This document shows, piece after piece, positions 1 through 64,000 of a stretch of DNA of 64,000 nt. The notes under the pieces are model-generated. The model saw only the letters and a list, made by a program, of their open reading frames with translations, did no database searches and was not told the origin of the DNA. The stretch is taken from contig JBGTEY010000014.1 in the NCBI GenBank assembly GCA_041747555.1, positions 20,919 through 84,918 on the forward strand. Direction: 5' to 3'. The position numbers were made by a program, and so were the translations under genes. This DNA is from Patescibacteria group bacterium. GTDB taxonomy: Bacteria > Patescibacteriota > Microgenomatia > UBA1400 > PJMF01. Within the stretch, counting starts at the first letter, position 1; each line of letters opens with the position of its first letter.

Positions 1-131
1 TACCCATGAGAAAACATTTAGGTTGGTATGTCAAAGATTTTCATAATGCACGTCAGGTGAGAATTGAAGTATTCCAATCAAATTCAGCGGAAGAAGTTGA
101 GATATTATTTACTAAATACAATCTAGTGTAG
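1..131 (+). CDS. 3' fragment of tRNA-dihydrouridine synthase (Dus)-like gene (partial, runs off window start)
   Basis: Frame 3 translates to ...HLGWYVKDFHNARQVRIEVFQSNSAEEVEILFTKYNLV*, resembling the conserved Dus C-terminal 'HLGWY.KGF' segment; stop at 129-131. Confidence 0.4.
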   Translation, partial: PMRKHLGWYVKDFHNARQVRIEVFQSNSAEEVEILFTKYNLV

Positions 132-145
132 AATAACAATGCACT

Positions 146-838
146 ATGTGTGGATTTTTTGCATTTACCCCAAACATGTCTCCCAGAGAACTTGCTGAAG
201 CACTTGGTGTAACCAACTTACCGTCATCAATGGACGACATTGAATCGCTCAAGTTTTATCCAAAGTCCCCTATTCCAACTGTTTCAAAAAACTCTCCAAA
301 TCAACTCGTGATCCGCCGATGGTCGCTCATCCAAAGGTGGTGGGACAAGCCACTTGAAGATTTAAAATTTAATACATTTAATGCCCGATCGGAAGATATT
401 GCAGTTAAAGCCAGCTACAGAACGCCCTGGAAATTGGGTCAGCGGTGCCTGATTCCTGCAACTTGGTTCTATGAATTTAAAGCGAAAAAAATTGATTCTA
501 AAGTTGTAAAAATTCCATATAAGGTGCTGTTTAAGAATTCAGAACTCTTCACCATGGCTGGATTATATGAGAATTGGAAGGATGGGGATAATTTAATTGA
601 ATCCGTCACCATAATTACCTGCTCAAGCGCTCTACCCCTGAAATCTATACACGATCGGCAACCAGTGATTATTGAAAAATCTGATCGAGAGAAATGGTTA
701 GATAAAAGTACGGACATGGAAAAAATTGAGTTACTGCTTAAACCGACAGCAGATTTGGAGTGTTTTGAAATAGATAGAGGGTTTAATACAGCATTTGGCG
801 ATGATGTGAAACCAAGTTTGTTAGAACTAAAATCTTGA
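146..838 (+). CDS. SOS-response-associated peptidase (SRAP / YedK, DUF159), abasic-site processing protein
   Basis: Protein begins MCGFF (the invariant Cys2 nucleophile of the SRAP family), is 230 aa, and has the conserved internal tryptophan and 'TMAGLYE' regions of the family. Confidence 0.75.
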   Translation: MCGFFAFTPNMSPRELAEALGVTNLPSSMDDIESLKFYPKSPIPTVSKNSPNQLVIRRWSLIQRWWDKPLEDLKFNTFNARSEDIAVKASYRTPWKLGQRCLIPATWFYEFKAKKIDSKVVKIPYKVLFKNSELFTMAGLYENWKDGDNLIESVTIITCSSALPLKSIHDRQPVIIEKSDREKWLDKSTDMEKIELLLKPTADLECFEIDRGFNTAFGDDVKPSLLELKS

Positions 839-849
839 GCTTCTGGAAG

Positions 850-923
850 TGGTCGCACCTGGACTCGAACCAGGGACCTCACGAATGTGAATCGTGCGCT
901 CTAACCAACTGAGCTATGCGACC
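850..923 (-). tRNA. tRNA-Val (anticodon CAC)
   Basis: The reverse complement folds as a 74-nt cloverleaf: acceptor GGTCGCA/TGCGACC, D-stem GCTC/GAGC, anticodon stem CACGA/TCGTG with loop TTCACAT (anticodon CAC), T-arm CCTGG-TTCGAGT-CCAGG, discriminator A. CCA is not encoded. Confidence 0.85.
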
Positions 924-988
924 GCAAGACACATAGTATATCACTTGTTTGTTAGCTTTTTGTAAGTTTTTTATCACATACTTGGGAT

Positions 989-1627
989 ATGTGGCAAAGC
1001 ATTCGACAAGTTATTTTAGAAACCATTTTCCCCCCGCAGTGTTGTCATTGCAAATCACTCGGGAGTCTACTTTGCAACGATTGCTATCAGCGATTAGAGT
1101 TTATTCCTCGCGCATTTCAACCGGACGCAGAGCCACCGTTGGATAGCATTTCTGTTGCATGCACTTACAAAGGTGGGGCAAAATCACTAATCAAAGCACT
1201 CAAATTAAAACGTGTCATCGGGATAGCGGACACACTCGGCTGGCTCTTGCACCATACCTGTGCCATTCCAGAAGTAGATTACATCGTCGCTGCACCAGCC
1301 AATCCCAAAAATCATGCTCAGCGTGGTTTTGATCCTGCATTTGAAATTGCACGTGCACTTTCTCGACAAAATAAAACACCCCAGCTCTCACTACTTTACA
1401 GAACTGACGCCACCGCAGAACAAAAACAACTCAATCGCGAAGAACGAATGAAAAATTTGACCAATACGCTGGTGTGCATTAGAGGGCCAACGCCAATTGA
1501 ACAAAAATCAGTGGTGCTGGTGGATGACGTAGTCACATCGGGAGCAACTATGATCGAATGCGCACGAGTGCTCAAAAACGCTGGTATAAAAACAGTCCAC
1601 GGCCTCGCAGTAGCCCATGGCTACTAG
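989..1627 (+). CDS. comF: ComF-family protein (phosphoribosyltransferase-type competence protein ComFC)
   Basis: N-terminal 4-Cys zinc finger (CCHC...CNDC) and a C-terminal PRTase motif VVLVDDVVTSGATM; 212 aa. Confidence 0.75.
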   Translation: MWQSIRQVILETIFPPQCCHCKSLGSLLCNDCYQRLEFIPRAFQPDAEPPLDSISVACTYKGGAKSLIKALKLKRVIGIADTLGWLLHHTCAIPEVDYIVAAPANPKNHAQRGFDPAFEIARALSRQNKTPQLSLLYRTDATAEQKQLNREERMKNLTNTLVCIRGPTPIEQKSVVLVDDVVTSGATMIECARVLKNAGIKTVHGLAVAHGY

Positions 1628-1637
1628 GCAAAAAAAC

Positions 1638-1666
1638 TTGAAAATACAGCATTTTTGGCGTATACT
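1638..1666 (+). promoter_or_regulatory. sigma70-type promoter of ssrA (TTGAAA-17 bp-TATACT)
   Basis: -35 TTGAAA at 1638-1643, a 17-nt spacer, -10 TATACT at 1661-1666, about 10 nt upstream of the tmRNA 5' GGGG. Confidence 0.6.
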
Positions 1667-1676
1667 AGACAGATAT

Positions 1677-2099
1677 GGGGATGTATTGCTTTGACGTGAT
1701 ACGTACTTTAACATCTGCAAGTCGCCATGATTCGGGCGTTAACTAATCAAAAAACAATAACTGGCAATCAAAACGCCGATACAGTTCCAGGTGCAAAACC
1801 AGCCAATGGCATTCTTGCTATGGGCAATGACTTTGCTTCAAACCTGAGAACTCCAGCTTTCGCTTTCGCAGCGTAAAATGGCATTCACAAGTTGTGTCTC
1901 ACTGATGCACGCTTGTGAGTGAAAACTCAGTCAGTGTGACAGTGTGTGCTCTCCTATCGGTACACACACAAGACTTAGATAGGGAGGGCGTGCGGACGGT
2001 TTGTCTCTTCACCGCGCAGGTCAATTCAAAGAGTGACTACACTTGTAGATGATGTTGCAGCTTCGTTTGCGGACAGGGGGTCACACCCCCTCATCTCCA
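1677..2099 (+). ncRNA. ssrA: tmRNA (SsrA), tag reading frame about 1802-1876 encoding ...GNDFASNLRTPAFAFAA*
   Basis: 5' GGGGATG pairs with 3' CATCTCC, including the G3:U70 wobble that is the AlaRS identity element. A TTTGACG box follows the 5' stem. The 3' tRNA-like arm GGACAGGGGGTCACACCCCCTCATCTCCA matches the tmRNA consensus GGACGGGGGTTCAAATCCCCC..CTCCA. An internal ORF ends AFAFAA-TAA, a typical degradation-tag ending. Confidence 0.75.
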
Positions 2100-2107
2100 C
2101 AGAAAAA

Positions 2108-2129
2108 AGAGCCTTTATGGCTCTTTTTT
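2108..2129 (+). terminator. rho-independent terminator after ssrA
   Basis: AGAGCC-tttat-GGCTCT hairpin followed by TTTTTT. Confidence 0.6.
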
Positions 2130-2229
2130 GTTGAAGTAAGAGTATCCTTAGTAACACCTCAAGAAAACAAAACTGTCACAATTGTCTGGGCAGAATGGAA
2201 GCAAAACATGGCCACATTTACACACAGTT

Positions 2230-3120
2230 TCAAATTTCAAAGTAACCATTCGGACGTTTTGACTTAATTCCTTTGGAAGCAGAAAAAAGCGATGGTGACT
2301 CGGCCGCTGGTCTATAGATCCAACGATAATTACCTTTTTTAATAAGCATTTTATACCGACCATGCGCCCATCGATCAGCGGCATTATTGAAAAAGAAACG
2401 TTTTAATTCAGCATTATTGTTAAGCTGATCTAGTGCAGCCTCTTCTAGTTGTCGATGCACTCCCATATCATCTTCATGAACATCATAATTTGCCAATTTC
2501 CATAGAATGTGTGTCACGTAGCCGTAAATTTCGTGACCTCCATTGAGTTTTTCAATCTCTTCTTCAAATGGAATGAAGTAGAATGATATTGAATTGGGTG
2601 GAGATTTCAATTCAGCCCTATCACGATAGCCGTCAGCAATTTCTCTAAAAACGTCTACGCAACGGTCGTAGTCCTCACTACGAACTAGAACATCGGTATC
2701 AATATCTCCTTTTTCTATTCCAGCTCTTCTATAAAAAAACCCTGAATTCCCTAACCTTTGCTTTCGTACTCCATGTTTTCCAGTATGTGAGAGACCAACT
2801 GCAGCAGACCCCACTATCCAAGTGTGCAGCATACCTGATTCTCTGAGCTGGCTAAATTTTTCAGAAACAATTTTTTCAACATCTACTATTCCACTTCGGC
2901 TAAATCCATTGAAGTTTCCAACATTTAAATGATCAGGAAAATATGGGCAAAATTTTGCCTCAACTAACTCTGGTATGCTGAACGTTCCTGTTCTGATTAA
3001 CTCAGCAAAGCGAGCGACATTTTCAAGTGTTTCGAGGTGCTTAATATTAAACTCAGCGCTCAATCGATGGAGCAAAGGGTTTTCGGTGAAGGTTTCGCTT
3101 GATTCTCGTGTTTCGCTCAT
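2230..3120 (-). CDS. Pol-beta-superfamily nucleotidyltransferase-domain protein (AbiEii / CD-NTase / aminoglycoside-NTase-like; function unknown)
   Basis: Minimal NTase signature in LGNSGFFYRRAGIEKGDIDTDVLV (G[SN]S-x12-DxD) with a downstream hDh strand (CVDVF), followed by an alpha-helical C-terminal domain; 296 aa. Confidence 0.5.
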   Translation of the reverse strand: MSETRESSETFTENPLLHRLSAEFNIKHLETLENVARFAELIRTGTFSIPELVEAKFCPYFPDHLNVGNFNGFSRSGIVDVEKIVSEKFSQLRESGMLHTWIVGSAAVGLSHTGKHGVRKQRLGNSGFFYRRAGIEKGDIDTDVLVRSEDYDRCVDVFREIADGYRDRAELKSPPNSISFYFIPFEEEIEKLNGGHEIYGYVTHILWKLANYDVHEDDMGVHRQLEEAALDQLNNNAELKRFFFNNAADRWAHGRYKMLIKKGNYRWIYRPAAESPSLFSASKGIKSKRPNGYFEI

Positions 3121-3219
3121 ATTTAACTATTTCAGCTTCAAAACTGTTTTAAATAAAAAAAATACACGCCATTTCTTCTGAGTCTAACCCGATCCACACC
3201 TGGTCGAGGCTCACTTTTA

Positions 3220-3654
3220 CTATTTAGTCAATTGATCAGCTATAAAAACCCACTCATTGTGCTGCTCACCAGTCAAAGTGAGAGATTTGCCATGAATAGA
3301 AGGGCTTGTTGATGATATGTATAGCGTAGTCTGAGCCTTACTTCGATCAACCGTGTACCTACTCCAATCTCGTAAGCCTAATGAATCACCACCGCCCGCT
3401 CCATTCACAGTGGTAAACACAGTGGTATCAGGATCACTCTGTTCGAGCCAGATTTGTCCAGCCAACAGGGGAGGACCTCCCTCTGAAGTAGCTGGCCTTT
3501 GATCGATTTTTACTGCACCTTCAGGCGGAATATACTCTGTTGCAGCAGGTTTTGCTCCAGATTCAATTACCTGTGCTTGAGTGGCTGCATCACTATCAGG
3601 TTTTTTTACACTAAAATTGGCTGCTTCTTCTGGTGCTCCATACTCGCTCATCAT
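3220..3654 (-). CDS. hypothetical acidic soluble protein (144 aa), locally higher GC than neighbours
   Basis: ORF with no recognised motifs; immediately upstream of, and co-oriented with, the NTase gene. Confidence 0.4.
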   Translation of the reverse strand: MMSEYGAPEEAANFSVKKPDSDAATQAQVIESGAKPAATEYIPPEGAVKIDQRPATSEGGPPLLAGQIWLEQSDPDTTVFTTVNGAGGGDSLGLRDWSRYTVDRSKAQTTLYISSTSPSIHGKSLTLTGEQHNEWVFIADQLTK

Positions 3655-3812
3655 AGTATCCTTTTAGAAAATAACAATTACTTTTTTAATAAAAATCTAT
3701 AACTACTATATCAGAATAAAACATTCAAACATTTAGTTCAACTACGAATTTCACAGCAATTATTTCAAAACTCCTTAAAGTTACTTTAATAAAGTTGCTT
3801 AAAATCTTGCAT

Positions 3813-5450
3813 TTATTCCAAAACAGTTTGCCCAGTTGGTAGTAAATTTACAAAATGTTCCGCTGTGCTAATATCCAGATTTGATGGATCAATACTCACT
3901 TCTAGCAACATGCCTCGCCTTGTTTCTGGACTAAAGTACTGATCAAACACAAAATTTCCCAGTGAATAATAGATCATTTTTTCTTTGTACACCTCTGATG
4001 GCTGGATAACATGAGGATGCGATCCAATGATGATATCTGCACCTTCGTCAATAAACCGATGCGCCAAGGATTGAATGGACGGATTTATTTCTGTGCTGTA
4101 TTCCACTCCCCAATGGGTATACAAAATAACCACATCTACTTGTGGTCGCACTAGTTTTAAATCATTCATTGTAGATTCAAACGCATTAGACGAAAATTCA
4201 TTGTAGTTAACAAATCCAATTTTCATCCCTTGAATATCTTTGGTAAAGTAGCTTTGATCAATTTCTGTGCCAACATTTCCAAAAAAACCAACGGATGATG
4301 CATTGAGGTAGTCAAAGGTTTGTGTCAATCCAGCCTGCCCAAAATTTAGAGTGTGATTGTTGCCCAAATTGACAATCGTAATGTTGTGATCTGATAAAAC
4401 TGCTGCTGTCTCTGGAGGTGAAGTAAAAATATAATTATTGCTTGCACCAAACGCACTCCCTTCACTTACCGATGCATTGTCTGTAATTGGGCTTTCAAGG
4501 TTAACCACCACGTGGTCAAATTCATGAAAGAAATCTCGTACATCTTGCAAAATAAAGTCATAACTTTTTTGCTTGGCAATCTGTCTAATATAACGATCAA
4601 ACGATAGATCACCAGCAAACAGCAACTTAATCTTTTCAGGTTGGACAACTACTCTTTCTCCCCTTTCATGGGTTCTTACTCCCTGTCTTGCAGGCCACTT
4701 CATTACAAAATAACTAGTGGTGCTGTCTTGCACATGATTAAACTGACTTGAGTTACCGTGAAAAATAATTTCAGGACAGCCTGATGAATATTCTTTGATT
4801 GCTTCTAATTGCAATAAAATATATACACAAGCAGGACAATCCAGGTAGTCATCACTGAGCTGTAAAGCTTCCTCAACTTGATGATTGCAAATCATCGATC
4901 GAGTTGTTACATCTAGTGAAGTTGCTTGTCCAACATCTAAATAATGAGAAAAATCTACTGACGCTAAAATCATCGTGGGTTGTTGCTGCACCTCTAGGTT
5001 GAGTCGATCAGTTAGTTCGTCTAACGCATCCTGAGGTACATTTCTAGTTACTAAATAATTCTCCACCTCTGCATGGGGAAAATACTGCTTAATATATGGC
5101 CAGTGAATGGTAGCTCCGTGGTCACCCTCAACTACTGTGTCGTCAGTCACAAGATAGTTTATATCTGGTTGATGATGGTTGGGAGATAGTAGTATTATTT
5201 TTTTAATCGTACTACCCTGGTTCGCAGAAATATTTTGATAGAAATCGTCAAATCGATCGAGTAATACGTCATGGTGTGGCAAGATTACTGCTTGTGGTAG
5301 CAACTGGGGTGATGATTGTGGCAGCGTGTTTTCTTGACTCGGGACGAAGTATATTTTTCCAAACAAATACACCAGAAACAGAAAAGCAAACAAACCTAGA
5401 ATTACTAGAAAATACTTAGACAGGCGGGGCATTATCGGGAGGCGTGGCAT
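3813..5450 (-). CDS. membrane-anchored CapA/PgsA-family metallophosphoesterase with an extra N-terminal domain
   Basis: C-terminal CapA motifs VDVVILYTHWGVEYS...GADIIIGSHPHVIQP...YYSLGNFVFDQ; N-terminal TM helix; 35-bp overlap with the upstream giant ORF, consistent with an operon. Confidence 0.65.
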   Translation of the reverse strand: MPRLPIMPRLSKYFLVILGLFAFLFLVYLFGKIYFVPSQENTLPQSSPQLLPQAVILPHHDVLLDRFDDFYQNISANQGSTIKKIILLSPNHHQPDINYLVTDDTVVEGDHGATIHWPYIKQYFPHAEVENYLVTRNVPQDALDELTDRLNLEVQQQPTMILASVDFSHYLDVGQATSLDVTTRSMICNHQVEEALQLSDDYLDCPACVYILLQLEAIKEYSSGCPEIIFHGNSSQFNHVQDSTTSYFVMKWPARQGVRTHERGERVVVQPEKIKLLFAGDLSFDRYIRQIAKQKSYDFILQDVRDFFHEFDHVVVNLESPITDNASVSEGSAFGASNNYIFTSPPETAAVLSDHNITIVNLGNNHTLNFGQAGLTQTFDYLNASSVGFFGNVGTEIDQSYFTKDIQGMKIGFVNYNEFSSNAFESTMNDLKLVRPQVDVVILYTHWGVEYSTEINPSIQSLAHRFIDEGADIIIGSHPHVIQPSEVYKEKMIYYSLGNFVFDQYFSPETRRGMLLEVSIDPSNLDISTAEHFVNLLPTGQTVLE

Positions 5451-8400
5451 CTTTTGTAAATTTTGAAAAGTGCCTTGGTTTCTTGATCCAAATTCCGTAC
5501 CCTGCTACAGGAATGAGCACTAGGATGCCAGCCACTATCCATTTCCATGAAAAAGGAAGTGAAGACTTTGCAGGGGATGGTAATTCTCCAGAAGGAAAAC
5601 TATTCTGAATAGCCAGCAATTCAAGAGAATTCTTTCCATCAATCACTAACTGGCTCGCATTGCTTCTAGCCCATAAAGTAGGGTCAAAAGAGTGCCTTAC
5701 TATCGCTGGTGGAGTATCAAAAGTCCCCTGCGAAATAACCCGAGCCTTATATCTGAATGTACTTACATCTTGGTCTGTGTAACTAATTTTCAGCTCTACA
5801 GTTTGTCCACTTATTTTTATTTGACCGAACTGGTTTTTGCCGACATTGTCAAACACGCCATTATCAAGTGACTCATCAATAGCAACTAAACCAGATGGGA
5901 GATAGTCAATTATTTCTAAATTTCTTTCTCCCAATCCTAGATTTTTAACCGTAAGCTCAACTACCACTAAGTCACCAACTTCAATTGGCTTTTCATTCTT
6001 ACTAGCTGACAAATACTTGCGACTAATTTCCAGATGATTGCTCTCACTTTCAGCCGCCCTATCAGTAATAAACTCAGTTGTTTTTACTGTCGAGTACACT
6101 GGTGATTCACCTTGATGCGTTATCTTCAATTGTCGGTCTGTAATCCCACCTACCTCAAAGGGAATTTCTACGACTTGTTCATCGCTTGATTTGAAAGTAC
6201 CTGATCTCATCACTTGATCATCCACCGACACTGTATAAGCAAGTTCTTGACTTGAGTCTGTGTAATACGCGAGGTATTCTGCGATACTTCTGATAAGAGA
6301 ATAAGAGGCCTGCTGATCACGATTTCGATACAAGAAATCTAAACCTTTTTCTACTATTTCTTGATCTGCTTTGAGTTCTATTAATGCTGCCACTGCGCGT
6401 GAAGAGTTCTTATAAATCCCACCGAATCTAAACGTTTGATCAGCTGGCCATGACAATTGATACGAGTTTTCAAACTTAAGATCGAGAATTTGTTGAATTG
6501 CAGCGGACTGATCCACAAATCCCTGGCGATAATTTGCCATAATTGCCATTAGAGCACGTTCCACATTAGTAGACGAATTGACCTCCAGATAGTGTCTCGA
6601 CAAGTCTAATTCCGGTGTTAATGAAAAAGCATATTGCTGCATGACTTGATCTTCATACTTGTTTGGTTGCCACTTTGCAAAGTATTCAATAACTGTGTTG
6701 AGTGTATTTTGATCAACAACGATCCCTGACTTACGAGCAAAAATTAATGCCTCTAGGAATTCTACTTTTTGTTCAGAACCGGTAAAGTTTTTCCAGGACT
6801 GATCTGATTCAAATGATTCAACCAACGTATGTATACTATTTTGAGCAAGTTCCTGATTTTGAGCGGAACTGTATTCAAGATTTAGCTCTGACCCAAACTG
6901 CTCACCAATTGCAACCATGGATAAAATAGCTGGAGCATTCGAAAAATATATACTTTCAGTTACTAAAATAGTCTGCCAGTCAGACTTAAATTCGGGATAT
7001 TTATTTGCTTGCAACGTTAGCACTGTTTGCGTTTTATCGCTCACAGCTCCAGTAGAAACTGGTATGTCATACGTCTGTTGATTTTCACCTAAAAGGTAGC
7101 TGTCTTGCCAAAAACCATATTCATATACGGGAATCTCATGGAAAACCTCATCGATATACTCATTTTGCCCTGTTGTTTGTGCCCTAACATGAAATGTTGC
7201 TGGACTCTGTTGACTAGTAATTTCTACTGGCCAACTCAGCGCCTCCAAACCTTTTGCAGCCAAAAGCAAAGGTTGTCCAGTTACCTGAAAATCTGAGAAA
7301 TTGAGACTAGCATCAATTTCTAAATTTAAATCTTGGTCAGTAAAATTATTAAGTAACGCTGATACATGTAAAATATCACCTTGCCTCAAGAAAGATGGCA
7401 TCACAGGCCTGACCACTAATTCTTTGGTTACAATAAACTCATCTTCACCTGAACCAACTTGTGTTTTTTGATTCGCTGATACCCCAGCAATAACCCAAGT
7501 TGTTAAATTGTCTGGCAGCTGAATGGTAACTCTTGCCTTACCCTCAGCATCAGTGGCAACATGCGGGTTCCAATATGCAGTATCTTTAAATATTGACCTA
7601 CTATCACCCTTATCATTGTGTACATAAATCCCATTTGCAATAAATGTGTGGTATGTATCAACAGTTAGGTTGTATACTGAGAATTTTCCCCGCATCCACT
7701 CAATAGAAGAAACGCGCTCTGTAAGACCTTCTGCTGTGGTCAATTCGTCACCAACTTTGAGTTGACCGGCTGTCTGCCACTTACCATTCACTAATAACTT
7801 ATGTTCTGGAGTAATTTTTAAATCTTGATTGATAATGAGATACCCATCTACCTCAACCAGATGAGTGTCGGTAACTTGTGCAGAGACAAGCTCATCACTA
7901 GTGCTCGATTTTAACGTTTGTATCCAGTCTCCTGTTTTGACCTGACTTATTTCTTTGAGTGACGAATCTGACATTAAAATTGAAGTATCTGCTGCAAAAC
8001 AACCTCCGCCACCTTCTGCTCCTGAGCTTGATAATCCCTCGAAGGAGTGATGCAGCAGCGGGAAGGTGTATCGCTCGCCCCAGAATGTGTCGAAAATTCT
8101 CCCGTAATTATCCCTGTTCAATTCCAGCAACGCCTTATCAAACACCCATACACTGACGTCTGTTTGAACTGGATTGCCTAGGGCATCTTTGGCAGCTATG
8201 TCCACTATTGCTGTTTGAGCAGGACCATATATTTCTTGATCAAAATCAAATGTAAGCTCCACCTTCTTATCGTCGGTACTAACCTCAACATCTTGACTTC
8301 CTTGCACCCAATAATCACCAACAAAACTGCCGGCTGCCACGCGAACATTGGGCTGATAGTCTTCTGGAATAGTGAGTGAGAACTGCTTACTACCGTTGGT

Positions 8401-10524
8401 CAGAACTTGGTACGTTTTGGAATAACTTCGTCCCACATAGACAAACAGATCTTGAGACTCAAAGCTGGGAAGTAACGTAATTGTAGCAGTTTCTCCAGGT
8501 GCATAACTGTCTTTGTCTGTTTCTATATCAATTTTTTCTCCACCCATAATTGAGTTTTTTACTTCTTCTGTTCTGACATAAAAATGCATATCACCTCTTA
8601 TGACATTGTCATGCTTATCTCGAGCTTCAAACTCAATCTCGTGACTGTCAGATTTTTTGGGGGTGTAACTCATAGTTACCTCACCCTCATTATTAGAAAT
8701 CAGGCGTTGAGCTTCACCCACCGGAAATCTTTTGTCTCCTGAATGTATCTCATAAACTTGCGCGGAAACTTCTATTCCATTCGTATCAACGCCTGCTTTT
8801 GTTGGCAAAATGTTTATAGAAAAATTACTATTTTTACTAATTACGTGAGAATTATTACGGTTTGAAGGGTTTTGTTCGATTACAAAATCACCTGGATTTA
8901 TCAAAATTTGCCTGGCATCGTTTGTGGCTGTCCCAGTCGCATCTACATACTCCAAAACAATAGCCCACATTTGCCGATAGCCTGTGGTATTTTTCACATC
9001 TATCTCTAGGTCAGCGACACCATTTTTATCCAACTGCAGACTACCTTGTGCAATTATTGGACTTCGTGCACCGAAATCAGTAACGCTGGTATTGAAAGTG
9101 ATTCCTTCATAATGACCATCTAGACTTGCTTTATACTGGTACACTTTATATCTCACTGTTTGATCGCTCAACGGTTGACCCAAAAAATAGCTACCCTTAG
9201 CCTGAGCCTTGAATGTATCGCCTGGATAATATGTATGCTCTTCTAGATGTAATGAAATTTCGCTATCAGGCTTACGAAACTCAGCTACCTGAACTGACGT
9301 TCCGGTTAAATATGTATCACCGTCATAAACTGTTAAACTGTAATATCCCACTTCCAAATCATCGGGTAAGCTGATTTCATGATCAATTGTTCCCAAATCA
9401 TCAATTAATAATTGCGCTTCATACAAATTATTTTGCCCATTTTGACCTCCAGATAATACTGCTCTCACTTGACCACTTGGTAATGAATACGAAGCATCAT
9501 CATCTGTGCGAAAAATTGCCTTGTAATACAGTGTGTCTCCTGGCTTGTAGATAAAACGGTCAGTGAAAATGAATGATTTTTTGTCAATTATTCTTGGCCC
9601 GAAAGAGTAATACGAACCATTTTGATTGCGATGCGCAAAACCATTGAGGTTAATCGGCACAATTGTCAGGGAGTTATTATGAGAAACAATGGCAATGTCC
9701 AATGCATCACTCGCTGCCACTTCAACAATGCCTTGATCATTGGTGGACACGTCTCCCAGAGTTTTCACGGTGTCTTGTGTATTTAAGAGCTTGATCTTTG
9801 CATCAGCAACGAGCTTTTTATCACTATCTTGTACCCAGAACGTAATTTTGTTATCAGATTTATTTGCTACGCCCGCCAGTGACGATCTTACAATTACTGT
9901 TTTAATTTTTTGGTCTTGGTGCGTTCCCTCTAGATACCATATGCCCTCCTGCTCTAAGTCGAGGTTTGGCCGAGACTGGTGATCCTGGCTTGAATCACCA
10001 CCAATTTGCTGATTAAACGTTGAAACGAGCTCAAGTTGATTCGTATCGAACTCATACAATTTTTTTAATTGGCTTCCATACCAGCCCTCACTTTCTTTAG
10101 ATGAATAGCGGAGATAATTAAGTAAATCTTCTTCATTGATCTTATATAAACTAAAATTTACTTCTTCTTTAAAGTTCCAGGAGCGAATTTCAACGACCGG
10201 CTCCATAGCGCTACTCAGAACAATTACACCTTCATTCATGTTTCTACCAATATTGGATGTAAAGTAAACACTATCGCTTAAGCCAAGCACATCGCCCTCG
10301 GGTTTTTCTGCGATCGGTTGCGGTGAAGCAGTGACAGCTTTAAAGCGAGGTGGCGGTGAGGATTGCTCCACCCTTGCCCCTGTATTAGAAAAATAGTTTT
10401 GAGTCAAATAGATTGATGTTGAGCTAGAAACTACGATGCTGACGACCACAAATAAAAAAAGAACGGTAGGTAAGCGCGAGAAGTGCATCAGCGCACTCTG
10501 TAGTTTCTTTTTTTCGGGAGACAT
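5416..10524 (-). CDS. giant (1702 aa) alpha-2-macroglobulin-like surface protein with an inserted Hint (intein/Hedgehog-like) domain and N- and C-terminal TM anchors
   Basis: A2M_N_2/MG7-like segment 'FKDTAYWNPHVATDAEGKARVTIQLPDNLTTWVIAG'. Alpha/alpha-toroid region with degenerate thioester site AIGEQ (canonical CxEQ). Hint blocks CFAADTSILM ... TPEH ... VYNLTVDTYHTFIANGIYVHN. Hydrophobic helices at both termini. Confidence 0.7.
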   Translation of the reverse strand: MSPEKKKLQSALMHFSRLPTVLFLFVVVSIVVSSSTSIYLTQNYFSNTGARVEQSSPPPRFKAVTASPQPIAEKPEGDVLGLSDSVYFTSNIGRNMNEGVIVLSSAMEPVVEIRSWNFKEEVNFSLYKINEEDLLNYLRYSSKESEGWYGSQLKKLYEFDTNQLELVSTFNQQIGGDSSQDHQSRPNLDLEQEGIWYLEGTHQDQKIKTVIVRSSLAGVANKSDNKITFWVQDSDKKLVADAKIKLLNTQDTVKTLGDVSTNDQGIVEVAASDALDIAIVSHNNSLTIVPINLNGFAHRNQNGSYYSFGPRIIDKKSFIFTDRFIYKPGDTLYYKAIFRTDDDASYSLPSGQVRAVLSGGQNGQNNLYEAQLLIDDLGTIDHEISLPDDLEVGYYSLTVYDGDTYLTGTSVQVAEFRKPDSEISLHLEEHTYYPGDTFKAQAKGSYFLGQPLSDQTVRYKVYQYKASLDGHYEGITFNTSVTDFGARSPIIAQGSLQLDKNGVADLEIDVKNTTGYRQMWAIVLEYVDATGTATNDARQILINPGDFVIEQNPSNRNNSHVISKNSNFSINILPTKAGVDTNGIEVSAQVYEIHSGDKRFPVGEAQRLISNNEGEVTMSYTPKKSDSHEIEFEARDKHDNVIRGDMHFYVRTEEVKNSIMGGEKIDIETDKDSYAPGETATITLLPSFESQDLFVYVGRSYSKTYQVLTNGSKQFSLTIPEDYQPNVRVAAGSFVGDYWVQGSQDVEVSTDDKKVELTFDFDQEIYGPAQTAIVDIAAKDALGNPVQTDVSVWVFDKALLELNRDNYGRIFDTFWGERYTFPLLHHSFEGLSSSGAEGGGGCFAADTSILMSDSSLKEISQVKTGDWIQTLKSSTSDELVSAQVTDTHLVEVDGYLIINQDLKITPEHKLLVNGKWQTAGQLKVGDELTTAEGLTERVSSIEWMRGKFSVYNLTVDTYHTFIANGIYVHNDKGDSRSIFKDTAYWNPHVATDAEGKARVTIQLPDNLTTWVIAGVSANQKTQVGSGEDEFIVTKELVVRPVMPSFLRQGDILHVSALLNNFTDQDLNLEIDASLNFSDFQVTGQPLLLAAKGLEALSWPVEITSQQSPATFHVRAQTTGQNEYIDEVFHEIPVYEYGFWQDSYLLGENQQTYDIPVSTGAVSDKTQTVLTLQANKYPEFKSDWQTILVTESIYFSNAPAILSMVAIGEQFGSELNLEYSSAQNQELAQNSIHTLVESFESDQSWKNFTGSEQKVEFLEALIFARKSGIVVDQNTLNTVIEYFAKWQPNKYEDQVMQQYAFSLTPELDLSRHYLEVNSSTNVERALMAIMANYRQGFVDQSAAIQQILDLKFENSYQLSWPADQTFRFGGIYKNSSRAVAALIELKADQEIVEKGLDFLYRNRDQQASYSLIRSIAEYLAYYTDSSQELAYTVSVDDQVMRSGTFKSSDEQVVEIPFEVGGITDRQLKITHQGESPVYSTVKTTEFITDRAAESESNHLEISRKYLSASKNEKPIEVGDLVVVELTVKNLGLGERNLEIIDYLPSGLVAIDESLDNGVFDNVGKNQFGQIKISGQTVELKISYTDQDVSTFRYKARVISQGTFDTPPAIVRHSFDPTLWARSNASQLVIDGKNSLELLAIQNSFPSGELPSPAKSSLPFSWKWIVAGILVLIPVAGYGIWIKKPRHFSKFTKDATPPDNAPPV
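7615..8001 (-). other. Hint / bacterial intein-like domain (129 aa) embedded in the giant ORF
   Basis: Cys codon at 7999-8001 is preceded by GGGG (Hedgehog-like G|CF site); the domain ends HN-D at 7612-7620; block B TxxH is present. Confidence 0.7.
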
Positions 10525-10616
10525 ATATCGTCAATTCTAGCAACCATTTGGGTAAAAGAATAGATGTCCCGATCCCATTTGAATGCCCCACACCCAATCT
10601 ATGATATACTCCCCCC

Positions 10617-11258
10617 ATGATCAATGCAGTTCTTTTTGATGTCGATGGTGTACTTCTGGACTCCCTCGAAGCTAATAGCAAGTACGTTTCTGACCTCAAC
10701 TATGCGTTGGGAAATTCTCCGTTGCCAAAGGATTGGTACGCGGCCCGCTATCACCTTTCACTCAAGGATATCATTATGGAATTGTCAGAATCCAATGACC
10801 AAGGAAAACTTGAGCGACTTTTCACGTTTGCTAAAACAGAAGTTCCCTATGATCACACACTCTTGAAAATTCCAGAAAATACTGAGGTTGTTTTAAAAGC
10901 GCTTTCAGAAAAATACTCACTCGCTATAGTAACCAGTCGAATTCACGAGAGTATCTACAGCTTGCCACAACTTAAGAAAATCAAGCAGTATTTTGAAACC
11001 ACAATCGGTTACGAAGACACTGACGAGCACAAGCCTCACCCCGCTCCACTCATCGAGGCTTGTAGGCAACTTAAAGTAAAAACAACTGAAGCAGTCTATA
11101 TCGGTGATGCAATTACAGATGTTCAAGCAGCAGTCGCGGCAAAAATGCCAGTCATTCACTTCTCAGATGACCCGAGTGAGTTTGCGACATTTAGCACGCA
11201 TACTTTTTCTGCGCTACCCGCGCTCGTAGATCGTGTGAACGATGAAAATTCAGTTTAA
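10617..11258 (+). CDS. HAD-superfamily hydrolase (subfamily IA, phosphatase / beta-phosphoglucomutase-like)
   Basis: FDVDGVLLDS motif I and the IGDAITDVQAA motif. Confidence 0.7.
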   Translation: MINAVLFDVDGVLLDSLEANSKYVSDLNYALGNSPLPKDWYAARYHLSLKDIIMELSESNDQGKLERLFTFAKTEVPYDHTLLKIPENTEVVLKALSEKYSLAIVTSRIHESIYSLPQLKKIKQYFETTIGYEDTDEHKPHPAPLIEACRQLKVKTTEAVYIGDAITDVQAAVAAKMPVIHFSDDPSEFATFSTHTFSALPALVDRVNDENSV

Positions 11259-12037
11259 TTAAATCGACCCAGCCCCAAGTTCGCACTATACAAAAAACTT
11301 CTATAGAAGAATAGGAGTGATCCAACCACATACAAACTATTCAGACCAAACGCGAGCAACATATATTCTCCAGAAACTCCGTTACCTGCCAAAATACTTC
11401 TCATTGATTCCAAAATGTAGGTTGTTGGAATTGCCCGACTGATCGGTTGCAAAAACACTGGTAATCGATCAAGTGGGAAAAATATAGCGCTAAATGGCAA
11501 CAAAATTCCGGGCAATGTCCAGATCACGGTCTGAACTTTTGGACCGTATCGCAAGACAATTCCCGCCGATATAAATCCAAGCCACCACCCAGTCATGGTC
11601 GCGCCCAAAAACAACAATGGCAACCACATCCCAAGTGCAAATACGTTTACTGAGTACAGTAAAAATACTACAGGAATCAAAAGTGACATGGTGATACTCG
11701 TCTTAACAACTGATAAAATCAAAACCGACGTCACCCATTCTGGCACGGTCAATGGTGTAGAAAACAAATTGACGAGATTATTATTCCAAATTTCATCCAT
11801 TAAATTACGCGAGACCTCAGCTTGTGCGCGCCAAATAATGTTCCACAGCACCAGTCCCAAAAGTATTGAGGCAACAATCGAAGTCCCCCCCGCACTGTCA
11901 GAAAGCCACTGGCTCGTCACACCCCAGAGCACGGTATCAACCATTGGCCAATAAATCATATCGGACAATAAATCAAAATCACGCTTGAGCGGGTACGTGT
12001 GTCGGTACAATAATGCTTGGATGCGATGTAGTTTCAT
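11255..12037 (-). CDS. ABC-2 type exporter permease
   Basis: Six predicted TM helices; translationally coupled to the upstream ABC ATPase gene. Confidence 0.65.
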   Translation of the reverse strand: MKLHRIQALLYRHTYPLKRDFDLLSDMIYWPMVDTVLWGVTSQWLSDSAGGTSIVASILLGLVLWNIIWRAQAEVSRNLMDEIWNNNLVNLFSTPLTVPEWVTSVLILSVVKTSITMSLLIPVVFLLYSVNVFALGMWLPLLFLGATMTGWWLGFISAGIVLRYGPKVQTVIWTLPGILLPFSAIFFPLDRLPVFLQPISRAIPTTYILESMRSILAGNGVSGEYMLLAFGLNSLYVVGSLLFFYRSFLYSANLGLGRFN

Positions 12038-13005
12038 GATTTTTTCCCATTAGAATTTTTTGAGTTTGGGACGCCACTGGTTTGTAAGAAGTAATCTTCT
12101 AAAGTCGGCGTGTCGATGGCAATACTTGAATATGAGATTTTCTCTGCTGCTAATTTCGATAAAAATGACGCAACTTCTTGCTCATCAATTTTGATCGTCG
12201 CTCGTCTGCCTTCGACAGAAACTTCCAAACCGAGCTCACCACAAAAACGATTAACTCGTTTCAAACCATCAATAATCTCCAAATGCATCGTCGCACCAGA
12301 AACAGATTTTGCCAAATTTTCTGGCGTATCAATTGCCAAAATTGCCCCCTCACGCAAAAACATCACTCGATCACAGACATCTGCAACTTCGTCCATATTA
12401 TGTGACGTGTATAAAATACTGGTGTCAAATGTCTGTTGTTGTTCCTTCACAAATTGCCGTACCTGATGGGCAATGTCAGGATCAAGCGAAGCAGTCGGCT
12501 CGTCGAGCAATACTACTTTAGGATGCGGAATAAATGCCTTTGCCAACATAATTCGCGTCACTTGCCCTGCGGATAACTGATTCATCGTCTTAAATCTTTG
12601 TTCCCAAACACCAAAGAAGCCCAAAAACCGCTCTGCACGCTGTAAAAATGCCTCGTGCCCAACTCCATACAAGAGCGCATAAATCTTGAGATTTTCCATC
12701 ACGGTTAACCGCCATGGCATTTTAATATACGTACTAGCAAAGGTAACCTGCTCTAAAATGTCACTTTTATGTTCTGAAAGTTCTTGACCAAAATACCGAA
12801 TGCTCCCAGACGTCGGTGTCAAGTTCCCCATCAACATAGAAATAGTCGTGGACTTGCCTGCACCATTTGGACCGAGCAGCCCCAATATTTCGCCTTTTTT
12901 AAGTTCAAAAGAAATATTCTTCACGGCAGTAAATGGCTGCCCGTTCTTTTTCTCTGCGGGGTACACTTTATGAAGCTGGTCGACAACTACTATCGATTTT
13001 GACAT
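12034..13005 (-). CDS. ABC transporter ATP-binding protein
   Basis: Walker A GPNGAGKST, signature LSAGQ, Walker B LLDEPT. Confidence 0.85.
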   Translation of the reverse strand: MSKSIVVVDQLHKVYPAEKKNGQPFTAVKNISFELKKGEILGLLGPNGAGKSTTISMLMGNLTPTSGSIRYFGQELSEHKSDILEQVTFASTYIKMPWRLTVMENLKIYALLYGVGHEAFLQRAERFLGFFGVWEQRFKTMNQLSAGQVTRIMLAKAFIPHPKVVLLDEPTASLDPDIAHQVRQFVKEQQQTFDTSILYTSHNMDEVADVCDRVMFLREGAILAIDTPENLAKSVSGATMHLEIIDGLKRVNRFCGELGLEVSVEGRRATIKIDEQEVASFLSKLAAEKISYSSIAIDTPTLEDYFLQTSGVPNSKNSNGKKS

Positions 13006-13081
13006 ACGTCAATTCTACCCAAAGAAAACAGAACTGTCTTACAGAGAGTGTAAAAAATAAATTATTAGAAAACGTGCGCGA

Positions 13082-14002
13082 TTAACCCTTTGAAGAAGGA
13101 GTATTCTTGCGGCGATTTGATACATACCAAATCACCAGCACTATTGGTGCCCAGACAACGCTGTACACAGTGAGCCAAATTATACCATACGCGACAACAT
13201 ACAGTTTATCCTTGAGCGAATCGATGGCTCGCTCAAATTCTGCACGAACGTCGGTTGAGTTTGGATTGAAGTAATTCTCACTGCTGGCGACGTTGACGGT
13301 GATGGTCGCATACTCGATTTGCTCGGAGACTGCTCGTTGTTGCTGCTCGAGTTGGGTGATCTGACGATTAATGCGATCGATTTCAAGCTGAACTCTTCTC
13401 TGATCAGCCGTAGTTGGCGCTTCTTGGAGCTCAATTTCTTTGAGCGCAACTTGATCTCGTAAATCCACAAGCTGATCTTGGATTGAAACTGCAGTACCAG
13501 TTCTGTCATCAGCATTTATGGATTCATTCACAACTTCTTTGACATCAGATGTAATTCGCGATGAGGCTTCTTCAAAACGAGTTACTGGAACCTTAATTCT
13601 CAAGTATCCATATTCATGGCGCTGTTGTTTTCCTTGATTCTGATTGAGAACTCGACCATCGATACTCAGGACATATTCTTTAGTAGATCGAATGTAATTT
13701 GAGACATTGTCGACAACAACATCATGATAGGAAGATTTTTCATACAATCGATCCTCAACTTGCAAGGCGTCATCTGATGGATAGTACGGAGGATAAAAGT
13801 CAGGAGCGATCATGGACGTTGCTGCGCCACCAAGCGCTCGATCTTCCATCATTTCTGCTTTACCGGGACTGTTAGTCACCGAACCAATCATCGTTCGCGA
13901 ACGGCTATTGCCAGTCAACATACCAATGGCGGTCACTACAACAAACGTCAAAATACCAAGTGCGAGAACAATAAGTGCAATTTTTTGTTTCGGCATATGC
14001 AT
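13082..14002 (-). CDS. DUF4349-like membrane protein (N-terminal TM, coiled coil, C-terminal TM)
   Basis: Architecture only: N-terminal TM helix, Q/E-rich coiled coil, C-terminal TM helix. Confidence 0.4.
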   Translation of the reverse strand: MHMPKQKIALIVLALGILTFVVVTAIGMLTGNSRSRTMIGSVTNSPGKAEMMEDRALGGAATSMIAPDFYPPYYPSDDALQVEDRLYEKSSYHDVVVDNVSNYIRSTKEYVLSIDGRVLNQNQGKQQRHEYGYLRIKVPVTRFEEASSRITSDVKEVVNESINADDRTGTAVSIQDQLVDLRDQVALKEIELQEAPTTADQRRVQLEIDRINRQITQLEQQQRAVSEQIEYATITVNVASSENYFNPNSTDVRAEFERAIDSLKDKLYVVAYGIIWLTVYSVVWAPIVLVIWYVSNRRKNTPSSKG

Positions 14003-14032
14003 TCAGTATAGCATCACTCTGCAAAACTTCAT

Positions 14033-16219
14033 CTACATTTCTTCGGGTGCCTGTCTTGACCGCAAGTATTCGAGGACTGCAGTACCATGGACATCTCTGG
14101 GCTTACTCCCCTGCTGCGGACCAACAAAACCTGCATCATGCAGTTGATCCAAAATTCTTGCAGCACGATTATATCCTACAGAAAACTGTCTCTGGATCAA
14201 TGACGATGACCCTTTATCTGCCTGGACAACAAATTGCGCTACCTCATCAAATAATTCGTCACGTTCTTCACCATCGGTGCCTGCCATTGAGGAACCTTTG
14301 CCGGTAACTGCTTTATATTTGGTAGTAATTTCTTCTTTGTATTCTGGTTTTTGACCTTGTTCTTTGATGAAATCTATTAAATTCTTAATTTCTTTATCAG
14401 AAACATACGTTCCCTGCACCCGAACTGGCTTGGCCTGATCTGGTGGGACAAACAACATGTCACCTTTACCAAGTAGTTTCTCTGCTCCTGGCGTATCCAA
14501 AATAACTCTTGAGTCAGTCATGGATGACACGTTAAATGCAATTCTTGCTGGGATGTTTGCCTTGATCAGTCCAGTAATAACGTCAACAGAAGGTCGCTGG
14601 GTGGCAAGGAGCAAATGAATACCTACCGCACGTGCCATTTGAGCAATTCTAGTAATGCATTCCTCAACATCAGAAGGTGCAAAGAGCATGATATCTGCCA
14701 ACTCATCAATTACGATTACGATATGCGGCATGGCTGCCAAGCCCGCAAGTTCGTTATAGCCATCGATATTTTTGACCCCAACTTGCGCAAGTTGTTTGTA
14801 CCGACGATCCATTTCGTGAGTCGACCAACGGAGTGCAGAGACGACCTTTTTGGGATCAACGATAACTGGAGTCAAGAGATGCGGGATGTCGTTGTAGCCG
14901 GTCAACTCGACTCGCTTAGGGTCGACAAGAATGAATTTAACTTCATCAGGGCTGGCTCTAAATAAAATTGAACAAATAAATGAGTTGATCGCCACAGATT
15001 TACCAGATCCCGTCGCACCTGCGATCAAGACGTGCGGCATAGCTGAAATGTTCATTACTGCTGGGTGGCCACTGACGTTGATTCCAAGTGCCGTTGCAAG
15101 TCGAGACTGATTTCCCTTCATTTGGGTGGAGGCGAGCATTTTTCTAAGGGTTACGTATTGTGCGGAGTAATTTGGCACTTCGACACCCACAAGAGAACGG
15201 CCAGCTATTGGTGCTTCGATTCTGATCTGTCCACCGGGAGCTGCCAGGGCGAGGGCGAGGTCGGTGGCGAGACCGGTGATTTTAGAAAGCTTGGTACCGC
15301 GAGCGATCTCGAGTGCATATTGGGTGACTGATGGACCATAATTAACTTCTTTGACCTTGGCACGGATGCCGAATGATTCGAGTGTTGTTTCAATAACAGT
15401 AGCGTTCTTTTTGACGTCTCCGCGATCTGCCTCACCACCTTCTGAACTTGAAAGGAGTGAGAGTGGTGGATATTCCCAAATTCTTTGCGCATCGTTTGGT
15501 GCCAGGAGTGCTCCGGAAAGTTCTTTGTCTTCGTCTGTCTGTAATTTTTGCTGTGCGGTTGCAGGTGTAATAGCGGTGCCGATTTGATCTTCTGGTGCAG
15601 ATTTAACTGCATTTTTGTTGTCATTTATGGCAAAACTGTCATCTGGCGTGTTCTTTTTGCCAAATGGTAGCGAAAGTTTGGGCAAATGAAAGCCTGATTG
15701 TTTTTGATCAGATTCAAACACTGGTTCTGCGTTTTGTTTTTTGGCAGGTAGTTTGGGCTTCATTTTGGCGACATGCTCGAGGACTTCCTGAACTGACATT
15801 TGGGTCAAAATTAATATTCCGATGAATAAAACCGATCCAAAAATGGCATACGCGCCGGCATCGGCAACTAACGTACTGACGTTGGCAAATGTTGTCGAAC
15901 CGACAGTGCCAGTTTTAAACGTGCCCATAAACCCAAGCATAATTAACAGTGTGCCAAGGAGTACGTGTGGATCAGACCATTTCCACTTGGTGCGAAACAG
16001 CATCATACCTGCAGAAATACACACGAATGGCAAAATAAACAGCGATGCACCGAGTGCAGAGCTGAGCTCTGTATTGAGCATTTGCAGTAATTTACCCTGA
16101 CCTGTGAACGACACAATCACTAAGACGCCAACAGTTACGAAAAGTACGCCGAGGATTGAATATAGTGTCCCAGACGGGAGTGATAGTTTTGGTAGTTTTG
16201 ATTTTTTTCTTCGACCCAT
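14033..16219 (-). CDS. ftsK: DNA translocase FtsK/SpoIIIE
   Basis: N-terminal TM helices, Walker A GATGSGKSV, and a C-terminal gamma (winged-helix KOPS-reading) domain. Confidence 0.9.
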   Translation of the reverse strand: MGRRKKSKLPKLSLPSGTLYSILGVLFVTVGVLVIVSFTGQGKLLQMLNTELSSALGASLFILPFVCISAGMMLFRTKWKWSDPHVLLGTLLIMLGFMGTFKTGTVGSTTFANVSTLVADAGAYAIFGSVLFIGILILTQMSVQEVLEHVAKMKPKLPAKKQNAEPVFESDQKQSGFHLPKLSLPFGKKNTPDDSFAINDNKNAVKSAPEDQIGTAITPATAQQKLQTDEDKELSGALLAPNDAQRIWEYPPLSLLSSSEGGEADRGDVKKNATVIETTLESFGIRAKVKEVNYGPSVTQYALEIARGTKLSKITGLATDLALALAAPGGQIRIEAPIAGRSLVGVEVPNYSAQYVTLRKMLASTQMKGNQSRLATALGINVSGHPAVMNISAMPHVLIAGATGSGKSVAINSFICSILFRASPDEVKFILVDPKRVELTGYNDIPHLLTPVIVDPKKVVSALRWSTHEMDRRYKQLAQVGVKNIDGYNELAGLAAMPHIVIVIDELADIMLFAPSDVEECITRIAQMARAVGIHLLLATQRPSVDVITGLIKANIPARIAFNVSSMTDSRVILDTPGAEKLLGKGDMLFVPPDQAKPVRVQGTYVSDKEIKNLIDFIKEQGQKPEYKEEITTKYKAVTGKGSSMAGTDGEERDELFDEVAQFVVQADKGSSSLIQRQFSVGYNRAARILDQLHDAGFVGPQQGSKPRDVHGTAVLEYLRSRQAPEEM

Positions 16220-16374
16220 AGGTGCAGGCTAATATCGCTTGTATATATTATTATAGGATTTAGAGTGGTTTGTCAAGCAGCTCATCGAGATAGCTCCATC
16301 CCACCAAACCAGTGCTCACTACAAGCACGATCTACACTTACTATACCCCGTTGACCTCTAGTAATCAAAGTGGG

Positions 16375-18030
16375 TTATCGATCTATAATAACAGGCACAA
16401 TCATCGGTTCTCTGCGAATGATGCTAAAGAGTTTGCGAGCCAAACGCTTTTCGATCTCTTTACGGAGAATTTCGTCTGATTTTTTACCAAATTTTTCAAT
16501 GGTCTCGATGGTGCTTTCATGGATGAAGTTGATTACTTCTTCTGCTTCTTTCATGAAGACAAAACCTCTTGAGACAATTTCTATTTGATCGAGTAAGAAT
16601 TCGTCATTATGTCTGGGAATTACCAGCACGATAATTCCTGACTCACCCATTGCGCGACGATCAGATAGGACAATTGGTCCCACATCACCTACGCCGAGTC
16701 CGTCAACAATTTGAGGTTTGAGGATGATTTTCTCTGCTGTTCGAGGTGCACCAAGACCAAATTCGAGGATTTCTCCTTTTTCTGGTATCAAAACTGATTG
16801 CTCGTTGTAGCCGAGTGGTTCTGCGACTTTTTCTAGAAATAGCACTCTGTGACGATCTGCGCCACCCATGGGGAAAAGATACGTTGGATTGAGTGTTCTG
16901 ACCATTTCTTGTTGTTCTGGTGCGCTAGCGTGACCAGATTGATGAAGACCATCTTGAATTGCTGGATACACCACGTGAATTCTGTTTCTACATAATTCAT
17001 CGATGGCAGCATAGTATGGCAATTCATTACCTGGAATGGCATCAGCCGAGAAAACTACTGTATCATTTGGTGAAATTCTGAGCGCACGGTGTTCTCCGAA
17101 AATTGCACGCACCAATGACGAGCCTTCTTGACCTTGACTACCTGCAACGATTACACAGAGTTGTTTGTCTGCATAATTTGAAAGTTTTCGCTTGTCGACC
17201 ATAACTCCGGCTGGAATAGTAATTTTGTTCAGACGAAGTGCAACTTCTATATTTTGTTCGACAGATCTGCCAATAAATGCAACTTTTCTGCCTTGAGCAA
17301 CAGCTGCATCAACGACTTGTTGAATTCTATGCAAATGCGAGCTCATAAGTGTGATGACGTATTTACCCTCAGTTTTCATCATGATGTCAGAAAGTACGGG
17401 GCCAACGGTTGACTCTGAAGGAACCCAGTTTGGATTCTCTACACGTAAACAATCGAGCAACATGCAGGTAATGCCATTTTCTGCAGCTTCTGTAATTCCC
17501 CGTATATCGGTTAAAATACCATCTACAGGCGCGGGATCAAGTTTGTAATCTGAACCATGATAAAACGTCCCCGCCTCACAGGTAACCAAAATATGTCGGG
17601 TATCAGGCACAGAATGCGTAACTGCAAACAACTGAATCGTGAAGCCACCGAGCGTAAATTCGTTAGAGTGATCGACAACATTGACGGTTCGCTTTGCTTG
17701 ACTTTCTTTCATGCGATCTTCAGCAAAACCGGCAGTCAGTGGCGATGCATAGATTGGAAACTCTGGTAACGCAGGCAGTAGATATGCGAGTGCACCAATA
17801 TGGTCGTCATGGCCATGGGATAATACCATTCCAACTACTGTCTTGCCTTGTTCTATTTTTTTTAAAAGATATGAAATATCTGGGATGAGAATATCTGCTC
17901 CCGGCATGTAATGATCGGGAAATCCAATTCCACAATCAATGATCAAAATTTCTTGATCCATTTCATATAAAAACATATTTTGGGTGACACCACCCATTCC
18001 TCCAAGAGGAACTATTTTAAGTGTATTCAT
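16375..18030 (-). CDS. rnj: ribonuclease J (metallo-beta-lactamase / beta-CASP)
   Basis: LSHGHDDHIGAL motif; length 551 aa. Confidence 0.85.
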   Translation of the reverse strand: MNTLKIVPLGGMGGVTQNMFLYEMDQEILIIDCGIGFPDHYMPGADILIPDISYLLKKIEQGKTVVGMVLSHGHDDHIGALAYLLPALPEFPIYASPLTAGFAEDRMKESQAKRTVNVVDHSNEFTLGGFTIQLFAVTHSVPDTRHILVTCEAGTFYHGSDYKLDPAPVDGILTDIRGITEAAENGITCMLLDCLRVENPNWVPSESTVGPVLSDIMMKTEGKYVITLMSSHLHRIQQVVDAAVAQGRKVAFIGRSVEQNIEVALRLNKITIPAGVMVDKRKLSNYADKQLCVIVAGSQGQEGSSLVRAIFGEHRALRISPNDTVVFSADAIPGNELPYYAAIDELCRNRIHVVYPAIQDGLHQSGHASAPEQQEMVRTLNPTYLFPMGGADRHRVLFLEKVAEPLGYNEQSVLIPEKGEILEFGLGAPRTAEKIILKPQIVDGLGVGDVGPIVLSDRRAMGESGIIVLVIPRHNDEFLLDQIEIVSRGFVFMKEAEEVINFIHESTIETIEKFGKKSDEILRKEIEKRLARKLFSIIRREPMIVPVIIDR

Positions 18031-18863
18031 TTTTTCCTTTCACTTTTTTTCTTAAAATCTTTCATAACTTGTAATCTAAAATCCCAGTCCGGATGCTTCA
18101 ATTTTCCTGAAAGCTTCTCGAATCCTGTTTTGAAACGATATGATTTGTAGGTGAAGAATGACAAACTGGTTGCTGTACTAAATAGTATCAAACTACCCCA
18201 GAAAAAACTATGTTCAATATCAAAGGGAGGAGTCCAGATTAAGTATATTGTAACATGAATGACGAACAGCGATGCGATGGTGAGCTTCATAAGGCGAGTG
18301 AAACTGTGTTCGTGCTGCCTGGGATCTGATAACCAAATTGCCAAAAAAAGGGCGACACCAAACAATCCTCCAAGTACCAATGCCGCATAAAAATTCCATC
18401 GCGCTAATTCAAACGGTATCGGTAACTCAAAATACGCGTTTGCAATCGCTACCAAACTAATCAGGACCATACTCCCCACAAACATCACAATATGCGTAAT
18501 CCAGAGGTGAAAATATTCAGATAACTTAAAAAGGTCATAGAGTGGATCGCGCTTCCGTTGCAAATTAAAGCTTTTGGTCAAAGCATGCATCACCACAAAC
18601 CCAAACACATACATTGCAATCACGCTAAACAACGTATCCCAAAAAAATATTTCATTTTGTGTGAGCGTACTATCAATTTCTTCTTTTAGTAAAAAGAAGA
18701 AAAAACTCTTTCCCCAGATAAAAAGTAACGGAGCAATAATGAACGCATAATAGAACTGCACCGTATCTAACTTGAGAATTTCACTCTTACCATTGAGTTG
18801 ATACAAAACAGCCGAGCTGACAATTGCCAACACGGGAACAATAATAAGGAGAAGTGGTAGCAT
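18027..18863 (-). CDS. polytopic membrane protein of unknown function
   Basis: About 8 TM helices; no Cys; overlaps the rnj start by 4 bp. Confidence 0.5.
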   Translation of the reverse strand: MLPLLLIIVPVLAIVSSAVLYQLNGKSEILKLDTVQFYYAFIIAPLLFIWGKSFFFFLLKEEIDSTLTQNEIFFWDTLFSVIAMYVFGFVVMHALTKSFNLQRKRDPLYDLFKLSEYFHLWITHIVMFVGSMVLISLVAIANAYFELPIPFELARWNFYAALVLGGLFGVALFLAIWLSDPRQHEHSFTRLMKLTIASLFVIHVTIYLIWTPPFDIEHSFFWGSLILFSTATSLSFFTYKSYRFKTGFEKLSGKLKHPDWDFRLQVMKDFKKKSERKK

Positions 18864-18906
18864 AGTAACGTGTCCCCGATTTTGATTTCAACGCCTGAAT
18901 TTCTTG

Positions 18907-19971
18907 TTAATATTGCGGCAAGAAAATCTTTTTGTTTTCGGGGTTTATTATAACTTCTGAGTATCCTTTTTCTACGATGATTCGAGCGACTTTTCGGACC
19001 GCGCCTTCTAAAGTCCGCTGTAAGGTACGAATTCCAGCGTCATACCCAAGTGGACGGGTAATTGCCGGCCAAACTTCATCGCTCATGATAAATTGATTTG
19101 GTTTGAGACCTGCGTCCTCAAGAAGACCAGGGAGAATGTACTTCTTGGCAATGACGATTTTCTCGTGGTCGGTATAGGACGGCATGGTGATCTTTTCCAT
19201 ACGGTCCATAACGGCTGTAGCAATATCCCCAGTATTATTGGCTGTAGCAAGGAAAATTGCATGTGATAAATCGATTGGATAATCGAGATACAGATCACGA
19301 AATGCATGATTCTGAGCGGGGTCGAGAAGTTCAACCAAAACACCCATGATGTCCCGATTAGCTTCTTTATTCACACGGTCAATCTCGTCTAGGAGAATGA
19401 CCGGATTTCTCACACCCTGCTCACATAAGCCTTTAATTATCCGACCCGGCTCTGACTCAAGATACAATCTGGAATTACCGCGCAGTTCTGCCGATGATCC
19501 CATTCCGCCAAACGGTACACGAACGAGCTTTCTGCCGAGCGCTTCTGCAAGTGAAATGGCAAACGTGGTTTTACCGGTACCTACCAAACCGACAAGTAAT
19601 AGAATTGGAGCGCGAAATTCGCTCTCTTGAAACTGGGTATCCCTAAGCTTGAGTACCGACACGTACTCAAGAAATCTATTTTTAACCTGCTGCATTCCAA
19701 AATGGTGTTTGTCAAAAATTGCTTTGGTGTGCTCTATGTCGAGCACATCTTTGCTTTCCTCGTGCCAAGGCACTTTGAGTGTCCAGTCAATATATCGAGA
19801 TACTTTTTCGTATTTTTCATCGTAACTACCCAGAGCCACACTTCTTTCTAGTGCAATAATGTCTTTATTGACCTTTCGCAGCATTTCTTCGGGTAGGGAT
19901 GCCTGCGAAACCTTACCTTTGAGCTCTTCTATTTCTTGCTTGAGTAGCTGAGTGTAATCCTGGTCCATCAT
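18907..19971 (-). CDS. Lon-type AAA+ ATPase module lacking both the LAN N-domain and the protease domain
   Basis: Walker A GLVGTGKTT, sensor and arginine-finger regions collinear with the Lon AAA+ module. The ORF stops right after the alpha-helical lid, with no PKDGPSAG serine-protease domain present. Confidence 0.7.
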   Translation of the reverse strand: MMDQDYTQLLKQEIEELKGKVSQASLPEEMLRKVNKDIIALERSVALGSYDEKYEKVSRYIDWTLKVPWHEESKDVLDIEHTKAIFDKHHFGMQQVKNRFLEYVSVLKLRDTQFQESEFRAPILLLVGLVGTGKTTFAISLAEALGRKLVRVPFGGMGSSAELRGNSRLYLESEPGRIIKGLCEQGVRNPVILLDEIDRVNKEANRDIMGVLVELLDPAQNHAFRDLYLDYPIDLSHAIFLATANNTGDIATAVMDRMEKITMPSYTDHEKIVIAKKYILPGLLEDAGLKPNQFIMSDEVWPAITRPLGYDAGIRTLQRTLEGAVRKVARIIVEKGYSEVIINPENKKIFLPQY

Positions 19972-19997
19972 GGTGGGGTATCAATTCTTTGGAACGA

Positions 19998-20516
19998 TTA
20001 TGCCTCATTCGAATTGTGTGCCAGCGTCATTCGGGCTGCGACACCAATTGCGATCGAGAACAAACCAATTCCTACTACATAGAACAAAGTTGATGATCCG
20101 CTCTCTGGTAGCGTATCTGGCATAGCTGGCTGTGTTGCGACTGGGGATGGGGTTGCTGACGCGCTTGAGGCAGTAGCGATGTTGAGCGTAAAGAGGATGG
20201 TTTCTGTAAGAGAAGATACTTGAACGCTATATGCACCGACCGCAGACATCGTGGTTGGTTGATACTGCCATTCACCTTCGGTTGTTGCGTTTGTAGCGTA
20301 TGTTATGTTTTCAATTTTTACATTTACGAGCGCAGAGGGCGATGCAGTGCCTTTTAACACGGGGTTTGCACCAATATAGGTCCAACTGGTAAATGTTTGG
20401 CCATTGGTGCTAGCATTGCCGATTGAATCTATTGTGAGCGTTTGAGCGTGCACCGGCTGTGCAGTAAACACTGCAATAATCGTTGCAACAAAAAATGGAA
20501 TGAGTCGTTTTAGCAT
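19998..20516 (-). CDS. secreted protein with signal peptide and LPxTG-like (LPESG) C-terminal sorting signal
   Basis: N-terminal signal peptide ...PVHA|QT; C-terminal LPESG followed by a hydrophobic stretch and a charged tail. Confidence 0.5.
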   Translation of the reverse strand: MLKRLIPFFVATIIAVFTAQPVHAQTLTIDSIGNASTNGQTFTSWTYIGANPVLKGTASPSALVNVKIENITYATNATTEGEWQYQPTTMSAVGAYSVQVSSLTETILFTLNIATASSASATPSPVATQPAMPDTLPESGSSTLFYVVGIGLFSIAIGVAARMTLAHNSNEA

Positions 20517-20530
20517 GTGGACATTATGTA

Positions 20531-21478
20531 CTATTTATGAGGTGTATTCCAAGTGGCATTTTTCATTTGCTTGAGTGTACGGAGTCCTGGCTTAGCGCCA
20601 AGATGCTGTACGACATGCTCTGCACTCTCTTGACCCCATTTGATGGCTTCAGAAACTTCTTTTTTCTTAAGAATTGCAGACACAAATCCCATCCCAAATG
20701 CGTCACCCGCACCAGTATTGTCGACACTGTCGACTTTGTGGGCTGTATATTTTTGCTCTTTTCCCTCATGAAATACGCGCCCACCTTTATCGCCCTCTGT
20801 CACGACGACGACAGGAATTGAGTCAATAATTTTCTGCTGAAGCTTCTCCACGATACTCCATTCCTCTGCATTGACCAGGAAAATCTGGCAAACTTCCAGA
20901 AATGTCTGAGGCATTTTACCCTGTGCGATTAACTCGAGTTCTTTTCGCCCGGGATTCCAGGAAAGTTTGCGTGTTTTCTTTTTTTGGAGGTGGTCAAACA
21001 GTGTCTCTAGCGTACTCGTTTGTGCCGAGAGGTTAGTGAGATGAATCCAGTCTGCAGTTGCAATTGATTGTTTTGGAATGTCTTTTGGATCGAGCATGGA
21101 TGATGCTCCCCTATGCACAAGAATTGTCCTGACACCACCCTTTGCAAGCAAAATGATTGATCCACCAGTCTTTTCTCGATGTTCTCTTGAAATTAAATTA
21201 GTCGCAACTATTTCCTTATGAAATTCTTCTTCAATAATTTCTGACCAAGTGTCGACACCAACTTCTGTCACGATCGCAGTTCGGAATCCCAAACGAGAGA
21301 ACCCTACAGCCGCATTTCCTGCACCACCGCCCGTTCGCAAGGAGAAGTCATCAACAAGTAATTTGTCTCCTCCAGTTGAGGAAAGCACCACGCCAGATTT
21401 TGACGACTGCAACTCAAACTCATCAGACTGAATAAAAATATCTACAACCGCAGAACCAATCGTGATCACGTCATACAT
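20531..21478 (-). CDS. PfkB-family carbohydrate kinase (ribokinase-like)
   Basis: N-terminal GG motif and C-terminal DTTGAGDAF anion-hole motif. Confidence 0.8.
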   Translation of the reverse strand: MYDVITIGSAVVDIFIQSDEFELQSSKSGVVLSSTGGDKLLVDDFSLRTGGGAGNAAVGFSRLGFRTAIVTEVGVDTWSEIIEEEFHKEIVATNLISREHREKTGGSIILLAKGGVRTILVHRGASSMLDPKDIPKQSIATADWIHLTNLSAQTSTLETLFDHLQKKKTRKLSWNPGRKELELIAQGKMPQTFLEVCQIFLVNAEEWSIVEKLQQKIIDSIPVVVVTEGDKGGRVFHEGKEQKYTAHKVDSVDNTGAGDAFGMGFVSAILKKKEVSEAIKWGQESAEHVVQHLGAKPGLRTLKQMKNATWNTPHK

Positions 21479-21480
21479 GA

Positions 21481-22119
21481 CTATACGATACCATCAACAG
21501 GCCGTCTTGGTAAACCACACCGATTTTCTAGTTGACCTTCAAACGCTTCAAGCTGCTCTATTAATTCAGTTTCGTTTTTGGCAATGCTATATACTTCACG
21601 TTCTTTATCCCCGATAAAAAAATGGTCATTAATCACCCGAAGTAACGATTCCCAGAATTCGCCATATAAAATAAGCGGTTTATGTTTGCCATAATATAAG
21701 TGCGCCAGCAGCCAAGCAGTTGACCACTCACTCAGAGTACCCGTGCCACCCTGAAAACAAATAAATGCGTCAGCGTGATCCATGAGGCCAAACATTCTCT
21801 CGATATAATTGGCAGTCTTTATTTCATGCGCGGGTTTATTGTCACTAAATCGCCCCTCAAATTCTGGCATGTCCTTAGGATAAAATGTCACTGCCAAGGT
21901 ATCGCCTCCAGCGGCTTGAGCACCTTTGGTGGCAGCATCCATAACTCCTGGTCCGCCGCCATTTACGATCACTCTACCGTGGTAAGCGAGATGACGAGCA
22001 ACGTTAAATACTTCTTCATACAATGGGTGCTTGGTGTCAATGTCGGCGCTTCCAAAAATAGCAATATTTTTGATCGTACAATGCTCTTGCGCACTGGGAA
22101 TCGGGATGTTAGTTTTCAT
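21481..22119 (-). CDS. LOG-family protein (cytokinin riboside 5'-monophosphate phosphoribohydrolase-like / TIGR00730)
   Basis: GGGPGVM and GGTGTLSEW motifs. Confidence 0.75.
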   Translation of the reverse strand: MKTNIPIPSAQEHCTIKNIAIFGSADIDTKHPLYEEVFNVARHLAYHGRVIVNGGGPGVMDAATKGAQAAGGDTLAVTFYPKDMPEFEGRFSDNKPAHEIKTANYIERMFGLMDHADAFICFQGGTGTLSEWSTAWLLAHLYYGKHKPLILYGEFWESLLRVINDHFFIGDKEREVYSIAKNETELIEQLEAFEGQLENRCGLPRRPVDGIV

Positions 22120-22140
22120 AAAAATTTTCTTTCTCTTTCA

Positions 22141-22800
22141 TTACCCTCGTTGTAGCGACTCGAATGCTTCTTGAATTGCTTCTGCTTTCCACAACACCGA
22201 ACCCACTGACACTCCTTGAACACCAAGTTCCTCAAGTATCGCTACCTGTTCTGCCTTTATACCTCCATCAACGATTATTTCAATTGCGTGTTCGCTGGCT
22301 CTACTTCGTTTCACCGCTTCCTCAATAAATGCAAGCGACTGCGGCTTAAACTCCTGCCCTTGGTAACCTGCCTGAATTCCCATAACTTGCACAATATCTA
22401 CGAGCTCCCAAACATGCTCATGAATCGACTCAAGGGGTGTGTACAAGTCTAGTGAAAGCCCGACTTGCCAGTTATTTCTCCTGACTTCTTCGGCATAAGC
22501 GACCTGATCGCTCATGCGCTCAATCTGGGCAATAATTGCCCTAATTGGCAACTGCTTCGCCATATCACGCGCTTCATAAACAAAATCGAGCGGTTCGTTA
22601 ACCATGAGATGGAGGTCTGCACGCAACTCACCGTATTCAAGTTCAGCCAGCGCAGTTGGAGCAAGCGTCAAGTTATCAACATAATACCCATCAATCACGT
22701 CAAATTGGACGGTTTCAACATCGGATAATTCCTGCGAAAGATCAAGCTGCTCCTGAGCAACGTGCAAGTCCTGGGTCAAAATACTGGGATATATTTTCAT
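22141..22800 (-). CDS. rpe: ribulose-phosphate 3-epimerase
   Basis: PSILTQD..., DVIDGYYVDNLT, LHLMV and a C-terminal DGG motif, collinear with Rpe. Confidence 0.8.
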   Translation of the reverse strand: MKIYPSILTQDLHVAQEQLDLSQELSDVETVQFDVIDGYYVDNLTLAPTALAELEYGELRADLHLMVNEPLDFVYEARDMAKQLPIRAIIAQIERMSDQVAYAEEVRRNNWQVGLSLDLYTPLESIHEHVWELVDIVQVMGIQAGYQGQEFKPQSLAFIEEAVKRSRASEHAIEIIVDGGIKAEQVAILEELGVQGVSVGSVLWKAEAIQEAFESLQRG

Positions 22801-22835
22801 GTTTTTCCTGTTCGTTGATTAAAGCTAGTATAGTT

Positions 22836-23321
22836 CTATCTTGCGTGAGCCTGTTCAATATCAAAAATCTTTTGTGCTCGTCTGAGATCTGATTCCTCGT
22901 TACTAAAGGCAGTCGTTAAAAATGCTCGAGCTAATTGCTCGACTTCTCCCACTGAAAGAAAGTCGCTCGGTACTGAGAGCACATTTACGCCATCGTCATG
23001 TCGAGCACCCTTGACCTGATCAGCGCGAAACCCAAGTGCAGACCTCACTCCCGCAATTTTATTTGCAACCACAGACACACCTACTCCTGATCCACAGAAT
23101 AAAATGCCACAGCTTTGCTCAACACTCGCGACATTTCTTGCAACTTGATATGCAATATCTGGAAAGTCATCGTGCTTTTGATACGATTCAGCACCACAAT
23201 CCACAACTGGAAATCCATGTGACTCAAGCCATTCCTTAATATGCTCCTTATGCTCAAATCCACGATGGTCCGCACCTAAAAATATGGTTGAAAATTGTGA
23301 TTTTTTTTGAAATTCAGTCAT
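22836..23321 (-). CDS. rpiB: ribose-5-phosphate isomerase B (RpiB/LacAB family)
   Basis: IFLGADHRGF ... ILFCGSGVG motifs. Confidence 0.8.
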   Translation of the reverse strand: MTEFQKKSQFSTIFLGADHRGFEHKEHIKEWLESHGFPVVDCGAESYQKHDDFPDIAYQVARNVASVEQSCGILFCGSGVGVSVVANKIAGVRSALGFRADQVKGARHDDGVNVLSVPSDFLSVGEVEQLARAFLTTAFSNEESDLRRAQKIFDIEQAHAR

Positions 23322-23345
23322 AGCCAGGCATTTGATATGTGGTTT

Positions 23346-23690
23346 TTACAGTCCGAGTTCAGCTCGGGCTGCTTCATCCATCATATCTGGAATCCACGGC
23401 GGGTCAAAGGTTAATTCTACAGTCACGTCTTGTTCAGAGGTAACTTCAGGCAACTCTAAGACCGCGTCTTTTACCATTTTATCAAAAACACCAATCAGCG
23501 GACAACCTGGTGTCGTGAGCGTCATTAACACATGAATGTGGTCACGCGGTCCATCCTCAAGTTGTCGCTGACGAATCACGACTTCATAAATTAACCCAAG
23601 ACTGACGATATCGATATGCAACTCCGGATCAATTACTTTTTGAAGCGCGCCGATAACGAGGTCTTTGGTGATTTTTTTATTTGTACTCAT
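23346..23690 (-). CDS. sufT: Fe-S cluster assembly protein SufT / DUF59 (MIP18 family)
   Basis: DPELHIDIVSLGLIY ... TPGCP motifs. Confidence 0.75.
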   Translation of the reverse strand: MSTNKKITKDLVIGALQKVIDPELHIDIVSLGLIYEVVIRQRQLEDGPRDHIHVLMTLTTPGCPLIGVFDKMVKDAVLELPEVTSEQDVTVELTFDPPWIPDMMDEAARAELGL

Positions 23691-23725
23691 AATAGGTTTG
23701 TCTGGTTCAGAGTACGTATTCTATC

Positions 23726-23760
23726 AAAAAACCCCCGCTTGAATGACTTCAAATCGGGGG
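23726..23760 (-). terminator. rho-independent terminator downstream of the 69-aa ORF
   Basis: CCCCCG...CGGGGG stem with internal TTGAA/TTCAA pairing, followed on the minus strand by U6. Confidence 0.6.
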
Positions 23761-23780
23761 TTTCTTAGTTTCAAGAAAAT

Positions 23781-23990
23781 TTACTTGTCAGATCGTTTCA
23801 GAACTGGCATGTTGGTTCGCTTGGTTTCCATAACCTCATATCCTGCTGGAACTGCGGAAAGGACACCTTCGCGAATATCTCGGGCGAAGAAATAAATTGT
23901 TTGTACCCGACCATTTTTGAGAGTAACATCTTTGCTGTGCAAAAAGTACTCTTGCCCTTTGGCATTTGTGTAACTGTAGGCGTCTGCCAT
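23781..23990 (-). CDS. small conserved hypothetical protein (69 aa)
   Basis: Compact ORF with its own terminator; no family recognised. Confidence 0.45.
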   Translation of the reverse strand: MADAYSYTNAKGQEYFLHSKDVTLKNGRVQTIYFFARDIREGVLSAVPAGYEVMETKRTNMPVLKRSDK

Positions 23991-24149
23991 ACGTACTTCC
24001 TTTCTCTTCTCTCTATTTGAGAGAAAATTTTTGTACCTAGTACTACTCTGTACTGTATACGATTGTGAACGACCTTTTTACTTGACGTGCACCTCTGGAT
24101 ACTATCTTTAGAATATCACACCAGACGGGCTTATCAAGGAGCAAATTCT

Positions 24150-24710
24150 TTATTCTTCTATTTCCATTTCGAGATCGGTGGTCTCACCTTCCATTACTTC
24201 AGCTTCTGGGGCTTCAATAATTGCCCGGAGAAGGACGCCAGATAGGTCGCTTGCCGTGAGTAACGCTTGGTCAGTGACCAGTACCTCGAACGGTAGTAAA
24301 TCAGACGGTAATGCAGCGCTACCGAGTAATCCTCCCTTTTGCTCTTCTAGGTTGAATGCCTGTCTAAGTGCTGCTCCATCTACCTCTTTGAGCCAAACTG
24401 AGTATTCTGCGTCAGTATCTTCAGTCTCATCAAGCGTGACGGTGAACCTGACTCTCTCATCATCGATATGGTAACGAATGCTGCCAGAAACAGAGCTTTC
24501 AGCACTTGCCGGCTCCAGCTCAACCATTTCAAAATCACCCGCAGATTGGAGGCTTTGAGCCTCTTCTTCACTGAGGTTTTCAATTTCAATACCCTCTGCA
24601 AAGAGACTATCTTCAACGCGTTGAACTCTCTGGTTGTACCAACGAACTACTAAGAAAAATACGACTCCCAATACCAGGAGTGGCAAAAGATATGGTGTGT
24701 ACCGTTTCAT
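24150..24710 (-). CDS. hypothetical acidic protein with N-terminal TM anchor
   Basis: ORF with TM helix and an E/D-rich ectodomain. Confidence 0.45.
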   Translation of the reverse strand: MKRYTPYLLPLLVLGVVFFLVVRWYNQRVQRVEDSLFAEGIEIENLSEEEAQSLQSAGDFEMVELEPASAESSVSGSIRYHIDDERVRFTVTLDETEDTDAEYSVWLKEVDGAALRQAFNLEEQKGGLLGSAALPSDLLPFEVLVTDQALLTASDLSGVLLRAIIEAPEAEVMEGETTDLEMEIEE

Positions 24711-24739
24711 AAAATTACCCCTTTATTAATGCTCAACTA

Positions 24740-25402
24740 CTACTGAGCGCTACTTTCTGCAAGCAGTTGTGTCACAGTCGCTTGCAACTGTGGGGCAGGG
24801 GTTCTTTGACCATTCACGAAGAAGGTCGGTGTAGCATTCACTGAAGCTTGCGATCCAGCAACTACATCACTGGTCACGGCGTCTGCTACAGATTCGTCTT
24901 CCATTTTCTCGATAAACTCATCTTTGTCAATCTCTAATTCAGCTGCATAGTCTCCAAACATATCGAGCAGGTCATCATCGCTACTGATTTGTGACCACTC
25001 GGTTTGATTGTCAAAGAGAACATCATGAAATTCCCAGAACTTGTCGTAGCTCGCTGCTACTTCTGACGCATGTGCGGCAGTACGAGCATTTGGATGAATA
25101 TTATCAAGTGGATAGTGTCGATATACGAACTTCACCGAGCCTTCATTTTCTGCAAGTACTTGCTTAATAAGTGGCTCAGTAGCCTTACAGGCCGGACATT
25201 CAAAGTCACTAAACTCGACGATTGTGATAGGCGCATCCTCTGGACCTGTACTGTGTCGTGCATCTGCCAGAAGAATAGCTTGATCCACGGTATCACTTGA
25301 GGTACTATCGGCACCTTGTGTTCCACCAAACATGACTGCAATTGCCAAAACTAAGACAACTGAAATTAGAAGTGTTCCGATTAAAAGTGGTACATTTTTC
25401 AT
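24740..25402 (-). CDS. DsbA-like thiol:disulfide oxidoreductase (thioredoxin fold), membrane-anchored
   Basis: CPAC active site in an FSDFECPAC context; N-terminal TM helix. Confidence 0.75.
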   Translation of the reverse strand: MKNVPLLIGTLLISVVLVLAIAVMFGGTQGADSTSSDTVDQAILLADARHSTGPEDAPITIVEFSDFECPACKATEPLIKQVLAENEGSVKFVYRHYPLDNIHPNARTAAHASEVAASYDKFWEFHDVLFDNQTEWSQISSDDDLLDMFGDYAAELEIDKDEFIEKMEDESVADAVTSDVVAGSQASVNATPTFFVNGQRTPAPQLQATVTQLLAESSAQ

Positions 25403-25499
25403 AGTTTCTCCGCGATACAGTCTGTTGCTGAAAGACTGTATTTATATGTATATATCATATTTAGCAACAAGTACGCTAGTAGTAACTTCAAGATTTATT

Positions 25500-25850
25500 C
25501 TATGCAACTGGCCATACTTGCTGACCAGTTTGAGTGTCGGTAACGATGATGGCTGCCGTCGGACAACTTTGAGCTGCTAAAAGTTTGGTATCGTCATCAT
25601 TGCCATCTTGTGAAATGACGACGGCGATGTTTTCCTCGTCAAGTTCGAAGACTTCTGGAGCGATGGCGGCGCAGCTTGCTGCGCCTATGCATTTGTCTCT
25701 GATGACCTCAACTTTGTATTTGCCAATTTGCTTTGACTGCACCACTCCACCATTTGGAGTCGTTTCTGTGGTGACACCTGGCGGTTGAGGGACTGGTTGG
25801 GCACCGGGTTGCACTGCGGGTTGATTTTGATCTGTTGGCTGATCTTGCAT
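25500..25850 (-). CDS. ferredoxin (single [3Fe-4S]/[4Fe-4S] cluster type) with Pro/Gln-rich N-terminal extension
   Basis: CIGAASC...CP cysteine pattern; start reassigned to the internal ATG at 25848-25850, preceded by AAAGGAA, because the longer ORF would overlap the upstream gene. Confidence 0.7.
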   Translation of the reverse strand: MQDQPTDQNQPAVQPGAQPVPQPPGVTTETTPNGGVVQSKQIGKYKVEVIRDKCIGAASCAAIAPEVFELDEENIAVVISQDGNDDDTKLLAAQSCPTAAIIVTDTQTGQQVWPVA

Positions 25851-25887
25851 AAAAATTCCTTTACGTATCAATACTATACTATTATTT

Positions 25888-26691
25888 TTAATAAAATTTT
25901 TCGTGATGGAGGTATTTTTTATCGATTGCTTTACCTTCGAGATACCCCAACACATCGTGAATCATTGGTTGGTTTCCACAAAGATAATAACCTGTCTTGG
26001 GATCGTGATCTTGGTGCACGCTGATGCAGTCAGTCACTCTACCTCGACACAACGTCCAGCCGTCAGATGCTCTAGAAATAACGGGATGAAATGAAAAATT
26101 TGGAAATGCATCAGAAAGTTCCGCAAACTCATCTTGCCAAAATAATTCCTCGACATAGCGCATTCCCCAGTATAGCGTCAACTTTCTGGTGTCCTTTTTC
26201 TCATGAAGTTGATCTAAAATAATAGACCGCATCGGAGAGATGCCTGATCCAGTCGCGACGAGAACAATTTCAGTTTCATCAGACGCTTGTGCAATGGTAA
26301 ATGCACCCATAGGACCCAAGGTGTCTACGGACTTTCCAAATTCTAAGTTTTCGAGAAACTTACTCCCCGCTCCCTGAGGACTGATGTCGACAAGTACGTC
26401 AAATCGATGATCAAGTGATGGACTACTACAAATGCTGTAGGAACGTCTATCACCGTTTTCTGCAACCTGGATCGAAACATACTGCCCTGCTAAAAATGGC
26501 ATTCGGTGTGGTTCATCGAGCTCGAAATTGAATTGAATAAATTTTTCATTAAAAATGTGTTTATCAGCCAATTTTACCGTCACTCTTTTTGGAGGTAATG
26601 GACGAGCTGGTTGGGGAACAATGGGTTGATCCGGAGTCGGGGTTGGTGCTGCAGTTGATACTACATTAGGGGTTGAAGTAGATGTGTCCAT
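25888..26691 (-). CDS. ferredoxin-NADP+ reductase-type FAD/NAD(P)-binding oxidoreductase with Pro-rich N-terminal extension
   Basis: RSYSICSSP FAD motif and VATGSGISPM NAD(P) motif. Confidence 0.75.
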   Translation of the reverse strand: MDTSTSTPNVVSTAAPTPTPDQPIVPQPARPLPPKRVTVKLADKHIFNEKFIQFNFELDEPHRMPFLAGQYVSIQVAENGDRRSYSICSSPSLDHRFDVLVDISPQGAGSKFLENLEFGKSVDTLGPMGAFTIAQASDETEIVLVATGSGISPMRSIILDQLHEKKDTRKLTLYWGMRYVEELFWQDEFAELSDAFPNFSFHPVISRASDGWTLCRGRVTDCISVHQDHDPKTGYYLCGNQPMIHDVLGYLEGKAIDKKYLHHEKFY

Positions 26692-26746
26692 ACGATGGCT
26701 ATAATACGGATGTTCCTTGATGTGCGCAAGACGTAAACGAAAAGAA

Positions 26747-27331
26747 CTAACTCAATTCTAGCTCCGTAGCTGCTTTTTGAAGTTCAACTTTCCAACTTCG
26801 TCCGTACCACAAGCCGAGTGCTAACTTGGTTATATTTTGATATTCTTCGGTGCGGTCGATGAAGTTCTTGGTAATAATACCCAAGAAACCTTGCTTTTGT
26901 CTTACATCACTTTCACCCACTAATTTTTCTGCCACTGGACCAAGTTCTTCACCATTCCGCAACATTTCTGCGATGAATTCTGGAATATAAAATCTCGCAC
27001 CATTTGCAGATTTCACAGCGCCCTCAAAATCTACTACAGTAATCCATACTGTTGAATGCATGCCGAGCTCTGTCTCAGTGACTCCGCCTTCTGGACCAAC
27101 ACCAAGACATACTAAAGGATCAAGGTTAGGGTATTTTTTCAATCCCATTTCTAGTGCAGCCTTTGCTCGATTTATGGATCCTTTTTGAGTTTCTACATCA
27201 CCCATTGGTTGTTCTGAAATACCACTCTCCACGTCAAAACCTTCTACAATCACCTCTGGCCATTCTTCAGTTGCAGCGCCGATAGTAGCATTTATTTTGA
27301 CTGGATTTGCTGAGCCGACAAAGATGTGCAT
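26747..27331 (-). CDS. non-canonical purine NTP phosphatase (YjjX / DUF84 family)
   Basis: GSANPVK, ESGISEQP and GPV motifs collinear with the inosine/xanthosine triphosphatase family. Confidence 0.6.
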   Translation of the reverse strand: MHIFVGSANPVKINATIGAATEEWPEVIVEGFDVESGISEQPMGDVETQKGSINRAKAALEMGLKKYPNLDPLVCLGVGPEGGVTETELGMHSTVWITVVDFEGAVKSANGARFYIPEFIAEMLRNGEELGPVAEKLVGESDVRQKQGFLGIITKNFIDRTEEYQNITKLALGLWYGRSWKVELQKAATELELS

Positions 27332-27364
27332 AGGTTTCCTTTCAATGTATTCTATAAAAATATA

Positions 27365-27724
27365 TCAGCTTGATGCAATCGCCTTCACCCCCAGCATCAC
27401 ACATTTTACTCTACCTGGACTAATTTCAGTAAGTCCAAGCAAATCTAACATATCTTCTACCGTTAGTTTTTTGACCTCAGAAACTGATTTTCCCACTGAC
27501 CAATCTGCGAGTACACTCAGCGATGCCTGACTCATAACGCACCCGTCACCTGTCCAGCCTATTTCTGCAATTGTGCCTGCTTCATCAAACTTTACGGTAA
27601 TCTCAACTGAATCACCACACGATGAATTTGTGCCATTAAATTGTTCGTCAGGATCAGCGAGCAGGCCATGACGCCGTGGGTGTTTTGCTTCATCAAGTAA
27701 ATCCTGGTGATACATCGAGCTCAT
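27365..27724 (-). CDS. sufU: SufU/IscU-like Fe-S assembly sulfur-acceptor protein
   Basis: HPRRHG...CGD...GDGC...S motif pattern; 119 aa. Confidence 0.75.
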   Translation of the reverse strand: MSSMYHQDLLDEAKHPRRHGLLADPDEQFNGTNSSCGDSVEITVKFDEAGTIAEIGWTGDGCVMSQASLSVLADWSVGKSVSEVKKLTVEDMLDLLGLTEISPGRVKCVMLGVKAIASS

Positions 27725-27727
27725 GCG

Positions 27728-28990
27728 TTATGCTCCAAAGACTTTTGCTACTTTGTCCAACCCTACTGCTAATGCATCAATGTCAGATCGAGAATTATAA
27801 AGCTGAAAGCTTGCGCGTGTGGTTGCAACCCAGTTATGCTCAACATGAAGTGGCATGGTGCAGTGATGACCTGACCTGACTGCTATATTCTGACTATCAA
27901 GAATCTGTGCCACGTCATGTGAATGAATACCACTGTATAAAAATGTTACTGATCCCACTCGGTTTGTCTTTGGTCCGACTATGGTTACCGCTGGAATTTC
28001 TGAAAGTTTCTCTAGAGAATATGAAACAAGATCCGCGTCATGTTCTTGTAAGGTTTGCATGCCAAACTGATTCATATATGTGCACGCTGCTGCCAATCCC
28101 ACCGCCGATGCTACGTCTGGAGTTCCAGCGGTAAATCGCTCAACAGGGTCGTCATGGAAAGTCGCGCCAGTTCGCGAAACTTCGCCAATCATGCCGCCAC
28201 CAAAAAACCATGGCTGCATTTCACCTGATTGCAAGAGTTCTTTGCGTACAAGTAATCCCCCGGAACCCATCGGGCCGAGCATTTTATGGCCACTGAAGGC
28301 GTAAAAATCGATGCCAAGTGCCTTGAAATTGACGGGGATGTGCGGTGCTGCTTGAGCGCCGTCAACAGAGATTCTGACTTGAGGTGATGAAGAGCGAGCA
28401 AGTTTCGCGATGTCTGCAATTGGAACAACTGATCCAAGCGCGTTGGAAACGTGAGCAAGACTTATCAACTTAACTAACTTGCCGTGCTTGTCGAGTGAAC
28501 GCTGCACCTGCTCAACTGCAATGCTGCCGTCCTCCTCAAGCTCAATGTAGTCCAGCGTAGCACCAGTTCGTTCCGCCACCTTTTGCCAGACAACTAAATT
28601 AGAGTGATGCTCGAGTAAGCTAACTAGAATAACGTCACCTGATTTTAGATTGTGATCTGCCCAACCGTAGGCAATTCCATTAATCGCTTCAGTGGTATTA
28701 CGGACCATGATCAGCTCATCATCAGCTGCACCAAAAAAATCTGAAATTGTGTGGCGAGCGCGCTCCCATGCCAGGGTGCTTTCATCCGAAAGATGGTGTA
28801 CACCTCGATGGACGTTGGCGTTTTTGGTCTGGTAGTACTCAACTAAAACATCGATGACTTGCTGGGGTTTATGACTGGTAGCAGCATTATCAAGATACAC
28901 CAACGATTTTCCATATTCTGATTGCGTAAATATTGGGAAATCAGCTCTAAGAACTTCTCCAAGCTCAACGTTTTCGTTTTGAGTTTTCAT
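27728..28990 (-). CDS. sufS: cysteine desulfurase SufS (class V aminotransferase)
   Basis: SGHKMLGP PLP-lysine motif and C-terminal active-site Cys region; 420 aa. Confidence 0.85.
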   Translation of the reverse strand: MKTQNENVELGEVLRADFPIFTQSEYGKSLVYLDNAATSHKPQQVIDVLVEYYQTKNANVHRGVHHLSDESTLAWERARHTISDFFGAADDELIMVRNTTEAINGIAYGWADHNLKSGDVILVSLLEHHSNLVVWQKVAERTGATLDYIELEEDGSIAVEQVQRSLDKHGKLVKLISLAHVSNALGSVVPIADIAKLARSSSPQVRISVDGAQAAPHIPVNFKALGIDFYAFSGHKMLGPMGSGGLLVRKELLQSGEMQPWFFGGGMIGEVSRTGATFHDDPVERFTAGTPDVASAVGLAAACTYMNQFGMQTLQEHDADLVSYSLEKLSEIPAVTIVGPKTNRVGSVTFLYSGIHSHDVAQILDSQNIAVRSGHHCTMPLHVEHNWVATTRASFQLYNSRSDIDALAVGLDKVAKVFGA

Positions 28991-28996
28991 ACCAGA

Positions 28997-29491
28997 CTAT
29001 TGTACCAGGAAACCCTCAACAATCATGTCTTCTGCAGCAGCTTTAGAAATACCACGGCTTTGCAGATAAAAAATCTGCTCCTCTGGGATTCGACTCACAC
29101 TTGCCGCGTGAGAGCACGATACGTCATCGGTTAGAATTTCTAGATCAGGAACAGCTTCTGCTGTTGCTTGGTCAGAAAGCAGTAAAATTCGTTCAGTCAA
29201 AAACGAATGACTATTCCCACATTCGGGATCAATAATAATCCGACCCACAAATCTAATCGAAGATTGATCGCGTCCAACACCCTTGAGTGTCGTGCGAGCT
29301 TGGGTATTGGGGGCTTTGTGATGGATCACCACCTCCACAGATTTTTTTTGATCATTTTTGGCTTCAAAAACGCCAGAAATTGTAACTTCTGCGCCTGATT
29401 TAGTAAGTTCAACGAGATACTCACCTGGTTTTTCCAAAATAATTGGTTTTGCATCTGCAGAATCGATAGTAAAAATTGTCGGCTGTATCAC
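28997..29491 (-). CDS. sufD: short SufD-like Fe-S assembly protein
   Basis: C-terminal SufB/D signature ...EEQIFYLQSRGI...; overlaps the sufB stop. Confidence 0.6.
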   Translation of the reverse strand: MIQPTIFTIDSADAKPIILEKPGEYLVELTKSGAEVTISGVFEAKNDQKKSVEVVIHHKAPNTQARTTLKGVGRDQSSIRFVGRIIIDPECGNSHSFLTERILLLSDQATAEAVPDLEILTDDVSCSHAASVSRIPEEQIFYLQSRGISKAAAEDMIVEGFLVQ

Positions 29492-30912
29492 CCAATACTC
29501 CCTTCCATCTCATGGTCGATTAGTCTATTCATCTCCACCGCATACTCAAGCGGCAATTTACGCACCAAATCATCAATAAATCCATTGACAATTAATTTTC
29601 GCGCGTCTTCTTCGCTCACACCTCGACTCATTAGATAAAATAGTTGGTCATCCCCAATTTTGGAAACAGTTGCCTCGTGCTGCACTTCCACCTGAGAGTT
29701 AAAAATTTTATCCACAGGGTACGTGTCAGATCTCGATTTTCCATCAAGCAACAGCGCGTCACAAATCACCGTATTTTTACTATGATGAGCCTTTGGACCA
29801 ATGCTGACCAAACCACGATAACTCGTGCGCCCGCCATCTTTACTAATCGACTTAGAAACTATCGTTGAACTGGTATAAGGCGCTAAATGAATCGCTTTTG
29901 AGCCCGTATCTTGATGCTGACCAGCTCCTGCCAGCGCCATCGATAACGTCTCACCACGAGCACCTTTACCTGCCAAAATAAAACTCGGGTACTTCATCGT
30001 CACCTTAGAACCCATATTAAAATCAGTCCACACCATCTCACCTTCTTCTTCTACCCAAGCACGCTTGGTCACCAGGTTATAGACATTTTTGTACCAGTTT
30101 TGAATGGTGGTGTATTGGCAGCGAGCACCTTTTTTAACAAATATTTCTACGACTGCAGAATGCAACGAGCCACTTGAGAAATTAGGGGCCGTGCACCCTT
30201 CCACATAATGCACCGATGCGCCTTCATCCACAATAATCAGCGTTCTCTCAAACTGCCCTGCATTTTCAGAATTAATCCGAAAATACGTCTGTAGCGGCAT
30301 TTTTACCTGTACGCCCTTAGGAATATATACAAATGAACCACCAGACCACACCGCAGAATTAAGCGCAGCAAAGACATTGTCACCGGCAGGAATTATTTTA
30401 CTAAAATATTCTTTGACTAAATCAGGATACTGCGCTAAACCTTCATCCATTGATAAAAATACCACGCCGTCTTTGGCAAAAACATCTTTGAGCGAGCCGT
30501 ACACCACTTCACTATCGTACTGAGCTTTCACCCCTGCCAAAACTTCGCGTTCAGCCTTGGGAATTCCCAATCTTTCAAATGTTTCCTTGACATCTGCCGG
30601 GACATCATCCCAAGTTTTACCCGGTGCATCCATTGGTTTAAGGTAATAGTGAATATCATCAAAGTGAATTCCCGACAAGTCTGCACCCCAGGGAGGCATG
30701 GACTTTGCCTGATATTTTTTGAACGAATCCAATCTAAAATCGAGCATCCATTTTGGCTCGTTTTTCATACTTGAAAGCTCATGAATCACGCGGGCATCTA
30801 GGCCGGGTTTGGTTATATGTGAATATGAATCGGTACTGAAAGAATACCCATGTTGGTACTCGTCTTTTTCGGTTTCGAAGGTGCTGGTTTTTTTCTGTGC
30901 AAATCGTGCCAC
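29488..30912 (-). CDS. sufB: Fe-S cluster assembly protein SufB
   Basis: 474 aa; the C-terminal motif DQLFYLMSRGVSEEDARKLIVNGF is diagnostic. Confidence 0.9.
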   Translation of the reverse strand: MARFAQKKTSTFETEKDEYQHGYSFSTDSYSHITKPGLDARVIHELSSMKNEPKWMLDFRLDSFKKYQAKSMPPWGADLSGIHFDDIHYYLKPMDAPGKTWDDVPADVKETFERLGIPKAEREVLAGVKAQYDSEVVYGSLKDVFAKDGVVFLSMDEGLAQYPDLVKEYFSKIIPAGDNVFAALNSAVWSGGSFVYIPKGVQVKMPLQTYFRINSENAGQFERTLIIVDEGASVHYVEGCTAPNFSSGSLHSAVVEIFVKKGARCQYTTIQNWYKNVYNLVTKRAWVEEEGEMVWTDFNMGSKVTMKYPSFILAGKGARGETLSMALAGAGQHQDTGSKAIHLAPYTSSTIVSKSISKDGGRTSYRGLVSIGPKAHHSKNTVICDALLLDGKSRSDTYPVDKIFNSQVEVQHEATVSKIGDDQLFYLMSRGVSEEDARKLIVNGFIDDLVRKLPLEYAVEMNRLIDHEMEGSIG

Positions 30913-31406
30913 TATAACTCCTCATGGGCGAGCGCGCGTTTGGCAGTCAGAACCACAAATTCACCAGTTTTGTCAAAGTCATACTGACCTAGCTCATCGA
31001 GTGACGCCCAAGCATACTCGGTGTGCTCGTCGCTGAGGACAACTTGTGGTCGAGCTGTAGCGTCAATTGCAATATTCCATCCAAAAATAATGGAAAACAT
31101 CTGTTGTGATGCATCAAAGTAGGTATTGAGATATGTCAATGCAGATTCGGTAAATTGATCGGCGTTTAGTGCAATTCCTGTTTCTTCTTGCACCTCTCGG
31201 ACCGCATCGGCTGCATACTGCCCATCACCTGATTGATCAGTTACGGGCCACTCTGAATTCCCGCCCGGTAAGTCCCACTTTTCTGGCCTACTTTTGGCGT
31301 CGGATGCTCTTTTAAGCAACAATACATGACCATCATGTACCAGTGCCACTTTTTGCAAAAGTTTAACTTGATCGGTGAGATGGTGGGGTTTGTTTGGACT
31401 ATGCAT
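30912..31406 (-). CDS. NUDIX hydrolase
   Basis: Nudix box GGNSEWPVT...AVREVQEETGI; start placed at the ATG 31404-31406, directly abutting the sufC stop. Confidence 0.7.
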   Translation of the reverse strand: MHSPNKPHHLTDQVKLLQKVALVHDGHVLLLKRASDAKSRPEKWDLPGGNSEWPVTDQSGDGQYAADAVREVQEETGIALNADQFTESALTYLNTYFDASQQMFSIIFGWNIAIDATARPQVVLSDEHTEYAWASLDELGQYDFDKTGEFVVLTAKRALAHEEL

Positions 31407-31407
31407 G

Positions 31408-32202
31408 TTATTTTTGGTGTGTGTACCCTTCGCTGTCGACTTGGGTAGCAAGCTCAGGGCCACCGCTTTTGGCAATTTTTCCATCAATCACAATGTGAAC
31501 ATAATCTGGACTCAAGTAATCAAGAATTCGCTGATAGTGAGTGATGACAAGCACACCAGTGTTAAATCGCTTTACAACTTCTTTGACTCCAGCGGCTACT
31601 TTTTTGATGGCATCCACGTCTAACCCCGAATCAGTTTCATCCAAAATGGCATACTTTGGTTCAAGAACAGCCATTTGCACAATTTCAAGTTGCTTCTTCT
31701 CACCGCCACTAAACCCTTCGTTGAGTCCACGTTCTAGCAATTTTTCATTGACCTTAAGGTCTTTTGTGAGTGACTGCAAATGCTTTCTAAAATCAATAGC
31801 TCGTTTAAACTGCTTTTTTTCATCCTCTTGAAATCGCTCTTGATGTGCCAAGCGCAAAAAGTTCTGCACACGAACACCCGGAACTTCTACCGGATACTGA
31901 AATGCCAAAAACAACCCAAGTTGCGCACGCTCATCGGGTGACATTTCTAGAATTGAGACACCATCTACCGTTGCCTCACCATTGAGAATTTCATATGCAG
32001 GGTGACCCGCAAGCGTTGCAGCCAAAGTTGATTTTCCAGAACCATTAGGGCCCATGATCGCATGCACTTCACCTGGCTTAACTTCTAGAGAAATGCCTTT
32101 GAGAATTTCTGTTTCCTCCACAGAGACTCTCAGATCGGTGATTTTGAGTGATTTTTCTACTTTTTTGCCTGTTTTTTTATTTTTTTGCATATTCCCTCGC
32201 AA
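31408..32202 (-). CDS. sufC: Fe-S cluster assembly ATPase SufC
   Basis: GPNGSGKST, LSGGEKK, ILDETDSGLD motifs. Confidence 0.9.
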   Translation of the reverse strand: MRGNMQKNKKTGKKVEKSLKITDLRVSVEETEILKGISLEVKPGEVHAIMGPNGSGKSTLAATLAGHPAYEILNGEATVDGVSILEMSPDERAQLGLFLAFQYPVEVPGVRVQNFLRLAHQERFQEDEKKQFKRAIDFRKHLQSLTKDLKVNEKLLERGLNEGFSGGEKKQLEIVQMAVLEPKYAILDETDSGLDVDAIKKVAAGVKEVVKRFNTGVLVITHYQRILDYLSPDYVHIVIDGKIAKSGGPELATQVDSEGYTHQK

Positions 32203-32725
32203 TTTTTAGTGCCAAGCGTGCTTCTGCACGGATATCATCGATCGTTTCAATTTCATCAAGTTCTGAATCAGAAAACCATGCGATGCCATCGGTTTCTTCA
32301 ACGTTTTGCGTAAATTCAATCGAACCAACCGCTTCCATTAAGTACAAAAAACCTAAATGTTGTTCGCAGCCTTTTGGCCAAAGTTTGGTTGAAACGCGTT
32401 TTTCATGGTCTTCACTTGCGAGTCGTGAATCGAAATTTTCTTTTGAAACCCAGTGAATATTTGAGGTAATTGGTGTTGGTAAGTACTGAGAGGTTGTGGA
32501 ATCTCTTAAAATTCCAATCGGTGCGGCTTTTACCTTTATTCCTGTTTCTTCCCAAAATTCACGCTCTGCTGTTTGGTGGGGGAGCTCATCTTCCTCTGTG
32601 TGACCACCGGGAGCGAGCCACATCTTTAATTTCTTATGCTTTACTAAAAGCACTTTTTCGTCCGCAACCAAAAAACCCGCAGCAGTCAAACACGTTTTTG
32701 CCTGAAAATGTTGTAGATCAATCAC
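32177..32725 (-). CDS. NUDIX hydrolase
   Basis: Nudix box GGHTEEDELPHQTAEREFWEETGI. Confidence 0.75.
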   Translation of the reverse strand: MIDLQHFQAKTCLTAAGFLVADEKVLLVKHKKLKMWLAPGGHTEEDELPHQTAEREFWEETGIKVKAAPIGILRDSTTSQYLPTPITSNIHWVSKENFDSRLASEDHEKRVSTKLWPKGCEQHLGFLYLMEAVGSIEFTQNVEETDGIAWFSDSELDEIETIDDIRAEARLALKIAREYAKK

Positions 32726-32756
32726 GGGTGTATTGTACCAGGTTTTGCCATGGGCT

Positions 32757-33341
32757 CTAGATTAAACTCATCTGGACTCCCGCATCTTTTTGGGGAGCAA
32801 AGCTAAAATCCACGGGACAATCAATTAATCTATTCCATTTGTTTTTAAACTGCACAAAACCTTTTTGCAACCCAACGTCATAAATATCACGTGTCACGGC
32901 AACGTCCTGCAAACAGTATTTTTCAAGTGCGTCCCAGTTTTGATTTTTGTAATATTTGATCGCATCTAATCCATCGCCACTTTTTCCAATTCCAAGGGTT
33001 TCCTGAGCTACTGAATCTAACTTAATGCGATGTCCTGCGCTATCTTTGATCCTGGTTAAAAGATCAAGTGTTGGAATACGAGAAATGTCTCCTGTGTAAT
33101 AGGTAGTAAATGTGGGCATGTCAAAATTATCGATATTGAACCCAATCACAATGTCAGCCTTTTCTAACAGCGGAAATAAATCAGGCAAATCTTTTTCAAA
33201 AAAACTGAGCATTTCACCTTTGCCAGAAAATCCCGTTCGAGCACATACGCCCACAAATGAAATACCAAGTTTTTCGGGGAAAAAGCCGCCGACTTCATCA
33301 AATGTTTTTTTGGTTTCAACATCAAGAATAAGCTGCAACAT
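32757..33341 (-). CDS. RNase H-fold 3'-5' exonuclease (PolB-exonuclease-like, DEDDy)
   Basis: ILDVET Exo I motif and YCLQDVAVTRDIYD Exo III motif. Confidence 0.55.
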   Translation of the reverse strand: MLQLILDVETKKTFDEVGGFFPEKLGISFVGVCARTGFSGKGEMLSFFEKDLPDLFPLLEKADIVIGFNIDNFDMPTFTTYYTGDISRIPTLDLLTRIKDSAGHRIKLDSVAQETLGIGKSGDGLDAIKYYKNQNWDALEKYCLQDVAVTRDIYDVGLQKGFVQFKNKWNRLIDCPVDFSFAPQKDAGVQMSLI

Positions 33342-33438
33342 AGAAAAGATTCCTCATCTATTTCATTTCTGAAAAAAACAGAATACCACAGGTGCCACAG
33401 GTCATGAAACCATTGAACTTGCTCAAAAAATGAGCGTT

Positions 33439-34041
33439 TTAGCTGGCGTCAGAAAATCGTTTTGAAACCTCAGACCAATTGACGACATTCCAGAATGCTT
33501 CGAGATAGTCAGGGCGACGATTCTGGTACTTCAGGTAGTATGCGTGCTCCCAAACATCTACTCCGAGTAATGGAACGCCATTGAGATCTGAAACGTCCAT
33601 CAAAGGATTGTCTTGATTTGGCGTTGAACCGATTTGGAGTGAGCCTCCATCCAAAACCAGCCATCCCCATCCCGAACCAAATTGTCCTGCAGCTGTGTCT
33701 GAAAATTGTCTTTTAAAAGCATCAAATGATCCAAAATCTTTGGCTATCGCATCTGCGAGGTCTCCCGTTGGTTCACCTCCACCGTCTGGCGACATGCTGG
33801 TCCAAAAAAGATCATGATTATAGAATCCTCCGCCATTATTGCGTACAGCCACTGGGTGCTCAGAAACATGGGCGAGAATTTCCTCAATACTAAGATTGGC
33901 AAGCGGTGTTCCCTCTATGGCACCGTTTAGTTTATCGGTATAACCTTGATGATGCTTGGTGTGGTGAATTTCCATGGTTTTAGCATCGATGTGCGGCTCG
34001 AGTGCGTCATGGGAATATGGTAATTTTGGTAAAGAAAACAT
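33439..34041 (-). CDS. sod: Fe/Mn superoxide dismutase
   Basis: HHTKHH and DVWEHAYYL metal-ligand motifs. Confidence 0.9.
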
Positions 34042-34093
34042 GGGTTCCTTTCGGGGTGATTTTCCTCAGTATAGCACAGGATGGAAGTGACTG

Positions 34094-34966
34094 CTAACTC
34101 ACAATCCTGTTTTCTGAGAGTATTCTGCGGAGCTCTAGCATTCTGTCTCGACCAACGGTGTTTAGAAAGGTAAACCACTCTGGGACACTTTCTGCCATCA
34201 AATTGCCATTGGGATTTAGTGCATTTTTAATACTTTCCGCAGGAGGAAATATCGCGGTGGAGATCAGAAATCCATCAGCACCGGCCTCAATACCTGCTCT
34301 TATTTCAGATTTTGCGCGCTCATAATCAGCCTCTGTGCTGGAAATAATCCAGGGAACGTCTAACTCTGTAGTTATGGTGGCTGCAGTCAGTGGATCTTCA
34401 AGATATTCTAAAATCATCCCGTCGCACTTGTCACGTAATTCTACTACTGCTGTTAACTGGTCTTGAAGTTGCGTTTCGCGTTCTGCTGCCTCACTCGCTT
34501 GATGGTACACCAAAAGCTCCAGCATAAGATCAATTCCAACGTGTCGACAGTGTTCATGTATTTCTGCAACAAATTTTTGCTTGGCAAGTGCTTGGCGTTC
34601 TGAAGGATGATAGTAGAGACGAAGCTTGGCAACGCCATAGTTTTGACGAATATTCTCTACATTCCAGCGGTCCACGAGTGCTGGTAAGGCCATCGGATCG
34701 ACATCAACTGATTGTTTTTCAATGGTGAGCACTAATCCAGCGTTTTCTGACTTTTGAAGAATTGAGTAGTACGTATATTCAGGTGAGAACACGATGCCTG
34801 TTGCGTGCGGACTGAGGGTTCTGACCAGTTCCTTGGAAATCGTTTGGGCTAACGCAGCTGTTTTTGCATCAGTTATGTTGAGTTCTTGTGCATCAAGTAT
34901 TTGTGGCAGTGAAGCAACAGATACGAGTGCGATTCCATTCTGGTCTCGGAGGGCAGGAATGTGCAT
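34094..34966 (-). CDS. class I aldolase of the LacD / tagatose-1,6-bisphosphate aldolase family (possible FBP aldolase role)
   Basis: ...IVFSPEY... and GLVLTIEK segments parallel the LacD 'ILLDPEY' and 'GLLLAYEK' segments. Confidence 0.45.
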   Translation of the reverse strand: MHIPALRDQNGIALVSVASLPQILDAQELNITDAKTAALAQTISKELVRTLSPHATGIVFSPEYTYYSILQKSENAGLVLTIEKQSVDVDPMALPALVDRWNVENIRQNYGVAKLRLYYHPSERQALAKQKFVAEIHEHCRHVGIDLMLELLVYHQASEAAERETQLQDQLTAVVELRDKCDGMILEYLEDPLTAATITTELDVPWIISSTEADYERAKSEIRAGIEAGADGFLISTAIFPPAESIKNALNPNGNLMAESVPEWFTFLNTVGRDRMLELRRILSENRIVS

Positions 34967-34973
34967 GGTTGAG

Positions 34974-35852
34974 TTATTCTAGCGGAGTCAGGCTTCGCTT
35001 GACTAGTTGCAGAGTGGCGCTGATTGATTCATCTGCCAAGAGACGATCGTCAGTCAACTCCACTTCAATAAGTTCTGCCAGCTTGTTTTTTTCCCATTTG
35101 TCTCGTTTTTTCTTCCATTCTAATTTTTCATCTGCCGCAACTTGATCCCCTTGGTCAGCTTTACTTGTGAGACCTCTAACGTATTGTTTATCCTTATTGC
35201 GTGGATTTTCAGCATCATCCATCGTTTGCAGTTTAAGATAGGCCAAGTGTTGCAGGCATGATAGCCATGCCTCCACTCCATGTTTTTGCACTATGGTACT
35301 CCTCAACGAGAGGATTTCAGAAGGCATGCCATCTGCATCAAATGTTGCAATTTTAGTGAAGACATCATGCGCGTCCTCGGCTGGAACTGGCGACTTAGTC
35401 AAGTGATGCGCATAGTATGCAAGATGCATCATATCTGCCCACTCAAAAAGAATATCGGCTAGCCTACCGGGGACGTTGGGCTCCTTCTGAGCAAGCTCAA
35501 TTGCTTGTAAAACTTCAGCTAATTCTGTTGCCTCTGCCCTGGAGTCCTTGTCAGCTCGAGCTGTGTCGCCATAACTCCTGACAGACAAATCTCCAGAAAT
35601 TATGCTGAAGCCAATTTTGATTTTCGCTTGATTAAAAGTACGCACAGATCGCCTGACTTCACCCTGACCTGCATCAATATCATCATTAGGTGGAGGCCCA
35701 TAGACAGTGTACAGAGCCAGTTGGTATCTCCTAGCAGTTGGAGATGTGTTTAGTACATCTAAAATCTTCTGAAGTTTGGTTGTAATTTTGTCATTAGATT
35801 TTTCATCACTCTGACTTCCTAAATCGCCCTCCCAAGGATTTATCCCTGACAT
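34974..35852 (-). CDS. hypothetical protein (292 aa), helical, no recognised motifs
   Basis: ORF only. Confidence 0.4.
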   Translation of the reverse strand: MSGINPWEGDLGSQSDEKSNDKITTKLQKILDVLNTSPTARRYQLALYTVYGPPPNDDIDAGQGEVRRSVRTFNQAKIKIGFSIISGDLSVRSYGDTARADKDSRAEATELAEVLQAIELAQKEPNVPGRLADILFEWADMMHLAYYAHHLTKSPVPAEDAHDVFTKIATFDADGMPSEILSLRSTIVQKHGVEAWLSCLQHLAYLKLQTMDDAENPRNKDKQYVRGLTSKADQGDQVAADEKLEWKKKRDKWEKNKLAELIEVELTDDRLLADESISATLQLVKRSLTPLE

Positions 35853-35898
35853 ACAGCACTCCCCTATCTTATGTTAGTACTTGATTCAAATTACCTAG

Positions 35899-38271
35899 CT
35901 ACCGTCTCGGACCTCTTGAGCCGCGGTCTCTGTCGCCACCTCGTGAGCCGCCACGGTTGCGATCGCCACCTCTGTAGCCGCCGCCACGTGAGCCACCTCT
36001 AGATCCGCCGCGGTCGCCGCCGCGATCTCCTCTATCACCGCCGCCGGAACGTTGTGGTTGCTTACTCTCTTCTTCTTCAGTGAGCATGGAGAGGCCGATT
36101 TTGCCGTCTTCTTTAATCTCGCTAATTCTAACGTGAGCCTTGTCGCCGACATTTACTAGATCTGCAGCGTCATTGACGTACTCTGTGGACATTTTTGAGA
36201 CATGGACTAATCCTTCTCTGCCAGGTAAGTATTCGACAAAAGCGCCGTAACTTTCTACTCTAGTAACGATTCCATCAAATGCTTCACCGACTTCCATAAC
36301 ACGCATCATGTTATTGATGAATGTGGTGGCAATGTTGATTTTTTCCTGATCTGGAGAAGAGACATTGACTAAGCCAACTTTCTTTTCCTCGTCTTCATCA
36401 ACGTTGATGTCAGCGCCGGACATTTCGATAATGCTCTTGATCATCTTTCCACCTGGACCGATCAATTCACCGATTCGCTCTTGAGGAATGGTTAGTTGAA
36501 CAATTTTTGGCGCAAACTGTGAAAGTGCGGTTCTTGGTTCTGAAATACCCTTGAGCATTTCAGCCATGATGTGCATTCGACCAGTGTGTGCTTGAGACAA
36601 TGCTTGTTCTAAGATGCTTTTTGGCAATCCTTTGAGTTTGATGTCCATTTGAATTGCGGTGATGCCCTCTGAGCTACCCGCAACCTTGAAGTCCATGTCA
36701 CCGACGTGGTCTTCAAGACCTTGAATGTCAGAAAGTACTCTGAAGGTCTTGCCATCTGAGACTAATCCCATAGCGATTCCAGCGACTGGGCGCTTGATTG
36801 GAACACCTGCAGCCATGAGTGACAAGGTTGATCCACAGACTGAAGCCTGGGATGTTGAGCCATTTGAACTCATGATTTCTGAGACAACGTGAATTGCATA
36901 CGGGAACTCTGCCTGAGACGGGATCATTGGCAGGAGTGCGCGCTCTGCGAGCGCGCCATGCCCAATTTCCCTTCGCTTCGGCCAGCCAATTCGACCAGCT
37001 TCTCCAGAAGCGTACGGAGGCATGTTGTAGTGGTGCATGTAGTGACGGGTTTCTTCGCCTTCAATACTCTCGATCAATTGACCAAGTGAAGGGTTGCCAA
37101 GTGTTGTAACGGTAACAGCTTGAGTAGCACCCCGTTTAAACATTGCTGAACCATGGGTTCTTGGAAAGACATCAACTTCTGTCCAGATTTCTCGAATTTC
37201 ATCGAGTCCTCGGCCGTCGGGACGGGTTGCGTCATCAATGATCATCTTACGAGCACCGAGCTTGAGTGAGCCGTAGACTGCACTTCCAATTTCTTTTTCG
37301 GTGTAGAGATCTTCTTCGTCTCGACCTTTGTTGAACTCTTCAAGTAATTTGGCTTCAAACTCATCGAGCTCAATAGCTTCTAGAGAACCCTTTTTCTTGG
37401 TAAGTGCTAGAATTTCTGCGGTGTGAGCCTCAAAAACAGCTTGGGTGAGTTCTTCTTGTCGTTTGTTCTGAGCAACTTCTGCTTCAGTGAGTAACTCAAC
37501 TTTCTCTTTACCGATCTCTTTGACAATTGCTTCAATATCCTTTGAAATTTTGCCAATTTCTGTCTGAGCTAAGGTGAGCGCCTCAATCATGATTGACTCT
37601 TCAATCTCATTTGCGCCAGCCTCGACCATGACGATTGCATCATGAACACCAGAAACAATTAAGTCTAAATCGCCAGCGTCTCGATTTGCATAGGTTGGGT
37701 TAATCTCAAAATTCTTGGTTGACTTAGTGTATCCAACTCGAACACCACTCAATGGACCGTCGAAGGGAATTTCTGAAATTGCCAAAGCAATGCCACTTCC
37801 AAGAAGCCCAAGCATATCAGGATCATGTTCTCCATCAAATGAGAAAACGGTGTTTACAACTTGCACTTCATTGGTAATTCCATCTGCAAACATTGGTCTG
37901 AGTGACCGGTCAATAACACGTGCTTTTAGAATTGCATCGTCGGTTGGTTTGCCGTCTCTTTTGACCCAACGGGAGCCTTTAATAACTCCAGCGGAATATA
38001 ATTTTTCAATAAATTCAACTGAAAGTGGGAAATAGCCAAGATTGACTTTTCTGCCAAGTGCAACCGTTGTATGAACGATAGTTTCACCACATTGGACGAG
38101 CACTGCTGCGCTGACTTGTTGTGAAAAGCTACCAACGGTAATTTTTACGGTTTTGTCACCAATTTTTAGGTCTTTGGTGTAGACGTCTGGGTATACAGGG
38201 TATGACATGTATTCCTTCTCCTGCCTCAACAATCGTCGTGGATTTTGAAGAGTACTCCGGAGAGGAAACAA
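35899..38271 (-). CDS. pnp: polyribonucleotide nucleotidyltransferase (PNPase) with C-terminal RGG/GDR repeat tail
   Basis: Two RNase PH domains, KH and S1 domains; tail GGDRGDRGGDRGGSRGGSRGG... Confidence 0.9.
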   Translation of the reverse strand: MFPLRSTLQNPRRLLRQEKEYMSYPVYPDVYTKDLKIGDKTVKITVGSFSQQVSAAVLVQCGETIVHTTVALGRKVNLGYFPLSVEFIEKLYSAGVIKGSRWVKRDGKPTDDAILKARVIDRSLRPMFADGITNEVQVVNTVFSFDGEHDPDMLGLLGSGIALAISEIPFDGPLSGVRVGYTKSTKNFEINPTYANRDAGDLDLIVSGVHDAIVMVEAGANEIEESIMIEALTLAQTEIGKISKDIEAIVKEIGKEKVELLTEAEVAQNKRQEELTQAVFEAHTAEILALTKKKGSLEAIELDEFEAKLLEEFNKGRDEEDLYTEKEIGSAVYGSLKLGARKMIIDDATRPDGRGLDEIREIWTEVDVFPRTHGSAMFKRGATQAVTVTTLGNPSLGQLIESIEGEETRHYMHHYNMPPYASGEAGRIGWPKRREIGHGALAERALLPMIPSQAEFPYAIHVVSEIMSSNGSTSQASVCGSTLSLMAAGVPIKRPVAGIAMGLVSDGKTFRVLSDIQGLEDHVGDMDFKVAGSSEGITAIQMDIKLKGLPKSILEQALSQAHTGRMHIMAEMLKGISEPRTALSQFAPKIVQLTIPQERIGELIGPGGKMIKSIIEMSGADINVDEDEEKKVGLVNVSSPDQEKINIATTFINNMMRVMEVGEAFDGIVTRVESYGAFVEYLPGREGLVHVSKMSTEYVNDAADLVNVGDKAHVRISEIKEDGKIGLSMLTEEEESKQPQRSGGGDRGDRGGDRGGSRGGSRGGGYRGGDRNRGGSRGGDRDRGSRGPRR

Positions 38272-38402
38272 GATCTTCTTATTTGCTCTCTCGAATCCTC
38301 AGACCACGGGACGTGCTGCGGCATAATTTATATGTAAGTGTATTGTACCACGGGTTTTAGGAGGTTATTCTCACGGGAGGTCAGCAGAACGTGAAACTGT
38401 CC

Positions 38403-38957
38403 TCAATGTACCATGTTCATCACGCCCTCAATTTTCCAGACCTCGTTATTTTTTTCCCACAGTAAAATATTCAAACTCTGCTGGTCAAAGTAGTGAAGGT
38501 GCAATCTCACGCCAGCGAGAGTATTTTCTTCTCCCGTGTTTGGATTTGGAGAGAAAGCTGCTGCTTCTAGTTCATAGTGATCAATTTCTGTCTCCAAATT
38601 TAGGAATGTTTGTAGTCCTTTTCGATCAATAACACCATTTGAAAAGTGACGTGCAACTGCGCCTTCAGAAAAAAATTCTGTTACATCAACATCCTGGTCA
38701 CCTTCTTCATTTATAATCAGTGTCAGGGCATCTGCAAACGCAGCTGATTTCTCAGCCAGCACAATCGTTTCTTCATCACGTTGCGCTGCACTTTCGACCA
38801 TTTCTTCGGTGAGCCAGGTACTATCAGTTGACTGGACTTCTTGAGAAGACGGTGGATACATTTTGCCGTCCGTATAAATGAGATATGCCCCGAGTGCAAA
38901 CCCAGCGACGACTACAGTAGCAACTGTCTGAATGCTAATTTTTCCAAATATTCTCAT
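38403..38957 (-). CDS. hypothetical membrane-anchored protein (184 aa)
   Basis: N-terminal TM helix; first gene of the putative Cu cluster. Confidence 0.4.
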   Translation of the reverse strand: MRIFGKISIQTVATVVVAGFALGAYLIYTDGKMYPPSSQEVQSTDSTWLTEEMVESAAQRDEETIVLAEKSAAFADALTLIINEEGDQDVDVTEFFSEGAVARHFSNGVIDRKGLQTFLNLETEIDHYELEAAAFSPNPNTGEENTLAGVRLHLHYFDQQSLNILLWEKNNEVWKIEGVMNMVH

Positions 38958-38973
38958 CGAGTCAATCTAGTAT

Positions 38974-39618
38974 TTATGACTTGTGTTTAGCTAGAGTGTA
39001 TCCGGACAAGGCTAGAGCAGCAACTACCCCCACCCAGAGCAAAGACTGGCTTCCTTCTTCATCCGCTATACCTTGATCGGTGTCATCTGATACATCGTCC
39101 ACGACTTCAGTAGAAGAGTATGGGTTTGGAGCATCATCACCTGCTTCTTCACCGTTGTGCTGTTCGTATTCATCGAGCATAGCGGGACTTGCATCCCAAG
39201 CTACGACCTCTCCATCCGCATACGTTTGGTATGCTTTCCAAACTAACTCACCTTCTTCAAGTGGAGCTTGAGCATTGAACATTAAAACGTCCATTTGATC
39301 TGCGGGAATTGAGCCGTTCGACCAAATGATTTCAGTGATTGTGTCTGATGCATCATCCCTGACAATTTCAATATCCCAACCTTCAGCAACATGGGGGCGT
39401 ACACTCTGAAGACCAGCGGGTATCTGGAGCGACACTTGCGTGGTTGGCACGTCTTTTTCTGTAGGGACGTTAATGACAAATGTTTCCCTGCTCGCAACTC
39501 CAACGGTTTTTGGTCTGACCACCACGTGCGCGTCGACATGGTGGGTGAAAAAAACTGATGCTGATAAGAGTGCGATGGGAATTACGAGAATTTTTTTAAA
39601 TTTCATATACCATTCCAT
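38974..39618 (-). CDS. YcnI-like (DUF1775) copper-binding protein with C-terminal TM anchor
   Basis: Signal peptide then N-terminal His: DA|HVVVRPKTV...INVPTE... matches the DUF1775 N-terminus 'HVtVtP....f.lRVPnE'. Confidence 0.55.
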   Translation of the reverse strand: MEWYMKFKKILVIPIALLSASVFFTHHVDAHVVVRPKTVGVASRETFVINVPTEKDVPTTQVSLQIPAGLQSVRPHVAEGWDIEIVRDDASDTITEIIWSNGSIPADQMDVLMFNAQAPLEEGELVWKAYQTYADGEVVAWDASPAMLDEYEQHNGEEAGDDAPNPYSSTEVVDDVSDDTDQGIADEEGSQSLLWVGVVAALALSGYTLAKHKS

Positions 39619-39669
39619 ATGTGTAAATACTTGCGTTAGTGTACCACGGGTGTCCCGACATTCACATGA

Positions 39670-40257
39670 TTAATTATTTATTTTTTGATTATTCATAACT
39701 ACAAACGGCAGTCCCACCATTACCACAACACCTATTAAGGATAGCAAAAACTGAGCTGCAGTTCTCTGGGATTCACCATCAGCTAAAAAAGACCTTTTTT
39801 GAGTACTTGCTTCATCTGGTACTTTCGTCATTGCGCCAGAATTTCTCGCCACACGAATTGAGTACTCTAACAAAAATGGTGAAAATGACTCACCAGAGGT
39901 TGGTGATCCTTCAACAATCAATTCGTAGACGCCAGTCTCTGGAAACGTGACCACTGCTGTGCCTCTTTGGACACTTCTAGCAACAGCGTCATCCTCAAGT
40001 TGAACGGTCGATATAGTCTCACCTGACCGCTTCAAAGACAGTGTGCAGTCACACTCCTGCAATCGCATTTTCTCAGCCGTGTCTTTGAAAGATAGAACTA
40101 GCGTTGTCGCTTCGCCTGCTGCTGGATCGTCTTGAGGTAAAATATGGAGCACCGCTCCCACAGTGCCTTCTGATTTGAGTACATGAGCTTGAGTTTGATG
40201 AGGAATGCTCAATCCAAATACGCAGACCACTGATAAAATTGCAATCAGTTTTTTCAT
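39670..40257 (-). CDS. CopC-like periplasmic copper-binding protein (N-terminal His after signal peptide) with C-terminal TM anchor
   Basis: QA|HVLKSEG... resembles the CopC 'HxxLxxSxP' start; beta-rich domain; C-terminal TM helix. Confidence 0.4.
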   Translation of the reverse strand: MKKLIAILSVVCVFGLSIPHQTQAHVLKSEGTVGAVLHILPQDDPAAGEATTLVLSFKDTAEKMRLQECDCTLSLKRSGETISTVQLEDDAVARSVQRGTAVVTFPETGVYELIVEGSPTSGESFSPFLLEYSIRVARNSGAMTKVPDEASTQKRSFLADGESQRTAAQFLLSLIGVVVMVGLPFVVMNNQKINN

Positions 40258-41018
40258 TAAACTAATCCCTCCTTAACCGCAACGCCATGCATCACTGCCA
40301 ACCAAATGAAAAATGCAAGAAATAATCCCGTCACCAGTGAGAAAAATATGCGCACTGGACCGTTGTATACCTGTTTTTCTCGAAGAAATATATCAAAACG
40401 ATTTGCCTCGAGTGAAATCAAAAATGCCAATGCCACATACATCCCACTCATAAACAAACCAAATCGATCTGCAAAATGCGATCCAAGCATCCACGCGTGC
40501 ATCAGCAAAAACACTCCTGCCACATACACTAATCTATGCAATAATTTCCATCTTCGATAGGTAAGCCGTGCCACTGCCGCATCAAAAGAAGTAATCGTCA
40601 TTAAAAATAAAATACAGAGCGCGCTAAAACTCAAAATAATTGCCAAACGATACGTATTGTCCAGAAATTGCACTCCAGCAAAACCACCCAACTGCCCAAA
40701 AAATGCAATTCCTCCATGGAGTGCACCATAGAAAAAAACTAATTGTCCTAGTGCTCTTCTGCCACGCTTGAGGAGTCCAGCACTTGGAAACTTGGGAAAT
40801 GCCAGTGTCAGCGGTGAAATCAGCAGGGTCAGGTACAACAAGCCAAATGCAAACAGCGCATACCCTTGTTGCAATTTAAAAATCACACCTGCTTGAGACG
40901 GTATAAAAAACTGCGCATACGCGAACAATCCTACAGCCACCAAAAAACCACCACTCAAAATCTTAGCGCGAATGGAATTCAGAACATTGTTGCTTTTGGG
41001 GGGCACTTCACCACTCAT
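40257..41018 (-). CDS. ferric-reductase-like transmembrane heme-b protein (MsrQ/YedZ-like)
   Basis: 6 TM helices; paired-His helices ...FFYGALHGG... and YRRWKLLHRLVYVAGVFLLMHAW resemble MsrQ 'RRW..LH...Y...LLH'. Confidence 0.5.
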   Translation of the reverse strand: MSGEVPPKSNNVLNSIRAKILSGGFLVAVGLFAYAQFFIPSQAGVIFKLQQGYALFAFGLLYLTLLISPLTLAFPKFPSAGLLKRGRRALGQLVFFYGALHGGIAFFGQLGGFAGVQFLDNTYRLAIILSFSALCILFLMTITSFDAAVARLTYRRWKLLHRLVYVAGVFLLMHAWMLGSHFADRFGLFMSGMYVALAFLISLEANRFDIFLREKQVYNGPVRIFFSLVTGLFLAFFIWLAVMHGVAVKEGLV

Positions 41019-41067
41019 ATCAGTGAAATTATACCCTGCAGATAAGCGTTCGGTAGGAAGAAATCAA

Positions 41068-41337
41068 TTACTTGCTCAAACCCAAGCTATCAATCAGCTT
41101 GCGGTATCGCTCTTCGCTGCGCTCAAGTAAGAAATTGAGCAAACGACGTCTCTTAGCAACTTGCTTGAGGAGACCTCGGCGAGAGTGATTGTCTTTTTTG
41201 TGTGATGAAAGATGCTCGGTGAGCTCTTGAACAGATGCAGTGAGAAGTGCAATTTGCACTTCTGGTGAACCTGTGTCACCTTCGAACAACTGGTAATCAG
41301 TGATGATCTGTTGTTTTTGTTTTTTTGTTAGAGCCAT
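41068..41337 (-). CDS. rpsO: 30S ribosomal protein S15
   Basis: 89 aa; the [14 protein letters not shown] ... [15 protein letters not shown] segments are collinear with S15. Confidence 0.9.
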
Positions 41338-41452
41338 GGTATTCCTTTCGTGTTTCCCGTTCTGGCTCAGCGTTTGCCGATACAGACAGTGACCATGTAT
41401 GTTTTACTATCTACTATTATATCATGTTTTGAGGAGTTCAGCTATGTGTCGC

Positions 41453-42925
41453 TTAATCTTCATCCTGAATTTTATATGCGATCAAAATATCGCCAACCTG
41501 AAAATCAAGTTTCTTATTCTTAAACGTCATGCCAAATTCACTCTTGGCTGTTACTTGGGTGATTTCTTCCTTGCCATGCATCATTGATTTGATGACTGGG
41601 TTTGCAATTATTTCGTCTTCACGCTTGAGGTGGAGGAGGTCATTTTTCTTAAATTCGCCGGTTTTGACCTTGCTACCCGCGATCAATTGACCCTTCATCT
41701 CGAAAATCTGCAATATTTCAGCTTCACCGGTCACGACTTCATCAATGGTGGGCTCGATGAGTTTAAGCATTTGTTTTTGCAGTTGCTCGATGAGTTCGTA
41801 AATAATGTTGTAGGATTTGATCCTGACACCGGCTTTTTTGGCTAATCGGACGATTTGCTTGGGAACTTTAGTATGAAATGAAATAATTGTTGCGCCACTT
41901 GCTTCTGCGAGCTCAAGGTCGCGCTCGGTTACTTGACCAAGGCCTGAGCTGAGTAATTCAGTGCTGTCATCATCTAAATTCTGCAAAATTGCCTCGAGTG
42001 TGCCTTCTGTGTCTGCTTTGATGATTAACGGTAATTTTGGCTTGTCTTCGAGCATGGCTGCGAAGTCGAGGCCTTCGAATTCTGCCTCTTCTGATTCTTC
42101 TGACGTCGCTTCTTCAACTACTTCAGCTTGAGCATATTCAGCATGCTGATCTCTGACAACCGACCCAACACTCGGCACATCATTAAATCCAATAATCTGC
42201 GCGGGATATCCTGGCTTCACGTCATGGAGCTGCTCACCAACTTCGTTTGAGAGTAATTTAATTCTGCCAGTCACTTCTTCTGAAATCACATCTTGTTTGA
42301 CGGATAACGTACCCTGTTGAACGATTACATTGGCTACTGTTCCTCGCTGCTTATCTTTGCTCGATTCAATCACGACTGCCTCAAGCGGTGCTGCGGGATC
42401 AGCCTTAAGTTCAAGTAACTCCGCCATGACTTGGATAGTTTCAAGTAGTTTGTCGACACCTTTGCCTGTTTTTGCAGAAATTTCAACAGTTTCGATATCA
42501 CCACCATAATCCGTAACAACAAGTTCATGCTCGGCGAGTTGGGATTTTGCGACTTCTGGATTGACGTCTGGGAGGTCAATTTTATTTATCGCAACCAAAA
42601 CCGGAACCTTGGCGCTTTTGATGTGTCTAATTGACTCAATCGTTTGTGGTTTTACACCGTCATTTGCGGCAACAACCAAGATTACTAAATCAGTAACTTG
42701 AGAGCCTCGCTCACGCATTCTATTGAATGCCGCATGACCTGGCGTATCAATAAAGGTAAGTGCTTTGCCTTTAAAATCAATGCTGTACGCACCGATATGT
42801 TGAGTGATACCACCCGCTTCTCCAGCTGCAACCCTCGCGTTTCTGATGTAATCCAAGAGCGTTGTCTTGCCGTGGTCGACATGGCCCATGATAGTGATTA
42901 CTGGTGGTCGCGCTTGTGATGCCAT
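41453..42925 (-). CDS. infB: translation initiation factor IF-2 (short form: G domain plus C-terminal domains, no N-terminal region)
   Basis: GHVDHGKTTLLD at residues 14-25, DTPGHAAF, NKID, C-terminal beta-barrels. Confidence 0.85.
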   Translation of the reverse strand: MASQARPPVITIMGHVDHGKTTLLDYIRNARVAAGEAGGITQHIGAYSIDFKGKALTFIDTPGHAAFNRMRERGSQVTDLVILVVAANDGVKPQTIESIRHIKSAKVPVLVAINKIDLPDVNPEVAKSQLAEHELVVTDYGGDIETVEISAKTGKGVDKLLETIQVMAELLELKADPAAPLEAVVIESSKDKQRGTVANVIVQQGTLSVKQDVISEEVTGRIKLLSNEVGEQLHDVKPGYPAQIIGFNDVPSVGSVVRDQHAEYAQAEVVEEATSEESEEAEFEGLDFAAMLEDKPKLPLIIKADTEGTLEAILQNLDDDSTELLSSGLGQVTERDLELAEASGATIISFHTKVPKQIVRLAKKAGVRIKSYNIIYELIEQLQKQMLKLIEPTIDEVVTGEAEILQIFEMKGQLIAGSKVKTGEFKKNDLLHLKREDEIIANPVIKSMMHGKEEITQVTAKSEFGMTFKNKKLDFQVGDILIAYKIQDED

Positions 42926-42928
42926 AGA

Positions 42929-44323
42929 TTATTCGGTGTCGGTCTTTGGTTCTTTTTCTGTTTCTACTTTTTCTTCTGAACTTTCTGCTGCAACTTCTTG
43001 TGAAGAGCCTTCAACTGCTGATTCTGAGAAATCTTCCATGTTGGCAAATGCTTCTGCTCTTGCCTGGAATGCAGCTTCGCGTTCTTCTTGCTCTTTCTCA
43101 AATTCACCGACTCTATCGATAAGGAGCTGCATCTGATCTTCTGGCAACTCAAACTCTTCCCATTTGTCTCTAAATCGAGCTAAATCTGCGAGTGTGGTGA
43201 GTTTGTGCTCAATTAATTGTTCTCGTGTCTCTTCTGCTAATCCTTTGAAAGTGTCGATTTCGTACTCTTCTTCACCAGTCGCATGAGATTGAACGGTGCC
43301 TGCGGCTGATTTGACCGTAATTTTGTAGCCAGTTAGTTTGGCTGCAAGTCGGGCATTTTGACCACCTCGACCAATTGCGAGCGAAAGTTGATCGTCAGGA
43401 GCGGTGACAACGACGGCTTTTTTATCTTCATCAATTTCAATCAATAAGTTTTCTGCAGGAGCGAGTGCACCCTGGAAAAGCACGGTTTTATTGTCGCTAA
43501 ATGGAATAATATCAATTTTCTCGTTGTTGAGCTCTCTAATGACTTCTTGGACACGAACACCACGTTGTCCAACACAAGAACCAACAGGATCGACACCTTC
43601 TTGGGTTGATCTAACAGCTAATTTGGTCCTGACACCTGCTTCTCGGGCAATAAGGGCAATGTCAACTGCACCTGATGCAACTTCGGGAACTTCCCGCTCA
43701 AATAATTTAGCTACAAGATTTTTATCTGCTCGACTGACAATAATCGCGCGACCTTTGTAGGTCTCCCGAATGTCTTTGATAAGCACTGTAATTCGAGTAT
43801 TTACTCGGTAAAATTCACCCCGCATCTGCTCCTCTGGAGGCATAATGCCGTGACCTCGACCGATATCCAGCACAACTGATCTGCCATTCATGCGCAAAAT
43901 TTGCGCACTGACGATTTCTCCGAGTTTTTCTGAGTAATCGGCAATGATTTTGTCTTTTTCTGATTCTCTGATTTTCTGCAAAATAACCTGCTTGGCTGTT
44001 TGCGCGGCAATTCGACCAAATCCTGGAGGCGTGACCTCAACAGCTTTTGACTCATCCCAGGCGAGAATTTCTTCTGTTTCTTCGTCTTGTTCGGTAATTG
44101 GGGCTTTGAAAATATGGGATTCGCCGGTACCGGTGTCTAGTTTAACAAAATAATAGGCTTCTTCTTCGAGTCCACCAAATTGTTTTCGGTACGCTGAAAT
44201 AAGTGCCTGACGAATAGCTTCGTAGATAGATTCTGGCTCAATTTTGCGCTCGTTTGCAATTTGATTAATTGCTGCCGCAAATTCTGTTCGAATCATTTGT
44301 CCGGATGCGCCCTGCATTTGCAT
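42929..44323 (-). CDS. nusA: transcription termination/antitermination factor NusA with acidic C-terminal extension
   Basis: S1 and KH1/KH2 domains; acidic E-rich C-terminal tail. Confidence 0.85.
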   Translation of the reverse strand: MQMQGASGQMIRTEFAAAINQIANERKIEPESIYEAIRQALISAYRKQFGGLEEEAYYFVKLDTGTGESHIFKAPITEQDEETEEILAWDESKAVEVTPPGFGRIAAQTAKQVILQKIRESEKDKIIADYSEKLGEIVSAQILRMNGRSVVLDIGRGHGIMPPEEQMRGEFYRVNTRITVLIKDIRETYKGRAIIVSRADKNLVAKLFEREVPEVASGAVDIALIAREAGVRTKLAVRSTQEGVDPVGSCVGQRGVRVQEVIRELNNEKIDIIPFSDNKTVLFQGALAPAENLLIEIDEDKKAVVVTAPDDQLSLAIGRGGQNARLAAKLTGYKITVKSAAGTVQSHATGEEEYEIDTFKGLAEETREQLIEHKLTTLADLARFRDKWEEFELPEDQMQLLIDRVGEFEKEQEEREAAFQARAEAFANMEDFSESAVEGSSQEVAAESSEEKVETEKEPKTDTE

Positions 44324-44361
44324 AAGTTCCTTGTAACATTAGTAACATTATTTTTGTGATC

Positions 44362-44387
44362 AAAAAAGAGCTCAACGGTGGAGCTCT
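44362..44387 (-). terminator. rho-independent terminator between the dnaJ/small ORF and nusA
   Basis: AGAGCTC-7 nt-GAGCTCT stem followed by U5 on the minus strand. Confidence 0.55.
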
Positions 44388-44466
44388 TCTGTCACAAGCT
44401 GAGTACTATTATAGCAAAAAATTAGCCAGAGAGCAACCGAGCTGTACGCTTACTAAATTGCCTAGA

Positions 44467-44625
44467 CTACTTTTCTTCTTTAGCGACCGTAGGAAGAGGA
44501 GTAGATGCAATTTCTTCCCTTTGTTCTGGGCTTAATTTAGATATAGCTTTTGTGATTTCCGCAATCTGATCAACCGCTTCATCTACTAGCTGTTTATCCG
44601 AAGGTAATGGGTATTGTTTCTCCAT
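44467..44625 (-). CDS. possible small protein (52 aa) MEKQYPLPSDKQLVDEAVDQIAEITKAISKLSPEQREEIASTPLPTVAKEEK
   Basis: Uninterrupted ORF (below the 60-aa track cutoff) between dnaJ and the terminator, preceded by GGAG about 12 nt upstream. Confidence 0.3.
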   Translation of the reverse strand: MEKQYPLPSDKQLVDEAVDQIAEITKAISKLSPEQREEIASTPLPTVAKEEK

Positions 44626-44640
44626 AATTACTATTCTCCC

Positions 44641-45501
44641 CTACAACCCGGATTTTTGCAACTCACCCAGGATTGACTTTTGCTCTTTGGTGAGCGTTTC
44701 AGGTGTCTCGATTATCATTCTGACATACAAATCACCTCGTCCACCGCCGCGAAGCCGAGGGAAGCCTTCTTCCCTGAGTCGAACCATGGTGTGTGACTGG
44801 GTGCCGGGGCGGATTTTAAGTTTTAGTTTATCTTTCACCGTCTCTACTTCAGTTGTACCACCAAGTGCGGCGAGGGAAAAGGAGATTTTTTGATCAACAA
44901 ATAAATCATAGTTATCACGCTTAAACTTAGGATGCGTCTGAACATTAATCGTGACATCAAAATCATCAAATCTAATTCTGGTGCCATCATTTGCGCCTGC
45001 AGGGATTTTAATGGTATGTTTCTTATCTTCAATTTCAACTTCTTTTGAAACGCCCTCAAATGCTTCCATAAACGTAATCGTTATCGAGTACCGCTTCCTC
45101 CGCGCTGCTTGACCAAATCCGCCTCCAAAAAACTGCTCAAAAATATCAAATGGGTCATTGAAATCCATATTCTCAAATGGATTTTGCCCAGAACCTGAGT
45201 AGGTATAGGTAAATGGACCCTGTCGCGCACCACCAGCAAATGGATTGCCGCCCATTCCACTTGAAGGATCAAAAGCAGCGTGACCAAATTGGTCATATTT
45301 TTGACGTTTTTCTTTGTCAGAAAGAATCTGATATGCCGCGTTTATTTCTTTAAACTTGGTTTCTGCGTCTTCTTTGTCTTTGCCTTGATGTTTATCAGGG
45401 TGCCACTTGAGAGCAAGCTTGCGATATGCACTCTTAATATCAGCTTCAGATGCTGTTTTTGCAACACCAAGAATTTCGTAGTAGTCACGCTGTGTAGCCA
45501 T
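44641..45501 (-). CDS. dnaJ: DnaJ-family co-chaperone (type II: J domain plus G/F region plus C-terminal domain, no Zn-finger)
   Basis: J domain with HPD; G/F-rich linker; absence of CxxCxGxG repeats. Confidence 0.8.
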
Positions 45502-45507
45502 ACTTGA

Positions 45508-47478
45508 TTATTCGTTGACTACTTCACCCTCTTCGGCAGATTTTTTGTCGTCTGCTTTTGAATCATTTTTGCCCTTGGCATCTTTAGCAGGATCAGCGTC
45601 CTCTCCCGATCCATCTGCATCAGCTTCTGGTTTTACCCCTGCTTCAGCTTCTTTTCGCATTACCTCGCCAATTTTTTGGGCAGAGGTGAGGGTTTCTTCA
45701 GAAGCTTTTTCGAGTTCTTCCTTGGTGGCGTCTTCACTTTTGACAAGTTCTTCGAGTTTTTTGACATTTTCTTCGATGACTTCTTTGTCTTTTTTCTCGA
45801 GTTTTTCGCCGTATTCCTTGAGTTGTTTTTCGAGTTCAAAAACGACACTCTGGGCTTGATTTCTAGCCTCGACGAGATCTTTTTTACGCTTGTCGTCCTC
45901 TGCGTGCTTTTCTGCGTCAGCTTTCATTTTTTCGACTTCTTCTTCTGACAAATTGGTTGAATTTTGAATCGTAATTTTTTGTTCTTTTCCAGAAGTCTTG
46001 TCTTTTGCGGTGACATTTAAAATACCGTTTGAGTCAATATCAAAGGTAACTTCAACCTGAGGAACTCCCCGAGGTGCGGGTGGAATGCCATCAAGAATGA
46101 ACCGGCCAAGCGATCGATTATCAGCTGCCATTTCCCGCTCACCCTGTAGCACATTAATTTCAACTTGGGTCTGATTATCGGCAGCAGTAGAAAATGTCTG
46201 AGATTTACTCGTTGGAATGGTCGTGTTGCGCTCAATCAAAGGAGTGCGCACGCCACCCAGGGTTTCAAGACCAAGAGTAAGAGGAGTTACGTCAAGTAAC
46301 ACAACGTCAGAAACATCCCCGCCAATAACTCCAGCCTGAATTGCGGCACCAATTGCAACCACTTCGTCTGGGTTGACACCCTTATGTGGCTCTTTACCAA
46401 AGAATTTTTTGACTTCTTCTTGAATCTTAGGCATTCGCGTCTGGCCACCGACCAAGATAATGTCTTGGATATCACTTGGTTTCATCTTGGCATCTTTGAG
46501 CGCTTGCTCGACTGGTTTGAAACTCTGTTTTACCAAATCACTCACGAGCTCTTCTAATTTAGAGCGGGTAAGTGTAAGTGTTAAATGCAATGGCTGACCA
46601 TCGTCACCTTGAGTAATAAATGGTTGATTGATCTCTGATGATTGTGCACTTGAGAGCTCAATTTTGGCTTTTTCTGCAGCGTCTTTAATTCTTTGGAGCG
46701 CTTGGGGATCTTTACTGAGATCTTTTCCTTGATCTTTTTTGAATTCTTCAATGATCCATTCAATAACTGCATTGTCAAAGTCATCACCGCCAAGGAATGT
46801 GTCGCCATTAGTAGATTTGACTTCAAAAACTCCGTCACCAATATCAAGAATTGAGATGTCAAAGGTACCGCCACCAAGGTCATAGACAGCAATGGTTCGA
46901 TTTCCTTTTTTATCAAGTCCGTATGCGAGTGCAGCAGCTGTTGGTTCGTTGACGATTCGCTCTACCGTAAGGCCGGCAATTTCGCCAGCTTGTTTGGTCG
47001 CTTGTCGTTGTGAATCATCAAAGTAGGCAGGTACGGTAATCACTGCTCGAGTAACTTCGGTACCGAGATAGCTTTCTGCGTCTGCTTTGGCTTTTCCGAG
47101 AATTTTTGCTGAAATTTCTTGTGGGGTGTATTCCTTTTCACCAATTTTGACGACTGCCATGCCATCTTTACCTTGGGCAACAGGGTAGGAAACGTGCTTT
47201 GTGGCTGCTTTGACAGCTTTATCATTGAGCTTTCTGCCCATAAAACGTTTAACTGAGTTGACTGTTTTTTCTGGATTGAGGACCATTTGACGCTTAGCTG
47301 TGTCGCCAACGAGAACATCGCCACCTTTAAATCCAACGATGGATGGATAGGTGTTTCGACCCTCTGTTGTAGGAACGATTTTTGGGGAGCCACCTTCCAT
47401 AACCGCAATTGCGGAGTTAGTGGTTCCTAGATCAATACCAATGATTTTGCCTGTTGCGTCTGCCATAGGTCCTTTCAC
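45508..47478 (-). CDS. dnaK: molecular chaperone DnaK (Hsp70) with long K/E-rich C-terminal tail
   Basis: [18 protein letters not shown] motifs; the likely true start is the internal ATG ([18 protein letters not shown]). Confidence 0.9.
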
Positions 47479-47561
47479 AATTTTGTAAGTATATATTTTG
47501 TATGTGTACGCGGGTAGCGTATCATATTTTAGCAGTCATTGCAAGTGATTGCTAATAGGTT

Positions 47562-47954
47562 TTATTTAATTTCTTGTGATATCTGATAGAGCCAATTCCA
47601 ACCATTTTTAGTTATTCCTTTTGAAGGTGTATTCTTTCGGATCAGCTGAAGCTCATTTGTAATGACGTCAAATACTTTTTCTGTATAGGCTTTCTCAAGT
47701 ATTGCATTGATCAGATTATGAATCGCTTCATAGACCTTGGGGTACTTATAAATTTTAGCACCACCAAGCTGAGATTGAAAAAATGACTCATTTAGTTGAC
47801 TTTCTCCAAACGGAGAATAATTCTTCAACGCATCAAGCAGCATGTCCTGCCGATATCGCATATATAACACATTCTTTTCAAGCTCTGCTTCAGTCATTTC
47901 TGCTGAAGTAGCTACACTAGCACCACCATCATGTATAATTTCTGCGGTCATCAC
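47562..47954 (-). CDS. hypothetical protein (130 aa) inserted between grpE and dnaK
   Basis: ORF whose start overlaps the grpE stop by 4 bp. Confidence 0.45.
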   Translation of the reverse strand: MMTAEIIHDGGASVATSAEMTEAELEKNVLYMRYRQDMLLDALKNYSPFGESQLNESFFQSQLGGAKIYKYPKVYEAIHNLINAILEKAYTEKVFDVITNELQLIRKNTPSKGITKNGWNWLYQISQEIK

Positions 47955-48793
47955 TCCACCTCCCCCAACACCACTTTTGCGTGCTGAATCACAGAATCAT
48001 ATAACCGATAGCCGTCTTGAACAACTTTGATAACTATATCACCCGAACCATTTTTATCCACAGCTTCCATCGTTTCAATATCAAATTTCTTGCCAAGGAC
48101 GTCAATTTTTTGGAGTCCGTGATTTTCGAGCGCTTGCTTGAGTTGTTGGACCACCATGCTCAAACCAGTGTCGTCAATTTGCTTCGCTGCCAAATCGAGA
48201 AGACTGAGTGGTTGCAGCAGGTCTTCCACGACTTGTTGGGTTGCATACTTGGCGAGTTTGCCTCGTTCTTCTGCGGTTCGTCGTTGGAGATTGCGATAAT
48301 CTGCAAGTGCTCGTTGTTCCTTTTGGTGAGCCAAATTGAGTTTAGCTGCATCTGTTTTGGCTTCGATGAAGGCGTTGATGTCACGAAGTACGCCTGGGTC
48401 TTTCACGAGTTTCAAGGCTTTATCTAGAGTTACCCATTGATATTCCTGATGCTCATGACTTAACTTCACTTCCTGGTCAGGTGTTTGACACCAATACGTC
48501 AAGCCAATCACTTCATTTTCTGCACGCTTCTCACCTCTGTAAAAATGCCAACCAGTGAGTAATCTCACGAATTCAATATTCTTAATGCCCGTTTCTTCTC
48601 GAATTTCTCTCCTCAAACCAGCTTCAGGATCTTCACCCTGGTCAATTCGGCCGTAGCCAGTTTCCCAAATGCCTGGCTTATAGTTATCCTCAGAACGCTG
48701 CAAAAGTAATATCGTTTCAGTTTCTGGGTGCTCAAGAATTGCTCCCGCCGCAACCATAAAAGTGCCAATATCTGTAGGTGTATCAGATTTCAT
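47951..48793 (-). CDS. grpE: Nudix-domain / GrpE fusion protein (nucleotide exchange factor)
   Basis: N-terminal Nudix box GYGRIDQGEDPEAGLRREIREETGI. C-terminal GrpE features: helix ...ADYRNLQRRTAEER... plus a beta-domain ...VVQDGYRLYDSVIQHAKVVLG. One uninterrupted 280-codon frame. Confidence 0.7.
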   Translation of the reverse strand: MKSDTPTDIGTFMVAAGAILEHPETETILLLQRSEDNYKPGIWETGYGRIDQGEDPEAGLRREIREETGIKNIEFVRLLTGWHFYRGEKRAENEVIGLTYWCQTPDQEVKLSHEHQEYQWVTLDKALKLVKDPGVLRDINAFIEAKTDAAKLNLAHQKEQRALADYRNLQRRTAEERGKLAKYATQQVVEDLLQPLSLLDLAAKQIDDTGLSMVVQQLKQALENHGLQKIDVLGKKFDIETMEAVDKNGSGDIVIKVVQDGYRLYDSVIQHAKVVLGEVE

Positions 48794-48797
48794 GATG

Positions 48798-49520
48798 TTA
48801 TTCTACTATTTCTTGAATTAATGTTCTTAAATACCGCATCATCGGGAAAATGTAAGGATAATCAAAACGACTTGATCCCAGTACTCCCAGACGACACATT
48901 TGGCCATCTACTACGACACTCATATAAATCACACCAATCGGCTCTAAATATTTGTTCCCAAGTTCTGGACCGTATACCACTTGTACAATATTTTCACTAC
49001 TTCCGTAGGTAAAAATATCCTCAAGCAATGGTTGTTCCTCAATTAGTTGCAACACGTGTCGCATCACTTGAATATCATAAAATTCTGGCATTTGGAGCAA
49101 ATTTGCATACCCCGCATGAAAAATCTTGGTGTCATCGAGCATGCCAATGGCGAGCGCATGTGATTTGTCCGCAAGGACTTTGGTAATTTGATTGAGTAAA
49201 TCATCGAGCTCGTGACGACTTTGCCAGACTTTTTCTTTAGCAGAAACTTCATCGGCTACGGTCAAATCGCGTTCACGCATCAATTCGTTGACGTATAGTT
49301 TGAGCGCGCGCGGTGTGGGCAATCTACCCGCACTGCTGTGCGTTTTTGATAAATATCCTTGATTGGAAAGATACACCATTTCGTTGCGAATGGTGGCAGG
49401 TGAGACGCCGATGTTAAATTTTTTATCAATGGTATCTGAGCCTACTGGCTCTGCAGTCTCGATGAACTCGTCGATGATAGATCTAAGAATCTGAATTTGC
49501 CGAGCGGTAAGATCTATCAT
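48798..49520 (-). CDS. hrcA: heat-inducible transcription repressor HrcA
   Basis: N-terminal winged-helix region (...LTARQIQILRSIIDEFIETAEPVGSDTI...); operon position. Confidence 0.75.
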   Translation of the reverse strand: MIDLTARQIQILRSIIDEFIETAEPVGSDTIDKKFNIGVSPATIRNEMVYLSNQGYLSKTHSSAGRLPTPRALKLYVNELMRERDLTVADEVSAKEKVWQSRHELDDLLNQITKVLADKSHALAIGMLDDTKIFHAGYANLLQMPEFYDIQVMRHVLQLIEEQPLLEDIFTYGSSENIVQVVYGPELGNKYLEPIGVIYMSVVVDGQMCRLGVLGSSRFDYPYIFPMMRYLRTLIQEIVE

Positions 49521-49542
49521 AGATGTCCTGATATAGTATGTA

Positions 49543-49569
49543 TTAGCAATACTAATGGCTGTTTGCTAA
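49543..49569 (-). promoter_or_regulatory. CIRCE-like operator (TTAGCAATA-N9-GTTTGCTAA)
   Basis: Imperfect 9-bp inverted repeat with a 9-bp spacer, 23 bp upstream of the hrcA start; consensus is TTAGCACTC-N9-GAGTGCTAA. Confidence 0.55.
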
Positions 49570-49649
49570 ATTGTCAATGGAAGATGCGCCCTAACTGATG
49601 TATCACACTCCAGCTAGTCGCATTTTAAAAAAATTGTTAAAGTATATAA

Positions 49650-51083
49650 ATGGCCATTCACAATAAAAGCAAAAAATCAGCACCATATCGTAAAAAACGA
49701 TTGAAGATGATCTCAAGATTTGCGGTCATATTTTTTGTCTTGGTTATGGTTGTGGTTGGAGCTTGGCAACTCGATGCAGTTCGTGAATTTCTCTCCAGAG
49801 CCAGTGGAGAACCTGCCAATCTTATGATTAACACCCAAGCAGTCATCGGCCCCATGCCGCGTCCTTGGAGAAACCTTGCCCAAGGTGGTGAATCTCATGA
49901 GTGGCGAATTCAACCGATCAATGCCGAAGTTGCCGCACTCAATCCTGAATACATACGTATCGACCACATTTATGATTTTTATGACATTGTCCAGGGATCG
50001 CCGGGCAATATTACCTTTGATTTCTCTAAATTTGACGTCATTCTTGATGATATAGAAGCGACTGGAGCAAAACCATATATTGCACTGACGTACATGCCGC
50101 CCGCGATTGCCAAAGATGATATTGTTTCTGAGCCGGTCTCATATGATGACTGGCAGTTGGTGGTACAACGCACTATTGAGCATGTGAGCGGCACGCGTGG
50201 TACGAGAGATGTCTATTATGAGGTTTGGAATGAACCCGATTTATTTGGTGGGTGGAAATATTATGGATCAAAAAATTATCTGACGCTGTACACCTACGCC
50301 GCGCGTGGAGCTCAAAATGCACGAGGCACGCAGCCATTCAAAATTGGTGGACCCGGCATTACGGCACTCTACAAAAATTGGGTTGATGCTATGGCTCGAC
50401 ATAGTTTGCAGAATAACCTGCGACTCGATTTCATTTCTTGGCATCGCTACAACCACGATATTGAGCGTTTCCGACTCGATATGACCGAAGTCCAGTCTTG
50501 GCTCAGAGAATTTCCCCAAGTCGACGTCACTGCTGAGTTGCACATTACCGAATGGGGACACGACAGCGAAAATCACGATGGCTATGACACCAATTATGGT
50601 GCAGCACACACTGCAGCGGCGGCGATTGAGATGGTTGGGGTTGTCGAGCGCGCGTTTGTGTTTGAGATCCAAGATGGCAAAGATCCTGCAGGAAAAAATC
50701 TATGGGGTCGATGGGGATTACTCAGTCATAATGATGCGGGTGCAGTCAAAAAACCTCGATACAACGCACTCATTATGCTCGATGGTATTGGAGATCAACG
50801 GTTGCAAATTTTAGGAAAAGGAACTTGGGTAAAAGCGCTCGCCGCAAGAAATGACGAGGGAAATACAGAAGTGGTGCTCTCAAATTTTGATCGAAATGGC
50901 AGAAATAGCGAAAACGTGCCCGTCACAATTACAAATATTGTTCCAGGAGAATATGTAGTGACCAAAGAATTCCTCGATGGCAGACGCCAGAGTGAGCGGA
51001 TCGCCACCACCGAAGCTGCTCTGCGCGCAGACATCCTAATGACACCCAATATGGTTGGGAAGATTACGTTTGATTTGCAGTAG
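49650..51083 (+). CDS. glycoside hydrolase (clan GH-A, GH39/GH5-like) with N-terminal TM anchor
   Basis: YYEVWNEPDL catalytic acid/base motif and a later ITEWG nucleophile-like motif; TM helix after the basic N-terminus. Confidence 0.55.
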   Translation: MAIHNKSKKSAPYRKKRLKMISRFAVIFFVLVMVVVGAWQLDAVREFLSRASGEPANLMINTQAVIGPMPRPWRNLAQGGESHEWRIQPINAEVAALNPEYIRIDHIYDFYDIVQGSPGNITFDFSKFDVILDDIEATGAKPYIALTYMPPAIAKDDIVSEPVSYDDWQLVVQRTIEHVSGTRGTRDVYYEVWNEPDLFGGWKYYGSKNYLTLYTYAARGAQNARGTQPFKIGGPGITALYKNWVDAMARHSLQNNLRLDFISWHRYNHDIERFRLDMTEVQSWLREFPQVDVTAELHITEWGHDSENHDGYDTNYGAAHTAAAAIEMVGVVERAFVFEIQDGKDPAGKNLWGRWGLLSHNDAGAVKKPRYNALIMLDGIGDQRLQILGKGTWVKALAARNDEGNTEVVLSNFDRNGRNSENVPVTITNIVPGEYVVTKEFLDGRRQSERIATTEAALRADILMTPNMVGKITFDLQ

Positions 51084-52254
51084 TCGACTTTTTTACAACG
51101 TCTCCCAATGCTTTCTGAAAATTTTGAACTGAAAATTTTTCTGCGAACGCTCTTATTTTAGTTGCAGAAAACACCTTCTTTTTATGTTTTTTCTCAAAAT
51201 TCTTTATTGCATTACTGAGACTCTCTTCGCCGATCTCTTCAAATAACACCCCCGTCTCATCTGGAATTACTGTTTCTAAAGGCCCTCCAGACGCATGCGC
51301 AATCACCGGCACGCCATATCCCATTGCCTCCACCGGCACCATCCCAAAATCTTCATCTTCTGCGGGGAAAAGGAGCGCGCGGGCACCTGCGTACCATCTT
51401 TGGAGTTCTTCATCGGGTATTTCACCGGTAAATTGGATAGTTGGACCTGCGAGGGACCGCAGGTACTCTGTATTTTTACCTGCACCTACCACAACCAGAC
51501 TCCTTCCCAATGCGGTACAAACTTTAATTGATAAATCAACGTGCTTACTCTGTGTTAATCTACCCACAGAAAGATAATAGTCGTGTTGCGGAGGGTTCGA
51601 GCGGGCTTTTTTAATCTCACTATCAGTTGGAAGTATGATTGGCGGATACACAACTTGCGATTCTCTTCTGTAAAATTTCTTGATTCTTCGGGCAGTTTCT
51701 TTTGAGTTTGCAAGGAAAGTGTCGACTTCTTGGGCGATCTCAAAATCAGTCATTCGTAAGAAATGGTTCATGATCTGGCCGACAAATCGAGTGATTGGAT
51801 TGGCTTTCCAGTTTGACATCGTGGTGTAACCGTAGAGGGATCTCGGTGGTGTGTGGCAGTAGCAAATGTGCTTGCCATTCGGAACAACGACTGCCTTGGC
51901 ATAGTACGCGTTACTTGAGGAAATCACCACATCGTACTCAGATAAATCGAGAGATTTAAATGCGCTCGGCGCAAAGATTCGATAGGGTGAAAAAAGTTTT
52001 TTGTAGAAAGGCAAACGAGAAATCCAAGTTTCTCTGATGTCCCAGTCTTTCATTTTTGGTGCATGCACCCCCAGCACATCCCAATCAACAAATGAAACAT
52101 AGACAGGTGCGTCGGGGAATATATCGTGAATGCTCTCCACCACTCGTTCCGCACCACCGTATTCGCGCAAGTAGTCGTGCACGATAGCAATTTTGGGTGT
52201 GCGACTTGGCCTAGAGGGTGACTTTTTTGATGTAATGGGATTGGTAGCGTACAT
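51064..52254 (-). CDS. GT4-family glycosyltransferase
   Basis: EDFGMVPVEAMGYGVPVIA (E-x7-E) motif. Confidence 0.75.
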   Translation of the reverse strand: MYATNPITSKKSPSRPSRTPKIAIVHDYLREYGGAERVVESIHDIFPDAPVYVSFVDWDVLGVHAPKMKDWDIRETWISRLPFYKKLFSPYRIFAPSAFKSLDLSEYDVVISSSNAYYAKAVVVPNGKHICYCHTPPRSLYGYTTMSNWKANPITRFVGQIMNHFLRMTDFEIAQEVDTFLANSKETARRIKKFYRRESQVVYPPIILPTDSEIKKARSNPPQHDYYLSVGRLTQSKHVDLSIKVCTALGRSLVVVGAGKNTEYLRSLAGPTIQFTGEIPDEELQRWYAGARALLFPAEDEDFGMVPVEAMGYGVPVIAHASGGPLETVIPDETGVLFEEIGEESLSNAIKNFEKKHKKKVFSATKIRAFAEKFSVQNFQKALGDVVKKSTTANQT

Positions 52255-52272
52255 AGGTATTGATTTTTGCTA

Positions 52273-53253
52273 TTAAAATAAAGCTTGTTGGACTTCTAAT
52301 TCAAATGCGTCTTTGGGCAGTAACGGCAACACTGATTTGAAATTCAGCCTGGTGAAGAGATCTACCGCTTTGGTTTTATCATACGAGCTCAATATGCATT
52401 TTTCTATATCAAAAGGTACAGCAACCGATCGATCTATAGTAACAAGTTCTTGGCTGAGATATGCCATCTCTTTGTCAGAACTAAGTTTTTTGAGGACCGC
52501 CCCTTTGAGAAGAGGATGCTCTGCTGTTGGGCCAGTGTTTTCGACTGCAGAAACGGCTTCATACAATGCGTCGAGTGTTTGATATTGATCAAGAAGTGCA
52601 ACTGCTGTTTTGACACCCACACCTTTTACTCCAGGAATATTGTCTGAAGGGTCTCCCATAAGTGCCTTGAGGTCAATGATTTGATTTGCCCGAACCTTCA
52701 TTTTTCTTTCCACCCCTGCTTCGTCATACTCGATTAGTCCTTGTTGATTTTTACCTCTGGCTGGAATGAGCACATGGGTGTATTCATCCACTAATTGAAA
52801 TAGATCTTTATCTCCCGTCACAATTGATGTTAAAAATTGCTGGCCAGGTCCTCCTGTTTCTACTGCCCTGACTTCATCAGACAGCTGAGTGCTGATGGTG
52901 CCGATTAAATCGTCGGCCTCATATCCTGCCTCTATAAATTGAGGAATGTTGAGCACGCTGACGACTTCTTTAATAATCTCAATTTGTGGCTTGAGATCAT
53001 CGGGCATTTCTGGACGGTGGGCTTTGTATTCGATGTAAGTTTCGGCGCGTTTGGTTTTTGCTTTGTGGTCAAACGTTACTGCTAAATGTTTGGGGGCGAG
53101 GTCACGGATCGTGGTTAGTAGAATTCTGCTAAATCCAAAGACCGCATTAACCATTCTTCCCTCTGGATCAGAAAGCGGTGGAAAGGCGTGATAGGCGCGG
53201 TAAATGAGTGCGTGTCCGTCAAACAGTACAAAGCGCTCGCGTTCTTGCATCAT
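52273..53253 (-). CDS. stand-alone 5'-3' exonuclease / flap endonuclease (Pol I N-terminal domain homolog)
   Basis: FVLFDGHALIYRAYHA start; acidic-residue clusters; helix-hairpin-helix GVKGVGVKTA. Confidence 0.8.
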   Translation of the reverse strand: MMQERERFVLFDGHALIYRAYHAFPPLSDPEGRMVNAVFGFSRILLTTIRDLAPKHLAVTFDHKAKTKRAETYIEYKAHRPEMPDDLKPQIEIIKEVVSVLNIPQFIEAGYEADDLIGTISTQLSDEVRAVETGGPGQQFLTSIVTGDKDLFQLVDEYTHVLIPARGKNQQGLIEYDEAGVERKMKVRANQIIDLKALMGDPSDNIPGVKGVGVKTAVALLDQYQTLDALYEAVSAVENTGPTAEHPLLKGAVLKKLSSDKEMAYLSQELVTIDRSVAVPFDIEKCILSSYDKTKAVDLFTRLNFKSVLPLLPKDAFELEVQQALF

Positions 53254-53268
53254 GTATCAGTTGTACCA

Positions 53269-55206
53269 TTATCTGGCTGGTTTTGCTTTTGGAATCCCCA
53301 TGAGTTTGGAAAAATCATCAGCATCGAGGCTTTCCACATCAATCAATTTAACTGAAACTGACTCGAGGGTAGTCTTGTATTTCTTAAGAAGTTTAATGGC
53401 ATTATCTTGACACAGTTCTATGATTTCTCGCGTTGCTGCGTCGATCTTTTCTTGCATGGAGTCAGAAACCTTGATTGCTTCGCCCCAAGCTTGACCATAT
53501 TCGCTCGATTCATACATAGGATCAAAATTCATGGGACCAAGTTCGCTCATCCCGTACTCCATGACCATGGCTCTGGCGATGCGGGTTGCTTGCTTGATGT
53601 CATTGCTGGCACCTGCAGTTTGCTCGTTGAAAACCAGGAGCTCTGCAGCTCTGCCACCCATCATGACGGTTATGCGGTCGAGGAGTTCTGATTTTGTAGT
53701 CTGTAGTTTGTCTCTTTCTGGAGGAGTCAGGGTGAAACCAAGTGCTCTACCTCTAGAAACGATTGAAATTCTGTGGACTGGATCTGCGTGGGGAAGGACG
53801 TGGGCAATTATTGCGTGGCCTGCCTCGTGATACGCGGTCATTTCTTTTTCTAAATCATCTTGAAGTCGTTTCTTGCTTGGACCAAGCTTAACCTTGAGAG
53901 ACGCTTCTTCGATGTCAGCCATGGTTATCTTTTTGCGCGCTTCGCGCGCAACCGCAATCGCCGCCTCATTCAACATATTCTCAATATCAGCACCAGAAAA
54001 TCCAACCGTTCTCTTGGCTACTTTTTCCCATTCCACAGCCTTGGTAAACGGTTTATTTTTGGCATGAATAGAAAGAATATATTTCCGCTCTTCTAAATCG
54101 GGCAATTGCACCACCACGCGTCGATCAAACCGCCCCGGTCGAACCAGCGCTGTATCAAGCATATCGCCTCTATTAGTCGCCGCCATCACGATTACATTGT
54201 CGTTTGCCTCAAATCCATCCATTTCAACCAAAATCTGATTGAGTGTTTGCTCGCGCTCATCATGTCCACCCATATTTCCCATACCGCGACTTCTGCCAAT
54301 GGCGTCAATTTCGTCGATAAAAATAATGGAAGGTGATAGTTTTTTAGCAGTGGTAAAGAGATCGCGCACACGCGAGGCACCCACACCAACTAACATTTCC
54401 ATAAACTCACTACCTGCAATTGATAAGAACTGGACACCAGCTTCGCCTGCAACTGCACGAGCAAGTAATGTCTTACCGGTACCAGCAGGACCAACTAACA
54501 GTACGCCTTTAGGGGTTCTCGCGCCGACTTTAGTATATTTCTTAGGGTGTTTCAAAAAATCAACAATTTCCTCAAGTTCTTTCTTGGCCTCATCCATACC
54601 GCCAACATCGTCAAATGTGGTGGACTGCTTGCCTTTGATAAAAACCTTGGCCTTGCTACGTCCAATGCCCATAATTCCATCTTGCCCACCTTTGGCTTGT
54701 CGGAAAATATACACAAAAAACAAAACCATCAGCAGTATAGGGAGAAAATTAATTACTACCTCCCAGAACAATCGTCCCGAAGACAAATTCTCAACTTCAA
54801 CGTTCACTTGATTTAAATCAATCCCTGCACTCTCAAGCACACTGACAGCTGACGATGATTCCTCGTTCTGAGCCATCCTGACACTACCGTCGTCATACAT
54901 GATTTTTAACTCTGAACCAGAAACTTCAATTTTCTCAACGCGATCCTCACGCACATCCGCCACGAGCTGACTCAAGGAAATCTTTTCTACAGATTCACCA
55001 GAAAAGGTAGATATCAGAAACGGAAGAAATAACATCGCCATAAAAAGATACAATAAACCGCGATTTATCCATTGTTTTTTGTTCATAGGAACTTGAAAAA
55101 AACTAGGGGATTTTTGCTGCTTCTTTTGACTTGAAATGTCTTTCGGTGATTTTGACGGAGTAGTATCTTCGGCCATATGTCTTTCTCTGAGGAGGTATTG
55201 TACCAT
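53269..55206 (-). CDS. ftsH: ATP-dependent zinc metalloprotease FtsH
   Basis: [13 protein letters not shown] Walker A, SRH region, HEAGHAI zinc site. Confidence 0.9.
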
Positions 55207-55215
55207 GGGAGCGCT

Positions 55216-55578
55216 CTAGAGCAATGAACTGCCCGGAGCTACTTCTACATCAGGGTGAAGGAGTACGGCCTTGTCGTCATTGGCAGCAATTAACATGCCT
55301 TGACTCTCGATACCGCGCAATGTTTTTGGTGCTAAATTTGCGAGATAAATTACTTGTTTGCCAACCAGTTGTTGTGGTGAATACCAGGGCTTGATTCCAG
55401 AGGCGATAACGCGCTCACCGAGTTCACCGACATTGAGGGTGATTTTATATAATTTGTCAGCCTCAGCCACCTCATCAACAGCAATCACGGTTGCAATTCT
55501 CATATCGAGGGCTGCGAATTGTTCATAGGTGATGATTGGTTTTTGGGTTGCTTGTGCAGTTGATGACTGATCTATCAT
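55216..55578 (-). CDS. tRNA-binding domain protein (CsaA / Trbp111-like)
   Basis: LDMRIATVIAV...GIKPWYSPQQLVGKQVIYLANLAP pattern of the OB-fold tRNA-binding domain. Confidence 0.7.
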   Translation of the reverse strand: MIDQSSTAQATQKPIITYEQFAALDMRIATVIAVDEVAEADKLYKITLNVGELGERVIASGIKPWYSPQQLVGKQVIYLANLAPKTLRGIESQGMLIAANDDKAVLLHPDVEVAPGSSLL

Positions 55579-55653
55579 TTATTCCTCTTTTTGAAAAATC
55601 AAATTTGTGTAATTTCTACTTATTCTTTTATTATAAAATGCAGTTCTTACATG

Positions 55654-56658
55654 TTACCGTTTTGATCCCAATCCCATGGCTGCTTTTGTTTCTTCTACAG
55701 TTTGAGATGCGATTTCTCGTGCCTTTTTTGCGCCTGATTCAATGACGTCGTCTACATACTGCTCATCGTTTTCGAGTGCGTGCCGACGCTCTTGAATTGG
55801 AGCGAGCTCGCCTGCTATTGCTTGGGCCAAAGCTGATTTAAGGTCGCCGTATCTGATTCCTGAGCTTGTGTAGGCGTGGACGTACTCATTTCGAGACTCA
55901 GCTCCCATAAATAACTCAACCATTTTGAGTAAATTTGCCACACCACCAGTAGTTGGCACAACACTGCCTGTTCCACCGTCCGTCGGTGCTGCCTTGAGAC
56001 GATTGAGGATTGTCTCGTAATCATCTGCGAGCGTGATGTAGCTCCCTTCAACGGATTTGCTCATTTTGCCCTGACCAGAAAGCGACGGAACATATTCACC
56101 CTTAGTCGCAAACCGCTTGGGTTCCGGGAAATCGAGTCCATACGTGTCGTTCATTTTTCTGGCAATTTCACGCGAAACTTCAATATGCGGCTCTTGATCA
56201 ATCCCCACCGGCACCGAATCAGCCTTGTACACCAGGATATCTGAAGACATGAGGATCGGATAATTCAATAATGCCATCGTGGCAGAGTCAGGGTATTGTT
56301 TAACTTTCTCTTTAAATGTCGGTAAATGCTGCATTCGAGCAATTGTCATCACCGAGGAGAACAAAAATGCCATTTCCACATGCTCAGGCACCATGGATTG
56401 CTGAAAAATCACACTTTTTTCTGGATCTAGACCACAGGCCAGATAGTCAAGAATAACAGCTCGTCGATGTACTCTGAGTTCTTCAATATCATACGGCGTG
56501 GTAATGGCGTGCATGTCTGCAACCATATAAAGGGTGTTGTATTCTGGGTTTTCTTGGAGTTCCAGCATGCCTTTGACCGCACCCAAGTAATTACCAAGGT
56601 GTAATCTGCCGGTTGCACGGATGCCAGAAAGGACGGTATGTGTTGCCATACACGCCAT
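55654..56658 (-). CDS. trpS: tryptophan--tRNA ligase
   Basis: HLGNYLG (HIGH-class) and KMSKS motifs. Confidence 0.9.
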   Translation of the reverse strand: MACMATHTVLSGIRATGRLHLGNYLGAVKGMLELQENPEYNTLYMVADMHAITTPYDIEELRVHRRAVILDYLACGLDPEKSVIFQQSMVPEHVEMAFLFSSVMTIARMQHLPTFKEKVKQYPDSATMALLNYPILMSSDILVYKADSVPVGIDQEPHIEVSREIARKMNDTYGLDFPEPKRFATKGEYVPSLSGQGKMSKSVEGSYITLADDYETILNRLKAAPTDGGTGSVVPTTGGVANLLKMVELFMGAESRNEYVHAYTSSGIRYGDLKSALAQAIAGELAPIQERRHALENDEQYVDDVIESGAKKAREIASQTVEETKAAMGLGSKR

Positions 56659-56678
56659 TGTACCAGATGAAACGTGAG

Positions 56679-57545
56679 TTAGAGCTCTTCGATTTGGATG
56701 TTGGGACTCATGTCAGGCGCGTCGACCAATTTGAGATATTTCTCTGTTGTGGTGATGCGTTTGTGACCAACTAACTGTGAGACGTACACGAGAGGTGTGC
56801 CTGCTCTGAGTTGTTCGACAATAAAAGTATGTCTGAGGTCATTGACCTTAGCATCTTTGATGCCGGCAAGTCTAAAGTAACGGTCAATCGCAGTTCTGAT
56901 GTTTCGAACCAAGAATGGTCTGCACGTTTTGGTCAAAAAGACCGTCTTTTCACGCGCTCTTGGACGTACTTTGAGGTAATCCATGATTGCTTTCTTGGCT
57001 GCTGAATTGAGAGGGACTTTTCGTGCTGGTCTGGAGTTTTGTGCCTGGATCATGATCACATTTCGATCATAATCGACATCGCTGACCTTGAGGTTGGCGA
57101 GCTCTGAGATTCTCATTCCTGTCTGGAGTAAGAGTTCAACAATTGCTGACATTCGAGCATCACCCCTACAAGCGTCTCTGAGCGCGCGGTATTCAACGCG
57201 GCTCAATACTCGAGGAGGAGATTGTTCATATTTTGGATGTGAAACAGCTTCTGCCGGGTTATCTGAAATGGTGCCTTCTGCAATCAAGTATCTGAAAAAT
57301 GATTTAATTGAATTAATTTTTCTTGAGATGGATTTGCCGGTGTAGCGTTGTTTTTTGAGAAGTGCTTTGAAATCTTCAATATCTTCTGCCACGACCTCAT
57401 CAACCATGGATTTGCCGCTTTTTCCTACAAATTCCACGAGTTGCTCGACGTCCTTGCTGTATGCAATAACAGTAGCGTCGGCTTTGCCGGTAGATTTAAG
57501 ATGCTCGGTGTAAAGTGCCTGGGCATCAAGTAATGTTTGACTCAT
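56679..57545 (-). CDS. tyrosine site-specific recombinase (XerC/XerD family)
   Basis: C-terminal R...HxxR...Y catalytic pattern (DLRHTFIVEQL ... LVGHKRITTTEKY). Confidence 0.8.
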   Translation of the reverse strand: MSQTLLDAQALYTEHLKSTGKADATVIAYSKDVEQLVEFVGKSGKSMVDEVVAEDIEDFKALLKKQRYTGKSISRKINSIKSFFRYLIAEGTISDNPAEAVSHPKYEQSPPRVLSRVEYRALRDACRGDARMSAIVELLLQTGMRISELANLKVSDVDYDRNVIMIQAQNSRPARKVPLNSAAKKAIMDYLKVRPRAREKTVFLTKTCRPFLVRNIRTAIDRYFRLAGIKDAKVNDLRHTFIVEQLRAGTPLVYVSQLVGHKRITTTEKYLKLVDAPDMSPNIQIEEL

Positions 57546-57667
57546 CGATTCTTTCTAAGCGTGCTACCATAGATATACTATGAGTAATACGCAGAGTATT
57601 TTTAATATCTGGTTGCAGGCTCGAATGATTACAGATCTTATAATATCACTAGACAGGATTATTTTCA

Positions 57668-58018
57668 ATGGGTAAACTGCTCAATCACCCCATTATAATA
57701 CTCGTTATTACGGGTTTTTCAATACTAGTTATAGTTTCGTTATTCAGGACGGCAAAAAAAAGTGATGAAACTGCTGAAGCAATTGTGACAATAGAAGAAT
57801 CAATTGCAGTTGCTCGTCAAAAAAATGAACTCCTTGCAGAAGAAGTAGCACTTTCTCAATCAGAATTTAGTCAGGATAAAATCATTCGTAATGAGCTGCT
57901 CCAGAAGAAGCCCGGAGAGTACATTGTTCACCTCCCAGACCCTCCACCTGAACCGCCAAAAAAGCCCGCTGAGGAGACACAAACACCCCTTGAGACATGG
58001 GTTGAATTACTTTTCTAA
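57668..58018 (+). CDS. FtsB/DivIC-like septum-formation-initiator-type protein (TM plus coiled coil)
   Basis: Single TM helix followed by a heptad-repeat coiled coil and a Pro-rich tail. Confidence 0.4.
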   Translation: MGKLLNHPIIILVITGFSILVIVSLFRTAKKSDETAEAIVTIEESIAVARQKNELLAEEVALSQSEFSQDKIIRNELLQKKPGEYIVHLPDPPPEPPKKPAEETQTPLETWVELLF

Positions 58019-58045
58019 ATAACTTTTAGATAATTTATTATAGGT

Positions 58046-59101
58046 TTATTTGACAACATGTATTGTTTGCGTCGGATAGGCGATTTCTATCTTTTTCTTG
58101 TCAAAGGCCGCGAGGATATCCAAATTAATCTGCTGTTGTAAATCCATGAATAAATCATAATCGCTGTCGAGAACAAAGAAGACTACCTCAAAAATAAGTG
58201 CCGATTCACCAAACATTTTGAAGTGCGCTCTACCAAACTCTACCATTTTGCCTTGATCTACAATTATTTTCTCGATCATGCCTGGAATTTGCTTGAGTGA
58301 TGCATGTGTGGTTTGGTAAGAAACACCAATCGTGAAAGCAGCGCGCCGCTTCTCCATTTTTTTGAAATTCTTAATTCTTGCTGAGGTCAGGTCGACATTG
58401 GAAACGACTAATTCTTCTCCTTGCAGCGAGCGAATTCTACTAGTTTTGATGCCTATTTTTTCAACCGTACCCTTGTGCTCGCCGACTTCAATAAAATCGC
58501 CAACTTCAAAGGGTTTGTCAAAATAAATTGCGAGCGAGCTAAACACGTCCCCCAAGATATTTTGAACAGCGAGTGCGATGGCTATTCCGCCGATTCCCAA
58601 TCCTGTGACGAGCGACGTGATGTCGATTCCAAGGTTGCTCAGTACCAAGAGCAAACCAATTGACCACAGTATGAACTTGCTCGCAAGTTTAAGCATACCG
58701 ATGGGTGCGCCTGTTGCCTCCTCGCCCATTCGTTTTTGTGCAATGTAATCTATAAAAACATCGATCACCGTAGCCGCCTGCCAAACGAGAAAAATTAAAA
58801 CGAGTGATTTTACTCCTAGATTAATTGCTTGATGTACCGCTAAAAATTGAATAGATATGTAGAGTGCGATAAACACATACATGGGTGGGCGAATTGATCT
58901 CACAATGTTGATTAATGTGTCATCAACTTCGGTTTCAGTGCGCAGTGCGGCAACAGTGAGTCGAGATAGTACCAACTGCTCAACGAGCCAGAAGACAACG
59001 TACAGACCAAGGAAAATGGTGAGCGCAGTGGCGTATTGGAACAAAGTGTTTCCAAAGAATAGTATTGAAGAAATTTCTGGTGAGGCAATAAAATCAAGCA
59101 T
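58046..59101 (-). CDS. mechanosensitive ion channel MscS family
   Basis: TM3-like GIGGIAIALAVQNIL segment and beta-domain FEVGDFIEV...GTVEKIGIKTSRIR. Confidence 0.8.
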   Translation of the reverse strand: MLDFIASPEISSILFFGNTLFQYATALTIFLGLYVVFWLVEQLVLSRLTVAALRTETEVDDTLINIVRSIRPPMYVFIALYISIQFLAVHQAINLGVKSLVLIFLVWQAATVIDVFIDYIAQKRMGEEATGAPIGMLKLASKFILWSIGLLLVLSNLGIDITSLVTGLGIGGIAIALAVQNILGDVFSSLAIYFDKPFEVGDFIEVGEHKGTVEKIGIKTSRIRSLQGEELVVSNVDLTSARIKNFKKMEKRRAAFTIGVSYQTTHASLKQIPGMIEKIIVDQGKMVEFGRAHFKMFGESALIFEVVFFVLDSDYDLFMDLQQQINLDILAAFDKKKIEIAYPTQTIHVVK

Positions 59102-59179
59102 GCTTCGAGTATAGTATCCTTGAAAGATTATGGAAAGACCTGGGCGATAAATATTTTACAATATAAATTAAAAAAATGG

Positions 59180-59725
59180 TTATTTTTTCACTGCTTTGTA
59201 TGCTTGTTCAGATCGCCTGATAAGATCTGTCAAAAATTCATCATACTCATACCCTGCGCCTGTCGCACTCCTACCTTTGCCTAATTGTCTTAAGTGCGTA
59301 CTTACGGCACTGTTGTGCATCGTTCTCCAGCGCCACATTCCTTTAAAAAGCTCAGAAAGCGGTGGCAACAGTGGATTATCATCTGACAAGTTCTCTGAAA
59401 TCACCCTCTGCCTTAATGACACAAAATCAGCATTTTCAAAAATCGATTGGAATTTCTCTTTCACCCTGGTGGGAAAGTACACTAATTGCGAAGTAATTCG
59501 TCCCTGAGTTGCTTCATCTGCGCCGTAGAGCAAAATGTCTATCATCGCTATTGAATGATCAGCATTGGTGTTATTTTGAACAGTTGTTGTCATTTCTCCG
59601 TCCGGTCCTTTCCAAAGTGGTTTTTCTAGCTCAAGTGGTTTGGTTGCATATTTACGGCGACGATCAAAAAACTCTGGTGAAACATTTTTTCGTAATTCAA
59701 GCATAATCTGGGCAGTAGCATTCAT
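59180..59725 (-). CDS. hypothetical protein (181 aa)
   Basis: ORF only. Confidence 0.4.
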   Translation of the reverse strand: MNATAQIMLELRKNVSPEFFDRRRKYATKPLELEKPLWKGPDGEMTTTVQNNTNADHSIAMIDILLYGADEATQGRITSQLVYFPTRVKEKFQSIFENADFVSLRQRVISENLSDDNPLLPPLSELFKGMWRWRTMHNSAVSTHLRQLGKGRSATGAGYEYDEFLTDLIRRSEQAYKAVKK

Positions 59726-59737
59726 TGCAATTGCCGC

Positions 59738-60310
59738 TTATTGAGCCACAATCGCAAGATGCGGTTTATTCTCCCAATCAGCAGACTGCAATAGGCGGTT
59801 GATGCCAGAAATAACTATTGAAAACTCTCTGGCAAAATCCTGATCGTAACGAATAAGTGCCAATTCTTCCTCCTCATTGGTGAATGACCGAGTTGCTGCT
59901 CCTTTTGCGTTGACATAGCTATACGCATACTTGCAGTCTCGAGGTGGCAAACCTGTTACCCGCGAAAGTGTCAGTAAAGCATCAATGAGCTGAGGAAATT
60001 GACTTGATACATCAATTCCTTTGTAATTCAACGCCGAAACTGCCATGCCAATGTCTTGCTGCGCACGCTCTATTACTTCGATAGGACCAAACGTTACGAG
60101 CTCATTTATCTGCCTACTCGATGGCAATGAAGCAAGTAGCTGTGTAATAAAATGTTCTAACTCTATCCTATCTGTATTCAAAAGTGGAACTGAAGCAACC
60201 ACAAACTTACTAAAACTACCAAGAGGAAAGACATGCTCTGGTGACTCTTTAATTCGTTCTATTTGTGCCATCTGTCTATTATAGGATATTACTTGTTGTA
60301 CATCAAGCAC
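59738..60310 (-). CDS. hypothetical protein (190 aa)
   Basis: ORF only; 12 bp upstream of the preceding gene. Confidence 0.4.
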   Translation of the reverse strand: MLDVQQVISYNRQMAQIERIKESPEHVFPLGSFSKFVVASVPLLNTDRIELEHFITQLLASLPSSRQINELVTFGPIEVIERAQQDIGMAVSALNYKGIDVSSQFPQLIDALLTLSRVTGLPPRDCKYAYSYVNAKGAATRSFTNEEEELALIRYDQDFAREFSIVISGINRLLQSADWENKPHLAIVAQ

Positions 60311-60614
60311 AAATATTAGTATGGTTTTCTATAGTATTTGATAGATACCCTTCCTACTAAATTTTTCTTTGCTACAATGCGAAAATAGTTCCATACCGAA
60401 TATAAAAAAAGCAGATCTCTGCACTCAGCTTCTGAGCAATTTAAGCCAGTGAGGTTGATGAAATCAGAATGCGGTACCGTTCGGTTAGGAAAGCTGATTT
60501 AGTTCAATATTTATCAGTTACTATTATTGGACGCGTGTTGAGAATTATACTTTACAATATGTAACTGATGTGTAATAATTCGTCACTATAAAATACTTAT
60601 TAAGTGGAAAAAGT

Positions 60615-61265
60615 ATGATTTTTATAACTGGACCACACTGCTCTGGAAAAACACACGCACTTCGCAATGTATACGAGTATGGTTTTCCATCGATCGATTT
60701 GGGTCCAACTCTGCGAAAACTCTATCAAGACTTTTCGTTCGGTTTAACATTTCCACAGTGGCTGGTGACTGGTGAAGAATCTTATGGTGATTCCTTTACC
60801 GACAGACTAATTGTCCTAGCAATTGAGGAATGGATAGAAAAACAACTCGCCAAACATGAGGGAAAAATTCAGGACTTTATTATTTCTGGAAATAGATCAG
60901 TTGGAGGCATTCAGTATATCGTAGATCATTTTGATATTGTGGGCGAACCAACAGTAATTTATGTAGACGCAGATCCTGAAGTGTTAAGATCGCGATACCA
61001 ACAGCGTGAAGGTGTCATAGTGAGCCCTGAAGACTTTGAGGCTTATTTAGATCGTGATTATAGAATGGGTTTAGCAAGTGTCCGTAGATTTGCGACACAT
61101 CTAATATCCAATGGCGACACGACAGATGATAATTTGAGAAGAAAAATGGATGCAATACTATTTGATGAGTTAGGACACAAAAAAGAATCAGTGCTTGATC
61201 CTAAAGAAGGAAGGATTTCATTAGAAAATGAATGCAGATTCGCAATGAATAAGGAACGAAAATGA
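60615..61265 (+). CDS. P-loop NTPase / small-molecule kinase-fold protein
   Basis: Walker A GPHCSGKT at residues 6-13; length and layout like the AAA_33 / gluconate-kinase-like kinases. Confidence 0.55.
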   Translation: MIFITGPHCSGKTHALRNVYEYGFPSIDLGPTLRKLYQDFSFGLTFPQWLVTGEESYGDSFTDRLIVLAIEEWIEKQLAKHEGKIQDFIISGNRSVGGIQYIVDHFDIVGEPTVIYVDADPEVLRSRYQQREGVIVSPEDFEAYLDRDYRMGLASVRRFATHLISNGDTTDDNLRRKMDAILFDELGHKKESVLDPKEGRISLENECRFAMNKERK

Positions 61266-62404
61266 CAGTAAAAGAACAGCATTCAGATGCTCGCCGCGTT
61301 CCTGGCCTACAAAACCATGAACATGCACCTACATCCGCTGAACATCCCATCACTGCTCAAGACAGAATCGATGCGACAGTTCGACAATTAGATCCACTCA
61401 ATGCCGATGAGTTGTTTGAATTGATGGCTGATGCCAATGATCTTAGTGATACTCAGTCGCTGTGCACAATCGGTGATGAGCTCGTAAAAAGAGCTAACCG
61501 TAGAGTATTGAGTTCCTGCTCATATGAGGAATCATTGGCTATGTTGCGTGACCTGGGCATGCTAGCAGCGTCATTGGCTAAGTTCAACTTATTGGTTGAT
61601 TCAGTTCCTGGATTGGAACAACTATTACTCCAGCTGGGCTCAGTAACTGAAGAAGTACCTCGAGACACAGTCTTTTCATACGGTCCCAGAAACCCACAGC
61701 AACCAGAAAGAATGCGAAAATTTACGACAACTGACGCTGAGACAGTATTTATCGAGTCATTCAGCGAAGGAATGAAGCACTTGGGTGCTGTAATTCTGGC
61801 ATTGGAAACAGCACTTGCTGCTACAGACCCAGATGAAATAGCCACCAACCTTAGAGCTGCCACAGAACAGCTTACTGAAATGACCCAAGCGATAGTCAGA
61901 GTAAGAAGAAAAATTCCACCCGAGGTGTTTACATACCAGCTACGACCATTTTTTGATCCCGTAACCGTTGGGGGTCAGTCTTACTTAGCACCGGGAGGCG
62001 CCCAGATGCCCGTCATTATAGTTGATAAATTGGTATGGGGAATTGGCAGAGAGTATCCTGAATTCGAAGAATACTTCCAGGAAAATCTCCAGTACCACCC
62101 CAGAGGATATCGAGAGTTTTGGCAGGAGCTTTCAAATACTCTTACGCAAAATTTAGTCGACAGATTAATCGAATTGACTCAACAACCTGATTCAAATGGC
62201 ACATATACGAATGCACTGGAGGAATTATTGACATTTATCAACACGCTGATCAAATTTCGGGTGCCCCATCTAAAGGTAGCAACGGATAATTTTCAATTAA
62301 GAGAAGGCGATGAAGTGGGAAGTGGTGGCTACCAACCAACGATATTAGAGCAACTTCTGGAAGCAACGAAGGCCGCAAGAAGTCAAGTGCAATCAGCTCT
62401 GTAG
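61262..62404 (+). CDS. hypothetical all-alpha protein (380 aa); speculative TDO/PrnB-like fold
   Basis: ORF translationally coupled (ATGA overlap) to the P-loop gene; helical composition; conserved-looking VPHLKV near the C-terminus. Confidence 0.4.
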   Translation: MTVKEQHSDARRVPGLQNHEHAPTSAEHPITAQDRIDATVRQLDPLNADELFELMADANDLSDTQSLCTIGDELVKRANRRVLSSCSYEESLAMLRDLGMLAASLAKFNLLVDSVPGLEQLLLQLGSVTEEVPRDTVFSYGPRNPQQPERMRKFTTTDAETVFIESFSEGMKHLGAVILALETALAATDPDEIATNLRAATEQLTEMTQAIVRVRRKIPPEVFTYQLRPFFDPVTVGGQSYLAPGGAQMPVIIVDKLVWGIGREYPEFEEYFQENLQYHPRGYREFWQELSNTLTQNLVDRLIELTQQPDSNGTYTNALEELLTFINTLIKFRVPHLKVATDNFQLREGDEVGSGGYQPTILEQLLEATKAARSQVQSAL

Positions 62405-62421
62405 TAGATACTAGGAACCTT

Positions 62422-63507
62422 ATGAAAGATGATTTTTCCAGTTACCCAGTCGGAACAGTTTTTAATCCAATTAAGAATCAGTTTAAGGAATCAACACCAC
62501 AACATCGAGAAGTCTCGATTGAGTTTCCAAGTAGACTGAACGCCATGGCAATAGATCCCAGTAAAATTGCAACCAATGAAAACATGGTCTTCACTCCTGG
62601 CGAAGTCGTGTTTGCAATTGCGATCACAAAAAAAATACAAGTCACTGTTGTTCAATCGTCATCCAAAATTGCAATCAATGCCACAGCCAAACGAAAGTCG
62701 CTAATTTTACATGCCGCACTGCTTATGAAAGCGGCATTAGGGTTTGAGAATGGTCTGATGATCGATGTAGATAACTCAGATGAGCTCAAACATTGCGGCT
62801 TGGGATCAAGTAGCAGCCTCATTGCCGGTGTAGCAGCAGCCATAAACGAAGTATATGGCAATCCTATTCCACACAATGTTCTACTTAAGTACATTGCACA
62901 AAATCATGGTGAGGAGATTGACAATGATGATGAACAGCTCATGCCCGTTCAATGCATCGGTGGGTCAGCCTCATCTGGATTATATGAGGGATCTGCACTG
63001 ATTTTAACAGGAGAAAACACAGTAATCGTTAACAAGAAGATTGACAATAAAGCGGTACTAATTGGAATTCCAAATGATTTTATCCCCAGAGATTCAGAAG
63101 AATTATTAGAAGATGAAATAAAGAATTTTAATAAGTTTATAGCTACTGGCGTGAAATATGGAAAAGAAATTGCCTACGATATGCTGCATAAGGCTATACC
63201 AGGCTTGTATAACAATGACCTCTCTGCTTTAGGGGATTTAATTTTTAGATATCGATTTGACATGGGAAGTATTGACAACTGTTCATTCGTTTTTCCCCGA
63301 ATGAACTCGATAGCTAATAATTTGAGACAACCCTATTCTGTGCATAAACCAGATGTACTGGCGCTCTCCTCTGTGGGTCCAGCTTTTTTTGTAATTTGCG
63401 AACAAAAAGATGAAAGCACTTGGGCCACTATATTTGAGAATGAAAATATGAAAGTACTACCTACCAAACTCTACAACACGAAGTACAAAGTACTGCACAC
63501 TGAATAG
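62422..63507 (+). CDS. GHMP-kinase-fold protein (sugar / small-molecule kinase or beta-RFAP-synthase-like)
   Basis: GHMP motif II HCGLGSSSSLIAGVAAAI. Confidence 0.6.
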   Translation: MKDDFSSYPVGTVFNPIKNQFKESTPQHREVSIEFPSRLNAMAIDPSKIATNENMVFTPGEVVFAIAITKKIQVTVVQSSSKIAINATAKRKSLILHAALLMKAALGFENGLMIDVDNSDELKHCGLGSSSSLIAGVAAAINEVYGNPIPHNVLLKYIAQNHGEEIDNDDEQLMPVQCIGGSASSGLYEGSALILTGENTVIVNKKIDNKAVLIGIPNDFIPRDSEELLEDEIKNFNKFIATGVKYGKEIAYDMLHKAIPGLYNNDLSALGDLIFRYRFDMGSIDNCSFVFPRMNSIANNLRQPYSVHKPDVLALSSVGPAFFVICEQKDESTWATIFENENMKVLPTKLYNTKYKVLHTE

Positions 63508-63513
63508 GACACT

Positions 63514-64000
63514 ATGGGAAGACCGAAAGACTTACAGCCAGGAATAGGGTATTGGAATGACGGCCGCCACAGCGAGTACAGAGCAAAACCACCCTCAAGT
63601 TTTGTTCAAAGGTCATTAGACATGATCATGCAGGATGTGCCCGAAGGCACACTGCTTAAATCTCTTGATGCTGGATCAGGTGGTGGAAGAAACAGCGCGC
63701 CTTTCATTCACGCAGGATGTGAGGCGTATGCTTTTGATTACCACACAGAAATGGTGGCACAAACACAGCAACTGTTTGCAGAAATGAGCCAAAACCCACT
63801 GAATGTTACTCAGCAAGAAATGTCACAGCTGTCTTTCTCAGATGGTGCATTCGATATAGTGTTGTCAAATGGAGTAATCCATAATGCAGTTTCTGCAGAG
63901 CATTTTTTGGCTACAATTGAAGAGTTATCTCGAGTAATTACACCAGGCGGTCACCTTATTTTTTCTGTATTTACCGCTGATGAGATTTCAAGCGAGTTAG
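63514..64000 (+). CDS. class I SAM-dependent methyltransferase (5' partial, continues beyond window)
   Basis: Motif I LDAGSGGGRN and a motif post-I acidic residue. Confidence 0.65.
   Translation, partial: MGRPKDLQPGIGYWNDGRHSEYRAKPPSSFVQRSLDMIMQDVPEGTLLKSLDAGSGGGRNSAPFIHAGCEAYAFDYHTEMVAQTQQLFAEMSQNPLNVTQQEMSQLSFSDGAFDIVLSNGVIHNAVSAEHFLATIEELSRVITPGGHLIFSVFTADEISSEL

Follow-up and report, generated by a model that had tools for sequence, protein, structure and literature searches.

The 64,000-nt stretch of DNA analysed here (the window) carries a complete tmRNA gene (ssrA) followed by two genes on the opposite strand, ORF-A and ORF-B (Table 1), and the first-pass annotation was right that these are the first genes after the tmRNA. 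The tmRNA was identified with Rfam and was not called by ARAGORN. ORF-A is convergent with ssrA, and between the two lies a perfect hairpin. Its stem formed in the MFE fold as well as in the centroid fold, and the hairpin was not among the sites listed by a simple scan for terminators. Judged from its sequence and position, this hairpin is likely to be a bidirectional intrinsic terminator. ORF-B lies 99 nt upstream of ORF-A on the same strand, and no terminator-like site was found between them. The AT-rich spacer upstream of ORF-B likely represents the promoter region of that gene, and possibly the promoter for ORF-A as well.

Both ORFs are real genes. Scored with a codon model trained on the remainder of the window, the reading frames of ORF-A and ORF-B had +0.155 and +0.204 bits per codon, respectively, and the other five frames were negative for both. 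The neighbouring genes have housekeeping annotations (ComF-like PRTase, SRAP, PGA_cap, alpha-2-macroglobulin, HAD, ABC transporter, FtsK, and RNase J). The two genes had been described as a locally GC-richer stretch, which holds relative to their immediate neighbours (39–40% GC) but not relative to the genes of the window, whose mean GC was 43.5 +/- 2.5%. The GC content of ORF-B (45.5%, z = +0.8) was normal for the window and that of ORF-A (39.7%, z = -1.5) was similar to those of the adjacent PGA_cap (38.9%) and alpha-2-macroglobulin (40.3%) genes.

Table 1. Features of the ssrA/ORF-A/ORF-B locus, with positions in the window.
Feature	Position	Strand	Basis
tmRNA (ssrA), complete	1677..2102	+	Rfam RF00023, 96 bits, E 3.4e-36, model positions 1-374/374
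Perfect hairpin between A-run and T-run, AAAAAAGAGCC-TTTAT-GGCTCTTTTTT	2103..2129	.	Sequence read
ORF-A, 296 aa	2230..3120	-	ORF; convergent with tmRNA
ORF-A helical C-terminal domain, residues 185-296	2233..2568	-	Model helices H185-261
ORF-A predicted NTase core, residues 72-184	2569..2907	-	AF2 secondary-structure order, invariant columns, weak Foldseek matches
ORF-A D139-I140-D141 codons, motif II DhD	2698..2706	-	D139, D141 invariant; I140 nearly so
ORF-A basic beta-hairpin insertion, residues 114-137 (24 residues)	2710..2781	-	Model E117-123, E127-133; between motifs I and II
ORF-A G104-S105 codons (GGG TCT), motif I hG[GS]	2806..2811	-	Invariant 11/11; directly after first core strand
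ORF-A N-terminal helical module, residues 1-71	2908..3120	-	Model helices H15-24, H32-43, H49-54, H63-66
ORF-B, 144 aa	3220..3654	-	ORF; AAGGA ribosome-binding site 6 nt upstream of ATG
Spacer upstream of ORF-B, AT-rich, about 31% GC	3655..3812	-	Composition and sequence

Sequence searches placed ORF-A in a very rare family that is so far undescribed and unannotated. A search of 5.8 billion clusters identified homologues in two clusters and a search of 1.84 billion clusters identified 11 representatives, and overall the family comprises about 20 sequences in 15 billion. When the 5.8 billion clusters were searched with a family profile, the matches listed included at least three family members, all of them already known. 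Scans for further relatives produced one short contig from JGI metagenomes, none from IMG/VR viral contigs and none from GTDB representative genomes, and a literature search found nothing on such a family. The contig of one relative came from a Yellowstone hot-spring mini-metagenome. HMM scans with Pfam, NCBIfam, PADLOC, and PHROGs (E <= 1-10) returned no match for ORF-A, ORF-B or any of the family members, and searches of PDB sequences with ORF-A alone, the family profile or a core-only profile returned only chance matches.

Alignment of the 11 sequences, which are 18–47% identical to ORF-A, indicated that G104, S105, D139, and D141 are invariant, as are R250, K261, and G263, and that most other positions vary. 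A metagenomic relative (L011) has G-T in place of G104-S105. The first-pass annotation had assigned ORF-A to the Pol-beta nucleotidyltransferase (NTase) superfamily from a different motif, G124-N125-S126-x12-D139-I140-D141-T142-D143, which is literally present in the protein but whose GNS and D143 are not conserved; the homologue that is 47% identical has ADS where ORF-A has GNS, and DIDIS at motif II. The conserved GS motif is instead G104-S105, and D139 and D141, the putative metal-binding carboxylates, sit 33 residues after it. The canonical spacing of these motifs is 9–13 residues and the greater distance in ORF-A is due to the hairpin insertion.

In the AF2 model of ORF-A (pLDDT 90.4, pTM 0.87), a helix and a strand lead to GS, after which come a helix, the hairpin, a strand with DxD, a further helix and strand, and finally the helical domain. 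Within the predicted core these elements are a helix at residues 72–94, a strand at 97–103 leading into G104-S105, a short helix, the hairpin, a strand at 140–146 with D139/D141, a helix at 148–167, and a strand at 178–184. G104-S105 and D139/D141 in the model occupy the positions that such residues have in a Pol-beta nucleotidyltransferase core. The hairpin has nearly invariant G117 and R122 residues, and the N-terminal module, of which residues 1–12 are disordered, has in the family alignment a conserved L52 and a P59-Y60-x-P62 motif. The helical C-terminal domain proposed earlier for the 296-aa protein was seen in the model (H200-261), and its conserved features are N246-x2-D249-R250 and K261-x-G263 (2332–2385), and P276/F279. 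By analogy with two-domain aminoglycoside nucleotidyltransferases (ANTs), we infer that this domain may bind the NTP or the substrate.

Foldseek comparison of the model with the PDB identified no match at E <= 1e-3, and the top matches (E 0.1–1), although none was significant, were rich in NTases: AAD(9) (6sxj/6xz0), MNT (7ae2_B), 2rff, HalB, AadA, Tam41, NF90, and PAP. The same model had no match among the BFVD viral structures. Relative to target length, the core fold was matched best by the MNTs (MntA of HEPN-MNT, 7ae2_B and 6m6u, and the Sulfolobus protein 2rff), with probabilities of 0.87 and 0.82 and per-target TM-scores of 0.49 and 0.47 for 7ae2_B and 2rff, respectively. MNTs, however, are about 100–140 aa and are paired with a HEPN protein, whereas ORF-A, at 296 aa, carries further domains, and no HEPN gene or partner with an Rx4-6H motif was found among its neighbours.

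The native family sequences had no NTP_transf_2 (PF01909) or Polbeta (PF18765) match at E <= 1. When residues 114–137 were removed in silico, one of these two families became the top Pfam match in five of ten members (E 0.004–0.17), with alignments that covered profile positions 7–52, including both motifs, and that in one member extended to position 86. These matches, at 12.7–18 bits, were below the cut-offs of 21 and 26.9, and the ORF-A of the window itself still had no Pfam match. Searched against 177,635 PDB sequences, the family profile lacking the hairpin had as its top match ANT(4')-IIb (4ebj; E 0.034, sub-threshold), in an alignment that runs helix-strand-GS-DxD-strand, and 2rff was fourth. 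The hhalign and HMMER alignments placed D139-I140-D141 with the SDIDFDVLV of ANT(4')-IIb and the catalytic SDIDLLV of AadA; with AadA, hhalign aligned the motif region alone and not significantly. Together, these data suggested that the family is hidden from NTase HMMs because the hairpin splits the two catalytic motifs, although the excision was designed after the motifs had been seen and so its results partly beg the question. Based on the motif positions in the model, the NTase-rich fold matches and the sub-threshold matches without the hairpin, ORF-A probably has a Pol-beta nucleotidyltransferase fold. The earlier superfamily guess was thus probably correct as to the fold, while the GS motif on which it relied was not the conserved one and no database match reached significance.

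Assignment to a specific family was less successful, as AbiEii/DUF1814, CD-NTase/SMODS, ANT/Lnu, and MNT, the candidates named in the first-pass annotation, each failed the corresponding HMM test. A CCA-adding enzyme or poly(A) polymerase was also considered and rejected, as there was no PolyA_pol (PF01743) match in Pfam or NCBIfam and the family, with only its 11 representatives, is not near-universal.

The genomic contexts of the relatives provided no indication of a fixed partner for ORF-A. Upstream neighbours differed by lineage (ORF-B, DUF1003, a 119-aa ORF, and a PIF1 fragment), and in three of the seven contexts that could be resolved the upstream gene was divergent, the divergent neighbours being RuvC, PPAT-like, and 149-aa genes. 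The ORF-A family consequently needs no upstream partner. ORF-B was confirmed to be acidic (pI 4.61, 19 D+E versus 11 K+R). Its only match in the 5.8 billion clusters was ORF-B itself, tblastn against six-frame translations of all loci with ORF-A relatives found no match to it, and it had no similarity to the 119-aa gene upstream of one relative (P0003). As with ORF-A, there was no PDB sequence that it matched. The structure prediction suggested earlier for this protein, an AF2 run on the single sequence, had a pLDDT of 38; its N-terminal half is probably disordered and its C-terminal half beta-rich. No transmembrane segment, nuclease domain or other recognisable effector domain was identified in ORF-B (Pfam, NCBIfam, PADLOC, and PHROGs). 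The suggestion of a variant two-gene system was therefore not supported, ORF-B being without homologues and absent from beside every ORF-A relative.

On balance, we favour by a little the explanation that ORF-A is a chromosomal gene of the ordinary kind, which stands alone and encodes a very divergent Pol-beta NTase superfamily protein, from a very rare family. Its position beside ssrA would then be incidental, which we consider slightly the better reading, and ORF-B would be an unrelated gene, specific to the lineage, that just happens to be located upstream, a proposition to which we give a little more credence than to its opposite. If ORF-A is an enzyme, we speculate that G104-S105, where the first core strand ends, and D139/D141 on the next core strand would bind Mg2+ and the NTP triphosphate, that basic or polar residues of the family-specific hairpin (G117 and R122) and of the C-terminal domain (N246, R250, and K261) would help to position the nucleotide and the acceptor, and that a nucleotidyl group would be moved onto an acceptor hydroxyl. 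With its helical domain after the NTase core, ORF-A is closest in layout to the two-domain aminoglycoside nucleotidyltransferases, so that a small molecule would be the first guess for the acceptor; the 3' end of an RNA would be the second. Catalysis, the binding of metal and NTP, and the type of substrate are all proposed here by analogy with characterized members of the superfamily.

A more specific version of the stand-alone explanation is that ORF-A is a resistance-type or metabolite-modifying NTase equivalent to ANT/Lnu enzymes, which we consider doubtful. The two-domain ANTs (ANT(4')-IIb, 4ebj; AadA/ANT(3'')(9), 4cs6 and 5g4a; AAD(9), 6sxj) resemble ORF-A in having an N-terminal Pol-beta core with hGS ... 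SDIDhhV motifs and an all-helical C-terminal domain, in their length of about 250–300 aa, and in being encoded by stand-alone genes, as resistance NTases usually are. They were also the best matches, though weak, by fold and, after removal of the hairpin, by sequence. AAD(9) and AadA gave the longest Foldseek alignments (200–212 columns), and ANT(4')-IIb was the top PDB sequence for the profile without the hairpin. However, the TM-scores were only 0.22–0.28, no ANT/Lnu model in NCBIfam or Pfam matched, the equivalent of the AadA catalytic base E87 is not conserved, and none of the loci seen placed the family in a plasmid-like or mobile context. In addition, ORF-A differs from these enzymes in its 24-residue basic hairpin and its roughly 70-residue N-terminal helical module with the PY-x-P motif.

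The lack of a conserved third carboxylate bears on a different alternative, that ORF-A is a catalytically inactive protein of the NTase fold which acts as a binding or scaffolding module. Strand 178–184 is without a conserved acidic residue, and the best candidate column for the third carboxylate, E186, is D, E, Q or N across the family, which means that some or all members could be catalytically inactive. The abnormal GS-to-DxD spacing caused by the hairpin and the failure of any NTase HMM to reach threshold are in keeping with such a role. However, G104, S105, D139, and D141 are invariant down to 18% identity, the pattern usually shown by an active site that is being maintained, and the invariant basic residues R250 and K261 fit triphosphate binding; we therefore regard an inactive ORF-A as unlikely.

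We also considered that the two genes might form a toxin-antitoxin or abortive-infection module like those of AbiE and MenT, with ORF-A as an NTase toxin acting, for example, on tRNA acceptor ends and ORF-B as its antitoxin. AbiEii/MenT proteins (DUF1814, type IV toxins) are similar to ORF-A in length and in having an NTase core with a C-terminal helical domain, and they have a small upstream gene on the same strand, as is found in the window, where ORF-B is small and acidic and is separated from ORF-A by a 99-nt gap free of terminator-like structures. PIN toxin-antitoxin pairs adjoin two of the ORF-A relatives, and one MAG carries two ORF-A paralogues. Nonetheless, none of the 11 members had an AbiEii/DUF1814 (Pfam; PF08843) or AbiE (PADLOC) match, with the hairpin in or out. 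Conservation of the upstream gene across the family was also lacking: nothing homologous to ORF-B turned up, next to the relatives or elsewhere, and in three of the seven contexts the upstream gene is divergent. There is no AbiEi-like wHTH partner, and ORF-B has neither a predicted DNA-binding domain, which AbiEi has, nor a kinase domain, which MenT antitoxins have. Such a module is improbable on these data. A related and more far-reaching proposal, which seems to us quite improbable, is that this new NTase family, with its basic hairpin and PY-x-P module, acts on a new class of substrate, for example as a MenT-like RNA-end-modifying toxin or a new nucleotide-signal synthase, and is paired with ORF-B as a fast-evolving, possibly immunoglobulin-V-like acidic inhibitor. 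The pair would then be a two-gene conflict module of a sort not seen before, in a reduced genome that probably belongs to the candidate phyla radiation.

The last alternative builds on the islet suggested in the first-pass annotation. The genes would form a defence islet integrated at the 3' end of the tmRNA, in which ORF-A would be a CD-NTase/SMODS-like signal synthase or an NTase of the Hailong type, and ORF-B would act as a novel effector or sensor. Genes for tmRNA are well known as hot spots of integration, ORF-A and ORF-B are the first genes after ssrA, and the rarity and patchy distribution of the family would fit accessory status. CD-NTase/SMODS enzymes of CBASS and HalB of Hailong share the GS and DxD motifs with ORF-A, HalB (9dbi_C) was among the weak fold matches (E 0.17), and one relative of ORF-A sits among restriction-enzyme fragments and toxin-antitoxin genes. 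However, the third Asp is not conserved in the ORF-A family, and ORF-A has no effector or ion-channel partner gene; its neighbours are the tmRNA, ORF-B, PGA_cap, and alpha-2-macroglobulin genes, and none encodes a CBASS-type effector (phospholipase, nuclease, TM, TIR, SAVED, and similar). The native family sequences matched no CD-NTase/SMODS HMM in Pfam or PADLOC, and no PADLOC match was common to two members, the one match of a member without its hairpin ("Cyclase", E 0.027) not being common to the others.

The evidence for integration was similarly lacking. The direct-repeat check proposed earlier was run with the 24-nt 3' end of the tmRNA (<=3 mismatches) and found a single occurrence, the best short matches being 10–12 nt with E >= 0.26. 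Direct or inverted repeats bounding both genes were short matches at chance level and included no relevant repeat family, and there was no integrase, recombinase or other mobile-element gene among the ORFs annotated between 1 and 20.5 kb. The tmRNA retains its own putative terminator hairpin, the codon scores of ORF-A and ORF-B fall inside the range for genes of the window, and their composition is native-like. No relative was found in viral contigs and, in the loci examined, no other family member was near a tmRNA gene or a tRNA/tmRNA attachment-type site. Regarding the flanking genes, an exact look-up of the ComF-like protein returned the same contig only, and the relative of PGA_cap in a Ca. 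Moraniibacteriota MAG, the nearest in GTDB, was 50% identical, not syntenic and without a tmRNA nearby. The gene pair may be a very old insertion. An islet at a tmRNA integration site is thus very improbable, with neither a repeat of the 3' end nor an integrase in 20 kb, and native-like composition; since ORF-A did not match a CCA-adding enzyme and is not universally syntenic with ssrA, the idea lacks support but is not disproved.

In practical terms the outcome is mainly negative, in that adjacency to a tmRNA and a GS/DxD motif are insufficient to call a defence islet. The ORF-A family is too rare for broad importance, and the finding alone opens no new biological question; one particular process is not indicated by any partner, context or phenotype. 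An enzymatically active ORF-A would represent a small new branch of the nucleotidyltransferase superfamily that is invisible to current HMM libraries, and its hairpin-split motifs would provide a cautionary example for the annotation of NTases in poorly sampled lineages.

The tmRNA gene was identified at full length by Rfam, although it was not called by ARAGORN, whose sole call was a tRNA-Val at 849-923. The gene lacks an encoded terminal CCA (the sequence reads ...CATCTCC-A-CAG), and the hairpin that follows it is plausibly a bidirectional terminator. A codon model trained on the window's other long ORFs gave scores of +0.155 bits per codon for ORF-A (the predicted nucleotidyltransferase, NTase, gene) and +0.204 for ORF-B (the acidic protein gene), positive in their own frames only and compared with a gene mean of 0.236 +/- 0.067. 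ORF-B precedes ORF-A by 99 nt on the strand that they share. Its ATG has an AAGGA ribosome-binding site 6 nt in front of it, and its product has a pI of 4.61. The coding scores, ribosome-binding site and pI, together with the ORFs and the Rfam tmRNA, therefore upheld the layout described in the first-pass annotation, of two opposite-strand genes after ssrA.

Features of the locus, of the AlphaFold2 model of ORF-A, and of the contexts of proteins related to ORF-A (P numbers; their DNA loci, L numbers)
Feature	Location	Strand	Details
tmRNA gene, complete	1677-2102	+	Rfam, 96 bits, model positions 1-374 of 374
Perfect hairpin	2103-2129		Directly after tmRNA, between A-run and T-run
ORF-A	2230-3120	-	296 aa; opposite to tmRNA
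ORF-B	3220-3654	-	144 aa; opposite to tmRNA
N-terminal helices	Residues up to 66		AlphaFold2 model
Helix	Residues 72-94		AlphaFold2 model
Strand	Residues 97-103		AlphaFold2 model
G104-S105 and short helix	Residues 105-108 (helix)		AlphaFold2 model
Beta-hairpin	Residues 117-123, 127-133		AlphaFold2 model
Strand	Residues 140-146		AlphaFold2 model; D139/D141 at its start
Helix	Residues 148-167		AlphaFold2 model
Strand	Residues 178-184		AlphaFold2 model
Helical C-terminal domain	Residues 185-261		AlphaFold2 model
P0002	L001		Upstream: DUF1003 gene overlapping P0002 start
P0003	L003-L007		Upstream: 119-aa ORF, 280 nt away; flanks: pentose-phosphate genes, DsbD
P0004	L008		Upstream: divergent PPAT/DUF359 gene
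P0005	L012		Upstream: PIF1 fragment; surroundings: PIN/MazE pairs, HinfI fragments
P0008	L014/L015		Upstream: divergent RuvC
P0009	L016		Contig end
P0011	L017		Contig end; PIN/Phd pair downstream
P0012	No DNA		Upstream: divergent 149-aa gene

The reading best supported by these analyses is that ORF-A stands alone as a chromosomal gene and encodes a divergent NTase of the Pol-beta superfamily that carries additional helical modules and a basic hairpin specific to its family. On this reading ORF-A lies beside ssrA by chance and downstream of an unrelated gene without known relatives. A word-indexed search of 5.8 billion clusters identified one homologue besides ORF-A itself, and exhaustive phmmer of 1.84 billion 50%-identity clusters identified 11 representatives including ORF-A; the ten clusters looked up had 1-5 members each. 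No family member had a Pfam match. The family is new in being described in no library, yet it represents a variation on a very familiar fold.

L52, P62, G104, S105, D139, D141, R250, K261 and G263 (ORF-A numbering) were invariant in all 11 members. The core proposed earlier, G[SN]S-x12-DID-x-D, is present as a string (G124-N125-S126 ... D139-I-D141-T-D143), but in the closest homologue (47% identical) these positions read ADS and DIDIS. Since G104-S105 is invariant, the conserved GS stands 33 residues ahead of the DxD, not 12. No conserved column was found for a third catalytic carboxylate, the candidate E186 varying between D, E, Q and N. In a relative from a JGI metagenome (L011, 245-1081, + strand), closest to P0005 within the family, G-T (ITGTASVGL) replaces the otherwise invariant G-S of motif I. 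Two divergent paralogues, P0004 (L008, 4125-4964) and P0008 (L014, 6647-7546), occur on different contigs of one MAG, GCA_964501955.1, in unrelated contexts.

The AlphaFold2 model of ORF-A, for which the 11-sequence alignment was the input, was confident (pLDDT 90.4, pTM 0.87). The Pol-beta NTase core has the order alpha-beta-[GS]-alpha-beta[DxD]-alpha-beta, and the model has the same order of elements, the hairpin excepted. Foldseek against the PDB returned nothing at E <= 1e-3; the best matches (E 0.1-1, not significant) were mostly NTase folds, including AAD(9), the MNT antitoxin 7ae2_B (prob 0.87, TM 0.49 per target), 2rff (prob 0.82, TM 0.47), HalB, AadA, Tam41, NF90 and poly(A) polymerase. 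A fold search of a viral structure library gave no match.

When the hairpin (residues 114-137) was deleted in silico from every family member, NTP_transf_2 or Polbeta was the best Pfam match in five of ten members (E 0.004-0.17; 12.7-18 bits, all under gathering scores), and the window's own ORF-A had no Pfam match even then. The best of 177,635 PDB sequences for the hairpin-less family profile was ANT(4')-IIb (4ebj, E 0.034), with 2rff at rank 4. Searches of PADLOC and NCBIfam with the hairpin-less sequences gave no consistent match, and hhalign against AadA aligned the motif block alone. The deletion was planned after the motifs had been seen, so we consider it supportive rather than independent evidence. 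We conclude that ORF-A is likely an NTase-fold protein; that it is an active NTase is probable but unproven.

No model in Pfam, NCBIfam, PADLOC or PHROGs (E <= 1-10) matched intact ORF-A or ORF-B, and the earlier suggestion of an AbiEii-type, CD-NTase/SMODS or antibiotic NTase was not sustained by the first three libraries. A PDB sequence search likewise gave no meaningful match for either protein. Tests of membership placed ORF-A in none of the AbiEii/MenT, CD-NTase/SMODS, ANT/Lnu, MNT or CCA-adding families.

A toxin-antitoxin or defence role for ORF-A and ORF-B had no positive evidence and is improbable rather than refuted. Among the contexts of ORF-A relatives, a single one is suggestive of a variable or defence region: 2532-9062 of L012, the hot-spring contig with P0005 (from JGI 3300006068, a Yellowstone mini-metagenome), is rich in conflict-system debris. 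It carries two PIN genes, of which one is paired with a gene for a MazE-like antitoxin, as well as a truncated PIF1 helicase and three fragments of HinfI restriction endonuclease. The related proposal of a two-gene system lacked support. The upstream neighbours of relatives differ and tblastn of ORF-B against all their loci found no match; hence the family has no conserved partner. ORF-B was its own sole match among the 5.8 billion clusters and was unrelated to the 119-aa protein upstream of P0003. In three of the seven resolvable contexts the family gene must have its own promoter.

The single-sequence structure model of ORF-B was uninformative (pLDDT 38). Weak PDB sequence matches to its residues 44-117 were nearly all antibody VH/nanobody domains (E 0.03-1), with 'WLEQ...RYTVDRSKAQTTLYISS' aligning with 'WVRQ...RFTISRDNAKNTLYLQMSS' and the canonical cysteines absent. 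These could be chance matches inflated by PDB redundancy or could reflect a V-set-like beta-sandwich.

An islet inserted at the tmRNA gene fared no better. The direct repeat of the tmRNA 3' end expected to bound it was not found: the 24-nt end has one copy in the window with up to 3 mismatches permitted, the last 96 nt gave only chance matches of 10-12 nt in short-word BLAST, and repeat searches identified none bounding the two genes. The ORFs scanned up to 20.5 kb included no integrase or transposase (SRAP, ComF-like PRTase, PGA_cap, alpha-2-macroglobulin, HAD, ABC transporter, DUF4349, FtsK, RNase J and AAA ATPase were identified). No other locus of the family has a tmRNA gene, and IMG/VR held no ORF-A relatives.

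The stretch had also been called GC-richer, which holds against the immediate neighbours only. Relative to the window's genes (43.5 +/- 2.5% on average; window 43.1%), ORF-B is at 45.5% (z = +0.8) and ORF-A at 39.7% (z = -1.5), similar to the adjacent PGA_cap (38.9%) and alpha-2-macroglobulin (40.3%) genes. Positions 1-10500 (SRAP, ORF-A, PGA_cap, alpha-2-macroglobulin) are 3-4 GC points below the rest of the window; genes of this first ~10 kb are at 39-40% versus 43.5%, with lower GC3 too, the ComF-like gene and ORF-B being exceptions.

The product of the PGA_cap (CapA-like) gene (3813-5450, - strand) is extended N-terminally by ~270 residues, which show weak Memo-like similarity (E 0.0017). 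The nearest GTDB representative for this gene, from a Candidatus Moraniibacteriota MAG (50% identity, not syntenic), shares the PGA_cap half only (residues 269-544). Together with the gene content and the tight packing of genes on one strand, this match would fit a bacterium of the candidate phyla radiation. The alpha-2-macroglobulin gene (5416-10524, - strand; 1702 aa; domains MG2, A2M_BRD, A2M and bMG10) contains a Hint/intein-like module at residues ~835-971, between the bait-region and A2M domains (PT-HINT 5e-12, Intein_splicing 1.9e-8, Vint 2.7e-8), with a Cys at its start (GGGG/CFAADT), a TPEH block and VHN at its end. The residue after VHN is Asp, not Cys, Ser or Thr; in appearance the module is therefore a bacterial intein-like (BIL) autoprocessing domain and not a splicing intein.

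Follow-up and report, generated by a model that had tools for sequence, protein, structure and literature searches.

What does a domain of a self-processing kind do inside the bait of a macroglobulin? The question is raised by a 1702-residue protein encoded on the minus strand of the window (the whole 64,000-nucleotide stretch of DNA that was analysed), in which residues 842-970 are a complete Hint domain of the type-A BIL / PT-HINT kind within the poly-Gly bait loop of an alpha-2-macroglobulin (A2M). BIL domains and bacterial A2Ms are already known kinds; what is new is a Hint domain in an A2M bait loop, an architecture that the first-pass annotation of this DNA took to be unreported and of which no description was found in the literature. 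Chain breakage at the bait/anaphylatoxin position is the single event that controls macroglobulins and complement, and a Hint family at exactly that position offers a natural way to test the plug-in-channel trigger model, whichever outcome it gives.

The host protein carries the following features:

5416..10524, minus strand: A2M-family open reading frame hosting the Hint domain, 1702 residues, 190 kDa (open reading frame listing and Pfam)
10402..10476, minus strand: N-terminal transmembrane or signal-anchor segment, residues 17-41, with basic residues before it (hydropathy scan)
Residues 317-413 of the same frame: MG2 (Pfam, passing its cut-off)
8119..8532, minus strand: A2M_BRD, the bait-region domain (PF07703), residues 665-802 (E=2.2e-15, 57.6 bits against a cut-off of 22.7)
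7315..7581, minus strand: Pfam PF00207 'A2M', residues 982-1070, directly 3' of the bait (E=3.9e-19)
6937..6954, minus strand: degenerate thioester site SIYFSN, residues 1191-1196, in place of YGCVEQ in relatives (alignment columns)
5680..6027, minus strand: bMG10 (bacterial MG10), residues 1500-1615 (Pfam, E=5.5e-10)
5482..5550, minus strand: C-terminal transmembrane segment, residues 1659-1681, followed by KKPRH (hydropathy scan)

All four domains (MG2, A2M_BRD, A2M and bMG10) pass their cut-offs in a Pfam search of the 1702-residue frame, and with its MG scaffold, bait-region domain, A2M domain and C-terminal MG10/RBD the protein is a member of the A2M family. A profile of its family matches ECAM of E. 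coli (1.5e-124) and SaA2M (1e-120), as well as human A2M (6e-70) and C3 (8e-43), and A2M_BRD is well folded in the AlphaFold2 model. The host is a doubly membrane-anchored, extracytoplasmic A2M typical of Patescibacteria (CPR): the hydropathy scan gives each half of the protein a separate membrane anchor, a hydrophobic N-terminal segment is present in most homologues examined, and the C-terminal transmembrane segment is common to most family members. Shedding of an ectodomain, which the first-pass annotation had considered, is therefore unlikely, as both halves are anchored and the halves of cleaved bacterial A2Ms stay associated (PMC5764988).

Bacterial A2Ms of type I (ECAM, SaA2M) and type II (MagD) share with this protein the MG scaffold, bait-region domain, alpha'NT, TED and MG10, together with membrane attachment and an extracytoplasmic location. 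In contrast to them, a folded autoprocessing-type domain sits here inside a bait that is otherwise poly-Gly, and N- and C-terminal transmembrane helices stand in place of a lipoprotein anchor. Most members of the Hint family have the CxEQ thioester of type I A2Ms (104 of 128 Hint-bearing representatives, or 81%), whereas it is missing from the TED of the 1702-residue protein and its clade, as in type II. The motif VAIGEQ (residues 1203-1209) was also considered as the degenerate thioester and dropped, because the family alignment places the true site at residues 1191-1196.

The inserted domain itself occupies a single interval:

7615..8001, minus strand: Hint domain, BIL type A / PT-HINT kind, residues 842-970, 129 residues, 14.4 kDa (Pfam, NCBIfam, PDB profile, Foldseek)

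Residues 842-970 map exactly to these positions and are the only Hint in the window. The sequence opens with CFAADTSILM, continues through KITPEHKLL to VYNLTVDTYHTFIANGIYVHN, and has AEGGGG before it and DKGDSRSIFKDTAYW after it. Matches above cut-off were obtained with PT-HINT (PF07591; residues 856-971, E=5e-12, 46.7 bits against 27.7), Vint in Pfam (residues 841-924, 34.2 bits against 27) and intein_Cterm in NCBIfam (residues 950-970, 25.5 bits against 15.6), while Intein_splicing in Pfam (residues 932-970, 34.7 bits) falls slightly below its cut-off of 35.8. When the family profile is compared with the PDB, 2lwy ranks first (4e-17), followed by BUBL BIL2 (3e-16), a RecA mini-intein (9e-10) and Vint (5e-9). 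These matches are far beyond chance and confirm the Hint identity, and the complete domain of the first-pass annotation, with its block A Cys, TPEH and terminal His-Asn before a non-nucleophile, is borne out by Pfam, NCBIfam and PDB profiles alike. In the AlphaFold2 model, residues 842-970 form a confident discrete domain (pLDDT about 73-94 in 10-residue blocks) between disordered linkers (821-839 and 972-980, pLDDT below 50), and the predicted structure has the HINT superfamily fold, i.e., a beta-structure horseshoe whose N- and C-termini lie side by side, along with the superfamily residues C842 (block A nucleophile) and T905-P-E-H908 (block B). Foldseek aligns the Hint domain to 2lwy with a TM of 0.85 (rmsd 1.8 Å, 30% identity) and to BUBL BIL2 (6y75) with a TM of about 0.8 (0.81-0.82, 26% identity).

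The label 'Hedgehog-type' given earlier holds for the likeness of the GG/CF junction only (a slash marks the junction here and below), the best matches being BIL and not Hog. Hedgehog Hog domains have in common with this one the Gly-Cys-Phe junction, the Hint fold and, by analogy, presumably the N-S acyl shift chemistry, but the domain described here has no sterol-recognition region and ends in His-Asn like inteins. A Hedgehog-type module can be ruled out, as PF01079 (Hog) scores 19.4 bits, under its cut-off of 29.7, and covers only residues 835-896, and as alpha'NT follows the Hint at once in place of a sterol-recognition region.

The Hint domain lies between A2M_BRD (665-802) and A2M (982-1070), in the stretch corresponding to residues 888-942 of ECAM, which the family profile leaves unaligned, and ends 5 residues upstream of the alpha'NT plug (R976..F979). 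Its placement in the bait is based on this unaligned stretch, the Pfam order, the alpha'NT motif and the sizes of the SaA2M fragments (102 and 77 kDa; PMC5764988). R976 and W985 are invariant in 28 A2Ms and F979 is conserved in most; an Arg and a Phe directly after the bait have the role of the plug in alpha'NT (PMC9352918). The first-pass annotation was thus right about the bait position, although it mislabelled the order of the flanks: A2M_N_2, now A2M_BRD, precedes the Hint domain, and PF00207 follows it. Complement C3, C4 and C5, which carry an anaphylatoxin domain and a furin site at this position, likewise have a folded domain at the bait just before alpha'NT, and its removal is the activating event in complement (PMC9352918). 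The two inserted domains are unrelated in fold, and while an external convertase cuts in complement, the domain found here appears from its sequence to carry its own cutting chemistry.

The residues at and around the two junctions are the following:

8002..8064, minus strand: N-side bait linker FPLLHHSFEGLSSSGAEGGGG, residues 821-841, with the poly-Gly N-extein at its end and Gly841 at -1 (pLDDT below 50 at 821-839)
7999..8001, minus strand: codon of Cys842, Hint residue 1 and block A nucleophile (Cys count)
7801..7812, minus strand: block B TPEH, residues 905-908 (family conservation)
7615..7620, minus strand: His969-Asn970, block G at the end of the Hint domain and predicted Asn cyclisation site (family conservation, intein_Cterm match)
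7570..7614, minus strand: start of the C-extein and alpha'NT plug, D971 K972 G973 D S R976 S I F979 K D T A Y W985 (family alignment)
7609-7611, minus strand: Lys972, the family-conserved +2 residue

In a census of these positions made with an HMM (a regex version was biased by requiring C...HN), Cys1 is present in 191/191 complete domains and Gly at -1 in 190 of them, the block B Thr and His in 193/193 domains covering those positions, and the terminal His and Asn each in 194/194. At +1 (n=250) the residue is Q in 119 domains, D in 75, E in 32, G in 11, S in 5, K in 3, N in 2, and C, L and A in one each, i.e., Q/D/E in 226/250 and a nucleophile in 6/250 (2.4%). Lys occupies +2 in 243/250 domains, the remaining 7 having Lys at +1 or +5, so that the junction signature of the family reads Gly/Cys ... 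His-Asn/x-Lys-Gly. Cys842 is the sole cysteine among the 1702 residues, and the family median is two Cys per about 1720 residues, namely Hint Cys1 and the thioester Cys. Mean pairwise identity is 43.7% in the Hint domain against 31.4% in its flanks. The invariance of Cys1, Thr/His and His-Asn, the lone cysteine and the higher conservation of the Hint domain indicate that its catalytic residues are under selection, and these sequence patterns make it very probable that the domain autoprocesses at all.

The insertion is not a one-off. At least 78 species-level genomes, most of them labelled Patescibacteria, have the same architecture, a Hint is present in about 140 of the best 150 representatives at 50% identity, and its length is 128-130 residues in the 74 loci measured correctly by a pattern scan. 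Hint-bearing A2Ms make up a large family typical of Patescibacteria, spread over hundreds of related lineages, with the domain fixed at one homologous site. Hint and flank distances are weakly correlated (r=0.22, a value reached in 0/500 Mantel permutations), and such a weak correlation cannot prove strict co-descent. A recent horizontal insertion was rejected in view of the GC content (0.390 against 0.40 for the gene) and the family-wide conservation.

About 10% of the nearest orthologues (10 of about 100) have no Hint domain and show only a short, continuous poly-Gly bait at that spot (AE-GGGGGGG-x-R), in line with the bait position. Only these ten proteins, which give no Hint Pfam match at all, are counted as Hint-less, several '-' labels on the tree being regex failures; they fall at six or more places on a neighbour-joining tree without support values. 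Their thioester, Memo-like partner and architecture are unchanged, and they retain the HS.EGI...AEGGGG motif of the N-side linker. The +2 Lys is absent from them and thus belongs to the Hint chemistry, not to the macroglobulin. Once the Hint is subtracted, the bait loop of Hint-bearing proteins measures 20.6±1.2 residues (n=139) against 20.9±1.1 in Hint-less ones, and the N- and C-side flank lengths are hardly correlated (r=-0.16, p=0.06), so that the equal loop length could reflect history and not constraint.

Among known Hint domains the closest are type-A BILs, e.g., the Clostridium thermocellum BIL (2LWY), which is the best match in both sequence and fold and shares Cys1, a block B TxxH, the 'VYN' of block F, the terminal His-Asn, the missing +1 nucleophile, a length of about 130 residues without an endonuclease, and a location in a variable part of a bacterial protein that is exported. 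Type-A BILs are defined by a C-terminal His-Asn as in inteins (PMC4031507), and BILs lie in variable regions of non-conserved secreted bacterial proteins (PMC7765530; see also Amitai 2003, Dassa 2004 and Aranko 2013, as cited in PMC4031507 and PMC7664689). The present domain agrees on each count: it ends in H969-N970 with no Cys, Ser or Thr at +1 (Asp971), is closer by profile against the PDB to BILs than to inteins or Hog domains, and sits in the disordered bait loop of a protein with an N-terminal signal anchor. It differs from them in its host, an A2M in which the site is a functional trigger loop, in keeping to a single homologous site throughout a large family typical of one phylum, and in its poly-Gly N-extein and x-Lys-Gly C-extein. 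The second relative, BIL2 of Tetrahymena thermophila BUBL1 (6Y75/6TMM; PMC8616854), has a GG/CF N-junction and a similar fold, and it passes the carboxyl of its N-extein to the side chain of a lysine, which would, by analogy, explain the conserved +2 Lys. Unlike the domain found here, it is eukaryotic and cytoplasmic and lies between ubiquitin-like domains, and the crystallised chains, whose entry titles name a C1A-N143A mutant, have Ala opposite Asn970.

The leading explanation, held tentatively, is that the Hint domain excises itself and the bait is re-joined. All of the chemistry, and what finally becomes of the bait, we infer from sequence, which cannot decide what follows excision. After export and folding, an N-S acyl shift would convert the Gly841-Cys842 peptide bond to a thioester, and the acyl group, i.e., the 94-kDa N-terminal part ending in GGGG, would pass to an amine held near the active site. 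The acceptor could be the side chain of Lys972, giving an isopeptide as in Tetrahymena BUBL BIL2, or the alpha-amine of the freed residue 971, the published route of type-A BILs. Asn970 would then cyclise and cut the Hint from Asp971, leaving a free 14-kDa Hint and a mature macroglobulin with a continuous Gly-rich bait of about 20 residues, the same length as in Hint-less orthologues. The mature protein would act as an ordinary protease-triggered macroglobulin, without a TED thioester in the query clade and with one in most relatives. The first-pass annotation had proposed that the bait is cut without splicing: canonical splicing is indeed excluded by the +1 residue, but a bait that stays cut does not follow, since type-A BILs are able to re-ligate even though they lack a +1 nucleophile (PMC4031507) and BUBL BIL2, the nearest eukaryotic BIL, ligates through lysine (PMC8616854). 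Some points weigh against re-joining. BIL products are predominantly cleaved, not ligated (PMC7664689; PMC4031507), which by analogy may apply here; only six domains have a +1 nucleophile although Ser or Cys would be an easy improvement, which counts against ligation as the selected outcome; and about 90% of lineages keep the Hint in a disordered, length-tolerant loop from which a purely selfish element ought to disappear readily, which argues for a function beyond self-removal.

The same points favour a possible, somewhat less probable reading, in which the Hint cuts one or both junctions, the ends stay unjoined and the macroglobulin is self-triggered. Cleavage at Gly841/Cys842 would split the protein into two chains, and the Hint, now part of the new alpha-chain, would serve as a stopper resembling the anaphylatoxin domain of furin-processed C3; cyclisation of Asn970 would free the alpha'NT plug (DKGDSR..F), which would retract through the MG channel. 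The conformational change would then need no foreign protease, and the protein could be a timer or a conditionally self-activating, macroglobulin- or complement-like surface molecule. This reading fits the 97.6% of domains with a non-nucleophilic +1, cleavage as the main BIL outcome, the anchoring of both halves, the five-residue distance from Asn970 to the plug Arg, the persistence of the Hint in a seemingly deletable loop, and a query clade that has lost the TED thioester and kept every Hint catalytic residue; a break in the bait, with the plug just after it, is also what triggers the conformational change of A2Ms (PMC9352918). Its strong form, a protease-independent macroglobulin that fires itself on a timer or a signal when Asn970 cyclisation frees the plug ('C3 with its own convertase'), is on the unlikely side; if true, the thioester-bearing majority would also expose its thioester, which might, e.g., bind the tiny epibiotic cell covalently to a host surface or to its own wall.

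Four features fit a re-joined bait at least as well: the near-invariant +2 Lys, which has no obvious role in cutting; repeated independent loss of the Hint with a continuous bait and the rest unchanged, which suggests that the protein functions alike with and without the Hint; flanks whose total length equals that of the Hint-less bait; and the TED thioester kept in most members, which constitutive firing would waste. As a thioester can be of use only to a protein that has a native, uncut state (PMC9352918), its retention in the 104 representatives supports a re-joined bait. The +2 Lys could, however, serve C-terminal cleavage rather than ligation, as tandem BIL arrays also have Lys after His-Asn. 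Overall, re-joining is slightly favoured over leaving the bait cut.

It is improbable that the domain works in trans, in the manner of Hedgehog or BUBL, with an outside nucleophile (an amine or hydroxyl offered by a target protein, by the cell wall or by the envelope of the host cell) resolving the Gly841~Cys842 thioester and the MG1-MG6a part ending in GGGG becoming attached to the target. The GG/CF junction is shared with both systems, the almost universal Gly at -1 lies within a poly-Gly run, BUBL BIL2 does move its N-extein to lysines of other proteins (PMC8616854), and the query clade has no thioester chemistry left besides that of the Hint. Yet the Hint is not followed by any module for recognising an acceptor, such as a sterol-recognition region, the conserved His-Asn and +2 Lys would not be needed, and the N-terminal part is already anchored in the membrane. 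More doubtful still is a silent Hint that is never removed and persists as a folded part of the chain (bait or stopper), foreign proteases cutting the linkers and the catalytic residues being remnants: bait regions tolerate replacement and moderate extension (PMC9352918) and the disordered linkers on both sides are accessible, but remnants would have decayed, whereas all catalytic positions are invariant over roughly 200 lineages, mostly less than 50% identical, and the catalytic Cys is the sole cysteine of cysteine-purged proteins. An ordinary mobile class-1 mini-intein with canonical four-step splicing, in spite of weak intein profile matches and a patchy presence among orthologues, can be dismissed, since +1 is occupied by Asp in this protein and by Q, D or E in 90% of its family, the 129-residue domain has no homing endonuclease and the base composition of its host gene, the site is a poly-Gly, variable and disordered loop of an exported protein and not a conserved active site, and the best matches are BILs.

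In the intein field the domain stands out as a Hint that holds a single place in an exported, non-housekeeping protein throughout a large family typical of one phylum, with a Gly/Cys ... His-Asn/x-Lys-Gly signature that points to lysine-mediated ligation in bacteria. With either outcome, the family is also a ready-made design for the protease-independent or conditional triggering that A2M engineers have called for (PMC9352918), and for CPR biology one of the largest episymbiont surface proteins, with its conserved Memo-like partner, is a defined and testable system.

That partner is encoded immediately downstream:

3813..5450, minus strand: gene for a membrane-anchored protein that joins a Memo-like domain to PGA_cap (CapA); it shares 35 nucleotides with the A2M gene (PGA_cap 3.4e-60)

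PT-HINT domains of polymorphic toxins, reportedly described by Zhang and Aravind in 2012, are said to precede and release a C-terminal toxin domain. Although PF07591 is matched above threshold, neither a C-terminal toxin domain nor a toxin/immunity pair was found after the Hint: downstream lie MG7-CUB-TED-MG10 of the same macroglobulin (A2M, degenerate TED, bMG10) and then the Memo-like/PGA_cap gene. The other neighbour of the A2M gene in the window is a HAD hydrolase. Where other bacterial A2Ms have PBP1C or a mag operon, the Hint family has the Memo-like gene: no operon with a PBP1C gene was found in the window, a PBP1C-like gene lies upstream only in a 2200-residue subfamily, and the neighbouring genes do not suggest the six-gene mag operon of type II A2Ms (MagD). 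The Memo match is weak in the window (3e-4) and reaches 9e-25 in another locus (L034). A Memo-like homologue is found in 52/80 loci, and 49 of 60 copies abut the A2M gene or lie downstream of it on the same strand, which makes the Memo-like part the conserved partner of this A2M family; it also follows the gene of a Hint-less orthologue (P0012).

An ORF on the minus strand of the window (5416–10524) encodes a 1702-aa protein of the alpha-2-macroglobulin (A2M) family, and window positions 7615–8001 correspond exactly to its residues 842–970. The first-pass annotation had placed a complete Hint domain here (CFAADTSILM...KITPEHKLL...VYNLTVDTYHTFIANGIYVHN, with AEGGGG before it and DKGDSRSIFKDTAYW after it), and three Pfam families and one NCBIfam family bear this out. 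The profiles also give the domain order, A2M_BRD, Hint and then A2M (PF00207), which corrects the earlier placement of A2M_N_2, now renamed A2M_BRD, after the Hint domain.

Profile matches in the 1702-aa protein (residues)
317–413, MG2 (Pfam)
665–802, A2M_BRD, old name A2M_N_2 (Pfam)
841–924, Vint (Pfam)
856–971, PT-HINT (Pfam; E = 5e-12, 46.7 bits against a cut-off of 27.7)
932–970, Intein_splicing (Pfam)
950–970, intein_Cterm (NCBIfam)
982–1070, A2M, PF00207 (Pfam)
1500–1615, bMG10 (Pfam)

In an AlphaFold2 model of residues 660–1075, computed with 14 homologues, prediction is confident for the Hint domain (10-residue blocks at ~73 to 94 pLDDT) and for the MG domains, whereas pLDDT falls below 50 at residues 821–839 and 972–980, indicating a discrete folded domain between two flexible, disordered linkers. 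A search of solved structures with a profile of the Hint plus its flanks gave as best match the bacterial intein-like (BIL) domain of Clostridium thermocellum (2LWY, 4e-17), followed by Tetrahymena BUBL1 BIL2 (6TMM/6Y75, 3e-16) and 8W20 (1.5e-13), with RecA mini-inteins (~1e-9) and a Vint domain (5e-9) ranking lower; the Hint model superposes on 2LWY with a TM score of 0.85 (rmsd 1.8 Å, 30% identity) and on BUBL1 BIL2 with ~0.8. Type-A BILs are defined by an N-terminal Cys, a block B TxxH, a C-terminal His-Asn without a +1 nucleophile, and a site in a variable stretch of a secreted bacterial protein (PMC4031507, PMC7765530), and the present domain shows every one of these traits. A class-1 intein is ruled out by Asp at +1, the lack of an endonuclease and a non-conserved host site. 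The Hedgehog-type label given at first does not hold, PF01079 being below cut-off and no sterol-recognition region following the Hint, which rules out a Hog domain. The domain matches the polymorphic-toxin family PT-HINT, but no toxin domain lies downstream.

The proposal that the Hint occupies the A2M bait region is upheld by several observations. A profile built from 28 members of the family matches E. coli ECAM (1.5e-124), as well as Salmonella A2M, human A2M, TEP1, CD109 and C3/C4/C5, and its alignment to ECAM consists of two stretches (profile 50–840 to ECAM 47–888, and 1013–1675 to 942–1614), with the Hint and its linkers inside the unaligned gap. Cutting of the bait in SaA2M yields 102- and 77-kDa products (PMC5764988), sizes that fit this location. 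The Hint is followed at once by R976-S-I-F979-K-D-T-A-Y-W, in which R976 and W985 are invariant in 28 A2Ms; this segment is the counterpart of the alpha'NT plug, the Arg and Phe of which are threaded through the central channel of native A2M-family proteins (PMC9352918), and only five residues separate Asn970 from the plug Arg. At the same spot Hint-less orthologues read ...HSLEGI....AE-GGGGGGG-x(1-4)-R..FKDTAYWNP, and KGGGGG is also found there in more distant A2Ms from outside the CPR (Patescibacteria-type ultra-small bacteria); an ancestral poly-Gly bait thus holds the Hint in its middle. Hint-less baits consist of little more than a run of 5–8 Gly (AE-GGGGGGG-x-R or KGGGGG), in homologues P0012, P0274, P0278, P0298, P0299, P0305, P0316 and P0339 and also in P0016, P0017, P0019, P0020, P0023 and P0028. 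A nearly all-Gly bait is unusual for a broad-spectrum bait, and one may speculate that its natural trigger is a glycyl-glycine endopeptidase of the lysostaphin/M23 type.

In keeping with the earlier suggestion that the architecture was undescribed, macroglobulin combined with Hint, intein, autoprocessing, BIL or CPR gave no match in the full-text literature, although earlier mention is possible, most subscription journals lying outside coverage. A 2026 review of A2M evolution mentions neither inteins, Hint domains nor self-cleavage and gives only Gram-negative bacteria as bacterial sources, in CPR papers giant A2M-like proteins of the cell surface appear solely as a presumed defence against proteases, and the databases searched carry generic names ('MG2 domain-containing protein', 'alpha-2-macroglobulin family protein'; in UniRef one begins 'Int'). 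What is new, in terms of class, is a BIL domain whose host site is new and functionally loaded, or equally an A2M with a built-in processing module.

The Hint-in-A2M insertion proves to define a large family. A first homology search found 14 proteins sharing the architecture, at identities down to 26%, plus a single close relative that lacks the Hint. Scanning one genome for each species yielded at least 576 relatives, and when 1.84 billion 50%-identity representatives were searched exhaustively by HMM, 889 proteins reached E≤1e-30, of which ~140 of the best 150 match the whole Hint and both flanks (mostly ~1700 aa, some fragments). The best 80 of the at least 576 loci are mostly labelled as Patescibacteria (WWE3, Daviesbacteria, Microgenomates, Parcubacteria, Moranbacteria, Peregrinibacteria and others); the A2M gene was recovered at 78 of them, with a Hint of 126–134 aa, mostly 128–130, in 70 of the 78 genes, the remainder being mis-measured by the pattern scan. 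The window protein clusters with three loci, L001–L003 (a Patescibacteria-group, an unclassified and a WWE3 MAG; 56–63% identity over the Hint region), from which a CPR origin is inferred. Its neighbours are ordinary chromosomal genes (FtsK, ABC transporter, tmRNA, SRAP), and those just downstream of the A2M locus indicate the same context:

146–838, plus strand, SRAP-family gene
850–923, minus strand, tRNA
1677–2102, plus strand, tmRNA gene (96 bits)

Many contigs carrying this CPR-type gene are labelled uncultured Gammaproteobacteria/Pseudomonadales (binchicken assemblies), Methanoperedens, Limnocylindrales or Nevskiaceae, among them L005, L006, L009, L018, L046, L073, L049, L008 and L012. 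These are probably mislabelled or mis-binned MAGs, but they may reflect genuine spread of the gene outside CPR.

Most members have hydrophobic helices at both termini, with basic residues on the outer sides, suggesting an extracytoplasmic body of ~1600 aa tethered at both ends. Ectodomain shedding, raised in the first-pass annotation, is accordingly unlikely, because both halves are anchored and the halves of a cleaved A2M remain associated. The thioester of the A2M thioester domain (TED) is retained in 104 of 128 Hint-bearing representatives and lost in the query clade (P0001–6 and P0014; SIYFSN in place of YGCVEQ). The PBP1C partner of classical bacterial A2Ms is replaced in this A2M family by a conserved Memo-like membrane-anchored protein (PF01875; 9e-25 in locus L034), of which a homologue occurs at 52 of the 80 loci, with 49 of 60 copies on the A2M gene's strand and either adjoining it or downstream of it; the protein also follows the gene of Hint-less P0012.

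3813–5450 of the window, minus strand, fusion of a Memo-like N-terminal half to PGA_cap/CapA
L034:10919–11824, Memo-like partner
L081:4921–5670, Memo-like partner

A 2200-aa subfamily (P0015; L058–60, L062, L079) has the Hint at the same site and the classical type-I pairing, with a PBP1C-like gene (Transgly + Transpeptidase + BiPBP_C) lying a median of 59 bp upstream; P0015 lacks a C-terminal membrane helix. This subfamily forms a link between classical type-I A2M operons and the CPR family.

An HMM-based census of 194–250 A2M-context Hint domains, which presupposes no residue, shows near-invariance of the catalytic residues and of Gly at −1, and a non-nucleophilic +1 residue, as reported at first (here Asp971), is the rule.

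Residues in the Hint domains (−1, Gly841; +1 to +3, after Asn970)
Position −1, Gly, 190/191
Position 1, Cys, 191/191 complete domains
Block B, Thr and His, 193/193 each
Block F, Asn, 193/194
Terminal His-Asn, 194/194
Position +1, Q119, D75, E32, G11, S5, K3, N2, C1, L1, A1 (n = 250; nucleophile in 2.4%)
Position +2, Lys, 243/250, the remaining seven having Lys at +1 or +5
Position +3, Gly, 179/194 (~92%)

Cys842 is the sole cysteine of the query, and 115 full-length representatives have a median of two per ~1720 residues, namely Cys1 of the Hint and the thioester Cys of the TED, with no other in 65 of them; the whole family is nearly Cys-free apart from these two thioester-forming residues. 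Mean pairwise identity is 43.7% in the Hint versus 31.4% across 600 flank residues, and Hint base composition is that of the host gene.

A search seeded with P0012 gave ~100 relatives above 630 bits, ten of them without any Hint domain. All ten keep the thioester, the eight read at the bait each have a continuous Gly run, and the ten are scattered among Hint-bearing proteins at six or more positions of a neighbour-joining tree without support values; 172 of 200 bootstraps place P0012 within the CPR clade that bears the Hint. This distribution is read as repeated loss, plausibly through recombination between the Gly codons on both sides. Excluding the Hint, the loop between the HS.EGI and D-T-x-Y-W motifs measures 20.6±1.2 residues in 139 Hint-bearing and 20.9±1.1 in eight Hint-less proteins.

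A Hint domain with Cys1, TxxH and His-Asn forms a thioester at the N-junction, and the C-junction is cut by Asn cyclisation. The Hint probably processes itself after export. Type-A BILs carry out both reactions and mostly yield cleaved products, ligation being possible when the freed alpha-amine attacks the thioester (PMC4031507, PMC7664689), and in BUBL BIL2 ligation uses the side chain of a lysine (PMC8616854). Re-joining of the bait once the Hint has gone is a serious possibility, short of probable, favoured by the near-invariant Lys tied to Hint presence, repeated loss, which implies that forms with and without the Hint are functionally interchangeable, loops of equal length, and a retained TED thioester that depends on an uncut native state. 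Slightly less likely is a bait that stays cut, which would give a self-triggering macroglobulin; in A2M-family proteins a break in the bait chain sets off the conformational change (PMC9352918). This reading draws on the consistent lack of a nucleophile at +1, the cleavage precedent set by BILs, the position of Asn970 right at the plug, and retention of the Hint in ~90% of lineages though a disordered loop seems easily deleted. By analogy with C3, a cut at the N-junction alone would be harmless, leaving a two-chain form with the Hint as stopper, and only the Asn970 cut would fire the conformational change. That an outside nucleophile takes over the Gly841 thioester is improbable, and a silent insert more so, the invariant chemistry, the few cysteines and a Hint more conserved than its flanks making a dead remnant very unlikely.

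Three members (L063, L070 and P0261) have Cys at +2 (HN|QC.. or HN|EC..), a second Cys 8–11 residues on and Lys at +5; the pair could form a disulfide loop or provide an alternative junction nucleophile. Tandem arrays of closely related BILs occur in P0141, P0170, P0225, P0162 and P0184, joined by very short linkers (HN|KG|CF or HN|KGG|CF), and as Lys directly follows His-Asn there too, it seems to be a trait of the BIL subfamily.

Follow-up and report, generated by a model that had tools for sequence, protein, structure and literature searches.

Loss of the thioester from an alpha-2-macroglobulin (A2M) scaffold is unsurprising in itself, because bacterial MagD/YfaS and animal complement C5 are known cases of it. 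C5 retains the TED fold but no Cys-Gln thioester, and acts by conformational change after cleavage. MagD of P. aeruginosa, though thioester-less, still traps protease non-covalently after bait cleavage (PMC5764988). In Salmonella SaA2M and E. coli ECAM (YfhM) a Met-Tyr pair of the CTMG domain covers the thioester, and the pocket consists of this pair and two TED tyrosines of the YPYGC sequence (PMC4498604). BIL domains that lack a nucleophile at position +1 yield mainly cleaved products (PMC7664689). A2M-domain membrane proteins of CPR bacteria have been proposed as a protection against host proteases (PMC8080830). In the literature searched, A2M in CPR included, we found no description of an A2M combined with a Hint or intein domain, and a CPR/Patescibacteria surface macroglobulin family with an intein-like bait domain is apparently undescribed there.

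The window (the whole 64-kb stretch of DNA analysed) presents the following features.

5416..10524, minus strand: A2M/TEP-superfamily ORF of 1702 aa, from the ORF call and translation; identical to P0001.
10405..10473, minus strand: N-terminal hydrophobic segment, signal anchor (aa 18-40), from a Kyte-Doolittle scan.
7615..8001, minus strand: insertion of a Hint (bacterial-intein-like) domain into the bait region, aa 842-970; C842...T905xxH908...H969-N970, then D971.
6262..6990, minus strand: TED-like alpha/alpha toroid, aa 1179-1421, strongly diverged; 12 predicted helices, AF2 mean pLDDT 86.9.
6937..6960, minus strand: T1189-E-S-I-Y1193-F-S-N1196, homologue of Y-P-Y-G-C-x-E-Q by MAFFT, hhalign and the AF2 model; coordinates checked.
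6898..6909, minus strand: I1206-G-E-Q1209, a chance look-alike of CGEQ near the C-terminus of the first TED helix, distinct from the thioester position.
5686..5691, minus strand: S1612-F1613, replacing the CTMG M-Y lid, by alignment with YfhM VESMYVPQ and relatives.
5479..5547, minus strand: C-terminal transmembrane (TM) anchor (aa 1660-1682) with a basic tail after it, from a Kyte-Doolittle scan.
3813..5450, minus strand: downstream partner gene overlapping the A2M gene, with an N-terminal TM segment, Memo-like (AmmeMemoRadiSam-B-like) and PGA_cap, from Pfam and NCBIfam.

The protein runs in the order N-terminal TM, MG domains, BRD, Hint, MG7 (A2M), CUB-like, TED-like, bMG10/CTMG and C-terminal TM. 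Pfam matches above the curated cut-offs are MG2 (1.1e-12), A2M_BRD (2.2e-15), A2M (3.9e-19) and bMG10 (5.5e-10). With tandem MG domains, a bait-region domain and the MG7 'A2M' domain, and with an alpha/alpha-toroid TED ahead of a C-terminal MG domain (model, Foldseek, HMM and bMG10), it has the composition of the A2M/TEP/complement superfamily. Its best structural and profile matches are ECAM/YfhM and SaA2M (PDB codes 4u48, 4ziu, 5a42, 4rtd): a profile search of the PDB matches 4u48 at E = 7e-168, its alignment being read up to the TED, and the AF2 model of aa 975-1640 finds SaA2M 4u48 and ECAM 4ziu as top Foldseek matches (E about 1e-28). C5 structures are also among the Foldseek matches, but the homology is distant (11-14% identity), and C5 is soluble and has no Hint. 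The TED-like region is where detection weakens. A single-sequence phmmer search of the PDB aligns only MG, MG7 and CTMG pieces and leaves the TED unaligned; Pfam TED_complement does not match the whole protein or aa 1140-1480 alone, even at E <= 10; an HMM built from 82 thioester-bearing TEDs recognizes aa 1257-1471 (E = 8.5e-15) and drops 1175-1256, the first ~80 TED residues being too diverged for it to align. Taken together, the profile matches and the predicted fold show that the MG/BRD/MG7/TED-like/CTMG scaffold is retained despite the thioester loss.

ECAM/SaA2M and the window protein share the order MG-BRD-MG7-CUB-TED-CTMG and a membrane-tethered, extracytoplasmic placement, which is predicted for the window protein. 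They differ in that the latter lacks CLEQ, the Tyr-x-Tyr pocket, the CTMG M-Y pair and the RDDR motif, and in that a Hint occupies its bait region. The lipoprotein and pbpC marks of Type I proteins are missing as well. Inspection of the N-terminal region of the 1702-aa protein finds no lipobox Cys, and a tblastn search of the window with E. coli PbpC yields no match at E <= 1. From its sequence, we read the ORF product as a membrane-tethered surface protein of the alpha-2-macroglobulin family, from a Microgenomates-group (Patescibacteria/CPR) bacterium, in which the thioester apparatus is completely lost. The taxonomic assignment was drawn from RNase J neighbours.

The mapping of the true thioester position rests on several lines. 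Three MAFFT alignments (with 15 relatives, with 40, and with 30 including E. coli ECAM/YfhM, whose motif is C1187-L-E-Q) set YPYGCxEQ over T1189-N1196. An hhalign comparison of the thioester-less clade with the thioester-bearing clade (probability 100) has no gap from the start of MG7 through the site. The 82-TED HMM, skipping this part of the window protein, maps the site via orthologue P0005 only, where it aligns PQGGGDQ to YPYgCvEQ. The AF2 model has a helix at 1179-1188, a loop at 1189-1193 and a helix at 1194-1210, and the predicted loop-to-helix junction at aa 1189-1194 is consistent with a YPYGCxEQ homologue at this place. These lines are not fully independent, since the alignments and the model draw on common sequence information. 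Because the alignments place the motif there, the Cys position is a Tyr and E-Q is not kept: Cys, Glu and Gln have become Tyr, Ser and Asn (Y1193-F-S-N1196), and the pocket tyrosines of YPYGC have become T1189 and S1191. The original prediction, in which Ile had replaced the Cys and the EQ was retained, is wrong on both counts. The alignment with ECAM/YfhM moves the motif elsewhere in the protein, as would speak against that prediction, and finds no intact Cys there, which agrees with it. We also considered, and rejected, the idea that a Ser/Thr ester or isopeptide at Y-F-S-N takes the place of the thioester; conservation of these residues is limited to the four closest orthologues, and they have no evident partner residue.

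The stretch that had been taken for the degenerate site, SMVAIGEQFG, is present as described (the reverse complement of 6898-6909 is ATT GGT GAG CAG, I-G-E-Q, and AIGEQ is aa 1205-1209) and does lie inside the predicted alpha/alpha-toroid region, in the model helix 1194-1210. The thioester position lies 13 residues upstream of it in every alignment. That AIGEQ is nevertheless the motif itself, degenerate at the Cys alone and with E-Q retained, is very hard to credit. The resemblance of IGEQ to eukaryotic CGEQ and its location within the first TED helix speak for it, but the MAFFT and profile alignments put it opposite L-A-R-A or I-A-K-x of thioester-bearing relatives, and the closest orthologues read VGDI, VGEL, IVNQ, VAKE and ILRT at this place, so that it is unconserved even at 50-55% identity. 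The model, moreover, has it where a 17-residue helix ends and not at the loop-helix junction. EQ dipeptides occur at the level of chance, with 6 seen against 6.3 expected in the whole protein and 3 against 2.95 in the TED-like region, and the probability of at least one EQ inside +/-20 residues of the true site is P = 0.26. On these counts and alignments, IGEQ is no more than an unrelated chance match farther along the first TED helix.

The remainder of the apparatus is gone too. Across its 1702 residues the protein contains a single cysteine, C842, which is the catalytic Cys1 of the Hint; orthologues P0002-P0005 likewise have one Cys each, and thioester-bearing relatives typically have exactly two, one being Hint Cys1 and the other belonging to the thioester. 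Both the CxEQ motif of Type I bacterial A2Ms and the protecting pocket of Tyr-x-Tyr and CTMG Met-Tyr are absent. With the YPYGCxEQ octapeptide and the CTMG M-Y lock replaced, no Cys-Gln thioester can form in the TED, and so proteases cannot be trapped covalently through it, a conclusion of the original prediction that holds with added force. A paralogue with an intact CxEQ, which the original prediction proposed to look for, is not found within the 64-kb window. A census of 135 full-length relatives counts 119 with CxEQ and M-Y, 1 with CxEQ and L-Y, 15 with neither and 0 with M-Y alone; CxEQ is kept in 120 of the 135 and lost together with M-Y in 15, so about one in nine representative family sequences has dropped the thioester. 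A neighbor-joining (NJ) tree of the 135 sequences gathers all 15 thioester-less members in one clade, and a small NJ tree sets L013/L014 and P0014 apart from the clade of the window protein. Judged by these trees, the losses probably number 1-3 events; the co-variation of CxEQ and M-Y may hence rest on few events. The true site has been wholly erased, and so have the pocket and lid that protect it, which makes this a cleaner natural 'knock-out' than was first supposed. Thioester-positive and thioester-negative members form a natural experiment on the role of the TED once covalent capture is gone. Within the thioester-less clade, identity is 0.31 in the TED against 0.42-0.63 in most other domains (0.30 in the CUB-like MG8); for the thioester-bearing clade the corresponding values are 0.37 and 0.36-0.54 (0.27 in MG8/CUB). 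By this measure of identity, TED evolution is relatively faster in the thioester-less clade.

The thioester-bearing Hint-A2M relatives comprise more than 100 representative clusters (e.g. P0007-P0011, L007 and L008) and are 27-31% identical to the window protein over >90% of the length. They have in common with it the Hint insertion point, the junctions AEGGGG|CF ... VHN|D/E/Q-KG, the C-terminal TM anchor and the Memo-like gene downstream, and differ in the sequence YPYGCVEQTTS, the M-Y lid and the second Cys. The family, as delimited by sequence comparison, is a large Patescibacteria set with an intein-like Hint in the bait region, two predicted membrane anchors and a Memo-like partner gene that overlaps the A2M gene.

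Comparison with the thioester-less MagD/YfaS (Type II) proteins gives a mixed picture. A multidomain A2M scaffold without CxEQ is common to both, and in its mode of action the window protein would find its best functional analogy in MagD. The site itself reads EPWGGVIN in YfaS and T-E-S-I-Y-F-S-N here; E. coli K-12 yfaS is a pseudogene with one internal stop, which was read through and aligned by the whole-family HMM, and E. coli YfaS is undetected by the 82-TED HMM. The family HMM scores YfaS (250 bits) and YfhM (227 bits) about equally, and the alignment continues across the TED and CTMG for YfhM alone. The window protein also differs from MagD/YfaS in its bait-region Hint, its TM anchors at both ends and its Memo-like partner gene. 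YfaA, YfaT, YfaQ and YfaP give no significant tblastn match in the window or in related loci, so the six-gene mag (magABCDEF) / yfaA-T-S-Q-P operon is not recognized there. The likening of the protein to YfaS-type paralogs is therefore a fair analogy of function and not one of membership, there being neither yfa/mag operon genes nor pbpC in the window. Its nearest relatives are thioester-positive, and because the thioester-less sequences nest in a Hint-bearing, otherwise thioester-positive Patescibacteria family, the loss is placed apart from the YfaS/MagD lineage. Compared with the known thioester-less bacterial A2Ms, this is, from the trees and domain composition, a separate loss in a new architecture.

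The Hint domain matches Pfam PT-HINT above the cut-off (5e-12), Vint, TIGR01443 (intein_Cterm) and, just below the cut-off of 35.8 bits, Intein_splicing (1.9e-08, 34.7 bits). The N-terminal Cys nucleophile, block-B TxxH and C-terminal His-Asn of BIL/Hint domains are all present, and C842, T905, H908, H969, N970 and D971 are invariant across six orthologues. A-type BIL and PT-HINT domains have in common with it Cys1, TxxH, His-Asn, a non-nucleophile at +1 and a secreted or surface host protein (PMC7664689); here, unlike in the others, the host protein is an A2M, the insertion is in the bait region, and processing is predicted from sequence. An alignment places the insertion at the bait position of ECAM. 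The +1 residue is D971 and not the Cys, Ser or Thr of a canonical class 1 intein; among 116 relatives it is Q in 45, D in 37, E in 13, G in 11, K in 3, S in 3, N in 2, A in 1 and L in 1 (non-nucleophilic in 113), and residue -1 is Gly in all. Hint-less relatives such as P0012 carry the exact 'spliced' sequence GAEGGGG-GD. The flanks, SFEGLSSSGAEGGGG and DKGDSRS, are short and conserved across the family, and because this differs from a hypervariable protease bait, the reading of the protein as a classical protease trap is weakened. The architecture poses the question of whether the Hint is an autocatalytic trigger of A2M-type conformational activation.

We infer that the protein acts without TED-mediated covalent capture. 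Its most likely mode would be that of a non-covalent cage or shield on the outside of the cytoplasmic membrane, a mode demonstrated for thioester-less MagD. The chain at the bait position would be broken by the built-in Hint (through BIL-type N- or C-terminal cleavage, or splicing) and not only by a foreign protease, and after Hint excision each half would be held on the cell by its own anchor. To this whole reading (complete loss of the thioester apparatus, a non-covalent surface cage or shield and a Hint-made chain break) we give slightly better than an even chance. A role outside protease trapping is a less likely but serious alternative. The macroglobulin scaffold could have been re-used as a structural or adhesive part of the envelope, or for host attachment. 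It would then work alongside the Memo-like/PGA_cap enzyme outside the cytoplasm, its TED-like domain serving as a plain binding module. The partner gene is conserved (in relatives a Memo-like gene lies directly after the A2M gene or overlaps it), the A2M locus of one relative lies amid polysaccharide-synthesis genes (glycosyltransferase, Wzx and Wzy), both protein ends are anchored, the TED diverges fast after thioester loss, the 'bait' flanks are short and conserved, and the literature generally treats large surface proteins of CPR epibionts as factors in host interaction (PMC13059738). Against this reuse stand the full A2M domain set, with BRD and CTMG, retained under purifying selection, and the capacity of thioester-less MagD to trap proteases; Pfam detects no adhesin-type domain apart from weak Big_1/DUF11 matches.

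A bolder alternative, which we regard as improbable, moves the reactive chemistry from the TED to the bait. An external nucleophile would resolve the transient Hint Gly841~Cys842 thioester (at a Hedgehog-like G|CF junction), and the MG1-6 half would become attached covalently to a cell-wall, lipid or host-surface molecule. The Hint Cys1 is indeed the only Cys, the -1 residue is always Gly in the junction GGGG|CF, and canonical trans-esterification is blocked because the +1 residue is non-nucleophilic (PMC7664689). Yet the same Hint and junctions occur in relatives whose TED thioester is intact, more than 100 in number, so the Hint did not arise to replace that thioester; in its conserved C-terminal H-N the domain resembles self-excising BIL/intein domains and not Hedgehog, and no adduct-specifying domain (an analogue of the sterol-recognition region) is seen. 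The same doubt attaches to the related conjecture that in this Patescibacteria family a self-cleaving Hint replaced the protease bait and made activation autonomous (a built-in 'convertase'), with the Gly841~Cys842 intermediate, the sole acyl-thioester chemistry remaining to the thioester-less members, able to transfer the N-terminal half to an envelope or host molecule. If true, the covalent warhead would have shifted from TED to bait, Hedgehog-style. That the gene is simply decaying, a pseudogene-like remnant with an eroding TED, has very little to commend it. The thioester region has diverged past recognition by HMM and Pfam, but the 1702-codon ORF is uninterrupted, orthologues of 36-55% identity retain the full length, architecture, Hint catalytic residues and synteny, and the thioester-less state is common to about 15 representative clusters.

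The other neighbours of the gene in the window encode a HAD protein, an ABC transporter and a DUF4349 protein. The Memo-like/PGA_cap partner and the polysaccharide-synthesis neighbours in one relative may instead suggest that the protein serves envelope biogenesis or has a structural role.

The minus strand at 6898-6909 reads ATT GGT GAG CAG and encodes I-G-E-Q, residues 1206-1209 of the 1702-codon macroglobulin ORF (5416-10524, minus strand; surroundings ...ILSMVAIGEQFGSE...). The letters quoted in the original prediction are indeed there; its reading of them as the thioester position, with Ile for Cys and the E-Q kept, does not hold. All three MAFFT alignments (15 sequences; 40 sequences; 30 sequences including E. 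coli YfhM/ECAM from NC_000913) place YPYGCxEQ instead over T1189-E-S-I-Y1193-F-S-N1196, and hhalign of the thioester-less against the thioester-bearing clade (probability 100) gives the identical register, with no gap from the start of MG7 through the site.

6937-6960, minus strand: homologue of the true thioester site, T1189-N1196, from the alignments (Cys replaced by Tyr1193, Glu by Ser1195, Gln by Asn1196)

An HMM of 82 thioester-bearing TEDs leaves residues 1175-1256 of the protein unaligned; it matches PQGGGDQ of the orthologue P0005 to YPYgCvEQ, in agreement with the mapping by transitivity. In the AlphaFold2 model of residues 975-1640 (mean pLDDT 86.9, pTM 0.84; top Foldseek matches SaA2M 4u48 and ECAM 4ziu, E about 1e-28) a helix (1179-1188), a loop (1189-1193) and a second helix (1194-1210) put Y1193 at the loop-to-helix junction, with IGEQ four turns farther on, where the second helix ends. 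Alignments, HMM and model all use the same homologous sequences, so these lines are not fully independent.

The IGEQ itself is no more than a chance match. It aligns with L-A-R-A or I-A-K-x in thioester-bearing relatives, and orthologues have VGDI, VGEL, IVNQ, VAKE or ILRT at its position. The whole protein contains 6 EQ dipeptides against 6.3 expected, the TED-like region 3 against 2.95, and the probability of an EQ by chance within 20 residues on either side of the true site is 0.26. The resemblance to the eukaryotic G-C-G-E-Q is presumably why IGEQ drew attention.

Although its evidence was a chance match, the conclusion that the protein carries no thioester was right. The single Cys is C842, residue 1 of the Hint domain, so no alignment could rescue a Cys-Gln thioester; it has genuinely been lost, and completely. 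The closest homologues (P0002-P0006, 36-55% identity) have C-x-E-Q nowhere, and P0002-P0005 likewise have one Cys each. The more distant P0007-P0013 (27-31% identity), with the Hint insertion in the identical place, carry Y-P-Y-G-C-V-E-Q-T-T-S, and typical thioester-bearing relatives have exactly two Cys, Hint Cys1 and the thioester Cys. Within the 64-kb window there is no paralogue that keeps CxEQ intact. The protective pocket of bacterial thioesters comprises two TED tyrosines (ECAM Y1183 and Y1185, the Y-P-Y of YPYGC) and a CTMG Met and Tyr (ExMY motif) (Fyfe et al., PMC4498604); the counterparts here are T1189, S1191, S1612 and F1613.

Cysteine is almost missing across the family (the window ORF; P0002-P0005, P0008, P0009, and contigs L007, L008 and L010). 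The Hint-bearing relative on L013 (CAZTME010000047.1) reads I-W-I-E-Q at the aligned site, Trp for Cys with E-Q retained, a genuine case of the kind of degenerate motif that was ascribed to the window protein; that on L014 reads Y-S-W-H-D-R.

The protein belongs to the A2M/TEP superfamily, whose domains were tested for and found. The Pfam TED model gave no match in the whole protein, nor in residues 1140-1480 alone, at E <= 10.

aa 18-40 and 1660-1682 (then KKPRH): hydrophobic segments, one per terminus
aa 317-413: MG2 (Pfam)
aa 665-802: A2M_BRD (Pfam)
aa 838-971: PT-HINT/Intein/Vint (Pfam)
7615-8001, minus strand: Hint domain, aa 842-970, between ...SFEGLSSSGAEGGGG and DKGDSRSIFKDTAYWNP
aa 982-1070: A2M/MG7 (Pfam)
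aa 1500-1615: bMG10 (Pfam)
3813-5450, minus strand: Memo-like and PGA_cap fusion, TM-anchored N-terminally, downstream, overlapping the A2M stop by about 35 nt

The C-terminal anchor is common to relatives. The Hint insertion point, identical in more than 100 representative relatives, is the bait location of ECAM: there, residues 923-942 are disordered, and the bait residues 956-963 bind to the CTMG once cleavage has taken place (PMC4498604). Hint residues C842, T905, H908, H969 and N970 are unchanged in six orthologues. At the junctions (GGGG|CF ... VHN|D) Gly invariably occupies -1, and +1 is almost never Cys, Ser or Thr (Q/D/E/G in 106 of 116 relatives, Ser in 3); this is the pattern of BIL domains, which mainly undergo N- and C-terminal cleavage and splice less (PMC7664689).

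Features of Type I bacterial A2Ms (ECAM/SaA2M), namely CxEQ, pocket, lipobox and pbpC adjacency, are all absent; the protein is not of Type I. The predicted likeness to the YfaS type stands in part: the protein shares with Type II (MagD/YfaS) the lack of CxEQ, but not the mag/yfa operon. Family HMM affinity is about equal for YfaS (250 bits) and YfhM (227 bits), and the site in E. coli YfaS is EPWGGVIN. Since the nearest relatives are thioester-positive, the loss in the window clade is separate from that of the YfaS/MagD lineage. Thioester-less A2Ms are already known; the more interesting feature is that a Patescibacteria macroglobulin combines a Memo-like partner with a BIL/Hint domain in its bait. 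We found neither this combination nor any A2M with a Hint domain in its bait described in the literature searched.

The protein retains its scaffold, the Hint catalytic set, two anchors and the partner gene, while TED thioester, pocket and lid are gone; we infer that it acts without covalent capture. Its nearest functional precedent is MagD, a Type II A2M that lacks CxEQ and still holds protease non-covalently after bait cleavage (PMC5764988). For CPR membrane proteins with A2M domains, a protective role against proteases of the host has been proposed (PMC8080830), and a WWE3 homologue is mentioned in PMC9793634. Because of the MagD precedent and the CPR proposal, we favour a cage or shield that is non-covalent and tethered to the membrane; the Hint domain would make the break at the bait position and both halves, after Hint excision, would still be held, each by its own anchor. 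This reading has two weak points: the partner genes give a hint of envelope biogenesis, and the flanks of the bait differ from a true bait in being short and conserved. Its main rival is a role in structure or adhesion.

In the downstream gene of the window the Memo-like domain is AmmeMemoRadiSam-B-like and the PGA_cap domain CapA-like. A Memo-like gene comes directly after the A2M gene, or overlaps it, in thioester-positive and thioester-negative relatives alike and is a conserved, unexplained partner. The pairing is seen in L007, L008, L010, L011, L014, L016, L017/L018 and the P0007 contig. In L017/L018, which carry the thioester-less P0006, the pair lies among glycosyltransferases, a Wzx-type flippase (Polysacc_synt) and a Wzy_C polymerase, a setting that suggests a tie to envelope polysaccharide synthesis.

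Searched with HMMER, 1.84 billion representative proteins yielded a large family, with 505 matches at E <= 1e-30. Among the best 150 of these, 135 full-length members were scored from an alignment: 119 have C-x-E-Q with M-Y, one has C-x-E-Q with L-Y, 15 have neither, and none has M-Y without C-x-E-Q. The thioester-less sequences form three groups in a small NJ tree; all 15 fall together in a large one, which would fit anything from one to three independent losses. In their clade TED and the neighbouring CUB-like MG8 are relatively the fastest-evolving segments (mean identity 0.31 and 0.30, versus 0.42-0.63 for other domains; in the thioester-bearing clade 0.37 and 0.27, versus 0.36-0.54), modest evidence that constraint on the TED is relaxed there. 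The family members P0128 (1591 aa, also without thioester) and P0012 (1611 aa) have no Hint and show a precise 'empty site' (GAEGGGG-GD...; GAEGGGG-GDFRS in P0012 and similar sequences); there has therefore been at least one clean gain or loss of the Hint.

Close to the locus on its downstream side lie a tmRNA gene (1677-2102, plus strand, 96 bits), a tRNA gene (850-923, minus strand) and an SRAP (SOS-response-associated peptidase) gene (146-838, plus strand); upstream, A2M, FtsK and RNase J stand in this order in synteny with the P0002 contig (L016). This RNase J shares 90% identity with one from a MAG named 'Microgenomates group bacterium' and 64% with Woesebacteria; the related loci belong to MAGs of WWE3, the Patescibacteria group and Wirthbacteria. 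Several MAG records (judging by the titles of L007, L009 and L011-L014 and the names of P0296 and P0303) bear the label 'uncultured Pseudomonadales/Gammaproteobacteria bacterium', yet contain Patescibacteria-type genes; they are likely mislabelled taxonomically, because an RNase J labelled 'Pseudomonadales bacterium' is also named Candidatus Woesebacteria in nr.

Follow-up and report, generated by a model that had tools for sequence, protein, structure and literature searches.

The locus examined here raises the question of what a Lon motor does when it is encoded without its protease. The gene is an open reading frame (ORF) of 354 aa at positions 18907..19971, on the minus strand and closed by a TAA stop codon, in a 64-kb window (the whole stretch of 64,000 nucleotides that was analyzed). 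An earlier note on this DNA had called it a Lon-like AAA+ module lacking both the LAN and the protease domain, and this description is borne out by the motifs it listed (SLPEEM, GLVGTGKTT, LLDEIDR and GIRTLQRTLEGAVRKV, all there) and by every domain-level comparison we made. Pfam recognizes an AAA domain at aa 124-262 (19186..19602, minus strand; E 7e-17), corresponding to the AAA+ large alpha/beta subdomain, and a Lon_lid at aa 286-336 (18964..19116, minus strand; E 2e-8), with no match to LAN or Lon_C in the ORF. The NCBIfam model TIGR00763 'lon' aligns over model positions 252-571 of 795 only and scores 317.5 bits, below its equivalog cutoff of 608 bits. The closest solved structures are LonA chains, with residues 249-581 of 795 aligned in 7p6u (E 3e-72), and the best 50 PDB matches returned by Foldseek for an AF2 monomer model are all LonA chains. 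The ORF is thus the counterpart of LonA residues ~249-581 only, namely the three-helix bundle, the AAA+ module and the lid. Its N-terminus falls at about Lon residue 245, within the last helix ahead of the three-helix bundle (NTD3H), and its C-terminus lies a few residues into the linker that in Lon runs to the protease domain. By structure alignment, the N-terminal helix and three-helix bundle occupy aa 1-70 (19762..19971, minus strand), matching the LonA NTD3H. The reading frame opens with a tandem ATG ATG at 19966..19971, and orthologs begin MDQDY or MSDY; the true start may be the second ATG (19968), giving 353 aa. By Pfam, NCBIfam, structures and family searches, the whole ORF is a stand-alone Lon-derived AAA+ ATPase: a Lon-type AAA+ module without LAN and without protease domain.

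Are the missing parts encoded nearby? From 58 full-length LonA representatives we derived two HMMs, one for the protease domain and one for LAN, and searched the six-frame translation of the 64-kb window with them, every filter off. No protease domain (best E 0.55) and no LAN domain (best E 0.72) was found in any frame of the window, and a six-frame search of 336 kb around 24 family members likewise returned no protease-domain or LAN-like frame, with no match of E < 1 to the protease-domain HMM. The protease is absent rather than frameshifted, as the note had proposed, and no separate ORF downstream in the window carries it. The other flaw that might have undone that proposal, a sequence gap at 18864-18906, is not there either, the spacer to the downstream gene being 43 bp of clean sequence without Ns. 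We give negligible probability to an assembly or sequencing artefact, or a frameshift splitting an ordinary lon: we found no point in its favor, and the clean junction, the lack of a protease-like frame downstream and the occurrence of the same gene with the same stop in independent assemblies (NCBI, ENA, JGI, Logan) all speak against it.

The same truncated architecture recurs across a large group of related genomes. In a search of 5.8 billion proteins, close relatives form at least 120 clusters of 352-389 aa that are 75-99% identical to the window protein; among the matches listed, named clusters come from the Microgenomates group, Woesebacteria and Pacebacteria. A second search, using a profile made from divergent stand-alone forms only, returned proteins of 342-388 aa in 119 of its best 120 clusters, and the named ones among the matches listed belong to Shapiro-, Gottesman- and Chisholmbacteria, 'Candidatus Microgenomates' and 'Patescibacteria group'. 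At least 12 GTDB species-genome loci, including Levybacteria and Shapirobacteria, also match the stand-alone form, with an ORF of 346-386 aa in the eleven where it was callable. Altogether, at least 240 clusters (Woese-, Pace-, Levy-, Shapiro-, Gottesman- and Chisholmbacteria) encode proteins of about 342-389 aa that stop at the same end residue. In a neighbor-joining (NJ) tree of AAA+ modules, the protease-less proteins (22 short forms and 4 others) group in a single clade, outside which fall 35 canonical LonA modules, 11 AAA-protease proteins and every tandem-AAA Lon module; no canonical group stands out in this tree as the specific sister of the clade.

Tandem-AAA Lons are themselves an observation from these searches: in many database proteins of 900-1700 aa from outside the window (P0121-P0163, P0309 and L092:645-3362), 2-3 Lon-type AAA+ modules in tandem, every one with a three-helix bundle and lid of its own, precede a single Lon protease domain. 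These proteins are without LAN, and some of the modules have degenerate Walker or sensor residues. We considered and rejected them as a Rosetta-stone link, in that P0309-like modules are of canonical type (46% identity to canonical Lon, 32-35% to the window protein, from high-GC sequence) and hence uninformative on the protease-less family.

Selection on the gene is equally telling. Against the ortholog of a species-level relative (L091), 5 of 354 residues differ at a nucleotide identity of 80%, with 82 of 139 four-fold degenerate sites (59%) changed, and omega is ~0.006 (about 5 replacements over ~800 non-synonymous sites, set against a four-fold-site distance of ~1.2). Between the same two genomes, RNase J is 90% identical, the downstream membrane protein 87%, PfkB 74% and a small secreted protein 68%. 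In comparisons with genomes at a greater distance, the ATPase retains 76-77% identity, against 58-62% for RNase J, 67-68% for FtsK and 37-40% for the membrane protein, making the Lon-like ATPase the most constrained gene of its block. The earlier note had entertained a degradation remnant and had suggested looking for the same truncation in relatives and for purifying selection; both were found, and together they refute it. That the gene is a pseudogene fragment, a decaying leftover of full-length lon, finds its sole support in the truncated architecture itself, and it is hardly credible next to identical ends kept in at least 240 clusters, full conservation of the catalytic residues (described below), an omega of ~0.006 in the most conserved gene of its neighborhood, and flanks free of protease-domain debris in the six-frame HMM search. 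The family is a conserved, strongly constrained, monophyletic Lon-derived stand-alone ATPase of Microgenomates, a group of ultra-small CPR bacteria. Lon is by definition a single-chain ATPase plus protease, and here a class-level lineage with minimal genomes retains the motor alone and holds it under more constraint than RNase J or FtsK; a protease-less motor so strongly constrained must have an essential job that does not involve cis proteolysis.

What that job may be can be approached through the residues that are kept and lost, which we counted in 121 close and 119 divergent sequences among the matches listed. K134 of Walker A (GLVGTGKTT, aa 128-136, 19564..19590), E196 of Walker B (ILLDEID, aa 192-198, 19378..19398), the sensor-1 N245 and the Arg finger R257 (19201..19239 for the stretch from one to the other) and the sensor-2 R315 in the Lon-type lid are invariant in 121/121 close and 119/119 divergent sequences, all on the minus strand and placed by the family alignment. 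The Walker B D195 is Asp in 120 of the 121 close sequences (Glu in the other) and in all 119 divergent ones. Judged from these residues, the nucleotide site is intact for both ATP binding and hydrolysis, including the trans-acting Arg finger, and we infer an oligomeric ATPase because a conserved trans-acting finger makes sense in oligomers only.

The pore is a different matter. Pore-loop 1 (RGNSRLYLESEPG, aa 164-176, 19444..19482, minus strand) aligns to Lon RGHRRTY(I/V)GAMPG, in which the Tyr position is Y in 65/65 canonical LonA representatives. Lon Y398, the pore-loop-1 Tyr, intercalates with the substrate during translocation and thereby grips it (PMC7239648). All stand-alone representatives instead read 'RGxS(R/K)xxx(D/E)(A/S)EPG', and the corresponding position 170 is occupied in the close family by H (31), I (26), Y (21), L (18), N (8) or V (7), between invariant flanks, and in the divergent set by R (53), H (41), Y (12), F (10) or Q (3). 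The window protein itself has Y170; as a conserved family feature, the pore-loop-1 aromatic is lost in these alignments. R168 of the loop is near-invariant in the family, and a hydrophobic residue usually sits beside the variable position (L169/L171, or V/L/A at 169 elsewhere), by means of which some substrate gripping may persist.

Conservation is retained, and in one case newly gained, away from the pore loop. The aromatic pair Y60/W63 of the NTD3H, equivalent to Lon Y294/W297, is invariant, and in Lon this pair packs onto the pre-sensor-1 hairpin (PMC7239648). Y50 does not vary in the close family, and 107 of the 119 divergent members have Y or F there; from an ungapped offset, Y50 would correspond to Lon M284, a pore residue at the NTD3H portal (PMC7239648). 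At the other end of the chain, the close family terminates in IFLPx[Y/F]-COOH in 121/121 sequences (IFLPQY-COOH, aa 349-354, 18910..18927, minus strand, in the window protein), and the divergent set ends in [F/Y][L/I/V]Px followed by a last residue that is W in 105, Y in 12 and F in 1. The alignments indicate that this terminal aromatic tail, [F/Y]-L-P-x-[W/Y]-COOH, is a derived feature conserved clade-wide.

From these features we propose, with about an even chance of being right, that the gene is a functional, vertically inherited housekeeping gene of the Microgenomates group of CPR bacteria, encoding a ring-forming ATPase that acts as a remodeller or in a chaperone-like manner without canonical threading. 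The N-terminal LAN and the C-terminal Ser-Lys protease would have been lost ahead of the radiation of the clade. The protein would still assemble into a ring and hydrolyze ATP, would no longer translocate polypeptides processively into a cis protease, and would instead serve as an ATP-driven remodelling or chaperone-like factor. Substrate contact may have moved to the aromatics at the three-helix-bundle portal and to the basic pore-loop residue, and the terminal [F/Y]LPx[W/Y]-COOH tail could make a contact on the face that is held by the protease ring in Lon, either ring-stabilizing or partner-docking. A generic chaperone or remodeller role is possible. Counting against the proposal, the AF2 monomer model is of moderate confidence (pLDDT 74), and the pore loop is disordered in it.

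A partner-docking tail also fits a two-component protease, in which the ATPase would be docked by its C-terminal [F/Y]LPx[W/Y]-COOH onto a separately encoded peptidase; candidates would be a protein with S16/Lon_C alone, a ring of the HslV or ClpP kind, or some other peptidase. The model for such an arrangement comes from the C-terminal tail of HslU and the HbYX tails of proteasomal ATPases. HslU would be the closest functional analogy overall, as both it and the window protein are stand-alone HCLR-clade AAA+ proteins with a conserved hydrophobic C-terminal tail soon after the lid. The HslU tail docks into HslV, and HslU retains its pore-loop aromatic. The window protein lacks the HslU I-domain, has no significant match to an HslU family model in Pfam or NCBIfam, and is accompanied by no hslV gene in the window or the related loci. 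That the aromatic residue stands at the extreme C-terminus clade-wide, exactly where the protease linker of Lon begins, points to docking, as does the family member P0145, which has an M23 peptidase gene 4 bp after the Lon-like gene and two M16 peptidase genes nearby upstream. We nevertheless regard a two-component protease as improbable: no Lon protease domain is present in the window or in the 336 kb around 24 family members, no peptidase recurs beside the gene, the window encodes no ATP-dependent protease besides FtsH, and the feeding of a degradation chamber is disfavored because the pore-loop Tyr is lost.

FtsH had been put forward in the earlier note as an example of a protease to which the module, acting as a chaperone or unfoldase, could hand its substrates. 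FtsH is indeed encoded in the window (53269..55206), and yet the hand-over is unsupported as stated, since the pore-loop-1 Tyr is not conserved in the family and since FtsH, 33 kb from the gene in the window, was found in none of the 24 related loci. Never co-localized with the gene in related loci, FtsH was rejected as a partner.

We then come to the neighborhood, which bears both on the remodeller or chaperone-like role proposed above and on an alternative to it. The window carries a long co-directional housekeeping array in which hrcA - (NUDIX-GrpE) - dnaK - dnaJ - nusA - infB - rpsO lead through pnp, sod and suf genes to rpiB - rpe - LOG - pfkB, and from there through the gene for a small secreted protein to the Lon-like ATPase, the membrane protein, rnj and ftsK. 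The next gene downstream encodes a polytopic membrane protein of 278 aa (18027..18863, minus strand) with no Pfam or NCBIfam match. It was rejected as a partner, being absent from L005, L008, L010-L019 and L087-L089 and reaching only 37-40% identity in comparisons that give 76-77% for the ATPase; it is a lineage-specific, fast-evolving and often absent protein and no obligate partner. Beyond it lies RNase J (16375..18030, minus strand), the most recurrent downstream neighbor, adjacent or 1-4 genes off. The series pfkB - ATPase - (family-4 UDG, methyltransferase) - membrane protein - rnj - ftsK is preserved in close relatives. The PNPase gene is the immediate upstream neighbor of the Lon-like gene in loci of the Levybacteria and Shapirobacteria types, and the order in Levybacteria-type and related loci is nusA-infB-DHH-rpsO-pnp-X-rnj-ftsK-rodZ-like, where X is the Lon-like gene. 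P0156 keeps the pnp...ftsK-rodZ frame without rnj.

This setting suggests an ATPase linked to nucleic acids, a component or regulator of RNA decay (PNPase, RNase J) or of DNA transactions (FtsK, UDG), whose basic, non-aromatic pore would work as in the related HCLR-clade motor RuvB. Five loci share the rpsO-pnp-X-rnj-ftsK order: in four (L010, L011, L015, L016), X is directly between pnp and rnj, and in the fifth (L019), one additional gene separates pnp from X. Spacers are short, 24-69 bp to pnp and -7 to 97 bp to rnj. X directly precedes rnj in L005, and in L017 pnp is directly upstream before the contig ends. Further loci have rnj 1-4 genes away (the window, L001, L003, L004, L007, L008, L090 and L091), and a family-4-type uracil-DNA glycosylase (UDG) gene directly follows the Lon-like gene in L001 (7139-7822), L004, L006, L007 and L008. 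The near-invariance of R168 and the frequency of R or H at position 170 are in keeping with such a role as well. We nonetheless consider it unlikely. Short spacers are weak evidence because CPR genomes are tightly packed and co-directional, and the synteny may only reflect a conserved core block running on as nusA-infB-...-ftsK-rodZ. Moreover, pnp is 16 kb away in the window (35899..38271, minus strand), rnj is missing from L012, L013, L087, L088 and L089, and Pfam finds no nucleic-acid-binding domain in the protein. The UDG gene is absent from the window; in the distant member P0155, it overlaps the Lon-like gene by 4 bp.

The two alternatives meet in a bolder idea, that Microgenomates replaced the Lon protease with a stand-alone Lon-derived motor whose mode of action would be new among Lons. 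It would now be either the ATPase half of a new two-component system, docked by the clade-specific [F/Y]LPx[W/Y]-COOH tail onto a heterologous partner, or an AAA+ component of a CPR RNA degradosome, its gene lying between those of PNPase and RNase J; we offer this idea as a speculation and doubt that it is right. An anti-phage AAA+ ATPase (IetA, DolB or TRIP13-like) was also considered and rejected, as the PADLOC matches are weak, partial and confined to the P-loop (E 6.5e-7 to 9e-4, 17-27 bits) and the neighborhood is a housekeeping one.

For the remodeller or chaperone-like ATPase that we favor, the neighborhood is mixed. The gene most often stands among genes of RNA decay and cell division (pnp, rnj, ftsK), not of proteostasis, which counts against this role. 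In L012, L013 and L089, the Lon-like gene is divergent from groES-groEL, a hint of a proteostasis neighborhood. We scanned for CIRCE elements with the pattern TTAGCA..N9..TGCTAA, allowing up to 2 mismatches per arm, and found none either near the Lon-like gene or within the intergenic regions at groES in L012 and L089, a further point against. The scan did find CIRCE-like inverted repeats at 47529..47555 and 49543..49569, just upstream of dnaK and hrcA. Across the window and 24 related loci, there is no recurrent partner, and no recurrent neighbor is a peptidase. A promoter scan around the gene did no better than on shuffled sequence, and a terminator scan found no minus-strand terminator between the gene and its neighbors.

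How, then, should the family be classified? LonA (endopeptidase La; MEROPS S16, TIGR00763; 7p6u from T. thermophilus, 3m6a from B. subtilis, 6on2 from Y. pestis) is 38-41% identical to the window protein over the three-helix bundle, the AAA+ large subdomain and the lid, and the two share Walker A and B, sensor-1, the Arg finger, sensor-2, the pre-sensor-1 hairpin region and the Y/W aromatic pair of the NTD3H. Unlike LonA, the window protein has no LAN, no long-helix N domain and no Ser-Lys protease domain. The protease-less family also differs in reading GL.G.GKT at Walker A where LonA has GPPGVGKT, in replacing TY(I/V)G of pore-loop 1 by S(R/K)xxx(D/E)(A/S)EPG with no conserved aromatic, and in its new terminal [F/Y]LPx[W/Y]-COOH tail. 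Of the features that define LonA, the AAA+ module and lid are therefore present, while the LAN, the protease domain and a score above the TIGR00763 cutoff are lacking, and the pore-loop aromatic is lacking at the family level, although the window protein has Y170. On these alignments, the family should be filed as a Lon-derived ATPase and not as a Lon protease.

Other departures from LonA run the opposite way. LonB, LonC, LonBA and Lon-like-Ms are Lon variants in which one module is lost or inactivated, LonB being without LAN and LonC having a degenerate ATPase (PMC9569914, PMC4864567). All four keep the protease, whereas in the window protein the ATPase is intact and the protease gone. The isolated AAA+ module of E. 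coli Lon (PDB 6n2i, titled 'DNA-binding ATP-dependent protease La') is similar in extent, its residues 10-337 corresponding to 13-349 of the window protein; 6n2i is an engineered piece of a full-length protease, and the window protein is a natural gene with nearly the same boundaries. Full-text searches of the published literature found no description of a protease-less Lon ATPase, and a search of NCBIfam found no curated family model covering these proteins. The family constitutes a natural experiment in which a Lon AAA+ ring lacks both the protease ring and the pore-loop tyrosine.

Database labels bear on how such proteins are read. NCBI calls the family 'AAA family ATPase', and IMG/JGI calls it 'ATP-dependent Lon protease', a label that is misleading; because of this name, work that reconstructs the metabolism or proteostasis of CPR bacteria may attribute Lon proteolysis to them in error. 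A separate matter of labelling concerns the source genomes of L008-L010, L013-L016 and L001 (GCA_020632265.1), whose public titles read 'uncultured Gammaproteobacteria' or 'Pseudomonadales bacterium' and which are Microgenomates/CPR by gene content and by the Lon-like family, in what looks like taxonomic mislabelling.

The window holds several other unusual genes. Inside the hrcA-grpE-dnaK-dnaJ operon, the ORF at 47951..48793 (minus strand) encodes an apparent NUDIX-GrpE fusion (NUDIX aa 12-128, GrpE aa 150-276). Two adjacent SufBD-core ORFs of 164 aa and 474 aa (28997..29491 and 29488..30912, minus strand) overlap at stop and start, and the shorter, confined to the C-terminal portion of the core, may be a sufD that is either truncated or mis-started. 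A bacterial alpha-2-macroglobulin of 1702 aa (MG2, A2M_BRD, A2M, bMG10) is encoded at 5416..10524 (minus strand) and carries a HINT/intein-like insertion (PT-HINT, Vint, Intein_splicing) at aa ~841-971, where it separates the bait region from the A2M domain. Finally, a PrnB/indoleamine-2,3-dioxygenase-like protein, unusual for a reduced CPR genome, is encoded on the plus strand at 61262..62404.
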